Part shown: piece after piece, positions 1 to 37,744 of the stretch
Numbering within the stretch: the stretch's first letter is position 1
How the letters are laid out: every line of letters begins with the position of its first letter
Made by a program: the position numbers and the translations under genes
NCBI GenBank assembly: GCA_050015895.1
Contig: JBEKAN010000003.1
Span: 1-37,744 of the forward strand
From: Verrucomicrobiota bacterium
Lineage (GTDB): Bacteria > Verrucomicrobiota > Verrucomicrobiia > Limisphaerales > Palsa-1400
Reading direction: 5' to 3'
Length of the DNA: 37,744 nucleotides
Notes under the pieces: generated by a model
The model's database searches: none
The model's input: the letters and a program-made list of their open reading frames with translations, nothing else
Told to the model about the DNA's origin: nothing

Positions 1-33
1 CAAGTTCGCTATGAACCCTTCCGGCCAAGCCCC

Positions 34-129
34 CTGTCCTCCGTCCCGTCCGCCGTAGCTCCGGCCGCCGGAGCGAAGGTGGAAGCTTTCCTGTCCTCCG
101 TAGCGGCAGCGAAGGAGGAAGCGAAGGCG
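34..129. repeat. Nested REP-like hairpins with GTA/GAA internal loop
   Basis: TCCGCC-GTA-GCTCCGGC-C-GCCGGAGC-GAA-GGTGGA at 49-83 and TCCTCC-GTA-GC-GGCA-GC-GAA-GGAGGA at 94-119. Partial outer arms at 34-43 and 120-129. Confidence 0.75.
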
Positions 130-130
130 C

Positions 131-180
131 AAATCGTGCATAATCGTGTCCAATCGTGCATAATCGTGCATAATCGTGGT
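131..180. repeat. Tandem decamer array (nAATCGTGCA consensus) x5
   Basis: aaatcgtgca taatcgtgtc caatcgtgca taatcgtgca taatcgtggt, read directly. Confidence 0.9.
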
Positions 181-346
181 ATGTTTTTGTTCAAACCCTC
201 TTTTATCCCTCATCTTGCGTGTCCTTCACGCTTCCTCCCATCCCTGCCAGCCATCGAGAACGACGGCCGGCAGGGATGTTTCTGCCAACAAATCGAGTTT
301 CGCCTCGACGGCGTCCCGCCCGACCGCCAAACTTGAGCCTTTGAGA

Positions 347-1411
347 ATGATCATTCCCGAAACCATGCGGGCCGTCGTCTATCACGGCGCCAACGACCTC
401 CGGCTCCAAACCGTGCCCGTGCCGGAAATCCAACCCGGCGAACTGCTCGTCCGCGTCGCCGTCTGTGGTGTCTGCCCGACCGACATCAAAAAAATCCACC
501 TCGGCGCCCTCTCCCCGCCGCGTATCTTCGGACACGAAACAGCCGGCGTCATCGTCAGGATCGGCGCGGGCGTCAGGAAGTTCCGCCTTGGCGACCGCGT
601 CGCCCTGCACCATCACGTCCCTTGTTTGAATTGTGATTTCTGCCGGCGCCGTGCCTTCGCCCAGTGCCCGGGCTACAAGCGCACGGGCGTCACCGCCGGC
701 TTCGAGCCGGCGGGGGGCGGTTTTGCCGAATTCGTGCGCGTCATGCCCTTCGTCCTGCCCGGTGTGGTGAAAATCCCCGCGCCCAATTCCTTCGAGGAAG
801 GCGCCATGCTCGAGCCGGTCAACACCGTTCTCAAAGCCGTCCTCCGCCTCGCCTTGCGGCCGGGCGACCACGTGCTGGTCGTCGGCCAGGGGCCTATTGG
901 CCTGATGTTCACACGCCTGTTCCGACTGCGCGGCGTCAAAGTCATCGCCACCGATTTGATGGATTCCCGAATCAAATTGGCCCGTCAATGGGGTGCCGTC
1001 GCCGCTTTCAAAGCCACACACAGCAATCTCCTTGCCAAAATCAGAAATACCGCTCCCTGCCTGGACGCCGCCGTGGTGGCAGTTCCGTCGCAAGAGGCTC
1101 TTACTCAGGCATTTGCGCTGGTGCGGGGTTCCGGCAAAATACTTCTCTTCGCCCACACGCGGCGCGGGGATGCCAGCCTCTTGGACCTCTCGAACGTCTG
1201 TGTGGACGAGAAAGATCTGCTGGGCAGCTATTCATCCGATTTCACTTTGCAAGCAGAGGTTGCTCGCCTGGTTTTTACCCGGCAACTGGACACCCGGAGG
1301 CTGATCACTCACCGTTTTCCGCTCAAAATGGCCGCCTCGGCGGTCGCTCTGGCTGGCTCGCCAGTATCGAAATCGTTGAAAGTCGTTGTGAATCAACCAC
1401 TTGCAACATAA
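347..1411 (+). CDS. Zinc-dependent alcohol/sugar-alcohol dehydrogenase (MDR family)
   Basis: Catalytic CGVCPTD and GHE motifs, structural-Zn CLNCDFC..C, and Rossmann GQGPIG. Start placed at ATG 347 (MIIPETMRAVV); the upstream ORF extension is not family-like. Confidence 0.9.
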   Translation: MIIPETMRAVVYHGANDLRLQTVPVPEIQPGELLVRVAVCGVCPTDIKKIHLGALSPPRIFGHETAGVIVRIGAGVRKFRLGDRVALHHHVPCLNCDFCRRRAFAQCPGYKRTGVTAGFEPAGGGFAEFVRVMPFVLPGVVKIPAPNSFEEGAMLEPVNTVLKAVLRLALRPGDHVLVVGQGPIGLMFTRLFRLRGVKVIATDLMDSRIKLARQWGAVAAFKATHSNLLAKIRNTAPCLDAAVVAVPSQEALTQAFALVRGSGKILLFAHTRRGDASLLDLSNVCVDEKDLLGSYSSDFTLQAEVARLVFTRQLDTRRLITHRFPLKMAASAVALAGSPVSKSLKVVVNQPLAT

Positions 1412-1527
1412 AAAAGAATTTCTATTTTGTCGCAAAAAACACTTTACATTTTCACACAAATGATGCAAAGTATCCCTATCAGAGCACGTGATAGGCGTTG
1501 AAAACGCGGGCAAATGCCAGTTGAGGC

Positions 1528-1587
1528 AAAAAAAAGTGAAAAAAAGTGAAAAAAAACGTTGACGCGGGCCTTGAAGTTTGAGAAATT
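1528..1587 (+). promoter_or_regulatory. Putative sigma70 promoter with phased A-tracts (UP-element-like)
   Basis: Three A7-8 tracts at about 10-bp spacing, then TTGACG (1559-1564), 17 bp, and GAAATT preceded by TG. Lies upstream of the ATG at 1629. Confidence 0.45.
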
Positions 1588-1628
1588 GCACACACACACG
1601 GTAACAAAACATTAAAAAAGAAAGAAAT

Positions 1629-2285
1629 ATGAGAACAAAATCAATCATTCTGTCGGCAATCGTCGGCGCGCTCAGCAGCGTGTCCCTGATGGCGCAAGTT
1701 TACTCCCTCAACGCGGTCGGTTACATCAATGTCACCTGCCCTTCGGGATTCTCGATCATCGCCAATCAGTTGGTCTCCTCCAACAACAACATCTCCCCGC
1801 TGCTGGATTCGCAGTTGCTTGATGGCGCTCACGACGGGGTGATCATCTTCAAGTACGAGGAAGGGAGCTTTGTGTCGTTTGTTGTCAACAGTTCCGCCGC
1901 TTGGTCATCCAGCAGCGTGACGAGCACCACGATGAATCCTGGCGAGGCTGTTTTCATCTACAATCCGTTAGGATCGAGTTTCAATCTCACCTTTGTCGGT
2001 CATGTGCCGCAAGGAAGCATTTGGGCCACCAATTCGCTGGTCCAGGGGTTCAACCTGATCAGTTCCATTGTCCCGCAATCCGCCGCGTTGGACACTGGCT
2101 TGGGATTGACGCCCACTGCGGGAGATATCGTCTTCCAGTTGGAAGAGGGCAGTTATGTGTCGGATGTCGTGAACTCCAGCCTTGGCTGGTCTTCGGGTTC
2201 CGCGCCCGTGCCTCCGGTCGGATCTGGATTTTTCTACTACAGCGTCACTGGTGAGAACTGGGTGAACAACTTTTCAGTCAACTAA
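1629..2285 (+). CDS. Secreted Ser-rich hypothetical protein with two internal repeat domains
   Basis: Signal peptide (MRTKSIILSAIVGALSSVSLMA-Q), then VYSLNAVGYINV. Duplicated segments IFKYEEGSFVSFVVNSS..WS and VFQLEEGSYVSDVVNSS..WS. Confidence 0.85.
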   Translation: MRTKSIILSAIVGALSSVSLMAQVYSLNAVGYINVTCPSGFSIIANQLVSSNNNISPLLDSQLLDGAHDGVIIFKYEEGSFVSFVVNSSAAWSSSSVTSTTMNPGEAVFIYNPLGSSFNLTFVGHVPQGSIWATNSLVQGFNLISSIVPQSAALDTGLGLTPTAGDIVFQLEEGSYVSDVVNSSLGWSSGSAPVPPVGSGFFYYSVTGENWVNNFSVN

Positions 2286-2318
2286 CCAAAAAGTTAATTC
2301 AGCATCAATACTAACTAT

Positions 2319-3122
2319 ATGAAAAAAATTGCCATCGTTGGATTGTTGTCATTGTGCGCGGCGGGAGTTTACGCCCAAGGCACGCTGATTTTCTATAACA
2401 ACTTTAGCGACCTTGACTTCCAAATCTATCAGCCCAATCCGAGCAGCCCGGCTGTGCAGCAGGTGGGCGACACCTCGGACCAGGGCACCATCAGCGGCGT
2501 CTCCGGCCCCTACACAACGTACGGTGGGATAGCGATTGGCGGCGCATTGGATCCGTCGCCTTCGACGAGTCTGACGCCCGCGTCATACACGTACGGCAAC
2601 GACTTTACGGCGCAAATTTTTGCGATGTCCGCCGGGAACGCCACTGTGTCTGGTGGATTGCCAATTCCGGCCTTTACCGCCTTGTCGCCGGTCACTCAGT
2701 ATATCGAGCAATTTGCCACCACTTCTGGCGGGGGTGCGAATCTCAACTCGGTGGCCATTCCAGGGGATCCTGGTATTCCAGGCACTGGTTATAGCGGCTC
2801 GGGCCATGGAGCCAACAGCCTTCTCAACAATGCGTTTATCGCCGTTGCGGCATGGTACAATGCGGGTGGCACCATCAACAGTTTGAGTGCGGCACAGACT
2901 GCCAATGTTCCTTGGGGCACATCGGACGTCGCCCTTTTGCAGGGATTGGGTGAGCCTGCCAGCGTGATGACGTCTGACGTTGGCCACATCACTCCTCCAA
3001 CGGTACCGACAGTGCCGTACGGGATTACGAGCTTCAGTTTGATCTCGGTTCCTGAACCGAGCACGATTGCTCTGGGCCTGATGGGCGTTTGCGGGTTCCT
3101 GGCTCGTCGCCGCAAGGCATAA
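2319..3122 (+). CDS. PEP-CTERM sorting domain protein
   Basis: Signal peptide. C-terminal VPEPSTIALGLMGVCGFLARRRKA fits the PEP + TM + basic tail pattern. Confidence 0.95.
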   Translation: MKKIAIVGLLSLCAAGVYAQGTLIFYNNFSDLDFQIYQPNPSSPAVQQVGDTSDQGTISGVSGPYTTYGGIAIGGALDPSPSTSLTPASYTYGNDFTAQIFAMSAGNATVSGGLPIPAFTALSPVTQYIEQFATTSGGGANLNSVAIPGDPGIPGTGYSGSGHGANSLLNNAFIAVAAWYNAGGTINSLSAAQTANVPWGTSDVALLQGLGEPASVMTSDVGHITPPTVPTVPYGITSFSLISVPEPSTIALGLMGVCGFLARRRKA

Positions 3123-3140
3123 TCCAGTTTTTCCCCTCAC

Positions 3141-3171
3141 GAGCCGCCTCTCAAAGGGCGGCTCTTTTTTT
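3141..3171 (+). terminator. Rho-independent terminator
   Basis: GAGCCGCC..GGCGGCTC stem followed by T7, just after the PEP-CTERM stop. Confidence 0.85.
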
Positions 3172-3224
3172 GTCCTTGTTTTTGACGGCGGGCTGGTGGC
3201 ACAATGGGGCGCTCTGACAGAAAT

Positions 3225-3299
3225 GGCGCGTTCGTCTATCAGTTAGGACACGGCCCTCTCAAGGCTGAAAGACGGGTGCGATTCCCGTACGCGCTACCA
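3225..3299 (+). tRNA. tRNA-Glu (anticodon CTC)
   Basis: Acceptor GGCGCGT/ACGCGCT plus ACCA end. Anticodon arm CGGCC-CT-CTC-AA-GGCTG. T arm ACGGG-TGCGATT-CCCGT. Confidence 0.93.
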
Positions 3300-3331
3300 C
3301 TTCCGGCCCCTTCGATTGAAACGGAGAGGAT

Positions 3332-3419
3332 TTGCCGCAAAAGAACGCAGGGAACGCAAAAGATCAACATCATTTCCCTCTGCGTTCTTTGTGTTCTTTT
3401 GCGGCAATCTTCTTTTTTT
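3332..3419. repeat. Long palindromic element with 9-nt periodic arms, followed by a T-run
   Basis: Arms 3332-3361 (TTGCCGCAAAAGAACGCAGGGAACGCAAAA) and 3378-3407 are reverse complements at 25/30 positions. T-rich tail at 3408-3419. Confidence 0.85.
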
Positions 3420-3457
3420 AGGTTCAATGTTGAGGCGGTTCAGGTAAGCTTGCCCCT

Positions 3458-5770
3458 GTGAACGGCAAAAATAACTCCTCAAAGGTCCTGGTCTCCCTGG
3501 CTCTGGCGCTGGGCACGGCCTTTCTCTACGCGCCCGTCCTGGGCTTTGATTTTGTCAACTACGACGACCCGTTGTATGTGATCAACAATTTCCATATCCG
3601 GTCCCTCAACCACCAGTTCCTGGTCTGGTGCTTTCAACCCGGGTACGCCTTCATGTGGCATCCGCTGACGTGGATGTCGCACGCGCTGGATTTTCAGTTC
3701 TACGGGATTCTCCACCCCGGCGGGCACCACGCCACGAGCCTGGCGCTGCACATCCTGAATTCGATTCTGCTTTTCCTGCTTCTGAACCGGATGACCAAGG
3801 CCCTGTGGCGCAGCGCCATCGTGGCGGCGCTCTTCGCCTGGCACCCGCTCCACGTCGAGTCCGTGGCTTGGATTTCCGAGCGCAAGGACGTGTTGAGCGC
3901 CTTCTTTTGGATGCTGACAATCTGGGCCTACATCCGTTACGTGGAGGAAAACACCAAGAAAAACCACGGCTTCCCTCGCGGATCAGCCGGATCATCTTCT
4001 CCCAATCCTAATCCTAATCTTAATCCTAATCTTAATCCTAATCCTAATCCTAATCCTAATCCCTCTTCATCCGTGCCATCCGTGAAATCCGTTCGCACAC
4101 TTGGTGCGCCTCCTGATATTGTGCTGACTGTAAAATCCGGTTCTTCCGCGGCTTTTTACATTCTGGCTCTGCTGTTTTTCGCGCTGGGGTTGATGGCCAA
4201 ACCGATGGTCGTCACGCTGCCGTTCGTTCTGCTGCTGCTGGATTGGTGGCCGTTGCGGCGGATCAATCCCGGTGGGGCGGGACCCTGTCCAGCCCCATTG
4301 AATCCGGAGGAAATAAAGAGTCACGGCTCGACAGAGTCTCGCCCTACCGGGGTTGTTGCAACCGTGCTGCGGTTGTTGGCTGAGAAAATCCCGTTCTTTG
4401 GTTTCTCCGTCATTGCAAGTTTTGTCACGCTTGGGGCCGCCAGCCGGACGATCCTGCCGCTGGCCAGCTTTTCACTCGTCTCGCGTCTCACCACCGCCGT
4501 CGTGATGTACTGGCGCTACATCCAGAAGATGATCTGGCCGCAAAACATGGTAGTTGCCTATCCTTTTGATTACCCCTACTCCGGACAGGAGGTGCTGACG
4601 GCGGGGGTGTTTGTCATCGTAGTTTCCGTAATCGCCATCCGTCTCTGGAAAAAGCGGCCGTTCTGGCTGACGGGGTGGTTTTCGTACCTCGGCATATTGG
4701 TTCCTGTGATCGGCCTGGTGCAGGTGGGGGCGCAGCCGATGGCGGACCGCTACACCTACCTCTCTTCCATCGGGATTTTCCTGATTGTCTGCTGGGAGGG
4801 TTGGGATATTGCCAGGGACTGGCGGCATGGACGGGCGATCGCCGGGGTGGCGGCGGCGGCGGCGCTGTGGGTTTGTTGTCTGTTGAGCGGGCGCCAGCTT
4901 CAGTACTGGAGAAACCCCTACACCCTCCACCAGCACAGCATTGCCGTGATGCCCAACAGTGTGATTGCCCATACCGATTATGCCGCCTTTCTCCGGGACG
5001 ACCTTCACTTGGAGGCGGCCCGCGCGGAATGCGAGAAGGCCATTCATCTTGACCCGAATTTTGCCTTTGCGCACCAGGTCCTGGGCGGGGTTCTTCTCCT
5101 GGAAGGGAAATTGGAACAGGCGGACGTGGAACTGCGGAAAGCACTGAGTCTTGACCCAAGAAGATTGGATGTTCATGCGGACTTGGGGCAGGTGGCGCTG
5201 GCCCGCAATGCACCTGTCGAGGCCGCCGCGCAATATGGCGCCGTGCTGGCGGCCGAGCCATCCAACCCGCAGGCCCGCGTGGGCCTGGGCCAGGCGCTGG
5301 CCATGCAAGGCAGGCTGGATGACGCGCGCGCCCAGCTTGTGGAGGCGTTGCGGCTCACGCCCCAATATCCGGAGGCCCACCATCAATTGGCGGTGGTCCT
5401 TGCCCTGCAGCATCACACCCCGGAGGCGGTGTCGGAATATCGGAAGGCCCTGAAACTGCACCCGGACCGCGCCGACACCTTGAATAATCTGGCGTGGATC
5501 CTGGCCACGGATCCCAGGCCGGAAAATCGCGACGGCGTGGAGGCGGTGAATCTCGCCTTCCGCGCCTGCGTGTTGACCCACGACCAACAGCCGATGATGA
5601 TCGGAACCCTGGCCGCGGCCTACGCCGAGGCCGGGAGTTTTGACGACGCGGTCGCGGCGGCGCAGCGCGCGCATGATCTGGCCGTGGAGCAGGGGAAGCA
5701 GGCGTTGGCGGCCAAAAACCTCGATTTGCTGGCGCTCTACCGCGCCCATCGCGCCTACCATGAGCAATAA
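3458..5770 (+). CDS. TMTC-like membrane glycosyltransferase (GT-C fold, putative protein O-mannosyltransferase) with C-terminal TPRs
   Basis: First-loop NYDD, WHPLHVESVAWISERKDVL, MADRYTY, many TM helices, and TPR repeats ending in LNNLAWILAT. Confidence 0.85.
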   Translation: MNGKNNSSKVLVSLALALGTAFLYAPVLGFDFVNYDDPLYVINNFHIRSLNHQFLVWCFQPGYAFMWHPLTWMSHALDFQFYGILHPGGHHATSLALHILNSILLFLLLNRMTKALWRSAIVAALFAWHPLHVESVAWISERKDVLSAFFWMLTIWAYIRYVEENTKKNHGFPRGSAGSSSPNPNPNLNPNLNPNPNPNPNPSSSVPSVKSVRTLGAPPDIVLTVKSGSSAAFYILALLFFALGLMAKPMVVTLPFVLLLLDWWPLRRINPGGAGPCPAPLNPEEIKSHGSTESRPTGVVATVLRLLAEKIPFFGFSVIASFVTLGAASRTILPLASFSLVSRLTTAVVMYWRYIQKMIWPQNMVVAYPFDYPYSGQEVLTAGVFVIVVSVIAIRLWKKRPFWLTGWFSYLGILVPVIGLVQVGAQPMADRYTYLSSIGIFLIVCWEGWDIARDWRHGRAIAGVAAAAALWVCCLLSGRQLQYWRNPYTLHQHSIAVMPNSVIAHTDYAAFLRDDLHLEAARAECEKAIHLDPNFAFAHQVLGGVLLLEGKLEQADVELRKALSLDPRRLDVHADLGQVALARNAPVEAAAQYGAVLAAEPSNPQARVGLGQALAMQGRLDDARAQLVEALRLTPQYPEAHHQLAVVLALQHHTPEAVSEYRKALKLHPDRADTLNNLAWILATDPRPENRDGVEAVNLAFRACVLTHDQQPMMIGTLAAAYAEAGSFDDAVAAAQRAHDLAVEQGKQALAAKNLDLLALYRAHRAYHEQ
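4004..4063 (+). repeat. In-frame hexamer array (AATCYT) x10 encoding NPNPNLNPNLNPNPNPNPNP
   Basis: Ten consecutive AATCCT/AATCTT units, the last AATCCC. Nested between a degenerate CACGG-type left arm (3963-3993) and (ATCCGTGnn)x3 at 4069-4093. Confidence 0.95.
4271..4348. repeat. In-frame REPIN-like inverted pair of GTAG-type REPs
   Basis: GGTGGGGCGGGACCCTGTCCAGCC (4271-4294) matches the reverse complement of 4325-4348 (GGTAGGGCGAGACTCTGTCGAGCC) at 20/24 positions. Confidence 0.75.
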
Positions 5771-5773
5771 TTC

Positions 5774-5933
5774 TTCTTTTCCTAATCTTAATCCTAATCT
5801 TAATCCTCTCTGCTCCACATGAACCGCCTCTTCGACCATGAAAAGCTGGAAGTTTATCAAGAATCCCTGGCTTTCGTTGCCTGGCTCGAACCGCTGACAC
5901 ATTCGGATTAAGATTAGGATCAGAAGGAAAAGA
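5774..5933. mobile_element. Putative non-autonomous element: inverted (AATCYT)n arrays around a four-helix-bundle gene fragment
   Basis: Left end: TCTTTTCCT plus four AATCYT units (5784-5807). Right end: CGGATT AAGATT AGGATC, then AGGAAAAGA in reverse-complement orientation. Fills the whole spacer between the two TMTC-like genes. Confidence 0.6.
5819..5911 (+). pseudogene. Truncated four-helix-bundle protein (23S rRNA IVS-protein-like) N-terminus
   Basis: Translates MNRLFDHEKLEVYQESLAFVAWLEPLTHSD*. F-x-x-E-K-L-x-V-Y-Q is the characteristic start of this family. The stop falls inside the right-hand repeat array. Too short for the ORF track. Confidence 0.75.
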
Positions 5934-5939
5934 CTTATA

Positions 5940-8159
5940 GTGAACCAAAAAGCTCGCACATGGCTGATTTGTCTGGCGCTGGCGACTGGCACGGCGCTTC
6001 TGTACGCGCCAGTGCTCCATTTCAGTTATGTGGCGCTGGACGACCAACTCTACTTCGACAATCATATTCTTCAGGGCTTCAGTTGGGCGGGACTGCGCTG
6101 GTGCTTCGCAACGACCCTCGGCAGCATGTGGCATCCCTTGACCTGGGTGTCGCACATGCTGGATTTCCAGTTCTTCGGCGCGCTGTTCGGGGGGCATCAT
6201 GCCACGAACGTGGCGCTGCACATTTTGAGCTCGGTAATGCTCTTTCTGCTGCTGCGCCGGATGACGGGGGCGATGTGGCGCAGCGCGATGGTGGCGGCCC
6301 TTTTCGCCTGGCATCCCCTGCATGTGGAGTCCGTCGCGTGGCTGGCGGAGCGCAAGGACGGGTTGAGCGCCTTCTTTTGGATGCTGACAATCTGGGCCTA
6401 CATCCGTTACGTGGAGGAAAACACCAAGAACATCCACGGATTACACCGATCATCTTCTCCTAATCCTAATCCGTCTTCATCCGTGCCATCCGTGAAATCC
6501 GTTCGCACCCTGGGTGCGCCTCCTGATATTGTGCTGGATGTAAAATCCGGTTCTTCCGCCGCTTTTTACATCCTGGCTCTGCTCTTTTTCGCGCTGGGCT
6601 TGATGGCCAAGCCGGTGCTGGTGACGATGCCGTTTGTTCTGCTGCTTTTGGATTGGTGGCCGCTGGGGCGGATGAGGGGAATGCAGAGCGATGAATGGAG
6701 AATGCAGAATGCGAATCGAGGAAGGGAGGGAAGCGATGCGGTTCCGTTTTGGGGGTTGGTGAGGGAGAAGATTCCGTTTTGCTTGCTGTCCATCGTTTTC
6801 TCCGTTCTGACGCTGGCTGCGTCCGCCCGGAACGCGGCGCCCCTGGCCATGCTTCCGCTCACGCTGCGCCTGGGCAATTGCGCGGTCAGCTATTTTCTTT
6901 ATGTGGCAAAGACGGTTTGGCCTGAAAACATGGTGGTGCTGTATCCCTTTGTGCCCCAATGGCCCGCGTGGCGGATCGGGGCGGCCAGCCTGTTTGTCGT
7001 CGTCGTCTCCGCGACGGCCCTGCGCCTGTGGAGGTCCCGGCCTTATTTCCTTCTGGGCTGGCTTTGGTATTTGGGGATTCTCGTCCCGGTCATCGGTTTG
7101 GTGCAAGTGGGCGTTGAACACATGGCAGACCGGTACAGCTATATCCCGTCCATCGGCTTGTTTGTCATATTTTGTTGGGGCGCTTCTGATCTTCTCGGCG
7201 GCTGGCGTCATGGAAAAATGATCTTGGGAGGGTTGGCTTGGGCGGTGCTGCTGGGCTGCGCCCTGGTTGCCGAAAACCAGCTCCAATACTGGAGAAACAG
7301 CGACACGCTTTTCATCCACAATCTGGAGGTGGCCCCGAACAGTTATGTGGCCCACGCCGCTTACGCGGCGTACTTCTATAACAACAGGCAAGTGGAAAAG
7401 GCCGCGGCCGAAAGTCAGAAAAGCATCCTCATCAAACCCGGCTACCCGTTTAGTCATACCGTGCTGGGCGAGTGCCTGTTGCAGCAAGGCAAGCCGGACC
7501 AGGCGGCCGCGCAATTCCAGATCGCACTCCAGGCCCAGCCCGCGGCGGAGGACGCCCGGCTCGGTTATGGGAACGCCCTGCTGGTCCAGAACTTGCCCGC
7601 CCAAGCCGCGCGACAATTCACCACCGTGCTTGCCGCCAACCCGGACAATCCGGAGGCGCATTTCTTGATGGGCCAGGCGTTGCTGAAACAGGGAGACTTG
7701 AGCGGGGCGCGCGCCCAATACAGCAAGGCGATGAGTCTGGTGAAACGCTACTCGGACGCGCAATTCCAACTGGCGGTGGTCCTGGCCAGGCAGGGGAACA
7801 TCCAGGAAGCCGTGAAGAATTATCGCGCGGCCAAGAGCGTGCCGCAGGGCGTGGAGGATTTCCTGGTGTTGAACAATCTGGCGTGGATCCTGGCGGCCAG
7901 TCCCCTTCCCGAATACCGGGACGGCTCGAAGGCGGTCGAACTGGCCACGCGCGCCCGCGACCTGGACCACTCGCGGCATCCGCTGGTCATTGGGACGCTG
8001 GCCGCCGCGTACGCCGAAGCGGGGCGATTTGACGAGGCGGTGGCCGCGGCGCGGCAGGCGCATGATCTGGCGCTGGCGCAGGGGGACCAGACAGTGGCGG
8101 CGCGCAACCTGGCCCTGCTGGAAATCTATCGTTCCCACCACGCCTACCATGAAAGGTGA
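5940..8159 (+). CDS. TMTC-like membrane glycosyltransferase with C-terminal TPRs (paralogue 2)
   Basis: LDD loop, WHPLHVESVAWLAERKD, MADRYSY and TPRs. Collinear with 3458-5770. Confidence 0.85.
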   Translation: MNQKARTWLICLALATGTALLYAPVLHFSYVALDDQLYFDNHILQGFSWAGLRWCFATTLGSMWHPLTWVSHMLDFQFFGALFGGHHATNVALHILSSVMLFLLLRRMTGAMWRSAMVAALFAWHPLHVESVAWLAERKDGLSAFFWMLTIWAYIRYVEENTKNIHGLHRSSSPNPNPSSSVPSVKSVRTLGAPPDIVLDVKSGSSAAFYILALLFFALGLMAKPVLVTMPFVLLLLDWWPLGRMRGMQSDEWRMQNANRGREGSDAVPFWGLVREKIPFCLLSIVFSVLTLAASARNAAPLAMLPLTLRLGNCAVSYFLYVAKTVWPENMVVLYPFVPQWPAWRIGAASLFVVVVSATALRLWRSRPYFLLGWLWYLGILVPVIGLVQVGVEHMADRYSYIPSIGLFVIFCWGASDLLGGWRHGKMILGGLAWAVLLGCALVAENQLQYWRNSDTLFIHNLEVAPNSYVAHAAYAAYFYNNRQVEKAAAESQKSILIKPGYPFSHTVLGECLLQQGKPDQAAAQFQIALQAQPAAEDARLGYGNALLVQNLPAQAARQFTTVLAANPDNPEAHFLMGQALLKQGDLSGARAQYSKAMSLVKRYSDAQFQLAVVLARQGNIQEAVKNYRAAKSVPQGVEDFLVLNNLAWILAASPLPEYRDGSKAVELATRARDLDHSRHPLVIGTLAAAYAEAGRFDEAVAAARQAHDLALAQGDQTVAARNLALLEIYRSHHAYHER
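6679..6713 (+). repeat. In-frame heptamer array (GAATGCA-type) x5
   Basis: gaatgca gagcgat gaatgga gaatgca gaatgcg, in the loop after DWWPL. Confidence 0.7.
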
Positions 8160-8254
8160 CAAATGCGGGGACGGGATGATTTGCCGTGAATTCCACGGAT
8201 ATAGCCATGCATTTGGGCTTTGAAACCGGCGCTTCGGAGTTTAACGTGTCCGCC

Positions 8255-8626
8255 ATGCTGCTGTTTCAAATCATTTTCAACCCGGTCAGCGCGGCGGAAC
8301 TGGCGAAGATGCCGCGGGAATTGCAGTTGCACATTCTGGGGGAGTTTCGCGGACTGCCGCAGGAGGTGCTCAAGAGCGACGCGCGGCATTTTGGAAAGCT
8401 GGAGCGCGCGGGCAAGACGCTGCATCGCTTCCGGCTGGGCGATTACCGCGTCTATTTCGAGCGGCACGAACTGGGCGTGGTGGTCCACCGCATCCTGAGC
8501 CGCAACACGTTGAAGGATTTTCTTTACCGGTCCAGCCTGCCAACCGGGGAGGATGAGGCGCTGCAGGAGAACCCGAAATTTTGGGAGATGATCGAGGCCG
8601 CGCGCAAGACCTCCGACGCGAGGTGA
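8255..8626 (+). CDS. RelE/ParE-fold toxin-like protein
   Basis: FQIIF...AAEL..L.....Q..I pattern and HRFRLGDYRVYF, typical of the RelE superfamily. Start at ATG 8255. Confidence 0.7.
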   Translation: MLLFQIIFNPVSAAELAKMPRELQLHILGEFRGLPQEVLKSDARHFGKLERAGKTLHRFRLGDYRVYFERHELGVVVHRILSRNTLKDFLYRSSLPTGEDEALQENPKFWEMIEAARKTSDAR

Positions 8627-8644
8627 TTCTGCGCAAGGGCGGGG

Positions 8645-9265
8645 TCAGCCGGTGTCCTCGCCCAGTTCCACGTTCCAGTAGGCCAGGTCCAGAAAGTGTT
8701 TCCAACTGTCGTGATGGGGCAAACCGAGATTGACCTGGACGAAGGGGCGCCATTTGGGCCGCTTGGGTTTGCGCACCAGGTGCATGCCGGCCTCCTGCGG
8801 CGTCGAGTTGGCCTTTTGCGTGTTGCAGCGGATGCAGGAGCACACGATGTTCTCCCAAGTCGTCGGGCCGCCGCGGTCGCGCGGAATCACGTGGTCCAGG
8901 TTCAAGTCCTTGCGCTCGAACACCTGCCCGCAGTATTGACACGTGTTGCGGTCGCGCTCGAAAATGTTGTGACGGGTGAACTTCACCTCCTTTTTGGGAA
9001 GGCGGTCGAACATGACCAGGAGGATGACACGCGGGACGCGGATCCGAAAGGAGACCGTCGCAATGGTTTCCGCGTGGGGCTTCTGGGCGGATAAATCGCG
9101 CCATTGGCTGAAGCTGAAGGTCTGGAACGCGCCCTCCTCGTCGCTCAGGACCACCTGGGCGTGGCCCTCGAAGAGAAGGGTCAGGGCGCGGCGGGCGGTG
9201 CAGATGTTCACCGCCTGCCAGAGGCGGTTGAGCACCAGGACATGCTGGTTGAGAAACGTACTCAT
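8645..9265 (-). CDS. HNH endonuclease (McrA-like)
   Basis: VLVLN N-terminus; [39 protein letters not shown]. Start at ATG 9265. Confidence 0.92.
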
Positions 9266-9314
9266 AACTTTACGAGCGGGGGAAGAGTAATTAAGATCAG
9301 GATGAAAATCAAGT

Positions 9315-10514
9315 ATGAAGCATGAGTTTGACTCCATTGAATCGGTCGTGGCCGACTTGCGCAAAGGGCGCATGGTGGTGGTGGTGGACGACGCGGACCG
9401 GGAGAATGAGGGCGACCTGATCATGGCCGCCGAGCACGTCACGGCGCCGGCGGTCAATTTCATGGCCAAGCACGGGCGGGGCCTGATTTGTGTCCCCACC
9501 ACCTACGAGCGCCTCAAACAATTGGGGATCGAAGAGATGGTGACGCAGAGCGCGGACAATTTCCGCACGGATTTCCAGGTCAGCGTGGACGCCGCGCGCG
9601 GGGTGACCACCGGCATCAGCGCCGCCGACCGCGCGCAGACGATCAAAGTGATGGCCAGCCCGACGGCGGTGCCGGACGATTTGGCGCAACCCGGCCATGT
9701 GTTTCCTCTGCGGGCCAAACCGGGGGGGGTGCTGCAACGGGCGGGCCACACCGAGGCGACGGTGGATTTGGTCAAGCTGGCGGGGTCGCGGCCCATGGGC
9801 GTGTGCTGCGAGATCATGAGCGAGGACGGCTCCATGGCGCGGCTGCCGGAATTGAAACAATTCGCCCGCGCGCACAAGCTCAAGATTTGCACGGTGGAAG
9901 ACCTGATTCATCACCGCCGCAGCCGGGAGAAACTGGTGGAGCGGGTGGAAGTGGTCAGGTTGCCGACGGCGTACGGGGATTTTGACCTCCACTTGTACCT
10001 CTCCCACACCGACGGCCAGCACCATCTGGCGCTGGTGCGGGGGCGGGTGGCGGGTGGGAAAAATGTGCTGGTGCGCGTCCACAGCGAGTGCCTGACCGGG
10101 GACGTGTTCGGGTCGCGGCGCTGCGATTGCGGGCCGCAACTCCACCAGGCTATGCGGCAGATCGCCGAAGCCGGGCGCGGGGTGGTGGTCTATATGCGCC
10201 AGGAGGGCCGGGGCATCGGGCTGGCGTCCAAGATCAAGGCTTACAAATTGCAGGAGCGCGGCTACGACACGGTCGAGGCGAACCTCAAACTGGGCTATGG
10301 CCAGGACTTGCGCGAATACGGGCTGGGCGCGCAAATCCTGGTGGACCTGGGGTTGAAGACCATTTGTCTGCTGACCAACAACCCCAAGAAAGTCGTCGGC
10401 CTGGAGGGCTACGGGCTGGAGATCGTCCGGCAGCTTCCCATCAAGATCCGGCCCAATCCGCACAACCAAAAATATCTCACCACCAAGCGCGACAAGCTGG
10501 GGCATTTGTTGTAG
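9315..10514 (+). CDS. ribBA: Bifunctional 3,4-dihydroxy-2-butanone-4-phosphate synthase / GTP cyclohydrolase II
   Basis: [10 protein letters not shown] and RAGHTEA (RibB); [21 protein letters not shown] and QEGRGIGL (RibA). Confidence 0.97.
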
Positions 10515-10535
10515 CATGCCAGCCGCCATCTATTC

Positions 10536-11033
10536 ATGTTGACACCGGTGAAAAAACGGGGGCGGAGCGCGCGGGGCGCCGCGTTTGCGATTGTCGCGTC
10601 GCGTTACAACGCGCGCTACGCCGACGGGATGCTCGCGGCGGCCGTGCGCGAACTGAGGCGGGCGCGGGCGGGGAGGATCGAGGTGGTGCGCGTGCCGGGG
10701 GCGTACGAGATTCCGGTGGTCGCCGCCCGCCTTCTGCGGGGCGGGGCCGGGTTCGCTGGGGTCATTTGTCTGGGCGTGATCATTCGAGGCGAGACGGCGC
10801 ACGCCGGGCAGATTGGCTCGGCCGTGAGCGCGTCGCTGGCGCGGTTGCAAATCGAGCATGGCGTGCCTGTGATCCATGAGGTTCTGCTGCTGGAAAACGA
10901 GGCGCAGGCGCGCGCGCGCTGCCTGGGCGGGACGCACAACCGCGGGGCCGAAGCGGCGCGGACGGCGCTCGAAATGGCGCGGGTGATGGCGTCGCTGGAG
11001 CGCAAAATGAGGGGCGCCTGGCGCGGAATCTGA
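10536..11033 (+). CDS. ribH: 6,7-dimethyl-8-ribityllumazine synthase
   Basis: IVASRYN, VPGAYEIP and CLGVIIRGETAH motifs; follows ribBA. Confidence 0.93.
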   Translation: MLTPVKKRGRSARGAAFAIVASRYNARYADGMLAAAVRELRRARAGRIEVVRVPGAYEIPVVAARLLRGGAGFAGVICLGVIIRGETAHAGQIGSAVSASLARLQIEHGVPVIHEVLLLENEAQARARCLGGTHNRGAEAARTALEMARVMASLERKMRGAWRGI

Positions 11034-11171
11034 ATTGATTCCGACTTGGAGAATTTCATTTTGGTGGGAGATTTTGCTTGCGCCTGCCCCCAAACATATT
11101 AGAATAAATGACGAGTTGAATTAGCTCGTTTGTCCTTTGTCCTGACGAAAATCAAAGAAAGGATGCCGAAT

Positions 11172-11750
11172 ATGAAGGCGAAATTGAACTTCTCGTGTTT
11201 TGCCCTGGTGGCCGCCGTCGGATTGGCCGCGGGCAGCCTCCAGGCCCAAGTCTCCGCCACAGGGACGATTTCGGGCGCGCTGGTGGGCGGCCTTTATGAT
11301 TACACCTTGATCGTCAACAACACAGGTTCCGTTCCCATTGAGGGTTTTTGGTATGGCTGGACCGGCAGCGGCAACAACCTGCCATCGGACCCAAGCAGCT
11401 TCGCCTCCGCTTCCGGCTGGTCGGCTTCGTTATTTTTCGGCACTTCCATCCAATTCCAAGGCAACGCCGGGGACGCGATCCCGGTGGGTGGCTCGGGAAC
11501 GTTCACGTTCGACAGCACTTCTGATCCGACGGCCATGACCACACCACCGGTTGGCGAATCTGTCGTTTACGCCGGCACGATAGGTTTCAGCGTGGGTGAG
11601 CCGTCGAGCGAGCAGTTTGATCCGACCCTGTCGGCCGTCCCCGAACCTTCCACTTTCGGACTGGTCATTGCCGGTTCGCTTGGTTTGCTGGCTCGCTGGA
11701 AAGGAACCGCGTTTGGGGCGAAAAAAGCAGCCGCGGCGGCGGGCGGCTGA
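11172..11750 (+). CDS. PEP-CTERM sorting domain protein
   Basis: Signal peptide, Ser/Thr/Gly-rich body, and VPEPSTFGLVIAGSLGLLARWK. AAAGGA RBS upstream of ATG 11172. Confidence 0.92.
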   Translation: MKAKLNFSCFALVAAVGLAAGSLQAQVSATGTISGALVGGLYDYTLIVNNTGSVPIEGFWYGWTGSGNNLPSDPSSFASASGWSASLFFGTSIQFQGNAGDAIPVGGSGTFTFDSTSDPTAMTTPPVGESVVYAGTIGFSVGEPSSEQFDPTLSAVPEPSTFGLVIAGSLGLLARWKGTAFGAKKAAAAAGG

Positions 11751-11900
11751 TGGTCATGCTGTTTTAAGCCATTGGCAAACAAAGGGTTGGGCATCGGGCC
11801 GGGATGGGATTGTAAAAAGTTTGACAAAGAACTTGCATTGCGGGTTTTCAGTGGTATTTTGTCTCTCCGAGTCAACTGAGTTGACCGAAACTCCGAATCT

Positions 11901-12623
11901 ATGAGGAAATCTATATTGATTTTTGCGGTTGCGGCGCTGGCAGGCTGGTTTCAGGCCGCGCGGGCGGCGGATGTGACTGGAAAAGTGACGCTCAAAGGAA
12001 CGCCCCCGGCGGAAAAGACGATTGATTTCAGCGCCAATACGGATTGCGGCAACCTGCACCCGACGGTGACCACGACGCGCTGGTATCTTGTGGGCAAGGA
12101 CAACGGGTTGAAGGATGTGTTTGTCTATATCTCCAAAGGATGCGAAGGGAAAACCTACCCGATCCCGGCGGAGCCGGTGGTTCTGGACCAGGTGAAATGC
12201 GCCTACCAGCCTTATGTGCTGGGCGTGATGGCCGGGCAGAAGCTGCAGGTGAGGAATTCCGACCCGATCCTGCACAACGTCCACGCGACCCCCAAAGTCG
12301 CCGGCAACGAGGAGTTCAACATTCCACAGGCCAACCAGGGGCAGGTGAACGAGAAGATATTCTCCAAGCCGGAAGTGATGGTGAGATTCAAATGCGATGT
12401 CCACCAATGGATGTTCGCCTACGTGGGCGTGGTGGACAACCCGTTTTTCGCCGTGACCGACGCGGACGGCAATTTCAAAATCCCCAACCTGCCGCCCGGC
12501 GACTACACGCTGACAGCCTACCACGTCAAAGCGCACGGCGGCGCGCCGGGGACTTCCCAGGCGATCAAGGTCGTGGGAGACAGTCCGGTGGTGGCCAATT
12601 TCACGGTGGAGGTCCCGCAGTAG
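11901..12623 (+). CDS. Secreted cupredoxin-like / carboxypeptidase-regulatory-like domain protein
   Basis: Signal peptide; LDQVKCAYQP, NSDPILHNVH, KCDVHQWM (Cu-ligand-like H, C, H, M); VTDADGNFKIPNLPPGDYTL. Confidence 0.75.
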   Translation: MRKSILIFAVAALAGWFQAARAADVTGKVTLKGTPPAEKTIDFSANTDCGNLHPTVTTTRWYLVGKDNGLKDVFVYISKGCEGKTYPIPAEPVVLDQVKCAYQPYVLGVMAGQKLQVRNSDPILHNVHATPKVAGNEEFNIPQANQGQVNEKIFSKPEVMVRFKCDVHQWMFAYVGVVDNPFFAVTDADGNFKIPNLPPGDYTLTAYHVKAHGGAPGTSQAIKVVGDSPVVANFTVEVPQ

Positions 12624-13913
12624 ATGGGACGGCGAGACGCGTTGCAAATCCCTTCTTCATTGGAATCCTTGAGCACCCCGGGCGACAACGCCGCGTTGCG
12701 GCGTTTTGCGTTTTTGACGGCGGCGGCGACTTTTGTGCTGGTGTGGGCGGGTGGGTTGGTGACGAGTCATGAGGCGGGACTATCAGTGCCGGACTGGCCG
12801 AACTCGTACGGGTACAACATGTTTTTCTTTCCGTTTTCCAAATGGATGGGCGGCATTTTTTACGAGCACACCCACCGGCTGATCGGTTCGGTGGTGGGCC
12901 TTCTGACCACGATTCTGGCCCTGTGGCTCTTCGGGCGCAATTCGCGGCCGCTGTTGCGCTGGGGCGGCATCGTTCTCTTTCTGGCCGGCGCGGTGTGCCA
13001 GGTGATATTCCTTTTGCTCGCGGGCGCGGTGCCCCCGGTGACATTCCCCGGCACGGCTGACAACATTCTTCTGGCGGGCGTCGGGCTGGCGGCGCTGGGG
13101 GCGGCATTTGTCTGGCCCAGTTGCGGGCCGTCGGCCAAGTGGCTGCGGACCCTGGGGGTGGTCGCCTTTGCCGCAGTGGTGGCGCAAGGGGTTCTGGGCG
13201 GATTGCGTGTGACGCAGTTGGACGCGCGACTTGGGATTTTCCACGCCACGCTGGCGCAATTGTTTTTTGTGCTCGTGTCGGCGATTGCGCTTTTCCACAC
13301 GGAATTCTGGCGCAAACTTCCGGCGCGGGCGGGGGTGGATCAGAAGGGTTTGCGGTTCCTGTTTCTGACGGCCTCGGCTTTGATTTTAGGGCAGCTCATC
13401 CTGGGCGCCACCATGCGCCATCAACATGCCGGGCTGGCCATACCGGATTTTCCCGCCGCCTACGGCAAAATCTGGCCGGACACCGACGCGGCCTCGGTGC
13501 TCAAATACAACCAGCATCGGATGGATGTGGAGGGCTACGAGCCGATCACCGCGCCGCAAATCGTGCTGCAAATGGCCCATCGGACGATGGCGCTGGTCAT
13601 TTTTGTGATGGTGGGGATTTGCGCGTGGCTGGCGCGGCGGCGGCTTGGCGGGCGGGACCGCCTCAGCCGGCTGGCGTTGGGCTGGTTTCTGCTGATCGTG
13701 GCGCAGATCTTTCTGGGGGCGGCAACGGTGTGGACGGGAAAAATGGCGGACATCGCCACCGCGCACGTGGCCTGCGGGGCGCTGAGCCTGATGACGGGCG
13801 GCCTGATAACAATACTTTCGTTCCGTCTGCTGGCCGCTCCGGCCGCGCAAACCAGTCCGGCGCAAAAAAATCAACTGACGACGTTGCGCCCCTCGTCGAG
13901 CCTGTCACCATGA
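12624..13913 (+). CDS. ctaA: Heme A synthase (COX15/CtaA family)
   Basis: GGLVT....GLSVPDWP, EHTHR, QGVLGG, second-half QMAHR and further His ligands; adjacent to ctaB. Exact start uncertain. Confidence 0.85.
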   Translation: MGRRDALQIPSSLESLSTPGDNAALRRFAFLTAAATFVLVWAGGLVTSHEAGLSVPDWPNSYGYNMFFFPFSKWMGGIFYEHTHRLIGSVVGLLTTILALWLFGRNSRPLLRWGGIVLFLAGAVCQVIFLLLAGAVPPVTFPGTADNILLAGVGLAALGAAFVWPSCGPSAKWLRTLGVVAFAAVVAQGVLGGLRVTQLDARLGIFHATLAQLFFVLVSAIALFHTEFWRKLPARAGVDQKGLRFLFLTASALILGQLILGATMRHQHAGLAIPDFPAAYGKIWPDTDAASVLKYNQHRMDVEGYEPITAPQIVLQMAHRTMALVIFVMVGICAWLARRRLGGRDRLSRLALGWFLLIVAQIFLGAATVWTGKMADIATAHVACGALSLMTGGLITILSFRLLAAPAAQTSPAQKNQLTTLRPSSSLSP

Positions 13914-13920
13914 TTTTTTG

Positions 13921-14844
13921 ATGAAAGCAACCGCACAGACCCTGACAGTGGCGCCCGCGATTGAAAAAGCGCGGACGGCGGAGAAATCGCCTTCGGCGGT
14001 GCTCAGCGAGTTGTTCAAGGCGCGGCTCACGACGCTGGTGCTCTTGACCACGCTGGTCGGTTTTTACCTCGGCTGGCGCGGGCCGATGGCCTACGGGCTG
14101 TTGATGCACACCGTTGCCGGCACCGCGCTGCTGGCGGCGGGGGCGGCGGCCCTGAACCAACTGCTGGAACGGGAGCAGGACGCCAAAATGCGCCGCACTC
14201 AGGATCGTCCCCTCCCGTCGGGCCGGATGACGCCGGAGGCGGTGCTCATCCTCGGCGGGGTTTGCGCGGGGGCGGGGTTGGTGTGGCTGGCGGTCGCGGT
14301 CAATCTGCTGACCGCGTTGCTGGGGGCCTTGACGCTGGGGAGTTATTTGTTCGTCTATACCCCGCTCAAACGGGTGACGACATTGAACACGGCCGTCGGG
14401 GCGATTCCCGGGGCGCTGCCTCCGCTGATGGGCTGGACGGCGGCGCGCGGGGCGGTGACGGGGGAGGGGTGGTCGCTCTTCGCCATTTTGTTTTTCTGGC
14501 AACTGCCCCATTTTCTGGCGATCGCCTGGATGTACCGGGAGGACTATGAGAGGGCGGGATTTGTGATGCTGCCGGTGGTGGACCCGACGGGCGGGCGCAC
14601 GGGGCGGCAGGCCCTGAGCCACACGCTGGGACTGCTGCTGGTGAGTCTGTGCCCCTTTTTGTTCGGGCTGGTGGGGCGGGTGTGCCTGGCGGGGGCGCTG
14701 GCGCTGGGGGCGGCGTTTGTGTGGTTCGCGTTCCAATTCTCGCGGCGGATCAGCGCGGCCGCGGCGCGGCGGTTGTTTTATGTTTCGATTCTCTACTTGC
14801 CATTATTACTTATGCTAATGGTACTGGACAAAACCGGCCGGTGA
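13921..14844 (+). CDS. ctaB: Protoheme IX farnesyltransferase (heme O synthase)
   Basis: NQLLEREQDAKMRRTQDRPLPSG, YTPLKR and WQLPHFLAIAWMYREDY. Confidence 0.96.
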   Translation: MKATAQTLTVAPAIEKARTAEKSPSAVLSELFKARLTTLVLLTTLVGFYLGWRGPMAYGLLMHTVAGTALLAAGAAALNQLLEREQDAKMRRTQDRPLPSGRMTPEAVLILGGVCAGAGLVWLAVAVNLLTALLGALTLGSYLFVYTPLKRVTTLNTAVGAIPGALPPLMGWTAARGAVTGEGWSLFAILFFWQLPHFLAIAWMYREDYERAGFVMLPVVDPTGGRTGRQALSHTLGLLLVSLCPFLFGLVGRVCLAGALALGAAFVWFAFQFSRRISAAAARRLFYVSILYLPLLLMLMVLDKTGR

Positions 14845-14866
14845 TAAGAGCGGATGATTTTTCCCA

Positions 14867-14894
14867 TTGACCCAATGCTGAATTGAAGTATATT
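14867..14894 (+). promoter_or_regulatory. Putative sigma70 promoter for the oxidase structural genes
   Basis: TTGACC-16 bp-TATATT in the AT-rich spacer before ATG 14940. Confidence 0.55.
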
Positions 14895-14939
14895 CGTATT
14901 TGCATAAATTGCTTTTGAGAAAGCAAGATTAACAAATCC

Positions 14940-16799
14940 ATGCAGGACACATCACACGCGCACGAGGCCCACGAGCCGGGTTTTTGGCGGAAGTACATTT
15001 TTTCCACCGACCACAAGGTCATTGGAATGCAGTACGGCGTCACGGCCCTGCTGTTCCTGTTTTTCGGCTTTTGCCTGATGCTGCTGATGCGGTGGCAGTT
15101 GGCGCATTCGGGGGAGGCGGTTCCGTTTCTGGGAAAACTCCTGCGGAGGATCCACGGGCCGGACATGATCAGCGCGACCAAAAGCGGCGCGGTGGGGGTG
15201 ATTTCGTCGGATTTGTATAATTCGTACGGGGCGATGCACGGGACGATCATGGTGTTCCTGGCGATCGTGCCGCTGGCCTTCGGGGCGTTTGGGAATTTTG
15301 TGATGCCGTTGCAGATCGGGGCGCCGGACATGACCTTCCCGCGGGTCAACATGGCGAGCTACCAGTTCTATTTCATTGGCGGGATTATCATGCTGGCGAG
15401 CTTCTTCATACCGGGCGGGGCGGCCAAGGCGGGATGGACTTCCTATTCGCCGCTGGCGACGGTGGGGGACATGCACCGGCCCAACGGGCAGACATTCTGG
15501 ATCATCGGGATGGTGTGCCTGATCAACTCGTCGCTGCTGGGCGCGGTGAATTTCATCAGCACGATCATTCAATTGCGGGCCAAAGGGCTGAGCTGGATGC
15601 GCCTGCCGTTTTTTGTGTGGGCGCAGTTTGTGACGGCGTTCTTGCTGCTGCTGGCCTTCCCGCCCCTGGAGGCGGCCGGGGTGCTGCAGTTGGCGGATAA
15701 TCTTTTGGGAACGAGCTTTTTCCTGCCGACGGGCCTGGTGGTGTCCGGCACGGCGGTGCATATCAGCGGGGGGGGCAGCCCGCTGTTGTGGCAGCATCTG
15801 TTCTGGTTTCTGGGCCATCCGGAGGTGTATGTGCTGATCCTGCCGGCGATGGGGATCGTGACGGAGATCATCGCCAACAACACGCGCAAGCCGATCTGGG
15901 GCTACCGCTCGATGGTGTATTCGGCGCTGGTGATCGGGTTCCTGTCCTTCATCGTGTGGGCGCATCACATGTATTTGACGGGGATGGGGACGCGGATCGC
16001 GACGTTCTTCCAAACCACGACGATGATGATTTCAATCCCGTCGGTGATCATACTGACCTCGTTGTTCATCTCGCTCTGGGGCGCGTCCATCCGGTTCACG
16101 GTGCCGATGCTCTTTGCGCTGGCATTTCTGCCGATGTTCGGGATCGGCGGCCTGACGGGGCTGCCGCTGGGTTTCAACGTCAGCGACATCTATCTGCACG
16201 ACACGTATTACGTGATCGCGCATTTCCACTACATCGTGGCGCCGGGGACTATCTTTGGGTTGTTTGCGGGGATTTATTACTGGTATCCCAAGATCACGGG
16301 GCGGTTCATGAACGAGTTTTGGGGCCGGGTGCATTTCGGGCTGTCGTTCATTTTCATGAACTGCGTGTTTCTGCCAATGTTCTTCCAGGGGATGGCGGGG
16401 ATGTCGCGGCGCATGTATGACGGCGGGCTGACCTACGCGGCGCAGCCGGAGACCGCGACTCAAGCCGGCATTCCGGGCCTGAGTCCGTTCGTGCTGCACC
16501 TGAACACGACGATTCTCTGGGCGGCCGTCTGCCTGGGGCTGGCGCAAATTCCCTTCATCATCAATTTCTTCTGGAGCGTGGAGCACGGCCGGAAAACCAA
16601 TTCGGACAATCCCTGGGAGGCGACGACTCTGGAGTGGCAGACGGCCACCCCGCCGCCGCACGGGAACTTCGAGAAGCCGATGGAAGTCTTCCGCGGCCCT
16701 TACGAGTACAGCGTGCCGGGGGCCGCGCGCGATTTCACCACGCAAAACGAACCGGAGCAGGCAGAACCGTTGACCCATGGAAATCCCGTACGCAGTTAA
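14940..16799 (+). CDS. ctaD: Cytochrome c oxidase subunit I (A1-type heme-copper oxidase)
   Basis: STDHKVIG, MHGTIMVF, PDMTFPR, GHPEVY, WAHHM, HDTYYVIAHFHY and GMSRR. Confidence 0.97.
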   Translation: MQDTSHAHEAHEPGFWRKYIFSTDHKVIGMQYGVTALLFLFFGFCLMLLMRWQLAHSGEAVPFLGKLLRRIHGPDMISATKSGAVGVISSDLYNSYGAMHGTIMVFLAIVPLAFGAFGNFVMPLQIGAPDMTFPRVNMASYQFYFIGGIIMLASFFIPGGAAKAGWTSYSPLATVGDMHRPNGQTFWIIGMVCLINSSLLGAVNFISTIIQLRAKGLSWMRLPFFVWAQFVTAFLLLLAFPPLEAAGVLQLADNLLGTSFFLPTGLVVSGTAVHISGGGSPLLWQHLFWFLGHPEVYVLILPAMGIVTEIIANNTRKPIWGYRSMVYSALVIGFLSFIVWAHHMYLTGMGTRIATFFQTTTMMISIPSVIILTSLFISLWGASIRFTVPMLFALAFLPMFGIGGLTGLPLGFNVSDIYLHDTYYVIAHFHYIVAPGTIFGLFAGIYYWYPKITGRFMNEFWGRVHFGLSFIFMNCVFLPMFFQGMAGMSRRMYDGGLTYAAQPETATQAGIPGLSPFVLHLNTTILWAAVCLGLAQIPFIINFFWSVEHGRKTNSDNPWEATTLEWQTATPPPHGNFEKPMEVFRGPYEYSVPGAARDFTTQNEPEQAEPLTHGNPVRS

Positions 16800-17580
16800 A
16801 CCCCGGCCGGACACCGGCCTTTACAACGCGAAAATCGGCATCTGGCTGTTTTTGGCGTCGGAGGTCATGCTCTTCGGAGCGCTGTTTTCCTCCTATATCC
16901 TGCTGCGGGTGAACGCCGATCCGGGCACCTGGCCGCACCACCTGCTCAATGTGCCGCTGGGCGCGACCAACACCATTGTGCTCATCTTCTCCAGCGTGAC
17001 GGTGGTCTATTCGTGGGCCGCCTTGAAGATGAACAAGTTCGGCCTCTACAAGATTTGCCAGGGCATCACCATCCTGTGCGCGCTCACATTCCTGGGCATC
17101 AAGTCCTTCGAGTACCGGGACAAATTCAACCATTATGAGGCGCAGCTCAAGAACGGCAAATTCGCGGACGGCCATATTGACCGGGCCAGGACGAACGACA
17201 AGTTCTTCGTGTTTGAGAAGGCGCGGGTCGTGGACAGCCACGCGGAGCTGATGGAGCCGCCGGCGGCGGGTGCGAAGTTGGAGGAGTTGTCCATTCCCAT
17301 GTCCGAGATCAAAGACCGGGCGGACGGAAAGGGCAAGGAGGTGGAGAATTATGGCCCCTGGCACAGTTCCTATTTAGGGATATATTTTGTGCTGACCGGC
17401 TTGCACGCCTTGCACGTCATCGGCGGCGCCATTGTCATATTTGTGATCTGGGGTCCGCTGGCGAAGGTCTGGAAGGAGGACCCGGAGCGATACACCAACC
17501 GGGTGGAGGTGTCCGGCCTGTTCTGGCACTTTGTGGACCTGGTCTGGATCTTCCTCTTCCCGGTGCTTTATTTGCTATAA
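16777..17580 (+). CDS. ctaE: Cytochrome c oxidase subunit III
   Basis: WLFLASEVMLFGALF, NTIVLIFSS, TGLHALHV and WHFVDLVWIFLFP. Confidence 0.95.
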   Translation: MEIPYAVKPRPDTGLYNAKIGIWLFLASEVMLFGALFSSYILLRVNADPGTWPHHLLNVPLGATNTIVLIFSSVTVVYSWAALKMNKFGLYKICQGITILCALTFLGIKSFEYRDKFNHYEAQLKNGKFADGHIDRARTNDKFFVFEKARVVDSHAELMEPPAAGAKLEELSIPMSEIKDRADGKGKEVENYGPWHSSYLGIYFVLTGLHALHVIGGAIVIFVIWGPLAKVWKEDPERYTNRVEVSGLFWHFVDLVWIFLFPVLYLL

Positions 17581-17581
17581 A

Positions 17582-17941
17582 ATGAATATGAACGAACATT
17601 CCAGCGAACATGCGGTGGCGGCGGCGGAGCCGCACTCGGTGGAGGATGCCAAGAGGCACATGAGGACGTACGCCATCGTCGGGGTGGCGCTGATGATCGG
17701 CACCGCCATGACGGTGTGGGCGTCCTACGCCGATTTCGGAAGCCGGAAAATCAACATTGTGGTCGCCCTGGCGATCGCCATCACCAAAGGCTCCTTGGTG
17801 GCCGGCTTTTTCATGCACCTGATTTCGGAGAAGAAAATGATCTATTCGGTGATGGCCTGCACCGTGTTCTTTTTTGGCGCCCTGATGTTTCTGACCCTGT
17901 GGTCCATGCACCACCCCAACATCGTGCATTTCCAACAATGA
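17582..17941 (+). CDS. Cytochrome c oxidase subunit IV family protein
   Basis: Three TM helices with IAITKGSLVAGFFMHL; directly after subunit III. Confidence 0.85.
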   Translation: MNMNEHSSEHAVAAAEPHSVEDAKRHMRTYAIVGVALMIGTAMTVWASYADFGSRKINIVVALAIAITKGSLVAGFFMHLISEKKMIYSVMACTVFFFGALMFLTLWSMHHPNIVHFQQ

Positions 17942-17948
17942 GCTTGAC

Positions 17949-18155
17949 ATGTCGTTGAAAGCGTTCCATATTGTGTTTGTGACATGCGCCGCGCTGCTGG
18001 CGTTTTTCTTCGGGGGCTGGCTTCTCGATCAATACCGCGAGAGCGGCCGGGCGGGGCAGTTGATCGGCGGCGTCGCCTCCCTCCTGGCGGGGGTGGGGAT
18101 GGTGTGGTACGGCCGGGTGGTGGCGCGCAAGCTCAAACACATTGGTTATTTATGA
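17949..18155 (+). CDS. Small two-TM membrane protein
   Basis: MSLKAFHIVF start and two hydrophobic segments. In-operon position, overlapping the next start (ATGA). Confidence 0.75.
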   Translation: MSLKAFHIVFVTCAALLAFFFGGWLLDQYRESGRAGQLIGGVASLLAGVGMVWYGRVVARKLKHIGYL

Positions 18156-18415
18156 AAAGACTCAAAACATTGGCGGCGGCGGCGGTTGTGGCCTGGCTGG
18201 CGGGGCCGACGAGCCTGCTGGCCTGCGCGGCCTGCTTCGGCAAGTCGGATTCCAACATGGCGCGGAGCCTCAACGCGGGCATTTTCAGTTTGATGGCGGT
18301 GATTGGAGCCGTCTTGATCGGGGCGGCGTCCTTCTTTGTTTTTCTTTCAAGGAAAGCTGCCGCTACCAACCGGTTGGGACAGAGCCAGGAACCGCCCGCG
18401 CAACCGCAAACCTAA
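18152..18415 (+). CDS. Small exported membrane protein with CxxC motif
   Basis: Signal-like N-terminus, then ACAACFG and one TM helix. ATGA-coupled upstream and abutting subunit II. Confidence 0.75.
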   Translation: MKRLKTLAAAAVVAWLAGPTSLLACAACFGKSDSNMARSLNAGIFSLMAVIGAVLIGAASFFVFLSRKAAATNRLGQSQEPPAQPQT

Positions 18416-19198
18416 ATGATGAACAGCATATTGAGTTTGAAGAAGTACCTGGGGCTGCCCATTGACGTGTCGGGGCAGGGCGCCGGGGTGGACAGCCTTA
18501 TCTTTTGGGTCCATCTGTTGATGGCGGTCCTGTTTGTCGGCTGGCTGGGTTATTTCTTGCTGGCGCTGTGCAAGTTCAACCGCCGCGCCAATCCCAAGGC
18601 GGACTACGTCGGGGTCAAGGGCCACACGTCCACTTATGCGGAAGTGATGGTGGCGGCGATTGAGGGGGTCTTGCTCATCGGACTGGCCGTTCCCCTCTGG
18701 GCGCATGCGGTGGACCAATTTCCCAAGGGCAAGGATGTGACCACCATCAAGGTCATCGCCCAGCAATATGTCTGGAACGCGTGGTATCCCGGCACCAACG
18801 GCGTTTTTGTGAGGCAGGACAGAAAATTCGAGTCGAGCGACAATCCCTACGGCTTTGACAAATCGGACCCGAACTACAAGTACAATTTCACCGTGGCCAA
18901 GGACTTTGTGGTGCCTGTGGACAAACCCGTGGTCGCCTACATCACTTCGATGGACGTCATCCACTGTTTCACCATCAAGGTGATGCGCGCGACCCAGGAC
19001 GCGATTCCCGGAATGAGCATTCCAGTCTGGTTCACGCCGAAGGTCAAAGGCACCTACCAGATCAACTGCGCCCAGCTTTGCGGCAACGGCCATTACGCGA
19101 TGCGCGGTACCCTCCGAGTGGTGTCCCAGGAGGAATACGACGCCTGGGTGGCGAAAAAATCCAGCGCGGGGGCGGGGGCCGGGGCGGGGTACGAATAG
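18416..19198 (+). CDS. ctaC: Cytochrome c oxidase subunit II
   Basis: Two TM helices, AQQYVW, and CuA ligands DVIH...CAQLCGNGHYAM. Confidence 0.95.
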   Translation: MMNSILSLKKYLGLPIDVSGQGAGVDSLIFWVHLLMAVLFVGWLGYFLLALCKFNRRANPKADYVGVKGHTSTYAEVMVAAIEGVLLIGLAVPLWAHAVDQFPKGKDVTTIKVIAQQYVWNAWYPGTNGVFVRQDRKFESSDNPYGFDKSDPNYKYNFTVAKDFVVPVDKPVVAYITSMDVIHCFTIKVMRATQDAIPGMSIPVWFTPKVKGTYQINCAQLCGNGHYAMRGTLRVVSQEEYDAWVAKKSSAGAGAGAGYE

Positions 19199-19204
19199 TG
19201 GGAG

Positions 19205-19234
19205 AAGATTAAGATTAGGATTGACATTAAGAGG
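19205..19234 (-). repeat. Hexamer array (AATCYT family, reverse orientation)
   Basis: aagatt aagatt aggatt gacatt aagagg, between subunit II and SCO. Confidence 0.8.
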
Positions 19235-19258
19235 GGATGATCTCTGGATGACACCGAT

Positions 19259-19885
19259 ATGCCGGAGCCTGGCCTGAAAGCAAAATTCCTCGTATGGGGC
19301 GGGCTGATCGTGATCCTTCTGGGCGTCGTGGGGGCGTTCTTCCTGGCCCCGGCGCGGGTCCCGCCGCCGCCGGTTTATGGGGAGGTGCCTGATTTTTCCC
19401 TGAGCGATCAAGACGGGCGGATGGTCTCGTTGGCGGATTGGCGCGGCCAAATCTGCGTCGTGGATCTGATCTTCACCCGTTGCGCGGGGCAATGTCTGCT
19501 GATGGAGGCGACCTTGCAGAAACTGCAGGCCGTCCTGCCGGCCAGCCCGCCGGTCCGATTGGTCTCCCTGACCAGCGATCCGGCTTACGACACCCCGGCG
19601 GTCCTGAAAAAGTACGGGGGGCGGTGGGGCGCGCGGGAGGGGGTGTGGACATTTTTGACTGGCCCCAAAAAGGCGATGCAGCAGCTCGCCGTTGAGGGGT
19701 TGAAGCTAAGCATGACGGACAAAAAGCCCTCCGAGCAGGACAGTCCGACCGACTTGGTAATCCACAGCACCAAGCTGGTGTTGATAGACCAGCACGGGCG
19801 CATCCGGGGATATTATGACGGGGAGACGTCCGACTGCATCCCGCCGCTGCTGGCCGCCATTCAGCGCCTGGGGCGGGAGAATTGA
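19259..19885 (+). CDS. SCO1/SenC copper chaperone
   Basis: FTRCAGQC (CxxxC), DPAYDTP, IHS and GRIRGYY; N-terminal TM anchor. Confidence 0.93.
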   Translation: MPEPGLKAKFLVWGGLIVILLGVVGAFFLAPARVPPPPVYGEVPDFSLSDQDGRMVSLADWRGQICVVDLIFTRCAGQCLLMEATLQKLQAVLPASPPVRLVSLTSDPAYDTPAVLKKYGGRWGAREGVWTFLTGPKKAMQQLAVEGLKLSMTDKKPSEQDSPTDLVIHSTKLVLIDQHGRIRGYYDGETSDCIPPLLAAIQRLGREN

Positions 19886-19935
19886 CCAGTCCATTTTGGT
19901 TGCAGTGGGTCGAAGTTCCCTGCAGGAGTGTGGCC

Positions 19936-20061
19936 GTGCCGCGCAAAATGAGAGTGGAATATGCCGGGGCCATTTACCCCGTGATGAGCCGCGGCGACCG
20001 CGGCGGGGACATTTTCCCGGATGATGTGGACCGGCGGGATTTTCTTGGAGCAATTTCATGA
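19936..20061 (+). pseudogene. REP-associated tyrosine transposase (RAYT/Y1_Tnp) N-terminal fragment
   Basis: From GTG 19936: MPRKMRVEYAGAIYPVMSRGDRGGDIFPDDVDRRDFLGAIS*. Matches the RAYT N-terminal pattern (MPR..R....G..YHV..RG.....IF....D...FL), with His replaced by Pro. Ends before the HUH motif. Confidence 0.8.
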
Positions 20062-20089
20062 AATCTGTAGCCGCGAAAGCGTCAACATC

Positions 20090-20137
20090 GGGAGCGCGGG
20101 CGTCCTCGCCCGCCGTGTTCGGCGTCTCGCCGAACAC
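20090..20137. repeat. Two adjacent REP-like hairpins
   Basis: GCGGGCG-TCCT-CGCCCGC (20096-20113) and GTGTTCGGCG-TCT-CGCCGAACAC (20115-20137). Confidence 0.8.
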
Positions 20138-20635
20138 ATTCTCCATCAAGGATCGGCTGCACTATTTTCTGAACCGCTCTTATACCTTACTAAGGCAAAA
20201 GCCGAAAGACTATATAAGTGGTTGCGGCGTATGTGGTTACGTGTCTTTTGGCGATTATTTTGCCTCGTGTTGAAACGGTTTCTTGACCGCATGAAAATGG
20301 ATATTCCAACACGATTGCAAGAATCCGCGCCATTTTCTGGGCTGTTTGGCAGCTTTTCCGGACTTTTCCCAAAACTATTTTTGCGTCCAGGTTTTTGGAA
20401 GTTTCATTTTTGAGCGCAACCCCCTCCACACCAACTACTTCCGCCAAAAACAAAAAATCGAGTTGCTTCCCACCGTGGGAAGGAACTTTTTGGAAAGTGT
20501 GATCTAATTGAACCAAAAAACTAAAAATGAGGATACGAACGAAATCAATGCCCTTGGCCCAGACCGACTACAGGCCGTCCAGTGCGTCGTCTCCTTTTGG
20601 GCTCTTTTTTTGCGCATTATCGCGGCCATTCCATC

Positions 20636-20750
20636 GGTCTCTTTGGGTCCTTTCTGTCCCTTTGGTCCCTTGTCCTTTCATCAAACCAAATCAAACCAAA
20701 TCAAACTCAATCAAACCAATGAACACCCCCCTCCCCCCCTCCCCCCCCTC
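20636..20750. repeat. Composite low-complexity array: GTCCYTT ~9-mers, (TCAAACCAAA) x4, poly-C tract
   Basis: gtc(c/t) units at 20636-20678, four decamers at 20681-20720, and a C-rich run at 20726-20750. Confidence 0.85.
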
Positions 20751-20843
20751 TGCGCGGGGCGGGGGAAATGTCGCGGCTCGCAGTCGGAACAAAATGTCCT
20801 TGTCTTCCGCGCCCCACCGCCCAAGGCTGAGGGATTACGAATT

Positions 20844-21272
20844 ATGACAGTGAGAGATTTGCCGACGGTCAACGCCACGCTCAACGGGTTGAGCGCGGTC
20901 CTGCTCACGGCGGGTTTTGTGTGCATCAAGCGCAAAAATATCGCGGCGCACCGCTTCTGCATGATCGCGGCCTTCTCGACCTCCGTCCTTTTTCTGATTT
21001 GCTATCTGACTTACCACTACCTTGGGGGATTCACCCGGTTCGTCAACCCGCCGTGGTTTCGTCCCTGGTATCTGCTTCTGCTCGCCACCCACACCATTTT
21101 GGCGGTGGTGATTGTGCCGCTGATCCTGGTGACGCTGAATCGCGCGCGGAAAGAGCGTTTTGAGGCGCACAAACGCATTGCCCGCTGGACCTGGCCGTTG
21201 TGGATGTATGTCTCGGTGACGGGCGTTGTGGTTTACTGGCTGCTGTACATCAAGTTCCCGCAAACCCCTTGA
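20844..21272 (+). CDS. DUF420 family membrane protein (oxidase-associated)
   Basis: LPTVNATLN, AHRFCM, FLICYLTYH and HKRIARWTWPLWMYVSVTGVVVY. Start at ATG 20844. Confidence 0.92.
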   Translation: MTVRDLPTVNATLNGLSAVLLTAGFVCIKRKNIAAHRFCMIAAFSTSVLFLICYLTYHYLGGFTRFVNPPWFRPWYLLLLATHTILAVVIVPLILVTLNRARKERFEAHKRIARWTWPLWMYVSVTGVVVYWLLYIKFPQTP

Positions 21273-21287
21273 GGACGCGACCCCGCC

Positions 21288-22025
21288 ATGTCCACCGACC
21301 CGCCAGCCAGTTCGATATTTCCCCGGACCGACTGGGCGGAGCTGGGCAAGGCGGGCGAGGCGGACGAGGCGCGGCTGGACCGCCTGATCCGGGCATACTG
21401 GGCGCCGCTGAGGATATTCCTGGTGGCCACCTTCCCCTCGCTCAAGGACCAGGCCGATCTGCTCCTGCAGGATTTCGCCGAGGACAAAATCCTCAAGAAG
21501 GGCTGGCTGCAACGGGCGGACCACAACCGGGGGAAGTTCCGGGATTTTTTGAAGACCAGCCTGCGCAATTTTGTGCTCGACCGTTTGAACCGCGTGGAGG
21601 CCAGACGCCCGCCGTTGTCGCTGGATGAGATGCCGCGGGAGCCGGCGGCGGCGGAAGGCCCGTCGGAGGAATTCGACTTGACCTGGCTGCGGACCGTCCT
21701 GGCCCGGACCCTGCGGGAGATGGAGGAGGATTGCAAGAACCCGTCCGCCGACCAGCCGCGCCGGGGGCAAATCTGGGAAATGTTCCGCATCCGCCTGCTG
21801 GAGCCGCTGTTGAATGACACGGCGCCGCCGCCTTACGAGGAGTTGATCGGGCGTTTCGGGCTGCGCTCGCCGACGGACGCCTCCAATTTGCTGCTCAGCG
21901 CCAAACGCATCTTCAAGGCGCACTTGGGCCGGGTGATCCAGGATTACGCGGGACAGGACGCGGCGACCGCAGTGGAAATCCAGTCTTTGGAGGAGTTCAT
22001 TTCCCGCCTGGCTAAACGGGAATAA
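21288..22025 (+). CDS. ECF-type RNA polymerase sigma factor (PVC kinase-associated type)
   Basis: FPRTDW N-terminal motif; YWAPL, QDF and GKFRDFLKTSLRNF (sigma2); YEELIGRFG HTH-like sigma4. Confidence 0.8.
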   Translation: MSTDPPASSIFPRTDWAELGKAGEADEARLDRLIRAYWAPLRIFLVATFPSLKDQADLLLQDFAEDKILKKGWLQRADHNRGKFRDFLKTSLRNFVLDRLNRVEARRPPLSLDEMPREPAAAEGPSEEFDLTWLRTVLARTLREMEEDCKNPSADQPRRGQIWEMFRIRLLEPLLNDTAPPPYEELIGRFGLRSPTDASNLLLSAKRIFKAHLGRVIQDYAGQDAATAVEIQSLEEFISRLAKRE

Positions 22026-22080
22026 ACGAGTATATGCGCAAGATCGTCCGCCGCAAACCGTATCCATAACAGGTAACATT

Positions 22081-22626
22081 ATGTCTGAGTTCGACTCCGC
22101 GGGAGCCGTCTTCACCCGACGGCCGAAGAGCCTCGCCGCCTTGATGGAGGGCAGCGCGGAGCAGGCCCGGCTCTGGCGGCCGGAGGAACTGGGGGCCATT
22201 TTCCGCCATCAAATGGCCGCCCCCGTCCTGGTGGACCTGGGCGGATACGACGCCGGGGCCGCGGTGCGGCTCAAGAAGTTGAGCGACGCCCAGAGCCTGC
22301 TGCTGAAAAGTTTTTCCGACCTTTTTCATCATCCGGCCCCGCCGGCGGAGCTTCTGGAACTGACCAAGAGCTTCGCCAAGGCGAACATGGACAACGCCGA
22401 AAGCGCGCTGCCCAACGAGGTGGCCGCCGCGCTTTACTACACCAGCATCGCCGCCGCCCTGGTCCGCCTCGACAGGCGCATTTCAAAGCTCGGGGACGCG
22501 GACCTGCGCCGGGGCCTGCTTTGGACCCGGGAGCAGCCCTGGCTCGACGACCCCACCAGAGAATTGCTTCTCCAGGCGGCGGAAAAAATCTCCCCTCCCG
22601 GCGGCAAAGGAGCCGGCGCGCCATGA
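22081..22626 (+). CDS. Hypothetical cytoplasmic all-alpha protein
   Basis: 181-aa ORF with genome-like codon usage. Stop overlaps the kinase start (ATGA). Confidence 0.8.
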   Translation: MSEFDSAGAVFTRRPKSLAALMEGSAEQARLWRPEELGAIFRHQMAAPVLVDLGGYDAGAAVRLKKLSDAQSLLLKSFSDLFHHPAPPAELLELTKSFAKANMDNAESALPNEVAAALYYTSIAAALVRLDRRISKLGDADLRRGLLWTREQPWLDDPTRELLLQAAEKISPPGGKGAGAP

Positions 22627-24719
22627 GCGACCCCTCCACACCCAAACCCCCGCCGTTCACGCCGCCGGTGTCGTCCTTTGGCGGGCCGATTGCCGAAATG
22701 ATCGCGCAGCAGATGCTGGCGCCGCCGGGGCGTCCGGGATTGCTGGCGACGTTGAACCAATATGAAATCCAGCGCGTGCTGGGCGGGGGCGGCATGGGGA
22801 TCGTGCTGCTGGCGCGCGACACCAACACGGGGCGGAGCGTGGCGGTCAAACTGATCCGGCCGGAACTGGTGGCCGACCCGCAGATCGTGCATCGGTTCGT
22901 CAAGGAGGCGGGCCATTTGCAGAAGCTGCGACATCCCAACGTGATCCCGGTGCTCGAGATTTGCGACCGGGCGGCCGGCCCGTATTTTGTCATGCCGTAT
23001 TTTGAGCGGGGAAGCCTGGCGGCGCGGATTCGGCCGGGGCAGGGGCTGGACGCGATCTTTATACTCGACATTGCGCCGCAAATCGCGGCCGGGCTGGAGT
23101 TCGCCCACCGCCGGGGAATCATTCACCGCGACCTCAAGCCGGCCAACATTTTGCTGGCGGGGGACGTCCAGGCCTGTCTGGCGGATTTCGGGCTGGCGCG
23201 GACGATGTTCAACGACACGATAGTGGACGCGGAGCGCCAGCAATGCGAGGGCACCGCGCCTTACATGTCCCCCGGCGTGGCCGCCGGAAACGCGGAGGAC
23301 ACGCGCTGCGACATCTACGCCTTCGGGGCGCTGCTCTACGAAATGCTCACCGGCGAGCCGCCTTACGCGGGAGGGACCCTGCAGGAGATTCGCCGGCAAA
23401 TCCTGGCGACCCCGCCGAAACCGATCAAGGAACGAAACGCCCGCGCGGACGGCGGGCTTTGCGCGGTGGCCGAGGGCGCGATGGCGCGGGAATTGCGCGA
23501 CCGTTACGCGGACATGAGCGACGTGGCTGCCGATTTGCAGCGAATCAAGGAGGGCAAAGCGCCGGTGGGGCCGCACGGGTTGACGCGGGCGGGTCTGCGC
23601 CAGGTGCGGCGCGTCTCGCCCGTTTTGTGGGTTGCGGCGGGCGTCATTGCGGCGGCGGCGGTGGTCTCGTCTTTTATCCGCCCCGCCACCCAGTCAGAGC
23701 CTGGGCCGCTTGCTCCGGTGGTCGCGGCCACGAATCCACCACTCCCCAGGGTGAACCCGCCGCTTGTGGCAAACCCCCCGCCACAAACGCAGCCGCGCTG
23801 GACGGCCTCGATTTTTGCCGGACAGTCCGGGGTCGCGGGCAGTCAGGATGGGAGGGGAACGAACGCGAGTTTTCGGACGCCCGGCGGTGTGGCGGTGGAC
23901 ATGCTGGGCAATGTCTATGTGGCCGATTCGGGCAACCACACCGTTCGAAAAATCACCCCGGACGGGACGGTGGCGACCCTGGCGGGACTGGCGGGCAGCC
24001 GCGGGAGCCTGGACGGCCGGGGAAACGGCGCGCGGTTTTTCGCGCCTTTTGGAATTGCAGTTGACAGTGTTGGGAATGTTTATGTGTCGGAAGTGGGCAA
24101 TTGCACGATTCGCAAGATCACGCCCGACGGACAGGTCAGCACCCTCGCGGGGCTGGCGGGGAATCCGGGGAGCAACGACGGTGTGGGAGACAACGCCCAA
24201 TTCCGCAATCCATTCGGCGTGGCGGTGGACGCGAGCGGGAATCTGTACGTCGCGGACACGAGCAACTTCACCATCCGCAAGGTCACGCCCAAGGGGGTGG
24301 TGAGCACCTTGGCGGGTTTGGCGGGCGCTCACGGCGGCGCCGACGGCCCTGGCACGAACGCGCGATTCTGGGAACCTCGGGCGGTCGCGGCATATTTCCA
24401 GGGACAGGTCTATGTCGCCGACACCGGCAACCACGCCATTCGGAGAATCTCTCCGGGCGGGGTGGTTACCACTGTGGGCGGGAGTGGGCAGTTTGTCGCC
24501 GCGGGTGCTTCTTCGTCATTCATTTGGGTGGCCGACGCCGAAAGCCGCGCGATTCGTGGTCTGCCTGTTTCCGGCGACGCGGTGACTCTGCGGGTGGACG
24601 CGGACGTGGGGCACCCTGATGCGCTGGCTGCGGAAGGGCATGGGGACATCTACGTGGCCGACACCATGAACAACGTCATCCGCAAACTGACCCCGGCGCG
24701 GCCCTCCCCCGGCCGGTAA
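22623..24719 (+). CDS. Membrane Ser/Thr protein kinase with extracytoplasmic NHL repeats
   Basis: GGGGMGIV, VAVK, HRDLKPANI, DFG and DIYAFG; TM helix; Pro-rich linker; repeated P.GVAVD..GNVYVAD..N.TIRKITP. Start at ATG 22623. Confidence 0.95.
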   Translation: MSDPSTPKPPPFTPPVSSFGGPIAEMIAQQMLAPPGRPGLLATLNQYEIQRVLGGGGMGIVLLARDTNTGRSVAVKLIRPELVADPQIVHRFVKEAGHLQKLRHPNVIPVLEICDRAAGPYFVMPYFERGSLAARIRPGQGLDAIFILDIAPQIAAGLEFAHRRGIIHRDLKPANILLAGDVQACLADFGLARTMFNDTIVDAERQQCEGTAPYMSPGVAAGNAEDTRCDIYAFGALLYEMLTGEPPYAGGTLQEIRRQILATPPKPIKERNARADGGLCAVAEGAMARELRDRYADMSDVAADLQRIKEGKAPVGPHGLTRAGLRQVRRVSPVLWVAAGVIAAAAVVSSFIRPATQSEPGPLAPVVAATNPPLPRVNPPLVANPPPQTQPRWTASIFAGQSGVAGSQDGRGTNASFRTPGGVAVDMLGNVYVADSGNHTVRKITPDGTVATLAGLAGSRGSLDGRGNGARFFAPFGIAVDSVGNVYVSEVGNCTIRKITPDGQVSTLAGLAGNPGSNDGVGDNAQFRNPFGVAVDASGNLYVADTSNFTIRKVTPKGVVSTLAGLAGAHGGADGPGTNARFWEPRAVAAYFQGQVYVADTGNHAIRRISPGGVVTTVGGSGQFVAAGASSSFIWVADAESRAIRGLPVSGDAVTLRVDADVGHPDALAAEGHGDIYVADTMNNVIRKLTPARPSPGR

Positions 24720-24859
24720 AATCAATTTCGCGGAGTCTGCAAGATCCCGGTGCGCGCTCCGTAATGGAGGAGGAGGAACCGGGCCGGGCCGCGCGAGGGA
24801 GCGCGGCTCATTCCTTTTCAATGGAAAAGCTGGCGCTGCCCGGGTAGAGTTCGATCCAG

Positions 24860-25273
24860 ATGAGAATCGCGCCTCCGTTGCTGGCGTTGTTGGTTCTGGC
24901 GGGTTGCGCTTCGCCCGGCCCCAGCAACACCGCGCCAGCCCCGACCGCGGAGAAACAGCCCGGCAATCCCGACAAGCATCTGGTCCTGGATCCCGCCTTG
25001 ATTGGCAGCTTGCGCGTGTTGGGGGTTCACACCACAACCGGGGCGGACGGCTTGCTCAAGTTTCAAGTGGACGTTGAGAACCTCAGCGCCGCGGCAAGGA
25101 CAATCATTTATCAAATTGACTGGCTGGACCGGGACGGCCTCTCCCTGGGGATTCAGTACGACGACTTCCGCTGGACGCTGATGCCCCGCGAAACAGCCCC
25201 CTTGAGCATGACCGCACCCACGCCGCTGGCCAGAGATTTCCGGCTCCGGTTCCGCCCGCGCGGCAATGACTAG
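24860..25273 (+). CDS. YcfL/DUF1425-like lipoprotein
   Basis: Lipobox LAGC; Y.IDW.D.DG and APTP.A..FR motifs. Confidence 0.8.
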   Translation: MRIAPPLLALLVLAGCASPGPSNTAPAPTAEKQPGNPDKHLVLDPALIGSLRVLGVHTTTGADGLLKFQVDVENLSAAARTIIYQIDWLDRDGLSLGIQYDDFRWTLMPRETAPLSMTAPTPLARDFRLRFRPRGND

Positions 25274-26046
25274 CCCAATTCCTGCTTGAGATTCTTGAGG
25301 GCGTCGCGCACCTCGGCGGCCTTTTCGTAATCCTCGTTCCGGACGGCCTCGGTGAGGGCGTTTTCGAGCCGTTCGCGGGGGGACAAGGGCCGTTTGATCT
25401 GCATTTCCTTCTGGATCTCCTGCAACCAGGATTCCAGAGAGAGGATTTCGCCGCTTTGCTCCATCAGGTCCAGGCGCTCGTGTTCGCGGTAGAATTGGCG
25501 GATTTCCTCCAGGCCGCTCTCCACCAGTTGGAGGACCTGATCGTAGCGATTGGCCTTGAGGGCCACGGCCCCGCGGGCGCGAATGCGCATCATCAGCAAC
25601 TGGGGGCGGAACTGCTGCAGCGCCCAGGCGATTTCCTCGGAGCCGGCGTGGCGCTGGACAAAATCGAAAACCTTGAGATTCCGGTCGGTGTCCCGCAGCA
25701 CCCCGTCGTAATCCTCCAACTGGAACAGGCAGATATAGCGGTGATGATACTGAATGGCCTCCTGCTGGAGCCGCGCGCAATCCTCCGGCGTCAACCGGAA
25801 CGCCTTTTCATCCCCGCGCCGCTCCTGCTGAAATCTCTCCAGTTGCGCCTGGTAATACTCCAGCAACGATTCCCGACCGTAGGGGTGTTTGCCGTCGGGA
25901 CGGCCCTGCGCGTTCATTTGCAACATGCCCAGGTCCACGCGAAGTTGGATTTTCTCCTCACCGTCGTTGCCGCGAAATTTCCTGACCACGACCTGGCCCG
26001 GCTGATAATCCCATTGGTCCAGGAGCGGCGAAATGTCAAAGCTCAT
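25270..26046 (-). CDS. UvrB/UvrC (UVR) motif-containing protein
   Basis: C-terminal LTEAVRNEDYEKAAEVRD; N-terminal IQLRVDLGMLQM..GRPDG. Start at ATG 26046. Confidence 0.85.
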   Translation of the reverse strand: MSFDISPLLDQWDYQPGQVVVRKFRGNDGEEKIQLRVDLGMLQMNAQGRPDGKHPYGRESLLEYYQAQLERFQQERRGDEKAFRLTPEDCARLQQEAIQYHHRYICLFQLEDYDGVLRDTDRNLKVFDFVQRHAGSEEIAWALQQFRPQLLMMRIRARGAVALKANRYDQVLQLVESGLEEIRQFYREHERLDLMEQSGEILSLESWLQEIQKEMQIKRPLSPRERLENALTEAVRNEDYEKAAEVRDALKNLKQELG

Positions 26047-26052
26047 TGGGAT

Positions 26053-26081
26053 AATATGGCCCCCGCCGCGCCCCAAGTCAA
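26053..26081 (-). promoter_or_regulatory. Putative sigma70 promoter, probably leaderless transcript
   Basis: Minus strand TTGACT-17 bp-CATATT, then 6 nt to ATG 26046. Confidence 0.55.
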
Positions 26082-26104
26082 CGAGGGGTTAAGGAACGGT
26101 CGCG

Positions 26105-26923
26105 TTAAGGCTCGGGGCCGTTGTTGTTGATGGCCCACTGCACGGCGGGGTTGGTCCTGGGCAGGTCGTAACGAATGCTGCTGTTGCGCTCGGTGGCGCC
26201 ATGACCGTCGAAAAACAAGACGTTCACCTCCCCCAGATGCCGCGGTACGGAGCGGGAGTCGCCGATCTGATTGGTATAACTGCTGTCGCTTGGCACGCGA
26301 AAATACGCGCAGCCTGTCGTCGGGACTTCCACCCAGTTGTCCGCGTTGGGTTCGGTGTAATTTGTAACTTGGGCCGCATCCGCAAGCTCGATGAACTGAC
26401 TGGGCCTGGCCACTTTGTTCTCGAGATTGGTGCCATAGAGCGGGAAGGGGAAGCGCGACGGGTTCGCTGGCGCCAGCCACCCGTATTCGGGATAATTCAT
26501 GCCGATGCCCAGGGTGAAGTCCTGGGTGTCGGCCGCCCCGCCGGCCTGGATGGCCGGCTGGGTGAGCACGGGACAATTGAAGATTTGCGGCCCCGGGATG
26601 TGGCCGTCCAGGCGGAGTTTGTCCGGCCACCAGAGGAACATCGGGTCCTGGATGAGGAAGGTGTCGGAATCGTATGTCCAACTGGGCCAGCCCGGTGCGC
26701 CGGGTTGGACCCACAACGGAATCAAGGTTCCGCGGTTGGCATCCATGTAGAGTGTGGTGGCCACCCCGATCTGCCGCATGTTGCTGAGGCAATTGATAGC
26801 CTTGGCCCTGGCTTTGGATCTTGCCAGGGCGGGCAGGAGCAACGCCGCCAGGATGGCGATGATGGCAATCACCACCAACAATTCAATCAAGGTAAACGCG
26901 CTCTTGGCTTTTGCCTTCATCAT
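26105..26923 (-). CDS. Prepilin-type N-terminal cleavage/methylation protein with H-X9-DG motif (DUF1559-like)
   Basis: [34 protein letters not shown] and [14 protein letters not shown]. Confidence 0.93.
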
Positions 26924-27110
26924 ATTCAATAACACCCTCAATTAGACACCTCCTTGGCGATTTGTGTCAAGTCCTTACTATTTATAGGTATATGTCCGCC
27001 GGAGAGCAAAAAGGGACAAGAAATGTGCGCGGAAGCCGAAAGCGGGCGTTTTTTTTTCGTTTTGCGCGGATTTGGGCTTAAAATGGCTTCGACAATGAGA
27101 TGGAAATCGC

Positions 27111-30100
27111 ATGCCCGTTGAACTGACAGAAGCCCTGCTCGGCAAGGCCGCGGGTTGGGAGGTGATGAAACGCGCCCGCCTCTCCCTGGGGCAGGGCCGG
27201 GTGCTCAGTTCGTTTTGGGCCGCGCCGCTCCTGCGCGGGGTTGTGCAGGAGGGGGAAAGCTCTTTCCGCGCCTCGATGGTGATCCACAGCGACGTGGACA
27301 TCGAAAACCTCTGCACGTGCCGCGAGGCGCGGGAGTGGGGGAAAATCTGCGCTCATGGCGTCGCGGTCGGTCTGCACTGGTTGAACGGACAGACGACCCC
27401 AGCCGCCCCGGCTCTGGAGCGTCCTCTGGAAGGCGGGTCCGCGGAGGCGCTCGCGGGCCGGGGATCTTGGACGCCGCGGCGGGATGCCGATGGCGAACCG
27501 GCCGCGCTGTGCGTCATTCTGCCGCCGAATTTCGAGCAAGCCGTCGCGCGCGGCAAAGTGATGCTGGTGTTGGAGGCGCAATGGACCGGGGGACGCGGAC
27601 CGCTCAACGCCCCGCCCAAGGGCCGCCGCTTCGCGTTCCCGCCGCCGGACAGCGCCATCCTGGAGCGGCTTGAGATTCTGACCGGCGGCCAGACGCCTGC
27701 CGTCCTGCAAATGCAGACAGAGGATTTCGCGTCGCTGCTCCCGGCGTTGGCGGACCATCCGAACATTACCCTTGGCAGAAGCTGCGCGGTCACCGTCACA
27801 ACAAAGCCGTTGCAAATTCCGTTGCGCGCCAATCTGGAGTCGAACGGCGAAATCACCGTGGCCCAGGCTGGTGGAGGCCGGCCGACGCTGGTTACGATCG
27901 GGGACTGGGTTTGGCGGGAGCACACCTTGCAACCAGTGGGCCTGCCGCCGGCAATCCGGGAGGTGCTGCGGGGACCGGTGCGCGTGCCCAGATCGCAAGT
28001 GCCGCAGTTCCTGAGTCTGCATTGGCCGCAACTGGAGGCGACCGGCGGCCTGGAAGCTAATTTCAAGGCGGAAGATTTCACTCTGGAACTCCAGCCGCCC
28101 CGTTTTCTGCTGGAACTCAAGGGCGGCCTCGCGCGACTGGGTGCGCTTGTCCAATGCGCCTACGGTCCGCGCCTTGTGACGGCCGGCGTGACCGCCTCCG
28201 GTGAAAGTGCGTGGCTGCCGGATCCGGAGGTGACGACGCGCTACTCCGCGCGCGATTTGGCCGCCGAGGGCGCGGCCCTGGCCCGATTGCGGCGCGGCGG
28301 CTTCACCGGGCCGGACGCGCAAGGCGGGCTGCAATTGACTGGACAGGAGGGGGTCCTGAATTTTTTCGCGGCCGAACTCCCCAGGTTGCAACGCGAGTGG
28401 AGGGTGACTTTCGAGGAACGCCTCGAACGCGGCGCCGCCAGGAGCCTCGAACGCATCCAACCGCGGTTTCAAATCACCCCCGGCGCGCAGTGGTTTGATT
28501 TGGGCGTGGTGTTCGAGTCGGGTGGCGGGGAGGTGTTTTCGGCGGCGGAAGTGCAGCGGCTGCTCCTCTCCGGCCGCAGCCACACGCGCCTGGCGAACGG
28601 GAAGACGGCGGTGATTGACACCTGCGCGGTGGAGGAGTTGCGGGAAGTGTTGCTGGACTGCGATCCTCGGCAGGAGGAGGGCGGCTGGCGCGTCCGCAAC
28701 ACCCAGGCGGGCTTTCTGGAGGCGACCCTGCGGCAGCACGCCGATTGGGTGGTGCGGGCGCCCTCGGCCTGGCGCGAGCGCGCGGCCGTCCAAAGCGGCG
28801 AGGCCAGGCCGGCCTGCCCGCCGCTGGGGGATTTGGAAAATGTGCTGCGGCCCTACCAGAGGGACGGGGTGGGGTGGCTGTGTTTTCTGAGGGAAAACGA
28901 ATTCGGGGGCATTCTGGCGGACGAAATGGGGTTGGGGAAGACGCTCCAAACCCTGGCGTTCCTGAGCACATTGCCCAAGCAACCCCGCCCGCATTTGATT
29001 GTCTGCCCGACGAGCCTGGTCTTCAACTGGCTGGCCGAGGCGAAGCGATTCACGCCCGCCCTGAAAACGCTCGCGCTGCACGGGCCGGACCGGCACACGC
29101 GGTTCGGGGAGATTGCGGGCTGCGACATTGTGGTGACCAGTTACGCGCTGATTCGCCGCGACGCGGAGCGGTACCGCGCCCTGGAGTTCGACACTATCGT
29201 GCTGGACGAGGCGCAGCACATCAAGAACCGGCAGACCCAGAACGCGCAAGCGGTCAAAGCGGTGAACGGGCGGCGGCGGATTGTGCTCACCGGCACGCCG
29301 TTGGAGAATTCCGTGCTCGATCTCTGGTCCATCTTTGACTTTCTCATGCCCGGCTACCTGGGAAGCGCCCAGGATTTCCGCGAGCGATACGAATTGCCGA
29401 TCACGCGGGAGAAGAGCGGCCCTGCGCAGACCCGTCTGGCGCGGCGCCTGCGGCCCTTTCTGCTGCGGCGGCTGAAGAAGGATGTGGCGTCCGATTTGCC
29501 GGCCCGGCTGGAGCAGGTCTCCTATTGCGAACTGACGCCCGACCAGCGGAGTGTCTATCAGCAAGTCATTGAAGCCGGCCGCAAGGAGATGCTGGAGGCG
29601 GCCGGGGCGCAGGGCGCGGCCAAGAGCCGGATGCTGGCGCTCACCGCCTTGCTGCGGCTGCGACAGGTGTGCTGCGATTTGCGCCTGCTAAAATTGGATG
29701 GAGTCGTCCCCGCCAACGCCTCCGGGAAACTGGAATTGTTCGACGAGCTGTTGGAGGAGGTCATTGACGGCGGCCATCGCGCGCTGGTTTTCAGCCAGTT
29801 TGTCAGCCTGCTGGCGCTGGTGCGGGAGAGGCTGGCGGCGGAGGGGATTGAGTATTGCTATCTTGACGGCGCCACTTCCGACCGGGCGGCGGTGGTGGAG
29901 CGGTTTCAAAGAGAGGGCGCCATACCGGTGTTTCTCATCAGCCTCAAGGCGGGCGGGGTGGGGCTGAACCTGACGGGCGCGGACACGGTGATTCATCTTG
30001 ATCCCTGGTGGAATCCGGCGGTGGAGGACCAGGCGACGGGCCGCGCCCATCGCATTGGGCAGACCAAGGCGGTGACCAGCTACAAGCTCATCGCGCGCGA

Positions 30101-30227
30101 CACAGTGGAGGAGAAAATCCTGGCGCTGCAAAACCGCAAACGCGAAATCATCGAGGCCACCATCGGGGGCGAGGAGGAATTCGCCGCGTCGCTGACCTGG
30201 GGGGAAATCCAGGAACTGCTGGCCTGA
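27111..30227 (+). CDS. SWIM zinc finger SNF2-family helicase
   Basis: CTC......CAH (SWIM); ADEMGLGKT, DEAQ, TGTP, SLKAGGVGLNLT and RAHRIGQ. Confidence 0.95.
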   Translation: MPVELTEALLGKAAGWEVMKRARLSLGQGRVLSSFWAAPLLRGVVQEGESSFRASMVIHSDVDIENLCTCREAREWGKICAHGVAVGLHWLNGQTTPAAPALERPLEGGSAEALAGRGSWTPRRDADGEPAALCVILPPNFEQAVARGKVMLVLEAQWTGGRGPLNAPPKGRRFAFPPPDSAILERLEILTGGQTPAVLQMQTEDFASLLPALADHPNITLGRSCAVTVTTKPLQIPLRANLESNGEITVAQAGGGRPTLVTIGDWVWREHTLQPVGLPPAIREVLRGPVRVPRSQVPQFLSLHWPQLEATGGLEANFKAEDFTLELQPPRFLLELKGGLARLGALVQCAYGPRLVTAGVTASGESAWLPDPEVTTRYSARDLAAEGAALARLRRGGFTGPDAQGGLQLTGQEGVLNFFAAELPRLQREWRVTFEERLERGAARSLERIQPRFQITPGAQWFDLGVVFESGGGEVFSAAEVQRLLLSGRSHTRLANGKTAVIDTCAVEELREVLLDCDPRQEEGGWRVRNTQAGFLEATLRQHADWVVRAPSAWRERAAVQSGEARPACPPLGDLENVLRPYQRDGVGWLCFLRENEFGGILADEMGLGKTLQTLAFLSTLPKQPRPHLIVCPTSLVFNWLAEAKRFTPALKTLALHGPDRHTRFGEIAGCDIVVTSYALIRRDAERYRALEFDTIVLDEAQHIKNRQTQNAQAVKAVNGRRRIVLTGTPLENSVLDLWSIFDFLMPGYLGSAQDFRERYELPITREKSGPAQTRLARRLRPFLLRRLKKDVASDLPARLEQVSYCELTPDQRSVYQQVIEAGRKEMLEAAGAQGAAKSRMLALTALLRLRQVCCDLRLLKLDGVVPANASGKLELFDELLEEVIDGGHRALVFSQFVSLLALVRERLAAEGIEYCYLDGATSDRAAVVERFQREGAIPVFLISLKAGGVGLNLTGADTVIHLDPWWNPAVEDQATGRAHRIGQTKAVTSYKLIARDTVEEKILALQNRKREIIEATIGGEEEFAASLTWGEIQELLA

Positions 30228-30230
30228 TGG

Positions 30231-30272
30231 AGGACTGGGATTAAGATTAGGAGTAAGATTAGGATTAAGAAT
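30231..30272 (-). repeat. Hexamer array (AATCYT family, reverse orientation) x7
   Basis: aggact gggatt aagatt aggagt aagatt aggatt aagaat, ending immediately before ATG 30273. Confidence 0.9.
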
Positions 30273-31253
30273 ATGACCGCCACCATCACCGTTCATTCCA
30301 GCCAGTTCCCGGAAAATGTCCGGCGCGACCTCATCCATTCACTCCACGCGCGGAGTGTCAACCCCAAGTTCCACTACGACACCTACAAGCAATCGCAAAA
30401 GTGGCTGGCCCTGCACGAGGCCCATTCGCCCTCGCGCACGGATCCCGCCTGCGCGGCGATTTACGATCTGGCCTTTGCCGCCACCGCGGAGCGAATTCCC
30501 GCGCCGCGGGTCCGGGTGATTGCGCTGGGCTGCGGCGGGGGGCAGAAAGAGGCGCGGTTGCTGGGCCTGCTGGCGGGGCGGGGAAAGGAGCTTTCGCACA
30601 CGCCCTGCGACGCGAGCTTGGCGCTGCTGCTCACCGCCCGCCAGGCGGTGCGCGAGGCGGCGGCGGGGGATATTCCGAGCTATCCGATCCTCTGCGACTT
30701 GGCGACAGCCGGCGATCTGCCCCTGGTTTTCGGCCCCTCGGCGGACGCGGGCGTGACGCGCTTGATCACCTTTTTCGGCATGATTCCCAATTTTGAGCCG
30801 GCGCTGATTCTGCCGAGTCTGGCGGACCTGACGCGACCGGAGGACTGGCTGCTCTTGAGCGCCAACCTGGCGCCCGGCCCCGACTATGCGGCGGGCATGC
30901 GGCGCATCCTCCCCGGCTACGACAACCCGCCGACCCGCGACTGGCTGACGACCTTCCTGTACGATCTGGGATTCACGCCCGGGGACGGGGACGTCCGCTT
31001 TGGCGTTGAGACTTCGGCGGAGGGGCTGAAGCGGGTGGTGGCGGACTTTTATTTGACAGAGAGTCGCGCGCTGACGGTGGAGGGGGAGCATTTTGAGTTT
31101 CGCGCCGGGGAGAAGATCCGGCTCTTTTTTTCCTATCGCCACACGCCCGACCGAATCCGCGCCCTGCTCAAGCTCCACCAGCTCGAAGTATGCGAGCAAT
31201 GGCTGGCCCCGTCCGGGGAAGAAGGCGTTTTTCTGTGCAGGAGACTTGTCTGA
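30273..31253 (+). CDS. EgtD-like SAM-dependent methyltransferase (Methyltransf_33), divergent
   Basis: PKFHY, LGCGGGQK, FFGMIPNFEP, GYDN and EKIRLFFSYR, collinear with EgtD-family motifs. Confidence 0.75.
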   Translation: MTATITVHSSQFPENVRRDLIHSLHARSVNPKFHYDTYKQSQKWLALHEAHSPSRTDPACAAIYDLAFAATAERIPAPRVRVIALGCGGGQKEARLLGLLAGRGKELSHTPCDASLALLLTARQAVREAAAGDIPSYPILCDLATAGDLPLVFGPSADAGVTRLITFFGMIPNFEPALILPSLADLTRPEDWLLLSANLAPGPDYAAGMRRILPGYDNPPTRDWLTTFLYDLGFTPGDGDVRFGVETSAEGLKRVVADFYLTESRALTVEGEHFEFRAGEKIRLFFSYRHTPDRIRALLKLHQLEVCEQWLAPSGEEGVFLCRRLV

Positions 31254-31307
31254 TTCAAGGAGGAGGCCGCGAACCGGCCCGGCTTCCGTGAATGAGCCGG
31301 TCGTGGG

Positions 31308-34300
31308 TCAATGCACGACGACGCGGTAGAATCTGGCGGGGGGGGCGGGAAGGTTGGTGTCCTGGATTTGCATGGTCTGCCCGGTGCCGGGCAGGTTGCT
31401 GGAAAGGACGGTCCAGTTGGTGGAGAACAAGGAGGTGGAAGTCTCCAGCGCGTAGGTTTTGCCGTACACGGAAGGCCATTGGATGGTGAAATTGGCGGAG
31501 GGCGAGACTTCCAAGACGGACTTGGGGTCCAGCGGATTGGTGCCAGCCACGTACTCCTGCCAGTTGGAGGCGCCATCGCCGTCGGGGTCCAGATCGGCGG
31601 CGGAAAGGAGGTTGGAAACGGTGCCGAAATAAACCAGCCGCCACCAATCCGGAATGCCGTCGTTCCAGCTTGAGGCGGAGCGATCCCCGCCCACGGTGAT
31701 GAGGCCGTCCTGGATGGTGGTTTGGAAGAGGGCGATGCCGTTGGGAGAGGCTGAGAAATGCTCGAAATGCAGCAAGTAGGACGAATTGGTGTTTGCGTTG
31801 GGAGGCAAAGTGACGGTGACCGTGGCGATGATGTTTGTAGCGTTGACGCCGGAGACGGTGGAATCCAGCCAGGTGGCGGCGTAATTATCCGCACCCTGCG
31901 AGAGGGTGAAGGCGGGCGCGCCAAGACCCGCGCCGGGGGAGAGGGTGATGGTGTTGGTGACGGCCGGGGAACCGTCGAGCGGGATGAGGTCCACATTGAG
32001 AGCCAGGACACGGATGGGATAAACAGGATCGGCGGCCAGAACGCGGATGGGGACTTGGACGGTCTGGCCGGCGGCGGCCTGAACGCGGTCGGCGGCGACA
32101 GTAATTTGACGGGGGCCGCTTGCTGTGGCTGTCTCAGCCGCACGAATCGGGGAGGACGTGGCGGGGCCTGTGGCCACCAGCCTGCTTGGATTGGAACTGG
32201 GGACGGTCTGGGCATAAAAAAGGCCGTTGGACCAGAAGCGCTCGTAATTCGTCAGCGCGGGATCCAAGGAGCGGCGGAAAGTGACGTATATGTCGTCCAC
32301 ATTGAGGGAACCATCGCCGTAGGCGATGGAGTTGATGGCCGTGTCGTTCCCATCGTATAAATTATTATCCCTCCCGTTGGAGGAATCCATGGCGTCAAAG
32401 AAATCGCTGCCAGGAAGGTCGCCGGCGGCACCTCCGTAAACCGCAGCCCGGAAGACTTCCACCACGTCGTCGTTTTGCAGATTGGTGTCGCCAAAATCGC
32501 CGGCATTGAACCAGCGGAACGGATAGGCATCGCCCACCAGGTAGGGGGTGACGCCGATGATGACATTTTTGACGGCGTTGATCGCGCCGAGACCCGTTGA
32601 GCCAGTGGTCGGGGCGTCGAGGACGACATTCTCGGTGGGGCCTGTGTCTCCGTTGGCGCCCGTCTCGTAAGCGGCGGAAGGGCGCCCGATTTGGATTTGG
32701 TAGGCGTCGCCGTTGGTGGTGGCCGAGGCGGGGATCATGAAGGAATAGCCGCCGACGATCACCTGGCCGCCCGAGCTGTTAAACAGAGTCTCATGGGCGG
32801 CGGACCAGGTGATCAAATCCTGCTTCAGCCCGTTGAAGTAGAGATTGGTCACCTGATTGAGTTCCAGCCAACCCACGCCGAGCAGGCCCTCGCTGGTGTT
32901 TGTGAAGAGCAGGGGTTGGAATCCGCCGTTGGTGTACTCGGCCGGGGGAATCACGATATAGGCTGTCTGTCCGGTGGGGGTGGTCACCTGGTTCAGCAGC
33001 ATGGAGTTGAATGTGTAGCTTGTGGAGGCTGCTGGAGGAGCGCCCCCCAGAGTATTGGTCGGGGCCAGGGTGACGTTGAACTGGAGGGAGTACATGGAGG
33101 CCGCCGGAAGGAGGGTCAACGTGATGGGTGCGTAAAAGGGATGTCCCGCGGCGCCGACGAAGCGGCTGGAGGCCTCGCCGTTGGCAAAGCCAAAAGTGAG
33201 TTGGTTGGGGATATAGTTGCTGGGGTTGAAGATCGCCGTGGCGGGGGTGCTGGGGGCGAAACTGTCGTAAAACGCCTCGACGGTAAGCGTGACATTGCTT
33301 GTGACTGTGAAGGAAAGGGTGGTTGGGGAATTAAGCGCGACGCCGCCGGGATTTGCGTTGTTGGTCGGCGAGGGCGGGGTGCCGTTCAGCGTGTAGTACA
33401 ACGCCGCGCCGGGCGTGGTGTCCGTCAACGGCACCATTGCGGAATTGTTGCCGGCAATGGTTGGCTCGGCGGTGACGAAGAGGAAGCGCGAGCTGACTTG
33501 CGGACTGGGAATTCGTCCGGGGGCCTGGCTGATGGCGTAGATCGTGACGTCAGAGGTTGTCGCGCCGGTCGGGAACCCCTGGAGGAAGCTGTTGGTGGTG
33601 AAATCGCTCTCCGGGGTGTCGTCTCCGGGGTAAGTATATGTGTCTTGAGTAAAACCAGGACCCACGACCGGAACGGGGCTGAAGGGACTGGTTGGAGTGG
33701 GAACGACCGTATAATAGGTTTGGACGCCCGCCTCGGAATTGATGATGATGTTGGCGTTGGTGCTGAAGACTTGGTAGGTGGAGGGGTTGAACTGGGACAC
33801 CAACTCTTCGGCCTGGGGGTCAATCACAAAGTTGACGAAGCCGATGGAGGGGGCGGAAACCGGCGGCTGGGGCGGGCTGGCTTGCACACGGCGCAAGGCA
33901 TTGTTGCCGCGGTCCACCACATAATAACCGTCGTCAATGGTGTCCACGGCCAGGCCGACAGGATTATGGAACTCGGCGACAGAAAACGCGCCGTCAATGT
34001 ATCCCGCCACTCCGGGAACGCCCACGAGAGTCTGGACGGAATAGGCGGGGGGGCTGGGCGAAGTTTGGGAGAGGAGGCGGATGGTGTTGTTGGCGGTGTC
34101 ACTGATGAAGAGGCCCGCGCCGTTGGGGTCCCAAAGCAAGCCGGACGGTTTGTCGAAGCGGGCCAGCGAGGCCTGCGGGGAATCGTTGGTGCCGAACTGA
34201 CCCACCGCCCCGGCGACCACAGTGACGGATTTATTGTTGGTGGCGCTGATGTCGCTGATGAGGCAAATGGTGTCGTTCAAGGTGTCCGCGACCCAGAGGT

Positions 34301-34916
34301 TGTTGCTAAAGTCCACCGCCACCGCCTCCGGGACGGAAAAAGTGTAGTTTGTCACAATGACGGTCGTGACCATGTTGTGAAGGTCGAGGCGGCGGATGGC
34401 GTTGTTGCCGGCGTCGGCGACATAGAGGTTTGTGCCATCGGTCGCAATGCCAGTCGGAAAGCTGAAGAAGGCGTTGGTGGCCGGCACACTGCCCGCATTG
34501 GGAGGGCCGTAGACGCCCGGACTGCCAGCCAGCAAGGAGACCTGGCCGTTGGTGGTGACCAGACGGAGAACTTGGTTGCCTTGGTCCACCACCACCAATC
34601 CATTTCGGTTGGTGTCATAGACAATCCCCAATGGCTGGGAAAACAGCGCGGCCGAAGCGGGACCATTGTTGTATCCGGCGTGGCTGGGACCGAACACGCC
34701 GGCAAAGGTGCTCTGGGTCTGGTTGGCGGGGACGAATTTGACGATGCGGTTGTTGGAGGCGTCGGTGAAATAGACGTTGTTGTCGGGGTCCCCGGTGATG
34801 GAATTTGGCTCCAGCAGGCTGTTGGAAATCACTGTGGAAACCTGCTGGGCCTGTGCGACGGCGGCAAGCAGAACCGCGACCAACGCTCCCAAGATGGAAT
34901 AGTTCTTCGTTTTCAT
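31308..34916 (-). CDS. Large secreted protein: NHL propeller, CHB/HEX-type Ig-like domain, cohesin-like and dockerin-like segments, DxDGDG..EY.AGT.P motif, FYR C-terminal domain
   Basis: Signal peptide; NHL repeats; ALYYTLNGTPP; DPDGDGASNWQEYVAGTNP; ends PARFYRVVVH. Confidence 0.85.
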   Translation of the reverse strand: MKTKNYSILGALVAVLLAAVAQAQQVSTVISNSLLEPNSITGDPDNNVYFTDASNNRIVKFVPANQTQSTFAGVFGPSHAGYNNGPASAALFSQPLGIVYDTNRNGLVVVDQGNQVLRLVTTNGQVSLLAGSPGVYGPPNAGSVPATNAFFSFPTGIATDGTNLYVADAGNNAIRRLDLHNMVTTVIVTNYTFSVPEAVAVDFSNNLWVADTLNDTICLISDISATNNKSVTVVAGAVGQFGTNDSPQASLARFDKPSGLLWDPNGAGLFISDTANNTIRLLSQTSPSPPAYSVQTLVGVPGVAGYIDGAFSVAEFHNPVGLAVDTIDDGYYVVDRGNNALRRVQASPPQPPVSAPSIGFVNFVIDPQAEELVSQFNPSTYQVFSTNANIIINSEAGVQTYYTVVPTPTSPFSPVPVVGPGFTQDTYTYPGDDTPESDFTTNSFLQGFPTGATTSDVTIYAISQAPGRIPSPQVSSRFLFVTAEPTIAGNNSAMVPLTDTTPGAALYYTLNGTPPSPTNNANPGGVALNSPTTLSFTVTSNVTLTVEAFYDSFAPSTPATAIFNPSNYIPNQLTFGFANGEASSRFVGAAGHPFYAPITLTLLPAASMYSLQFNVTLAPTNTLGGAPPAASTSYTFNSMLLNQVTTPTGQTAYIVIPPAEYTNGGFQPLLFTNTSEGLLGVGWLELNQVTNLYFNGLKQDLITWSAAHETLFNSSGGQVIVGGYSFMIPASATTNGDAYQIQIGRPSAAYETGANGDTGPTENVVLDAPTTGSTGLGAINAVKNVIIGVTPYLVGDAYPFRWFNAGDFGDTNLQNDDVVEVFRAAVYGGAAGDLPGSDFFDAMDSSNGRDNNLYDGNDTAINSIAYGDGSLNVDDIYVTFRRSLDPALTNYERFWSNGLFYAQTVPSSNPSRLVATGPATSSPIRAAETATASGPRQITVAADRVQAAAGQTVQVPIRVLAADPVYPIRVLALNVDLIPLDGSPAVTNTITLSPGAGLGAPAFTLSQGADNYAATWLDSTVSGVNATNIIATVTVTLPPNANTNSSYLLHFEHFSASPNGIALFQTTIQDGLITVGGDRSASSWNDGIPDWWRLVYFGTVSNLLSAADLDPDGDGASNWQEYVAGTNPLDPKSVLEVSPSANFTIQWPSVYGKTYALETSTSLFSTNWTVLSSNLPGTGQTMQIQDTNLPAPPARFYRVVVH

Positions 34917-37744
34917 GGCTGGAGAATTTGGATGCGGTAGAAACGCGAGCTGTCAACCGGGTTGGTGAGGGGGATCTGGAAGAGGCCGCCATCGCCCAGA
35001 TTGGTGCTGATGGGCGTCCAGTTGGTCGGCCCGAGCGCCGGGGCGGATTCCAGGAGGTAGTACTTGCCCGGAGCGGTGAGCCAGCCCAAATTGATGTTCT
35101 GCGGGTCGCCGGGGGCCAGTCCGGCGTAGTTGAATTGGAACCGGGAAAGGGCGTTGGTGGGATTGGTCCCGGCCAGATATTCCTCCCAATTGGGGACCCC
35201 ATCGCCGTCGGGGTCGGCGTCGTCGTCGGCCATTGGGTTGGTGATGCTGCCAAAGTAGTAAATTCTCCACTCGTCGGAGGTGATTTGCGGGGGCGCCAGG
35301 GGGGCGGAGGCCACCCAGGCCGATCCGGGCACGCCTTCCAATTGGTACTGGGTGTTGAAGTCCGGGGCGCCATCCACCCCGGTGAAGTGCAGGCTGTAAG
35401 ACTGTCCCCCCGCGGCGGCGGGCGGCACTTGGAAGGAGATCGAACCGAGGAAGTTGCTGCCCTGGAGGGGCGGGGAGAACGGGCTAAAAAGCGACCACGC
35501 GAAGACCATTTCGTTGGAAGACACGCCGTTGAACCGGGCGGGAGCCGGGATGCCCGCGGCGGGGGAGAATTGGAGCGGAGCGGCAAAGGGCGCGCCGCCA
35601 GCCGGCCAGAGCATGGCGCGGAATTGGAAACCGGACAGGGCGCAGCCGGGGCGGACATAGAGAGAGACCGGGATGGAGGCGGCGCCGCCGGGAAGGAGGT
35701 TGGCGACCGTGCCCGCGCTCAGGGTGGCATGCCGGTACCAAACTCCGGGTGGCAGGGAGCTGATGGAGGCTCTTGTCGGATTGCCGGAGGCGGAAGCCCG
35801 GCTGGGGACGGCGTCCGGGAGAGGGAGAAGAGGATTGGGAAAATTGGTCCACTGCACCGCCCGATGCGAGAGCACTCCGCCAGGGGTCCAGAACCGGATC
35901 CAGTTGTTGGTTTCCAATCCGAGCGAGCGAAGCAAAATATGCTGCCAATCCAGGAAGGTGATGAAGCCGTCGCCAATTTCGGAGTCTGTTTCGGGGTACA
36001 CGTCCATGGCGTTGTAAGCGTCGCTGAATGGGAAGGGCACCCGGATGCCGACGGAAGCCATGAGGGCGTTGTTGACATCGCTGTTGTCGAGGACGCCATT
36101 GCCAAATTCGCCGGCGTCGTACCCGGTGGAGGGCGCGGAATCTCCCGCGAAGTATTCGAGGTTGGAAACCGTCAGGGTCTGGTCCGACATGTTCGTCAGC
36201 GCGACGTCCGCCTGGGCGCCGTCCGATGTGCCGGAAGGGTAGCGGACGAGGATGTTGTAAGTCTGCCCCTCCAGGGCGGTGGGCGGGATGGGAACCTCCA
36301 AAAGCGCGACCGCCGCGAAATTCTGGATGTTCAACCCGGAGTCGTCGCCCGCCGCCGAGATGACCAGTCCGAGGCCGTTGGGGGCAATGGTGTTGGTGTA
36401 GGCGAAGGTCTGGAAGGCCACCGGCGCGTTTCCAGAGGCGGGGCCGACGAGAGGGAGAAAGTCGTTGGTGGAAATGGGCAGGAGGGTGAGGGAGGAGATC
36501 GGGGGGGCGCCGGGCGAATTGGAGCCGGGGTTGACCTCGACGCGGAATTGCAGGGAGCGCAATTGCTGGCCGGCTTGCAAGTTGACGACCAGCGGGATGA
36601 CCGCCGTGGAGCCGACGCCGGCCAGCTTGCTGGAGGGGAAGCCGATTTGGTTGGCGGGACTGGATTGACCGGCGGCGACGGCGCTGACCAGAATCGGGCT
36701 GGTGTTGGTGTTGACAGCGATCATTTGGAGGGAAGTCAAATCTTGCGCGGAATTGCACCACAAGAAGGAGCCGACCCAGTCGTCCAGAGTGGAATTGAAG
36801 GTCATGTTTGCCACCGTCAAGCTGTTGGTGGTGGGCGTTGTGCCGTCGGTCGTGTAAAAGATATCCGGGACGGTGCTAGTGACGGTGATGGTCTGGCATT
36901 CGGGAAAGTAGCCGGAACTTGGCCCGAAGGTCGGCGGGTTCAGGACGACGACATTGGTGGTGGTGTTAGTGCCGCTGCCGGAGACCAAGTTGGTGCCGGT
37001 CTGCGGCTCCAGGCCGACGCCGGCCACCTGGCGGAGCAGGTCGTAGTAGAGTTCGGAGACATAGATATTGCCGCCGGGGGCAATGACCAAGCTGCTGGGC
37101 GCGCGACTGGAGGCATTGGTGCGGTAGGGGCCGGCGGCGCCGTCGGTCCAGCCGGCGTAGATCTCAGACTCGCACACTGTGGCATGCCAGAGCCTGGAAT
37201 TGACGCCATAAATGGTGCTGACATTCCCGCTGGCATCAATCCGGCGCAGGGCGTTGTTGCCCCGATCGGCCACGATCAACTGTCCGTCCGCCGTCCACGC
37301 CAGGGCGGCGGGCTGGTTGAAGGCGGCGTAGCGGGGGTTGCCGTCCACCCAATTGGTGGCGCCTTCGACCGGGACAAAGGGGGAGACGTTGGTGGCCGAA
37401 ACCTCGTAGATAATGTTCTTCTTCAGGTCGCTGACGGCCAGGACGCCATCGCTTCTCCAGGCGATGGCGGAGGGCAGCCAACTGGTCCCCATGTTGATGA
37501 CCGTGTTGGTGGTTGTGATGTTGGCGCCATTTTGGGCCAACTCGATTATCAGGCCGTTGGTGAAGGAGACGAAGATGTTGGTTGCCGCGCCCTGGGAGAG
37601 GGCCAGGGCGCTGGGCTGGGAGGGCAGGGGATAGGCGAAGAGGGGATTGAAGTAACTGTTGTATTTCACCAGCGCGTTGTCGCCCTGAAGGAGGATATAG
37701 AGGTTGTCCCCCGAGTCCACCGCCACCGCCACGATTTGGCTTCT
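34913..37744 (-). CDS. Large secreted paralogue with the same architecture (5' end outside the window)
   Basis: Frame is open to the window edge. NHL repeats; IFYTTDGTTP; DPDGDGVPNWEEYLAGTNP; ends SRFYRIQILQP. Stop overlaps the next start (ATGA). Confidence 0.85.
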   Translation of the reverse strand, partial: RSQIVAVAVDSGDNLYILLQGDNALVKYNSYFNPLFAYPLPSQPSALALSQGAATNIFVSFTNGLIIELAQNGANITTTNTVINMGTSWLPSAIAWRSDGVLAVSDLKKNIIYEVSATNVSPFVPVEGATNWVDGNPRYAAFNQPAALAWTADGQLIVADRGNNALRRIDASGNVSTIYGVNSRLWHATVCESEIYAGWTDGAAGPYRTNASSRAPSSLVIAPGGNIYVSELYYDLLRQVAGVGLEPQTGTNLVSGSGTNTTTNVVVLNPPTFGPSSGYFPECQTITVTSTVPDIFYTTDGTTPTTNSLTVANMTFNSTLDDWVGSFLWCNSAQDLTSLQMIAVNTNTSPILVSAVAAGQSSPANQIGFPSSKLAGVGSTAVIPLVVNLQAGQQLRSLQFRVEVNPGSNSPGAPPISSLTLLPISTNDFLPLVGPASGNAPVAFQTFAYTNTIAPNGLGLVISAAGDDSGLNIQNFAAVALLEVPIPPTALEGQTYNILVRYPSGTSDGAQADVALTNMSDQTLTVSNLEYFAGDSAPSTGYDAGEFGNGVLDNSDVNNALMASVGIRVPFPFSDAYNAMDVYPETDSEIGDGFITFLDWQHILLRSLGLETNNWIRFWTPGGVLSHRAVQWTNFPNPLLPLPDAVPSRASASGNPTRASISSLPPGVWYRHATLSAGTVANLLPGGAASIPVSLYVRPGCALSGFQFRAMLWPAGGAPFAAPLQFSPAAGIPAPARFNGVSSNEMVFAWSLFSPFSPPLQGSNFLGSISFQVPPAAAGGQSYSLHFTGVDGAPDFNTQYQLEGVPGSAWVASAPLAPPQITSDEWRIYYFGSITNPMADDDADPDGDGVPNWEEYLAGTNPTNALSRFQFNYAGLAPGDPQNINLGWLTAPGKYYLLESAPALGPTNWTPISTNLGDGGLFQIPLTNPVDSSRFYRIQILQP

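What the first reader, a model, noticed from the sequence alone, without database searches (positions are those of the whole stretch)
3961..6750. Different repeat elements inserted in frame into the same two loops of tandem TMTC paralogues
Seen, loop 1 (after AYIRYVEE): both genes carry a CACGGAT/ATCCGTG 9-mer inverted element with an AATCYT array nested inside, 10 units in gene 1 and 2 in gene 2. Seen, loop 2 (after DWWPL): gene 1 has a GTAG-type REPIN (4271-4348, giving HGSTESRPT), while gene 2 has an unrelated GAATGCA heptamer array (6679-6713, giving MQSDEWRMQNA). All inserts keep the frame. Inference: these loops are landing pads for at least four repeat families, so DNA repeats are being turned into protein sequence. 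This may be neutral tolerance or a route to diversifying a surface-glycosylation enzyme.
Basis: partly seen in the sequence, partly recalled or inferred. Interest (0 to 1): 0.78.

Follow-up and report, generated by a model that had tools for sequence, protein, structure and literature searches.

The report
Genome repeats translated inside glycosyltransferase loops
Two neighbouring membrane glycosyltransferase genes of a peat-bog Verrucomicrobiota bacterium carry in-frame copies of the genome's own scattered DNA repeats in two floppy, probably cytoplasmic loops, a rich new example of the known habit of selfish repeats settling inside protein-coding genes.

Summary
The repeats are at the stated places. 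TRF finds 10.5 and 2.5 AATCYT hexamer units, 2.8 ATCCGTG nonamer units in each gene, and a weak 3.6-unit GAATGCA array in gene 2. Gene 1 also holds a 31-nt-arm inverted doublet with a GTAG tag. Both ORFs stay open.

The hosts are GT-C fold glycosyltransferases with C-terminal TPRs, so they share the TMTC architecture, but the DUF1736 model did not match. They belong to an 18-gene paralogue family in a Verrucomicrobiota MAG.

Hexamers, nonamers, the doublet and two further hairpin modules are dispersed and mostly intergenic. The loop DNA is therefore repeat DNA read as protein.

- The shared loop-1 insert is one event spread by gene conversion. Same-genus orthologues lack it.
- The heptamer loop of gene 2 is the common state of the paralogues, not a private insert. 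The doublet of gene 1 is shared with orthologues.
- Both loops are inferred to be cytoplasmic and are modelled as disordered, so tolerance is more likely than surface diversification.

Independent landings do exist: a sister species carries a different REP in loop 1.

In-frame intragenic REPs are already described, including in Verrucomicrobia. I rate this a new member of a known kind, of moderate interest.

The parts
3458..5770 (+). Gene 1: GT-C fold membrane glycosyltransferase domain (about residues 1-485) plus C-terminal TPR domain
   Evidence: The ORF is and the TPR families. AlphaFold2 gives mean pLDDT 86.7. The N-terminal model matches solved GT-C enzymes at Z 17-20. The PMT_2 match at 3737-3958 (19.7 bits, below the cut-off) stops where the loop-1 insert begins.
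5940..8159 (+). Gene 2: tandem paralogue with the same architecture
   Evidence: ORF, TPR families. Its membrane domain is 57% identical in protein to that of gene 1.
3959..4150 (+). Loop-1 composite insert of gene 1: degenerate CACGG/CGGAT left arm, hexamer array, nonamer array, small hairpin and tail. It encodes about NHGFPRGSAGSSSPNPNPNL...SVPSVKSVRTLGAPPDIVLTVKSG.
   Evidence: The 7 same-genus relatives printed do not have this insert. pLDDT is below 50 over most of residues 175-224. All its parts have dispersed copies.
4000..4062 (+). AATCYT hexamer array, 10.5 units, read as PNPNLNPNLNPNPNPNPNP
   Evidence: TRF. Genome-wide, 51 of 61 arrays of 3 or more units are intergenic and this is the only one in a paralogue.
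4068..4092 (+). ATCCGTG nonamer array (2.8 units), the right arm of the inverted element
   Evidence: TRF. Of 19 such doublets in the genome, 15 are intergenic, 3 lie in paralogues and 1 in another gene. Intergenic palindromic copies on C51, C456, C422 and C120 are shown.
4094..4131 (+). Small hairpin TCGCAC...GTGCGC and its tail, part of the same dispersed element
   Evidence: The stem at 4094-4098 / 4104-4108 comes. There are 6 loci in the genome: 4 intergenic plus genes 1 and 2.
4264..4355 (+). Loop-2 inverted doublet of gene 1 (REPIN-like, GTAG-tagged). The left arm has diverged (GTGG) and the right arm is canonical. It encodes ...GGAGPCPAPLNPEEIKSHGSTESRPT...
   Evidence: Arms, fold. The right arm has 60 loci in the genome, 47 of them intergenic. 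The geometry matches 7 genomic inverted pairs with 27-28 nt between the cores. pLDDT is below 50 at residues 273-294.
6429..6550 (+). Loop-1 composite insert of gene 2: the same element with 2.5 hexamer units
   Evidence: It differs from the gene 1 copy by in-frame indels of 12 and 48 nt.
6679..6716 (+). Degenerate GAATGCA-type heptamer array in loop 2 of gene 2, read as MQSDEWRMQNA
   Evidence: TRF finds 6693-6716 (3.6 units, score 34). It is homologous to the heptamer arrays in loop 2 of 13 of 18 paralogues. One orthologue has a perfect 4-unit GAATGCA array at the same place.
3878..4250 (+). Gene-conversion-like tract of gene 1; its partner in gene 2 is 6348-6660
   Evidence: Identity is 80/81 and 170/187 inside the tract, against 68.4% and 62.2% in the flanks (windowed view).
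5780..5920 (.). Intergenic pair of inverted hexamer arrays (5780-5807 and 5905-5920) around a 30-codon mini-ORF. This is the natural intergenic form of the hexamer repeat.
   Evidence: Six further inverted hexamer-array pairs in the genome are listed.

Best explanation
The two genes are tandem paralogues of a GT-C fold glycosyltransferase with a C-terminal TPR domain. They share the architecture of eukaryotic TMTC proteins and belong to a strongly expanded family in this Verrucomicrobiota lineage.

Two loops of the membrane domain, TM4-TM5 and TM6-TM7, vary widely in length, are modelled as disordered, and are inferred to be cytoplasmic. Of the ten inter-helix loops, seven are almost fixed in length and one more (TM7/TM8) varies moderately. 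The genome's own dispersed repeats have entered these two loops and are translated. The repeats are AT-rich minisatellites with 6-, 7- and 9-nt units, a GTAG-tagged inverted doublet, and small GC-rich hairpin modules.

What we see is what selection let through: inserts whose length keeps the frame and that are read in a stop-free frame. Three processes act after an insert is tolerated:
- Slippage changes the number of units: 10.5 against 2.5 hexamers.
- Further elements nest into the existing ones.
- Gene conversion between paralogues copies the insert. This is how genes 1 and 2 came to share the loop-1 element.

The inserts are most likely neutral or nearly neutral passengers, not a device for changing enzyme specificity.

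Shown here: the repeats, their dispersal, the open frames, the absence of the loop-1 insert from orthologues, the conversion tract, and the fold. Inferred: the cytoplasmic location, the neutrality, and the mechanism of insertion.
For: Repeats and frames.

Dispersal in the same genome, using my crude gene calls (3058 genes, 78% coding):
- Hexamer arrays: 51 of 61 intergenic.
- Nonamer doublets: 15 of 19 intergenic.
- Doublet core with up to 3 mismatches: 37 of 45 intergenic.
- Module A: 16 of 24 intergenic. Module B: 11 of 14 intergenic.
- Summed density per Mb: 430 in the paralogues, 4.1 deep inside other called genes, 160 in uncalled DNA.

These are DNA elements, not protein motifs:
- Module B stands in loop 1 of one paralogue and in loop 2 of another, 49 of 60 columns identical, and is read in different frames: RDWNNRTNCAIRRGR against EIGTTDGHCATGAGGE.
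- The doublet arm is read as HGSTESRPT in gene 1, ARRSLALPT in a VWA protein and GRARLSRAV in a helicase.

Insertion rather than descent for loop 1:
- The 7 same-genus relatives of genes 1 and 2 that I printed have a short loop (EECKMQNAKRKKFY type, an AATGCAA heptamer array) or a different insert.
- PMT_2 matches short-looped paralogues above the cut-off, but in gene 1 it stops at 3958.

Independent landings:
- A sister genome has its own REP in loop 1, with 23 copies there, 13 in another relative, 0 here and 0 for the control.
- A 30-nt copy of module A sits inside the loop-2 element of another orthologue, 25 of 30 identical.

Gene conversion.

Tolerant loops:
- Across 26 homologues, loop 1 is 2-69 residues and loop 2 is 18-55, while EL1 is 55-57, TM3/4 is 16 and TM9/10 is 12.
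- The long runs of pLDDT below 50 lie in these two loops.

Cytoplasmic side:
- Net charge is +2.2 and +2.7, against -3.0 for the first outer loop.
- Counting helices gives 11 TM segments.
- Passages I read in Eisenhaber et al. 2021 (PMC7801869) give TMTC 11 TM segments, luminal TPRs and an over-long cytoplasmic TM6-TM7 loop.

Same habit elsewhere in this genome: heptamer arrays or the doublet arm lie inside RecG, a DinG-like helicase, a class I tRNA synthetase and thiamine-phosphate synthase.

Precedent: passages I read in Di Nocera et al. 2013 (PMC3733652) report intragenic GTAG REPs, most numerous in the verrucomicrobium Opitutus terrae.
Against: - Copies in paralogues and orthologues are not independent. 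The 100-fold density excess over other coding DNA therefore overstates the number of insertion events. Much of loop 2 is explained by one old heptamer array and one old doublet passed on by descent.
- Exact GAATGCA doublets are absent from the genome (0 hits), and GAATTTA-type doublets are nearly confined to the paralogues (8 of 9). For that family the intergenic source is only a related class.
- No Y1 transposase gene in this 84%-complete assembly is flanked by the doublet, so the means of movement is unknown. A single arm is not a palindrome (z 0.18).
- The cytoplasmic placement is inferred. I had no model coordinates and no topology predictor.
- Neutrality is assumed, not tested. All hexamer arrays seen in these loops are read in the same N-P/N-L frame. 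That could reflect selection, an insertion bias or shared descent.
- The gene calls are my own crude caller, so the label 'intergenic' includes some missed genes.
- Assembly through repeats in a 545-contig MAG cannot be fully verified. The public contigs stop inside the repeats.
Confidence: 0.72

Rival explanations
1. Phase variation. The non-triplet heptamer arrays in the ORFs act as slippage switches. They would turn individual members of a large glycosyltransferase family on and off, as simple-sequence contingency loci do in some pathogens (that comparison is recalled, not from a call).
For: - Period-7 arrays lie inside most paralogues (13 of 18).
- Two orthologues have perfect 4-unit arrays, GAATGCA x4 and AATGCAA x4.
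- The hosts are a multi-copy glycosyltransferase family.
- The hexamer array length clearly changes: 10.5 against 2.5 units inside a tract that is otherwise more than 90% identical.
Against: - In this genome the arrays are degenerate. At most two identical units are adjacent and there are 0 exact GAATGCA doublets.
- The 6- and 9-nt units keep the frame.
- 17 of 18 paralogues are in frame. The one broken gene is broken by a 26-nt tandem duplication in a transmembrane segment, not at an array.
- No insertion or deletion appeared in the laid contigs of four runs. Contigs do drop rare variants, so this is weak evidence.
Confidence: 0.07
2. The inserts are kept for a function. They could serve as flexible cytoplasmic linkers or docking segments. 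At the RNA level, the hairpins inside the mRNA could tune translation or decay of individual paralogues.
For: - The loop-2 doublet has been kept in orthologues of several species and remains foldable.
- Hexamers are always read in the hydrophilic N-P/N-L frame.
- The repeat density in these genes exceeds even the intergenic density: 430 against 160 per Mb.
Against: - Loop content differs between close paralogues and between species. It ranges from no insert to 69 residues, with no conserved peptide.
- The left arm of the doublet in gene 1 has decayed and has no other copy.
- A sister species shows only a decayed trace of it.
- The same modules are read in different frames.
Confidence: 0.12
3. 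Ordinary descent only. The loops are low-complexity protein segments inherited from the family ancestor, and the likeness to intergenic repeats is coincidental.
For: The heptamer loop of gene 2 is shared by most paralogues. The doublet of gene 1 is shared by orthologues.
Against: - Matches of 100% over 28-31 nt to tens of intergenic loci.
- The loop-1 insert is absent from the same-genus orthologues.
- A species-specific REP sits in the same loop.
- Modules are read in different frames.
- A module is nested inside another element.
Confidence: 0.04
4. Assembly artefact. The contig was joined wrongly through repeats, which would create apparent in-frame inserts and a false conversion tract.
For: The assembly is a fragmented MAG of 545 contigs. 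Public contigs break at 3992-4072, 4323-4345 and 5777-5806, and none bridges a repeat.
Against: - Both ORFs align end to end with orthologues from independently assembled genomes. Gene 1 is 72% identical to its best orthologue, which carries the same loop-2 element at the same place.
- Both flanks of the doublet are reproduced without a difference in three runs.
- The frame is kept across every junction.
Confidence: 0.03

Closest known systems
Rickettsia palindromic elements (RPEs) in protein-coding genes
   Same: Dispersed palindromic repeats inserted in frame into unrelated genes, adding a peptide segment that the protein tolerates. I read passages of the 2024 MITE review (PMC10969869), which summarises the original reports. 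I did not read the original papers.
   Different: RPEs are about 150 bp, and each family is reported to encode a conserved peptide. Here the elements are shorter (about 30-90 nt), belong to at least six families including 6-, 7- and 9-nt minisatellites, are nested, and are read in different frames. They are also concentrated in two homologous loops of one paralogue family.
Intragenic GTAG/CGTC REPs (Di Nocera et al. 2013, PMC3733652)
   Same: GTAG-tagged repeats inside ORFs, often as dimers encoding 20-30 residues. They are most numerous in Opitutus terrae, which belongs to the same phylum, and some carry GTGG in place of GTAG, as the left arm does here. Helicases and tRNA synthetases are among the hosts, as in this genome. 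The paper also notes different REPs at about the same site of recB in two Xanthomonas species.
   Different: In the passages I read, that paper does not mention glycosyltransferase/TPR hosts or translated minisatellites. A single arm here is not itself a palindrome.
REPIN / RAYT system
   Same: Inverted doublets of a GTAG-tagged unit at a fixed spacing, tens of copies per genome, mostly intergenic. The family is present in 16 of 31 genomes of the taxonomic family.
   Different: No RAYT flanked by this repeat was found. The six Y1_Tnp genes have other flanking repeats or none. The definition of the REPIN concept is recalled, not read here.
Eukaryotic TMTC1-4 O-mannosyltransferases
   Same: An N-terminal GT-C membrane domain followed by TPRs, and 11 predicted TM segments. 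The TM6-TM7 cytoplasmic loop is unusually long in TMTCs too (PMC7801869).
   Different: No DUF1736 match in 0 of 26 homologues at E up to 1. Only a weak or sub-threshold PMT_2 match. The donor, the acceptor and even the activity are unknown.
Simple-sequence contingency loci in bacterial glycosyltransferase genes
   Same: Tandem repeats of a non-triplet unit inside glycosyltransferase ORFs of a multi-gene family.
   Different: The arrays here are short and degenerate, and no frameshifted allele lies at an array. This comparison is recalled, not read.

Membership tests
GT-C glycosyltransferase fold | A multi-pass membrane domain that superposes on solved GT-C enzymes | tested here: met
   The N-terminal model (residues 1-490, pLDDT 81.6) matches STT3 at Z 20.2 (329 aligned, rmsd 4.7), Pmt2 at Z 19.9 (351 aligned), Pmt4 at Z 19.4 and ArnT at Z 17.0. 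Nearly all of the 50 entries listed are GT-C enzymes; four are GPI-transamidase chains. Foldseek E-values are weak (1.7e-3 or worse), but the top 31 rows are all GT-C enzymes. A sequence profile finds no solved chain at E up to 10.
GT-C glycosyltransferase fold | A conserved acidic residue in the first extracytoplasmic loop | tested here: met
   D37, in the NYDD motif just after TM1, is invariant in 26 of 26 aligned homologues. Its catalytic role is inferred from recalled knowledge of the family.
Pfam PMT_2 (PF13231) | A match above the gathering score | tested here: inconclusive
   Gene 1 scores 19.7 bits (cut-off 26.1) over profile positions 28-98, and the match ends at 3958 where the insert starts. 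Gene 2 is not listed. Seven paralogue loci with shorter loop 1 pass at 26.7-36.8 bits. 5 of 26 relatives match, best E 4.3e-9.
TMTC family | A GT-C membrane domain followed by a C-terminal TPR domain | tested here: met
   TPR families match at residues 540-760. The GT-C fold covers residues 1-490.
TMTC family | The DUF1736 loop (PF08409) | tested here: not met
   No PF08409 match in 0 of 26 homologues at E up to 1. The whole-genome search found nothing, but its controls found nothing either, so it adds no information.
REP / REPIN (GTAG type) | A terminal GTAG tag | tested here: met
   The right arm ends ...CGCCCTACC on the + strand, which is GGTAGGGCG on the other strand. The left arm has GGTGGGGCG.
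REP / REPIN (GTAG type) | Many dispersed, mainly intergenic copies, often as inverted pairs at a fixed distance | tested here: met
   There are 45 cores with up to 3 mismatches, 37 in uncalled DNA. They form 7 inverted pairs with 27-28 nt between the cores, plus 31 singles. The reversed-pattern control gives 0.
REP / REPIN (GTAG type) | Each unit is itself an imperfect palindrome | tested here: not met
   The single right arm (41 nt) folds at -3.5 kcal/mol, z 0.18, and 102 of 200 shuffles fold as well. Only the doublet folds well.
REP / REPIN (GTAG type) | A cognate RAYT (Y1 transposase) gene flanked by the same repeat | tested here: inconclusive
   There are six Y1_Tnp matches, and none has this core with up to 4 mismatches on its contig. 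The assembly is 84% complete and fragmented.
In-frame intragenic repeat insertion (RPE-like) | The insert is absent from orthologues whose flanks align, the frame is kept, and the element has copies elsewhere | tested here: met
   For loop 1 of genes 1 and 2: for the absence and the flanks, for the frame, and for the copies.
Contingency (phase-variable) locus | A long perfect tract of a non-triplet unit in the ORF, with length variants in the population | tested here: not met
   At most two identical heptamers are adjacent in this genome. No indel appeared in the contigs of four runs, which is a weak test.

The most novel reading that the evidence does not exclude
The loops may be true attractors. 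On this reading, the small hairpin modules and the inverted doublet integrate preferentially into existing AT-rich minisatellite arrays. Module B is flanked by GCAGAAA-type heptamer units on at least one side in 6 of the 7 intergenic loci shown, and on both sides in 4, as it is inside the loops. One module sits inside another element within a coding loop. Once a minisatellite is tolerated in a cytoplasmic loop, it would then recruit further families. Gene conversion would spread the nest through a family of about 18 genes. The result would be a standing route by which selfish repeat DNA becomes disordered protein sequence, possibly with heptamer slippage switching paralogues on and off.
Probability: 0.15. 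Interest if true: 0.65.

Novelty: new member of a known kind. Interest (0 to 1): 0.45.

Why it matters
This is an unusually dense natural case of repeat DNA being read as protein. At least six repeat families, some nested, occupy two homologous loops of one enzyme family across paralogues and species. It also shows array-length change and gene conversion caught in the act.

It could serve as a system for three questions: which protein sites tolerate selfish DNA, how such inserts spread among paralogues, and whether disordered loops arise this way.

There is a practical point as well. The inserts break profile matches: PMT_2 stops at the insert. Annotation pipelines will therefore under-call these glycosyltransferases in repeat-rich Verrucomicrobiota.

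Tried and rejected
- Pfam and NCBIfam on the two whole proteins gave only TPR families.
- A PDB sequence profile search of the whole protein and Foldseek with the whole model were swamped by TPR proteins. I therefore folded the N-terminal domain alone.
- The PDB profile search with the N-terminal alignment found nothing at E up to 10.
- The DUF1736 genome search was uninformative because its controls found nothing either.
- Laying public contigs did not bridge any repeat. No laid contig covered the hexamer array, and 6317-6478 was not covered by the listed pieces. This says nothing about array length or absence.
- A tblastn search for other copies of the 30-residue intergenic mini-ORF found only itself. 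My recalled idea that it is a truncated four-helix-bundle (23S rRNA intervening-sequence) protein is therefore untested.
- The first blastn of the modules failed because of query names and was repeated.
- I did not use the large protein-database searches, the protein atlas or complex prediction. The 31 related genomes answered the descent question.
- I considered that the inserts are spliced out or that the genes are split at them. I rejected this because the frames run through in 17 of 18 paralogues and in the 26 homologues aligned.
Full report
**Setting.** The window is a whole contig (C3) of a 545-contig, 4.69-Mb, 61% G+C assembly that is 84% complete. Named public relatives are Verrucomicrobiota MAGs. 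The stretch occurs in peat and wetland metagenomes. Two + strand ORFs lie in tandem: 3458..5770 (770 aa) and 5940..8159 (739 aa).

**The observation.**
- TRF finds a 6-nt array at 4000-4062 (10.5 units) in gene 1 and at 6458-6472 (2.5 units) in gene 2.
- It finds a 9-nt CATCCGTGA array (2.8 units) at 4068-4092 and at 6478-6502.
- It finds a weak 7-nt GAATGCA array (3.6 units, score 34) at 6693-6716.
- The inverted nonamer arms are clear in gene 2 and degenerate in gene 1.
- Loop 2 of gene 1 holds a 31-nt-arm inverted doublet at 4264-4294 / 4325-4355. It is 84% complementary and folds at -25.7 kcal/mol, z -4.68.
- The heptamer array of gene 2 is not above chance on its own.
- Both frames stay open.

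**The host genes.**
- Pfam and NCBIfam see only the C-terminal TPRs.
- An AlphaFold2 model built with 26 homologues has mean pLDDT 86.7.
- The N-terminal domain folded alone matches solved GT-C glycosyltransferases: STT3 at Z 20.2, Pmt2 at 19.9, Pmt4 at 19.4 and ArnT at 17.0. Nearly all of the 50 entries listed are GT-C enzymes; four are GPI-transamidase chains.
- PMT_2 matches short-looped paralogues above its cut-off. In gene 1 it reaches only 19.7 bits and stops at 3958, exactly where the loop-1 insert starts.
- DUF1736, the Pfam mark of TMTC proteins, is not found in any of 26 homologues.
- I therefore call the genes GT-C/TPR glycosyltransferases with TMTC-like architecture, not TMTC members.
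- The family is large. This genome has 18 genes at 39-57% identity, one of them broken. 17 of 18 other genomes of the same taxonomic family have matches, 6 to 55 per genome.

**The loops are repeat DNA.** I wrote a crude codon-usage gene caller (3058 genes, 78% of the bases) and classified every copy of each repeat.

| Repeat | Copies | In uncalled (intergenic) DNA |
|---|---|---|
| Hexamer arrays, 3 or more units | 61 | 51 |
| Nonamer doublets | 19 | 15 |
| Doublet core, up to 3 mismatches | 45 | 37 |
| Right arm of the doublet (blastn) | 60 loci | 47 |
| Hairpin and tail of loop 1 | 6 loci | 4 (the other 2 are genes 1 and 2) |

- The doublet core forms 7 inverted pairs with 27-28 nt between the cores.
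- Hexamer arrays normally occur as inverted pairs in intergenic DNA. One such pair lies between the two genes.
- The genome is rich in short tandem arrays: 2731 TRF rows, with AATCCT the commonest AT-rich unit.

**Paralogues widen the picture**.
- Loop 2 of 13 of 18 paralogues is a heptamer array of the type GAATTTA GAATTTA GAATGCA GAATGGG GAAAGCA. So the heptamer loop of gene 2 is inherited.
- Six paralogues carry one or both of two further modules in loop 1: module A (read as ASAFAKATADR) and module B (read as RDWNNRTNCAIRRGR). Two carry module A in loop 2, and one carries module B in loop 2.
- These modules are dispersed. Module A has 22 blastn loci, 14 intergenic. Module B has 15, 11 intergenic.
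- Module B in loop 2 of one paralogue is 49/60 identical to the loop-1 copy of another and is read in another frame.
- Summed over six families, repeat density per Mb is 430 in the paralogues, 4.1 deep inside other called genes and 160 in uncalled DNA. The paralogue copies are not independent events.

**Descent or insertion.**
- In the same genus, the relatives of genes 1 and 2 have a short loop 1 made of AATGCAA heptamers (EECKMQNAKRKKFY). None has the hexamer/nonamer element. That element is therefore a gain in this lineage.
- Genes 1 and 2 share it inside a tract that is 80/81 and 170/187 identical, while the flanks are 68% and 62% identical. The two copies differ by in-frame indels of 12 and 48 nt.
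- Since the duplication is older than the genus, this is one insertion copied by gene conversion, followed by array slippage.
- The loop-2 doublet of gene 1 is old. Orthologues in other species have HGSTESRPT-type sequence at the same place. It is variously joined by hexamers, by a perfect GAATGCA x4 array, or by a 30-nt copy of module A nested inside the element (25/30 identical).
- A sister species that lacks this repeat family (0 copies) still shows a decayed trace of it in loop 2 (my reading of the printed DNA). That species carries its own REP in loop 1. That REP has 23 copies there, 0 here and 0 for the control.
- So both descent and repeated independent landing are real.

**Why these loops.**
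- Across 26 homologues, loop 1 spans 2-69 residues and loop 2 spans 18-55. The other loops are nearly fixed in length.
- The long runs of pLDDT below 50 lie in these two loops.
- Helix counting gives 11 TM segments, with loops 1 and 2 between TM4-5 and TM6-7.
- Their net charge is +2.2 and +2.7, against -3.0 for the first outer loop.
- The published TMTC topology has 11 TM segments, luminal TPRs and a long cytoplasmic TM6-TM7 loop (PMC7801869, passages read).
- I infer that both loops are cytoplasmic and away from the active side. This makes surface or specificity diversification unlikely.

**Known precedent.**
- Di Nocera et al. 2013 (PMC3733652, passages read) describe GTAG REPs inside ORFs. 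They are most numerous in Opitutus terrae, often occur as dimers encoding 20-30 residues, and sit in helicases and tRNA synthetases.
- This genome likewise has repeats inside RecG, a DinG-like helicase, a class I tRNA synthetase and thiamine-phosphate synthase.
- Rickettsia RPEs are the classic case (PMC10969869, passages read).
- A full-text search for Verrucomicrobia + tandem repeats + intragenic + glycosyltransferase returned 0 papers.
- The supplement listing REP host genes could not be opened.

**Caveats.** The gene calls are crude. Public contigs do not bridge the repeats. No cognate transposase was found. Loop topology and neutrality are inferred.

**Verdict.** It is wrong in three details: one event plus conversion rather than two landings, inherited heptamers, and cytoplasmic rather than surface loops. 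I rate it a new member of a known kind.

Noticed in passing
window 3225-3299 and 3333-3412: A tRNA-Glu (CTC) gene lies just upstream of gene 1. It is followed by an inverted pair of another dispersed repeat (core GTTCTTTTGCGGCAA), which has 61 copies with up to 2 mismatches on 47 contigs.
   Followed up: partly
window 5771-5939: The spacer between the two genes holds a 30-codon mini-ORF (MNRLFDHEKLEVYQESLAFVAWLEPLTHSD) framed by inverted hexamer arrays. From memory it resembles the start of a four-helix-bundle (23S rRNA intervening-sequence) protein. tblastn found no other copy in the genome.
   Followed up: partly
G000 contig C365, about 2190-2260 (- strand): A third paralogue with a related loop-1 insert (NNHGSHGLPGWNPPNLNPNLNPSLSVPS) is split into two ORFs by a 26-nt tandem duplication inside transmembrane segment 5. 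This is either a real pseudogene or an assembly error.
   Followed up: partly
G000 contigs C143, C462, C78, C56, C200 (loci L047-L052): Repeats lie in frame deep inside housekeeping genes. Heptamer arrays sit in RecG (residues 409-418), a class I tRNA synthetase (689-700) and thiamine-phosphate synthase (115-126). The doublet arm sits in a DinG-like helicase (475-482) and a VWA protein (234-242).
   Followed up: partly
window 1629-3122 and 11130-11750: Several small secreted proteins end in PEP-CTERM-like sorting tails (VPEPST...RRRKA) next to the glycosyltransferase pair. The TPR part of both genes scores best, though below the cut-off, against the PEP-CTERM system TPR protein PrsT. A link between this enzyme family and PEP-CTERM proteins was not tested.
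   Followed up: no
G000 contigs C488 and C310 (loci L042, L043): Two short Y1 transposase genes are flanked by their own repeats. One has an inverted pair with a GTAG-tagged core. The other has tandem arrays of a roughly 60-nt unit on both sides. Both differ from the repeat in gene 1.
   Followed up: partly
locus L030 (G005), loop 2 of the gene 1 orthologue: Besides hexamers, the doublet and module A, this orthologue carries a further insert of about 45 residues (THEPSPHPDPLPSHRMGAEREQPAGLGGEEGTRPAAATGSGEQ...) of unknown origin in the same loop.
   Followed up: no
G000 intergenic loci on C253, C20, C22, C261 and C232: In intergenic DNA, module B is flanked by GCAGAAA-type heptamer units on at least one side in 6 of the 7 loci shown, and on both sides in 4. 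These could be element ends, a duplicated target, or a preferred landing array.
   Followed up: partly

Follow-up and report, generated by a model that had tools for sequence, protein, structure and literature searches.

The 169-nt spacer between two tandem TPR-protein genes of a Verrucomicrobiota bacterium is the decayed remnant of a small inserted cassette, in which a four-helix-bundle gene was enclosed by inverted hexamer arrays. We favour the reading, with a probability of roughly 0.6, that this spacer preserves, in decayed form, a compact selfish cassette resembling the intervening sequences (IVS) of 23S rRNA that bear an open reading frame (ORF), here situated between protein-coding genes. 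The four-helix-bundle family, also termed S23p, is widespread and several of its structures have been solved (2GSC, 2RLD). To our knowledge, however, the protein is devoid of known catalytic activity, and we know of a role for the family solely in diversity-generating retroelements. The window, i.e. the whole stretch of 37,744 nucleotides analysed here, corresponds to contig C3 of a genome assembly (G000) that comprises 545 contigs and 4.69 Mb with a G+C content of 61% and is 84% complete.

Layout of the spacer and its remnant gene

The upstream host gene (3458-5770, forward strand) encodes a membrane protein of 770 aa with C-terminal TPR repeats and terminates with a TAA codon at 5768-5770, followed 169 nt further on by the gene for a paralogue of 739 aa (5940-8159, forward strand), which starts with GTG at 5940. 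Only TPR families match either protein. The succession of a hexamer array, a 30-codon ORF and an inverted array, which had been noticed in a preliminary description of this DNA, is real and extends from 5775 to 5933. The left (5') arm (5775-5807, forward strand) starts 5 nt past the stop codon of the upstream gene and consists of TCTTTTCCT (5775-5783) followed by AATCTT AATCCT AATCTT AATCCT (5784-5807); it is alignable to the left arms of the full-length elements L008, L009 and L010. The remnant ORF (5819-5911, forward strand; MNRLFDHEKLEVYQESLAFVAWLEPLTHSD) comprises 30 codons, the first 26 of which (5819-5896) correspond to the N-terminus of a four-helix-bundle protein, and its last four codons together with the stop codon extend into the right arm. 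The latter, i.e. the 3' arm GGATTAAGATTAGGATCAGAAGGAAAAGA (5905-5933, forward strand), reads GGATT AAGATT AGGATC followed by AGAAGGAAAAGA and is complementary to the left arm. In agreement with the claim that the two ends are reverse complements, complementarity amounts to 88% over 26 nt and reaches 100% in a core of 16 nt. Moreover, the right arm harbours a Shine-Dalgarno-like AAGGA (5924-5928), located 11 nt ahead of the GTG at 5940.

The predicted RNA fold of 5765-5945 attains -48.5 kcal/mol (z = -4.0), a stability matched by none of 200 shuffles, and the base of its stem is formed by pairing of 5922-5933 with 5775-5788. Alignment to full-length units reveals that both arms and 26-27 codons have been retained in the window, and that about 310 nt, from codon 27 to the end of the gene, are gone. 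The spacer had indeed been taken for an internally deleted copy.

Assignment to the four-helix-bundle family

Searches with the 30-aa peptide returned neither a Pfam family (E up to 1) nor an NCBIfam family (E up to 10); the peptide spans 26 of about 106 model positions and is too short for an HMM. The HMM search that the preliminary description had proposed thus gives no direct match, and the link to the family runs via full-length relatives. The peptide is identical to the L009 protein of genome G021 in 23 of 26 residues (88%, E = 1e-16), shares 80% identity with three full-length proteins in alignment A1 and also reveals its homology by tblastn (E = 2e-10). Intact ORFs with AATCNT arrays before and ANGATT arrays after the gene occur in G020 (125 aa), G021 (125 aa), G012 (126 aa) and G029 (134 aa), and in all four the ANGATT array starts at or inside the stop codon. 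The full-length relatives match PF05635 with 64.8-71.4 bits (cut-off 33.8) and TIGR02436 with 56.0-61.1 bits (cut-off 24). Hence, the proposal that the peptide represents a four-helix-bundle N-terminus is borne out by its close match to proteins that pass both models and are accompanied by the same arrays. The predicted structure of the L009 protein is a four-helix bundle (pLDDT 91.8), the closest known structures being 2GSC (TM 0.85/0.90) and 2RLD, followed by the Avd chains of a Bordetella phage. With 26 homologous codons left, the window copy is, as judged by its sequence, a gene remnant and not a member protein.

A mere coincidence of a slippage-made repeat with a spurious short ORF, to which the peptide's want of an HMM match of its own might point, has a negligible probability. 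It is refuted by the full-length homologues with the same arrays, and is further opposed by the z-score of the fold, the complementarity of the arms, the 23/26 identity and the enrichment of bracketed genes described below (33/35 and 57/77).

Decay series and empty sites

A DNA search with the spacer in 41 genomes, i.e. G000 and 40 relatives, yielded array-only matches in 17 of them as well as longer matches that reach into the gene. A remnant located between the same hexamer arrays, with other deletion end points, retains 10 codons in G003 (L011), and N- plus C-terminal pieces of the gene are left in G019 (L013) and G004 (L014). G000 itself contains two further remnants, namely an N-terminal piece on contig C240 and, on C325, the C-terminal 22 aa adjoining the 3' array; an intact gene of the window's subfamily was not found in this genome (84% complete). 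Hairpins that bear the same arrays, either without the gene or with a fragment of it, are thus dispersed in G000 and related genomes.

At the orthologous junction, the two TPR-protein genes are separated by 13, 1, 5 and 21 nt in G001, G002, G003 and G005, respectively, versus 169 nt here, where orthology is likely, not certain, because the flanking genes belong to a tandem paralogue family. All four junctions recovered from the five same-genus genomes are free of both array and element, a contiguous junction not being found in G004. The site is accordingly polymorphic, which answers the preliminary description's suggestion to look for empty sites in relatives. In this lineage, the cassette entered between two TPR-protein genes that stand only 1-21 nt apart in relatives. 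A second case is provided by the full-length copy of G020, whose site is bare in G007 (about 130 nt versus about 700 nt). The flanks of the G020 copy are not adjacent in G015, G018 and G023, and those of the G012 copy lie on separate contigs in G018 and G023. The gene has reached different genomic locations in the company of its arrays; neither a target-site duplication nor exact ends were definable at the empty and filled junctions compared.

Dispersed arrays in the window and its genome

Further occurrences of the hexamer in the window had been named in the preliminary description, and all of them exist, although two are intragenic and not intergenic. An in-frame (AATCYT)9 array (4004-4057, nine units) lies within the upstream host gene and an in-frame array of two units (6461-6472) within the downstream one; such in-frame arrays read NPNPNL... 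in the host proteins. The others are G-rich and on the forward strand. A degenerate array (9289-9312; AAGATC AGGATG AAAATC) stands directly before the ATG at 9315, and a lone array of three units (19205-19222; AAGATT AAGATT AGGATT), at which neither a partner arm nor a gene fragment was found, is situated in a spacer between co-directional genes, as delineated by a crude gene caller of our own. A lone degenerate array (30231-30266), with two perfect units at 30255-30266, occupies a spacer and ends 6 nt before the ATG at 30273.

On the scale of the genome, the hexamer is anything but a chance sequence, as G000 contains 94 hexamer arrays of at least two perfect units. Its non-redundant set of short tandem arrays amounts to 3468, in which AATCCT is the commonest period-6 unit (54 of 362 period-6 arrays, with 105 distinct units), AATAGGG the commonest of period 7 (21) and AATCAGTG the commonest of period 8 (19). 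Each of these three units surrounds a gene of the family or what is left of it: AATCCT the remnant in the window, AATAGGG an intact gene on C14 and AATCAGTG an intact gene on C60. A complementary arm within 200 nt accompanies 14 of 88 hexamer arrays in the polarity of the element and none of the 88 in the opposite polarity; the remaining 74 are devoid of a recognisable partner arm, and most lone arrays show no trace of a gene. In addition, a hairpin unit some 125 nt long, in which the array lies inside an outer inverted repeat, is present 20 times in G000. The same outer repeat bounds the gene-bearing remnant of G019, and a target-site duplication is visible in none of the 20 copies. The view that lone arrays are footprints of the element consequently holds in part: three loci keep gene fragments, partnered arrays exist and the 20 hairpins share an outer repeat with a gene-bearing copy, whereas the majority of lone arrays bear no such trace. 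A scan of G000 for inverted array pairs based on TRF recovered only 20 pairs, many arms being too short or too degenerate for its score threshold.

G001, in which a search for family genes found none, is rich in hexamer arrays, and so is G000 (84% complete), in which an intact cognate gene was not found, so that arrays persist, or spread, without the gene. This bears on an alternative according to which the arrays came first, as slippage-made host hairpins with a regulatory or structural role, and the gene is either a resident regulator or lands in such hairpins; the window would then represent a host hairpin that had earlier received a gene. The ratio of 94 hexamer arrays to no intact cognate gene found in G000 fits this alternative, as does the presence of arrays in G001. 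The same holds for their placement, with 78 of the 94 being intergenic, 12 at contig ends and 4 inside genes, though the genome is 83% coding by the crude codon-usage caller of our own on which this placement relies. Moreover, arrays of this kind are treated as candidate regulator sites in parts of the literature (sections of PMC4679880, bioRxiv 10.1101/2022.06.06.494920 and PMC2700814). It is opposed by the empty orthologous sites, which lack any array, by the remnants, which demonstrate that hairpins can derive from gene-bearing units by deletion, and by the orientation of arrays relative to the next start codon, which is unbiased (41 versus 37). Taking into account also the relation between repeat unit and protein lineage described below, we regard an origin of the system from host arrays as rather unlikely.

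The notion that the arrays are mainly 5'-leader elements was dropped in view of the same absence of an orientation bias. A test for arrays before start codons that used raw ORFs was uninformative, with a background of 1438/3000.

Bracketed genes in related genomes and across phyla

PF05635 matches occur in 31 of the 41 related genomes at about 160 places. Bracketing was scored from the two 220-nt flanks of a gene, as the best inverted repeat that links one flank with the other, and 35 loci were subjected to this procedure, comprising 29 new PF05635 loci, L001 and L002 (L001 listed twice) and four hexamer-type genes. In 33 of the 35 the score exceeded 24, the maximum of 124 controls shifted by 800-1100 nt (mean 17.8); the other two genes are without a clear bracket. 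For the scan beyond these relatives, one genome per species was searched with the seven-protein alignment A3; at least 596 hits were confirmed, from which the best 80 were taken, and three of these 80 were removed for short flanks. The use of this closer alignment and of the best 80 hits biases the resulting 77 loci to one subfamily. Among these best-hit loci, 57 of 77 score at least 30 and 20 are without a clear bracket; 64 exceed 26, the 95th percentile of 227 mismatched left/right pairs, and 35 exceed 40, the maximum of both controls, whose means are 18. The expectation that intact family genes are flanked by inverted arrays is thereby upheld in the related genomes and across phyla alike.

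By their record titles, the loci scoring at least 30 belong to at least ten phylum-level groups. They were found in Acidobacteriota, Planctomycetota, Verrucomicrobiota, Bacteroidota, Clostridia, Cyanobacteria and Chloroflexi, and further in alpha-, beta- and gamma-proteobacteria, Desulfobacteraceae, Collinsella, Fibrobacteres and Patescibacteria. In Fischerella PCC 9431, three of five family genes are bracketed and two are without a clear bracket; three-unit patterns of two of the bracketing units have 111 and 159 matches throughout that genome, and the reversed patterns have none.

The architecture of the bracketed units is rather uniform with respect to arm length and position. Over 87 elements with a score of at least 30, the arms have a median length of 31 nt (IQR 27-35), the left arm stops a median of 40 nt short of the Pfam match and the right arm begins a median of 1 nt past the stop codon. 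The repeat period of the arms is 7 in 19 of 30 loci of the relatives and in 53 of 57 cross-phylum loci (score of at least 30). The G-rich arm lies upstream in 70 of the 87 elements, and the hexamer family of the window has the opposite polarity. Family genes are co-oriented with their upstream neighbour in 26 of 33 cases and with their downstream neighbour in 24 of 32; such rates are about usual for adjacent bacterial genes and were treated as not informative.

The repeat unit itself follows the protein. Where two proteins are at least 70% identical, their arms are alike in 58% of cases (19 pairs); at 50-70% identity the share is 4% (356 pairs), and below that it is zero. One and the same repeat unit also accompanies related proteins that are encoded at unrelated places in separate genera. 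Since the units differ between lineages and are alike only among close proteins, both arms change together and stay complementary. This dependence of the unit on the protein lineage, and its recurrence at unrelated sites in different genera, stand against an origin from pre-existing host arrays. Mismatches between the two arms are concentrated in a single phase of the repeat (0.56 versus 0.42 expected, p = 7e-6, 38 elements), which suggests a repeat unit with a conserved core plus free positions. Of 181 mismatches, 145 also fall on phases at which the units of an arm differ among themselves (73 expected), a comparison that is partly circular, so that only the clustering in a single phase counts. 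A signal of the RNA strand was not detected in the arm mismatches of the 87 elements, with 90 of the G·U type versus 72 of the A·C type (p = 0.18); the arms thus provide no sign of selection for a hairpin in RNA.

The same rule can be set against another explanation, in which a Y1 (RAYT-like) tyrosine transposase acting in trans moves the repeat hairpins and the four-helix-bundle gene is a passenger. A suitable candidate exists in G000, where contig C170 encodes a Y1_Tnp protein (PF01797, 50.8 bits) whose gene lies between inverted AACATTT arrays, AACATTT being the second commonest heptamer array (10 arrays). The unit of these arrays, however, differs from those around four-helix-bundle genes, no Y1 gene was found beside the family loci inspected, and the relation between unit and protein holds in many phyla, in which the presence of Y1 was left unchecked. 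We therefore deem mobilisation by such a transposase improbable.

Comparison with known systems

The closest counterparts of the window cassette are the IVS of the Leptospira, Coxiella and Xanthomonas type. According to PMC4990558, the 23S IVS of Coxiella possesses a terminal stem of 28 bp that RNase III cleaves, a decaying S23p ORF and, ahead of this ORF, heptamer repeats (GACAGAT), the number of which differs between strains; rRNA IVS in general are described there as patchily distributed and suspected of transfer, and the Xanthomonas homologue (2GSC) as a homopentameric toroid. Complementary ends, a stem with the S23p ORF in its loop and decay of the ORF by deletion are common to IVS and the window cassette, and the tandem heptamers ahead of the Coxiella ORF constitute a further likeness. 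On the other hand, the window site is located between protein-coding genes and not in helix 9, 25 or 45 of 23S rRNA, the arms of the window type consist wholly of tandem repeats (hexamers here), and gene-less hairpin derivatives of the window cassette are dispersed in tens of copies.

The REP/RAYT analogy drawn in the preliminary description applies to the genomic signature, since the dispersed units are those found around resident genes. As in REP/RAYT systems (REPIN), a gene lies between inverted short repeats that are also dispersed in the same genome. Beyond this signature the analogy ends: the bracketed genes match only PF05635 and not a Y1 transposase, and the repeats are tandem arrays instead of single palindromes. 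With MITEs, the system shares the occurrence of many short non-coding copies bounded by terminal inverted repeats (20 of about 125 nt in G000) and the existence of internal-deletion derivatives of a gene-bearing parent. In contrast to MITEs, the parent does not encode a transposase, and neither the window junctions nor the 20 hairpins show a target-site duplication.

Avd, the obligate partner of the reverse transcriptase in diversity-generating retroelements, has the same four-helix-bundle fold as the L009 model, which matches the Avd chains 8UBE, 8UB7, 8UB8 and 4DWL with TM values of 0.71-0.75 by query and 0.80-0.83 by target. Part of PMC10053308 equates PF05635 with Avd. Such resemblance would be expected if the cassette were retromobile, i.e. 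if its Avd-like protein cooperated with a reverse transcriptase encoded elsewhere and the end repeats arose from repeated copying or template jumping. A PF00078 reverse transcriptase was nevertheless not found in G000 (84% complete), nor was one adjacent to the family loci inspected, and sequence identity to Avd is 9-10%. Retromobility hence appears very unlikely.

Intergenic heptamer arrays such as the cyanobacterial STRR, the TAACTGA repeats of Beggiatoaceae and the heptanucleotide and octanucleotide sites of Geobacter resemble the arrays described here in being dispersed and in comprising two to six or more units of 6-8 nt. Sections of PMC4679880, PMC2700814, PMC6344855 and bioRxiv 10.1101/2022.06.06.494920 describe them as sometimes paired on opposite strands and their binding partner as unidentified. 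The term 'four helix' is absent from the main-text portions of these four sources, supplements aside; likewise, 'S23' does not occur in those of PMC4679880 and PMC2700814, nor 'intervening sequence' in that of PMC4679880.

Proposed mechanism

An intact unit is composed of an upstream tandem array, a gene for a four-helix-bundle (S23p/Avd-like) protein of about 120 aa and a reverse-complement array that begins at the stop codon. Flanked by complementary arrays, the gene thus lies in the loop that closes a stem some 31 bp long, and the complementary arms would form a long hairpin in a read-through transcript. By analogy with rRNA IVS, RNase III may cut this hairpin, so that the insert would do little harm, a proposition for which we see about even odds. 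Somewhat below that, we rate the idea that the repeats could be cis sites recognised by a ring-shaped pentameric protein. Spread of the cassette via host recombination or hairpin-directed insertion, and not by a transposase of its own, is likewise conceivable at slightly less than even chances. The likeness to the Coxiella rRNA IVS leads us to regard these units as inserts of that type, which would be capable of landing in any transcribed DNA.

A more far-reaching version, which we put forward tentatively and regard as doubtful, holds that pentamers of the four-helix-bundle protein are the sequence-specific partners of tandem heptamer arrays and that both constitute a transposase-free system of the REP/RAYT kind. 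Each protein lineage would then recognise its own unit of 6-8 nt, and the number of units in an arm, roughly 4-5, would correspond to the five subunits that make up the ring, in a manner comparable to the TRAP ring, which reads spaced triplets. The cassette would insert in transcribed DNA including rRNA, seed arrays and decay, and the host would co-opt the leftover hairpins.

With regard to the window, the predicted stem of the remnant would begin 5 nt past the upstream stop codon and cover the downstream AAGGA. Since the base of the stem is near the stop codon and AAGGA is sequestered, a terminating ribosome could open the stem and, as we infer from the modelled fold, the remnant hairpin might in this way couple translation of the two host genes.

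Significance and environmental occurrence

According to PMC6344855, no periodic repeat is more abundant in prokaryotic intergenic DNA than the tandem heptamer arrays, for whose function that survey sees 'no clear clue'. The present analysis joins two old puzzles, the role of the S23p/four-helix-bundle protein and the function of tandem heptamer arrays, and both questions become testable if gene and arrays form one system. In that case, rRNA intervening sequences would represent a single target among those used by a much wider class of inserts. A link between the family and tandem-repeat arrays in general was not found in a literature search that left supplements, subscription journals and family descriptions aside, and an earlier statement of the general gene-array rule may exist. 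The sole precedent found, in the accessible portions of PMC4990558, is the Coxiella S23p ORF with its heptamer repeats, i.e. one rRNA element. Taken alone, the window is a modest result, a dead copy that is now a hairpin between two co-transcribed genes.

The window stretch also occurs in peat and wetland metagenomes. Neither a full-length nor an empty variant of the window site was readable from assembled contigs of public runs, and these contigs likewise gave no sign of RNA processing. In one metatranscriptome run, contigs cover only part of the upstream gene and the array, and contig X3 of an independent peat metagenome covers 5300-6222 without any difference.

Tandem-array load of the genome

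The genome from which the window derives (G000) is unusually dense in short tandem arrays, with 3468 non-redundant arrays that amount to 87.8 kb in total across the whole genome, the most frequent periods being 9, 12 and 10. Several 10-mer units are abundant, for instance AATCGTGCAT (26 arrays), AAAGGTGGAT (17) and AAACCCAGTC (16), and no gene associated with abundant 10-mers of this kind was found in this genome. Among the heptamer units AACATTT is the second most frequent (10 arrays), and it is also found in inverted arrays on both sides of a Y1_Tnp gene (IS200-like and RAYT-like, 365 aa; contig C170:1248-2455), within GGTCACATC... ends.

Hairpins

A family of hairpins of about 125 nt occupies 20 sites in G000, for example C77:9436-9540 and C135:1030-1150. 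In each, an outer inverted repeat, GCATTTCACTTTTATGGGT ... ACCCAAAAACGTGGAATGC, surrounds an (AATCCT)n array that is separated by a short loop from a degenerate array in reverse orientation. Seven of the copies directly precede a conserved leader that resembles a promoter and belongs to a family of paralogous genes. A further hairpin is present in the window upstream of the first TPR-protein gene (3332-3407), where GAACGCA-type repeats make up the arms, which are 27 nt each and 89% complementary.

Further family loci and remnants

Genes of the four-helix-bundle family (PF05635/TIGR02436) often occur in twos or threes within a few kilobases, and the type of array differs from one gene to the next, as in related genomes at G021:C106:36763-42379 and on G027:C16, G028:C17, G031:C11 and G031:C54; these clusters look like small cassette islands. 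In a Planctomycetota MAG (JACRIP010000419.1, locus L065), one family gene has on each side an array of about 198 nt, consisting of about 28 heptamers of the GTGGACG type; these arms are six times as long as usual. A longer family member in G000 (locus L003, C8:4858-5070), with an open frame of 218 aa, has 10-mer arrays of the GGACAGGCAC type in front of it, and its coding region contains an inverted pair of similar repeats. In addition, a remnant on the reverse strand of contig C240 (about 1640-1730) retains the left array together with the beginning of the four-helix-bundle reading frame. The next gene downstream appears to take its start codon and signal peptide (MRNWKLSG...) from within this remnant, in a different frame.

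Arrays within and around host genes

Both TPR-protein paralogues of the window share an in-frame insert at the same position (4004-4100 and 6461-6510), in which a hexamer array of nine units in the former copy versus two in the latter is followed by ATCCGTGMM 9-mer repeats, the encoded peptide being SSSPNPNP...SSSVPSVKSVRT. Owing to its period of 6, the hexamer array can persist within the reading frame. On contig C143 of G000 (8879-9832), a fragment of a RecG-like helicase gene has an in-frame AATTCCC array close to its start and an AATAGGG array after its stop codon; the two arrays are an inverted pair enclosing part of a host gene instead of a family gene.

Follow-up and report, generated by a model that had tools for sequence, protein, structure and literature searches.

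Two overlapping genes of a Verrucomicrobiota bacterium encode NHL-propeller proteins with cohesin-like sandwiches flanking a duplicated loop-helix module

Introduction

Two large open reading frames overlap at the end of the window, the 37,744-nucleotide stretch of contig JBEKAN010000003.1 that was analysed here, and raise the question of what their products, P0001 and P0002, are built from and where such proteins would act. The initial annotation read them as a coupled pair of giant secreted proteins in which a dockerin-like segment lies between two cohesin-like modules, and proposed that chains might polymerise into a surface lattice. Cohesin-like modules are known outside cellulosomes, where their partners and roles are mostly not, and Peer et al. 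reportedly surveyed non-cellulosomal cohesin- and dockerin-like modules in 2009. The family to which both proteins belong offers a testable handle on the role of cohesin-like modules outside cellulosomes. It is large in Verrucomicrobiota and uncharacterised: P0001 has at least 840 homologues at E <= 0.001 (clusters at 90% identity, among 8000 candidates scored), and a profile of the loop-helix module finds 705 representatives at 50% identity among 1.84 billion sequences, of which the 150 listed all have E <= 1.2e-31 and are close family. The best names in the source records are 'lactonase YvrE' or 'hypothetical protein', many homologues being annotated as 'sugar lactone lactonase YvrE', and literature searches returned no description of the family or its operon.

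Results

A gene pair with one module order

Both open reading frames are present on the minus strand and share the four bases ATGA, as read directly in the sequence (Table 1). Every string quoted in the initial annotation occurs in the two translations, and the loop-helix stretches that it placed at 32260-32545 and 35915-36155 are found at 32265-32534 (P0001 residues 795-884) and 35918-36145 (P0002 residues 534-609). The common module order that it described is borne out by Pfam (NHL, CHB_HEX_C_1/Fn3_assoc and TSP3_bac) and by BLASTP, which aligns P0001 759-1201 with P0002 493-940 at 31% identity (E 1e-34). In both proteins an NHL propeller is followed by an Ig-like CHB_HEX_C region, a first sandwich (S1), the duplicated loop-helix module, a second sandwich (S2), a TSP3 motif and a C-terminal β-sandwich with an FYR end. 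When corresponding modules of the two families were compared, hhalign gave 97.7% for S1, 99.1% for S2 (E 1.1e-18), 99.6% for the loop-helix module (E 9e-25) and 99.8% for the C-terminal tail, against 0.3-2.7% for three mismatched control pairs, confirming that the resemblance exceeds chance.

Two words of the initial annotation need trimming. "Giant" is generous for P0001 and for the nearest orthologue of P0002, a 1091-aa open reading frame from an upstream TTG start (locus L001), to which P0002 aligns from residue 153 of that frame onward. "Secreted" has as its sole basis the Sec-type signal peptides read by eye in P0001 and in the L001 orthologue, where the signal peptide follows an internal Met.

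Table 1. Positions of the genes and of their modules in the window
Feature	Residues	Positions	Strand	Basis
P0001, complete ORF, distal in pair	1202 aa	31308-34916	-	ORF list and translation
P0002, proximal in pair, 5'-truncated at window edge	943 aa visible	34913-37744	-	ORF list and translation
ATGA overlap, P0002 stop TGA / P0001 start ATG		34916-34913	-	sequence read directly
P0001 putative Sec-type signal peptide MKTKNYSILGALVAVLLAAVAQA, without lipobox cysteine	1-23	34848..34916	-	by eye
P0001 NHL β-propeller head	30-345	33882..34829	-	Pfam NHL E 1.9e-14, 4 stretches; SGL, TEN_NHL; PDB matches
P0001 Ig-like spacer with YYT.NG..P motif (CHB_HEX_C_1/Fn3_assoc-like)	346-571	33204..33881	-	Pfam
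P0001 S1, ~220 aa with insertions, cohesin-like	572-790	32547..33203	-	profile A8, hhalign, homologue P0111
P0001 duplicated loop-helix (EF-hand-like, dockerin-like), then β-hairpin	792-900	32217..32543	-	model helices, hhalign
P0001 variable disordered linker	901-933	32118..32216	-	pLDDT 42 (model residues 342-362); 22% mean identity
P0001 S2, cohesin-like	934-1085	31662..32117	-	profile A7, weak Pfam Cohesin, homologue P0093
P0001 IPDxWRL/DPDGDG (TSP3-like calcium-loop) and C-terminal β-sandwich ending FYRVVVH	1086-1202	31311..31661	-	Pfam TSP3_bac
P0002 NHL propeller, N-terminal blades beyond window	1-245	37010..37744	-	Pfam NHL E 1.8e-6; PDB NHL-domain matches
P0002 S1, contains VIPLVVNLQAGQQLRSLQFRVEV	362-522	36179..36661	-	hhalign; member of profile A8
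P0002 duplicated loop-helix module	524-626	35867..36175	-	hhalign
P0002 S2, contains ASIPVSL	668-818	35291..35743	-	hhalign; member of profile A7
P0002 TSP3-like motif and C-terminal sandwich ending FYRIQILQP	819-943	34916..35290	-	Pfam TSP3_bac E 2.9e-3; hhalign

The propeller head

Both heads pass the Pfam NHL cut-off (PF01436, 20 bits), P0001 with 53.3 bits and P0002 with 28.1 bits, and their relatives in the PDB include the NHL domain of SOQ1 (E 3.3e-16 with P0001), the Pizza designs, NHLRC2, PknD and TRIM71. Single-sequence PDB searches with either protein returned NHL relatives only, and a search with the full-length profile A1 was likewise dominated by NHL matches. The CHB_HEX_C_1 match in the spacer of P0001 (residues 491-540, E 4.7e-4) lies below its cut-off with 20.5 bits against 22, and the same model matches 33/34 P0002-type proteins.

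The propeller could make these proteins ordinary secreted enzymes, in which an NHL lactonase- or lyase-type domain would be released through a type II-like secretin and the C-terminal modules would be appendages for folding, secretion or substrate binding. Such a reading draws on the Pfam SGL (gluconolactonase-like) match of P0001, which at 31.6 bits exceeds the cut-off of 26.3, on the matches of 34 paralogues to SGL (22/34), Vgb_lyase (13/34) and Arylesterase (8/34), on the lactonase names carried by homologues, and on the position of the genes beside a secretin gene in relatives. The SGL match, however, covers only positions 11-78 of the 246 in the profile, and the matches to all three models may be only structural, since the six-bladed fold is common to these families. 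In addition, the C-terminal base is much better conserved than the head, a pattern more usual for a binding head than for an enzyme, and we regard the enzyme reading as improbable.

Two cohesin-related sandwiches

The initial annotation's reading of S1 and S2 as cohesin-like is upheld by structure and profile searches. An AlphaFold2 model of P0001 570-1202, the C-terminal 633 residues, comprises five modules and a disordered linker of 21 residues (mean pLDDT 87.5, pTM 0.86; mostly 85-95 pLDDT in S1). Foldseek searches with this base model returned cohesins in 29/33 rows among the matches listed, the best with E 1.2e-9 and probability 1.00, over ~150 aligned columns with target-normalised TM 0.67-0.79; these matches do not distinguish S1 from S2. 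Alongside clostridial cellulosomal entries, they include a non-cellulosomal cohesin, that of Archaeoglobus fulgidus (2xdh, E 4.7e-8). The profiles built from one sandwich each separate the two: with the S2-only profile A7, cohesins make up 9/16 PDB matches and all of the top four (10ux_A 7.6e-4, 10uv_A 8.9e-4, 4uyp_A 8.8e-3 and 10ut_A 0.014), and with the S1-only profile A8 they are both of the two matches (4uyp_A 3e-4, 2zf9_A 1.7e-3).

The Pfam Cohesin model (PF00963, cut-off 24.1 bits) is passed by two homologues, P0093 over S2 (25.5 bits) and P0111 at the start of S1 (25.8 bits). P0001 itself reaches 10.9 bits, which rises to 15.5 bits when the C-terminal segment is scanned by itself (residues 939-963, E 0.02), P0002 has no match to this model, and among the P0002-type proteins 2/34 match at E <= 0.1. 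The sandwiches also resemble each other, hhalign giving 75-96% for P0001 S1 against S2 modules and 97.9% (E 3.4e-13) for S1 against S2 in P0002. S1 and S2 are thus both cohesin-related.

The duplicated loop-helix module

The segment between the sandwiches is a tandem loop-helix duplication, with model helices at residues 815-827, 838-843, 858-863 and 873-884 of P0001. The two repeats share an FGDGxLxxxDV consensus and align with each other by hhalign at 83% (E 8.8e-6) in the P0002 family and 48% (E 1.8e-4) in the P0001 family, the cross-family repeat pairs giving 73% and 0.9%.

The canonical dockerin loop has 12 residues, with Asp or Asn at positions 1, 3 and 5 and Asp at position 12. Across 118 sequences of the module, the fit to this motif is seen at positions 5 (Asp/Asn/Ser), 6 (Gly), 8 (Leu/Ile) and 12 (Asp in 118/118). 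Position 1, by contrast, is Gly in 109/118 first loops and Ile in 54/118 second loops, and position 3 is Phe in 117/118 and 58/118, respectively. Calcium binding by the loops appears doubtful on sequence grounds because the acidic residues are absent at positions 1 and 3.

Dockerin models do not recognise the module. Dockerin_1 (PF00404) matched 0/2 window proteins (E <= 1), 0/7 C-terminal fragments (E <= 10) and 0/34 P0002-type proteins (E <= 0.1). A profile of the module alone (118 sequences) retrieved no dockerin from the PDB, its sole match being the EF-hand protein 9e2g at E 0.2, and the C-terminal profile A3, built from seven fragments, gave an EF-hand protein at E 0.1 and otherwise chance matches. 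Modelled alone, the module reached pLDDT 82.9 and pTM 0.80, and Foldseek returned 0 matches at E <= 0.001. The second-ranked entry is 4fl4_D, a chain of 65 residues from a cellulosome entry (E 3.0, probability 0.21, 78 columns), which from its length we take to be the type I dockerin of that entry; among the 43 matches listed, it alone reaches a target-normalised TM of 0.5, with 0.60, and 5k39_B stands at rank 27. In the ESM Atlas the best match (0.91) is an unrelated family, and the third (0.89) is a cluster with 16% Dockerin_1 members, which serves as a lead only. Of the dockerin-like reading in the initial annotation, the tandem loop-helix duplication stands, and canonical dockerin loops and a sequence match to known dockerins do not.

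These results bear directly on the proposed lattice, in which the loop-helix module would act as a functional dockerin, bind a cohesin-like module of another chain, whether of the paralogue or of a second copy, and so build a non-cellulosomal surface polymer displaying NHL propellers. In every family member examined the duplicated module is flanked by two cohesin-related modules, it is among the best-conserved parts, as expected of an interface, and 4fl4_D offers it the structural resemblance described above. The occurrence of tandem paralogues in 30/80 related loci, 15/30 with a four-base overlap, would further fit co-production. The Pfam and PDB searches nevertheless failed to return a dockerin for these proteins, the loops carry Gly or Ile and Phe where Asp or Asn would be expected, and the module profile reaches only its 705 representatives. 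Moreover, the pTM of the base model suggests that contacts inside its own chain already occupy the module, and as 36/80 loci hold a single family gene, pairing between different paralogues cannot be general. A complex prediction of P0001 570-1090 with P0002 362-830 scored 0.00 against a mark of 0.32, run without controls, and is neutral on binding. We consider a lattice of this kind unlikely.

The C-terminal base

The pTM of 0.86 for a model of several modules points to packing inside one chain, and from pTM and pLDDT we infer that the modules may form a rigid base. The P0001 segment 799-808 (PFRWFNAGDF) has a pLDDT of ~94 in the base model versus 54 in the module folded alone. Conservation is highest in the TSP3 region, with mean identities of 78% and 62%, followed by the loop-helix module with 65% and 60%; the propeller has 47% and 34%, and the inter-domain linker is lowest with 22% and 18%.

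The TSP3-like motif scores below the TSP3_bac cut-off (PF18884, 25 bits) in both P0001 (20.9 bits, E 3.3e-4) and P0002 (17.9 bits). The NCBIfam model Amuc_1099_fam (NF042425) matches the motif alone in 63/70 family members, over positions 125-153 of 321, scoring 22-26 bits where the cut-off is 50. The DPDGDG motif itself is there, and these scores fall short of placing the proteins in either family. The C-terminal module closes the chain: among the first 100 of 117 ORFs listed, 94 have 0-4 residues after it and the other six have 7-18.

A profile of the TSP3 region and terminal sandwich retrieved from the PDB the repeat regions of large clostridial toxins (best E 1.5e-5), the shared element being a repeat motif of the W..GK.Y-like kind, which we judge to be a meaningless motif-level similarity and reject as kinship. 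It also retrieved a small module of carbohydrate-binding type from a Paenibacillus glucanase (1.9e-4) and, for DxDGDG, calmodulin-type loops (0.04-0.6), and no family could be assigned to the terminal sandwich from this search.

A secretin gene upstream in related loci

Because the window ends within P0002, a secretin operon is out of view in this genome, and the gene context was read from 80 related loci. In 61/80 the first family gene is immediately preceded by a secretin gene (59 by BLAST of ORFs, L072 and L056 by tblastn). Among the other 19, 17 are cut at contig ends, one has its gene starting 190 bases from the contig start, and one, L058, has a family gene without a secretin within 3.8 kb upstream. 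The secretins match Pfam Secretin (E 1.8e-31 and 2.5e-43) and, below curated cut-offs, the NCBIfam PilQ and GspD models (E 1e-41 and 1.6e-40). PilN/O/P-like genes usually precede the secretin gene, and in 30 loci the block begins with PilM_2 (E 1.7e-28); the three genes that separate PilM from the secretin give weak matches to Amuc_1101 (E 0.004), T2SSM (0.0033) and T2SSB (0.002-0.034). No pilin, pseudopilin or ATPase was found in the annotated part of the 10-kb flanks, which comprises some flanking ORFs outside the conserved downstream ones. Each operon holds one to three family genes, the tandem paralogues numbering two or three and the overlap being exactly four bases where it was counted above. 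The downstream neighbours of the pair in the window, which encode Methyltransf_33 and SNF2 proteins, adjoin the family in 0 and 1 of 80 loci and are left outside the system because they are not conserved beside it.

The position behind the secretin gene could also mean that the proteins stay in the cell envelope, as periplasmic or outer-membrane structural partners forming a ring or anchor at the pore. TsaP and TolB-like propeller proteins provide a model for such partners. The invariant place of the genes in these 61 loci fits this role, as does the Sec signal, the only one seen, which by itself would deliver a protein to the periplasm. At L072 no stop codon separates the secretin frame from the family gene that it runs into; a true fusion is nonetheless unlikely, and was rejected, because the family gene still has a Met and a signal peptide of its own. 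Cohesin, TSP3 and CHB_HEX_C-type modules, moreover, come mostly from extracellular proteins, and one to three copies per operon would be odd for a fixed ring component. To such a structural role within the envelope we give little credence.

Discussion

We propose, with a probability of about one half, that these are accessory or cargo surface proteins of a co-encoded secretin system, exported by Sec and built as a rigid one-chain base with a propeller head. The gene pair would lie at the distal end of a PilM-N-O-P-Q-type operon conserved in Verrucomicrobiota, in which the secretin gene would be followed directly by one to three paralogous genes for large proteins of the family, each product probably carrying a signal peptide for Sec export, as judged by eye. 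A fast-evolving NHL head on Ig-like spacers would be mounted on the strongly conserved C-terminal base, which we picture as one rigid, probably calcium-stabilised unit. The loop-helix module may pack onto its own cohesin-like neighbours, so that any contact of the cohesin-dockerin type would be intrachain. The proteins could then pass through the secretin as cargo or attach to it as accessories, probably at the cell surface, where the propeller would be displayed as a binding or enzymatic head.

A bolder variant would have the paralogues assemble through calcium-dependent dockerin-like/cohesin-like contacts into a fibre or cap that is extruded through, and anchored on, the co-encoded PilQ-type secretin, yielding an NHL-tipped surface appendage that is pilus-like but made of cohesin-type modules and free of pilin. 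This is a long shot; if true, it would be the first link of cellulosome-type assembly modules with a type IV pilus or type II secretion machine.

Comparison with clostridial cellulosomal type I cohesin-dockerin pairs (1ohz, 1aoh, 4fl4, 6kgc and 4uyp were returned) shows where the likeness ends. Both sandwiches match cohesins, and in the duplicated loop-helix module between them one half of an EF-hand-type loop, D-G-x-[LI]-x-x-x-D, is preserved. In contrast to cellulosomal pairs, the proteins described here come without a carbohydrate-active enzyme or scaffoldin, loop positions 1 and 3 are not acidic, and the Pfam dockerin model is blind to the module, which has four helices and ~110 residues compared with ~65 in 4fl4_D. 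In addition, a single chain carries both the cohesin-like and the dockerin-like parts, which are predicted to make up one rigid body.

PilY1-type proteins associate with pili and contain a propeller and a calcium site resembling an EF-hand; they are encoded with minor pilins. They resemble the present family as large exported proteins that combine a β-propeller with EF-hand-like loops and are tied genetically to a type IV pilus-type machine. The propeller family and domain order differ, however, and PilY1 is not encoded behind pilQ; none of the searches made revealed a sequence relationship.

Within the PVC superphylum, the hypothetical 'planctosome' of freshwater Planctomycetes, as outlined in the sections of PMC6461901 consulted, has cohesin and dockerin modules of the canonical Pfam type, carried by adaptors and enzymes that are separate proteins. 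The two systems would share cohesin-type modules outside cellulose degradation and TSP3 repeats in the same proteins, whereas the family described here combines an NHL head with a fixed cohesin/loop-helix/cohesin cassette and is encoded in secretin operons.

The fixed cohesin/EF-hand-like/cohesin cassette located directly behind a secretin gene gives a testable handle on the cargo or exports of the pilus-type secretin clusters of Verrucomicrobiota, among which the 'pili-like' cluster Amuc_1098-Amuc_1102 of Akkermansia muciniphila is of a related kind. According to the portion of PMC5332112 that describes it, that cluster encodes a PilQ-type secretin, a PilM-like protein and accessory proteins; like the related loci, it belongs to Verrucomicrobiota and combines a PilQ-type secretin with PilM-like genes. 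Neither that portion nor the NCBIfam models indicate an NHL/cohesin-like protein in the Akkermansia cluster, in contrast to the loci studied here, whose matches to Amuc families all lie below curated cut-offs. The secretins of related loci match Amuc_1098_fam with E 4.3e-21, again below the cut-off.

Two overlapping paralogues with a common module order

The pair of ORFs overlapping by ATGA that the initial annotation described, P0001 and P0002, is borne out by the ORF list and by the sequence at the junction; all peptide strings quoted there are present in the two translations, and its coordinates for both loop-helix stretches are correct to within ~10 bases. Read by eye, P0001 starts with a Sec-type signal peptide that lacks a lipobox. 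The orthologue nearest to P0002, from the related locus L001, aligns from residue 153 of a 1091-aa ORF, numbered from the upstream TTG at the ORF start, and an internal Met within this ORF is followed by a signal peptide; counting from that Met, ~125 residues of P0002 would fall outside the window. By alignment, P0001 and P0002 are paralogues (P0001 759-1201 with P0002 493-940, 31% identity, E 1e-34).

Features of the window, with positions in nucleotides unless residues are indicated
Feature	Position	Strand	Remarks
P0001	31308-34916	-	complete ORF, 1202 aa
P0002	34913-37744	-	ORF, 943 aa visible, runs on beyond the window edge
ATGA	34916-34913	-	common to P0002 stop and P0001 start; read directly
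Loop-helix module	P0001 residues 792-900; P0002 residues 524-626		four helices, then a beta-hairpin
Terminal beta-sandwich ending FYR	31311-31661 (P0001); 34916-35290 (P0002)	-	without family assignment
Ser/Thr protein kinase with C-terminal NHL propeller, PknD style	22521-24719	+	Pkinase E 1.4e-44; NHL E 8.9e-27
Haem-copper oxidase cluster: CtaA-like (COX15), UbiA prenyltransferase, COX1, COX3	12624-17580	+	
SNF2-family helicase (1038 aa) and Methyltransf_33-like gene	27111-31253	+	converge on the P0001 end

NHL repeats, CHB_HEX_C_1/Fn3_assoc and a TSP3_bac motif are common to both proteins in Pfam, and PDB sequence searches with either return NHL propellers only. The shared module order is confirmed by profile-profile comparison, where each module pairs with its counterpart in the other paralogue family at 97.7-99.8% probability, compared with 0.3-2.7% for three mismatched pairs used as controls. 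The sandwich ending in FYR lies at or near the C-terminus, with 0-4 residues following it in 94 of the first 100 of 117 ORFs listed, and its profile finds motif-level matches only in the PDB; it might act as a sorting or attachment domain.

Cohesin-like sandwiches flank an EF-hand-like module

The AF2 model of P0001 570-1202, computed from a 49-row alignment, has a mean pLDDT of 87.5 and a pTM of 0.86, which over 633 residues and five modules indicates a confident relative placement of the modules, with disorder limited to model residues 342-362 (P0001 911-931). When this model is compared with the PDB by Foldseek, cohesins make up 29 of the 33 rows listed (best match E 1.2e-9, probability 1.00; target-normalised TM 0.67-0.79), among them the non-cellulosomal Archaeoglobus cohesin 2xdh. 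As the output does not indicate which sandwich aligned, module-only alignments were made from the window and related loci. The profile of the first sandwich, S1 (112 sequences), has two PDB matches in total, both cohesins (E 3e-4 and 1.7e-3), and that of the second, S2 (119 sequences), has cohesins as its best four matches (E 7.6e-4 to 0.014) and as 9 of all 16. The two sandwiches are themselves homologues, at a probability of up to 97.9% (E 3.4e-13). P0001 and P0002 themselves stay below the Pfam Cohesin cut-off, P0001 with a sub-threshold match, and two homologues exceed it, P0093 across S2 and P0111 where S1 begins. Together, the Foldseek, profile and Pfam matches uphold the earlier reading of the sandwiches as cohesin-like.

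The loop-helix module between S1 and S2, previously described as a dockerin, is indeed duplicated: hhalign relates its two units at 83% for the P0002 family (E 8.8e-6) and at 48% for that of P0001 (E 1.8e-4), and FGDGxLxxxDV is common to both units across 118 sequences. The loops agree with an EF-hand at positions 5 (Asp/Asn/Ser), 6 (Gly) and 8 (Leu/Ile), as well as at position 12, which is Asp in all 118 sequences. The misfits are position 1, with Gly in loop 1 and Ile in loop 2, and position 3, with Phe in both loops; a canonical dockerin loop carries Asp/Asn at these two positions. Dockerin_1 is matched by neither window protein and by none of seven C-terminal fragments or 34 P0002-type proteins in Pfam, and the module profile finds no dockerin in the PDB, where its sole match is an EF-hand protein (E 0.2). 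Among 1.84 billion representative proteins, just 705 match the profile at E <= 0.001, the best 150 of which (E <= 1.2e-31) are all close family members, and canonical dockerins therefore lie beyond the reach of the HMM. Folded by itself, the module reaches a pLDDT of 82.9 and has zero Foldseek matches at E <= 0.001; second in rank is 4fl4_D, a 65-residue chain read here as a type I dockerin (E 3, probability 0.21), with the only target-normalised TM of at least 0.5 (0.60) among the 43 rows listed. Thus, the duplicated and EF-hand-like character of the module stands, but membership of the dockerin family is not established; the module is possibly dockerin-derived.

The segment PFRWFNAGDF (P0001 799-808) has a pLDDT of ~94 in the model of the base, the conserved part from S1 to the terminal sandwich, versus 54 in the module alone, and from these model confidence values we infer that the loop-helix module packs onto the cohesin-like neighbours of its own chain. 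The loop-helix module averages 65% identity in the P0001 family and 60% in that of P0002, the TSP3 motif 78% and 62%, the propeller 47% and 34%, and the linker 22% and 18%, a pattern compatible with the base as a structural core. The initial annotation envisaged cohesin and dockerin modules binding between chains in a polymerising surface lattice. Such modules are already known outside cellulosomes, for example in the 'planctosome' hypothesis (PMC6461901). An inter-chain lattice is improbable for this pair, given that dockerin hallmarks are missing, that packing is predicted within one chain, that loci with a single family gene exist and that the family is restricted.

Family genes follow a secretin gene in related loci

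Scanning one genome per species yielded 325 related stretches, from which 80 loci, mostly from Verrucomicrobiota MAGs, were retained. In 59 of these, ORF BLAST places a secretin gene immediately 5' of the first family gene, and tblastn adds two further upstream secretins (L072 and L056). The 19 loci where none was found comprise 17 cut by a contig end, one with the gene 190 bases from the contig start, and L058, which has no secretin in the 3.8 kb upstream of its family gene. Sequence comparison supports the secretin identity of the upstream gene well (Pfam Secretin E 1.8e-31 and 2.5e-43, plus a Secretin_N match), and its matches to the NCBIfam PilQ and GspD models (E 1e-41 and 1.6e-40) fall under the curated cut-offs. 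Three small genes 5' of the secretin give weak PilN/T2SSM/T2SSB-type matches, and in 30 loci the block opens with a clear PilM gene (PilM_2, E 1.7e-28). Behind the secretin, 36 loci have a single family gene and 30 have two or three paralogues in tandem; 15 of the latter repeat the exact 4-base overlap of the window pair, and in 14 of the 80 loci the family gene is 5'-truncated.

No pilin or ATPase gene was found in the annotated part of the flanks, where some of the flanking ORFs, conserved downstream ORFs excluded, were scanned by family. The window ends inside P0002, and from the operon known in relatives we infer a secretin operon for the window genome as well. This context is new relative to the initial annotation. 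A related kind of Verrucomicrobiota secretin cluster is Akkermansia Amuc_1098-1102 (PMC5332112), and matches to the NCBIfam models of that cluster remain under their cut-offs.

We suggest, with a probability of about 0.5, that P0001 and P0002 belong to a PilMNOPQ-type secretin system as surface proteins, either accessory or cargo. Each would present a variable NHL propeller as a head atop the conserved base, in which the succession of cohesin, EF-hand-like module and cohesin is probably stabilised by calcium. It is unlikely that the pair instead acts as periplasmic partners of the secretin. Homologues are named 'hypothetical protein' or 'sugar lactone lactonase YvrE' in the source annotations. 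That the pair are secreted enzymes is also unlikely. A full-text literature search found no paper on the P0001/P0002 family, nor any on a Verrucomicrobiota NHL protein encoded behind a secretin gene.

Irregular loci and neighbouring genes

At L072 (6410-11962) the secretin frame continues without a stop codon into the family gene, giving one 1850-aa ORF in which the family gene retains its own Met and signal peptide; misassembly or loss of the stop codon is a likelier cause here than a designed secretin fusion. The P0002-type gene is broken into two overlapping ORFs at L011 (4541-8312) and L077 (3976-8345), which may reflect a frameshift, a pseudogene or a sequencing error. Thirteen operon contigs (L002, L004, L009, L024, L025, L029, L030, L040-L042, L044, L049 and L051) carry non-Verrucomicrobiota labels, namely Bryobacteraceae, Baltobacteraceae, Saccharimonadales, Dongiaceae, Acidoferrum, Limnocylindrales, Acidiferrales, Sulfotelmatobacter and Bifidobacteriaceae, and this is probably mis-binning of MAGs rather than a wider host range. 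At L001 (738-1397, E 3.5e-32) and L070 (3400-4011, E 2.1e-31) the pil-like block is closely preceded by a gene for a DUF6580 membrane protein, and BLASTP finds a homologue of one or other ORF in seven other loci.

The window genes downstream of the pair have no conserved adjacency to the family among the 80 related loci (SNF2 helicase 1/80, Methyltransf_33-like gene 0/80). The haem-copper oxidase cluster looks like ordinary chromosomal context. The propeller of the kinase resembles the NHL-only genes behind the family gene at L040, L051 and L061 (<=46% identity, E 8e-60).
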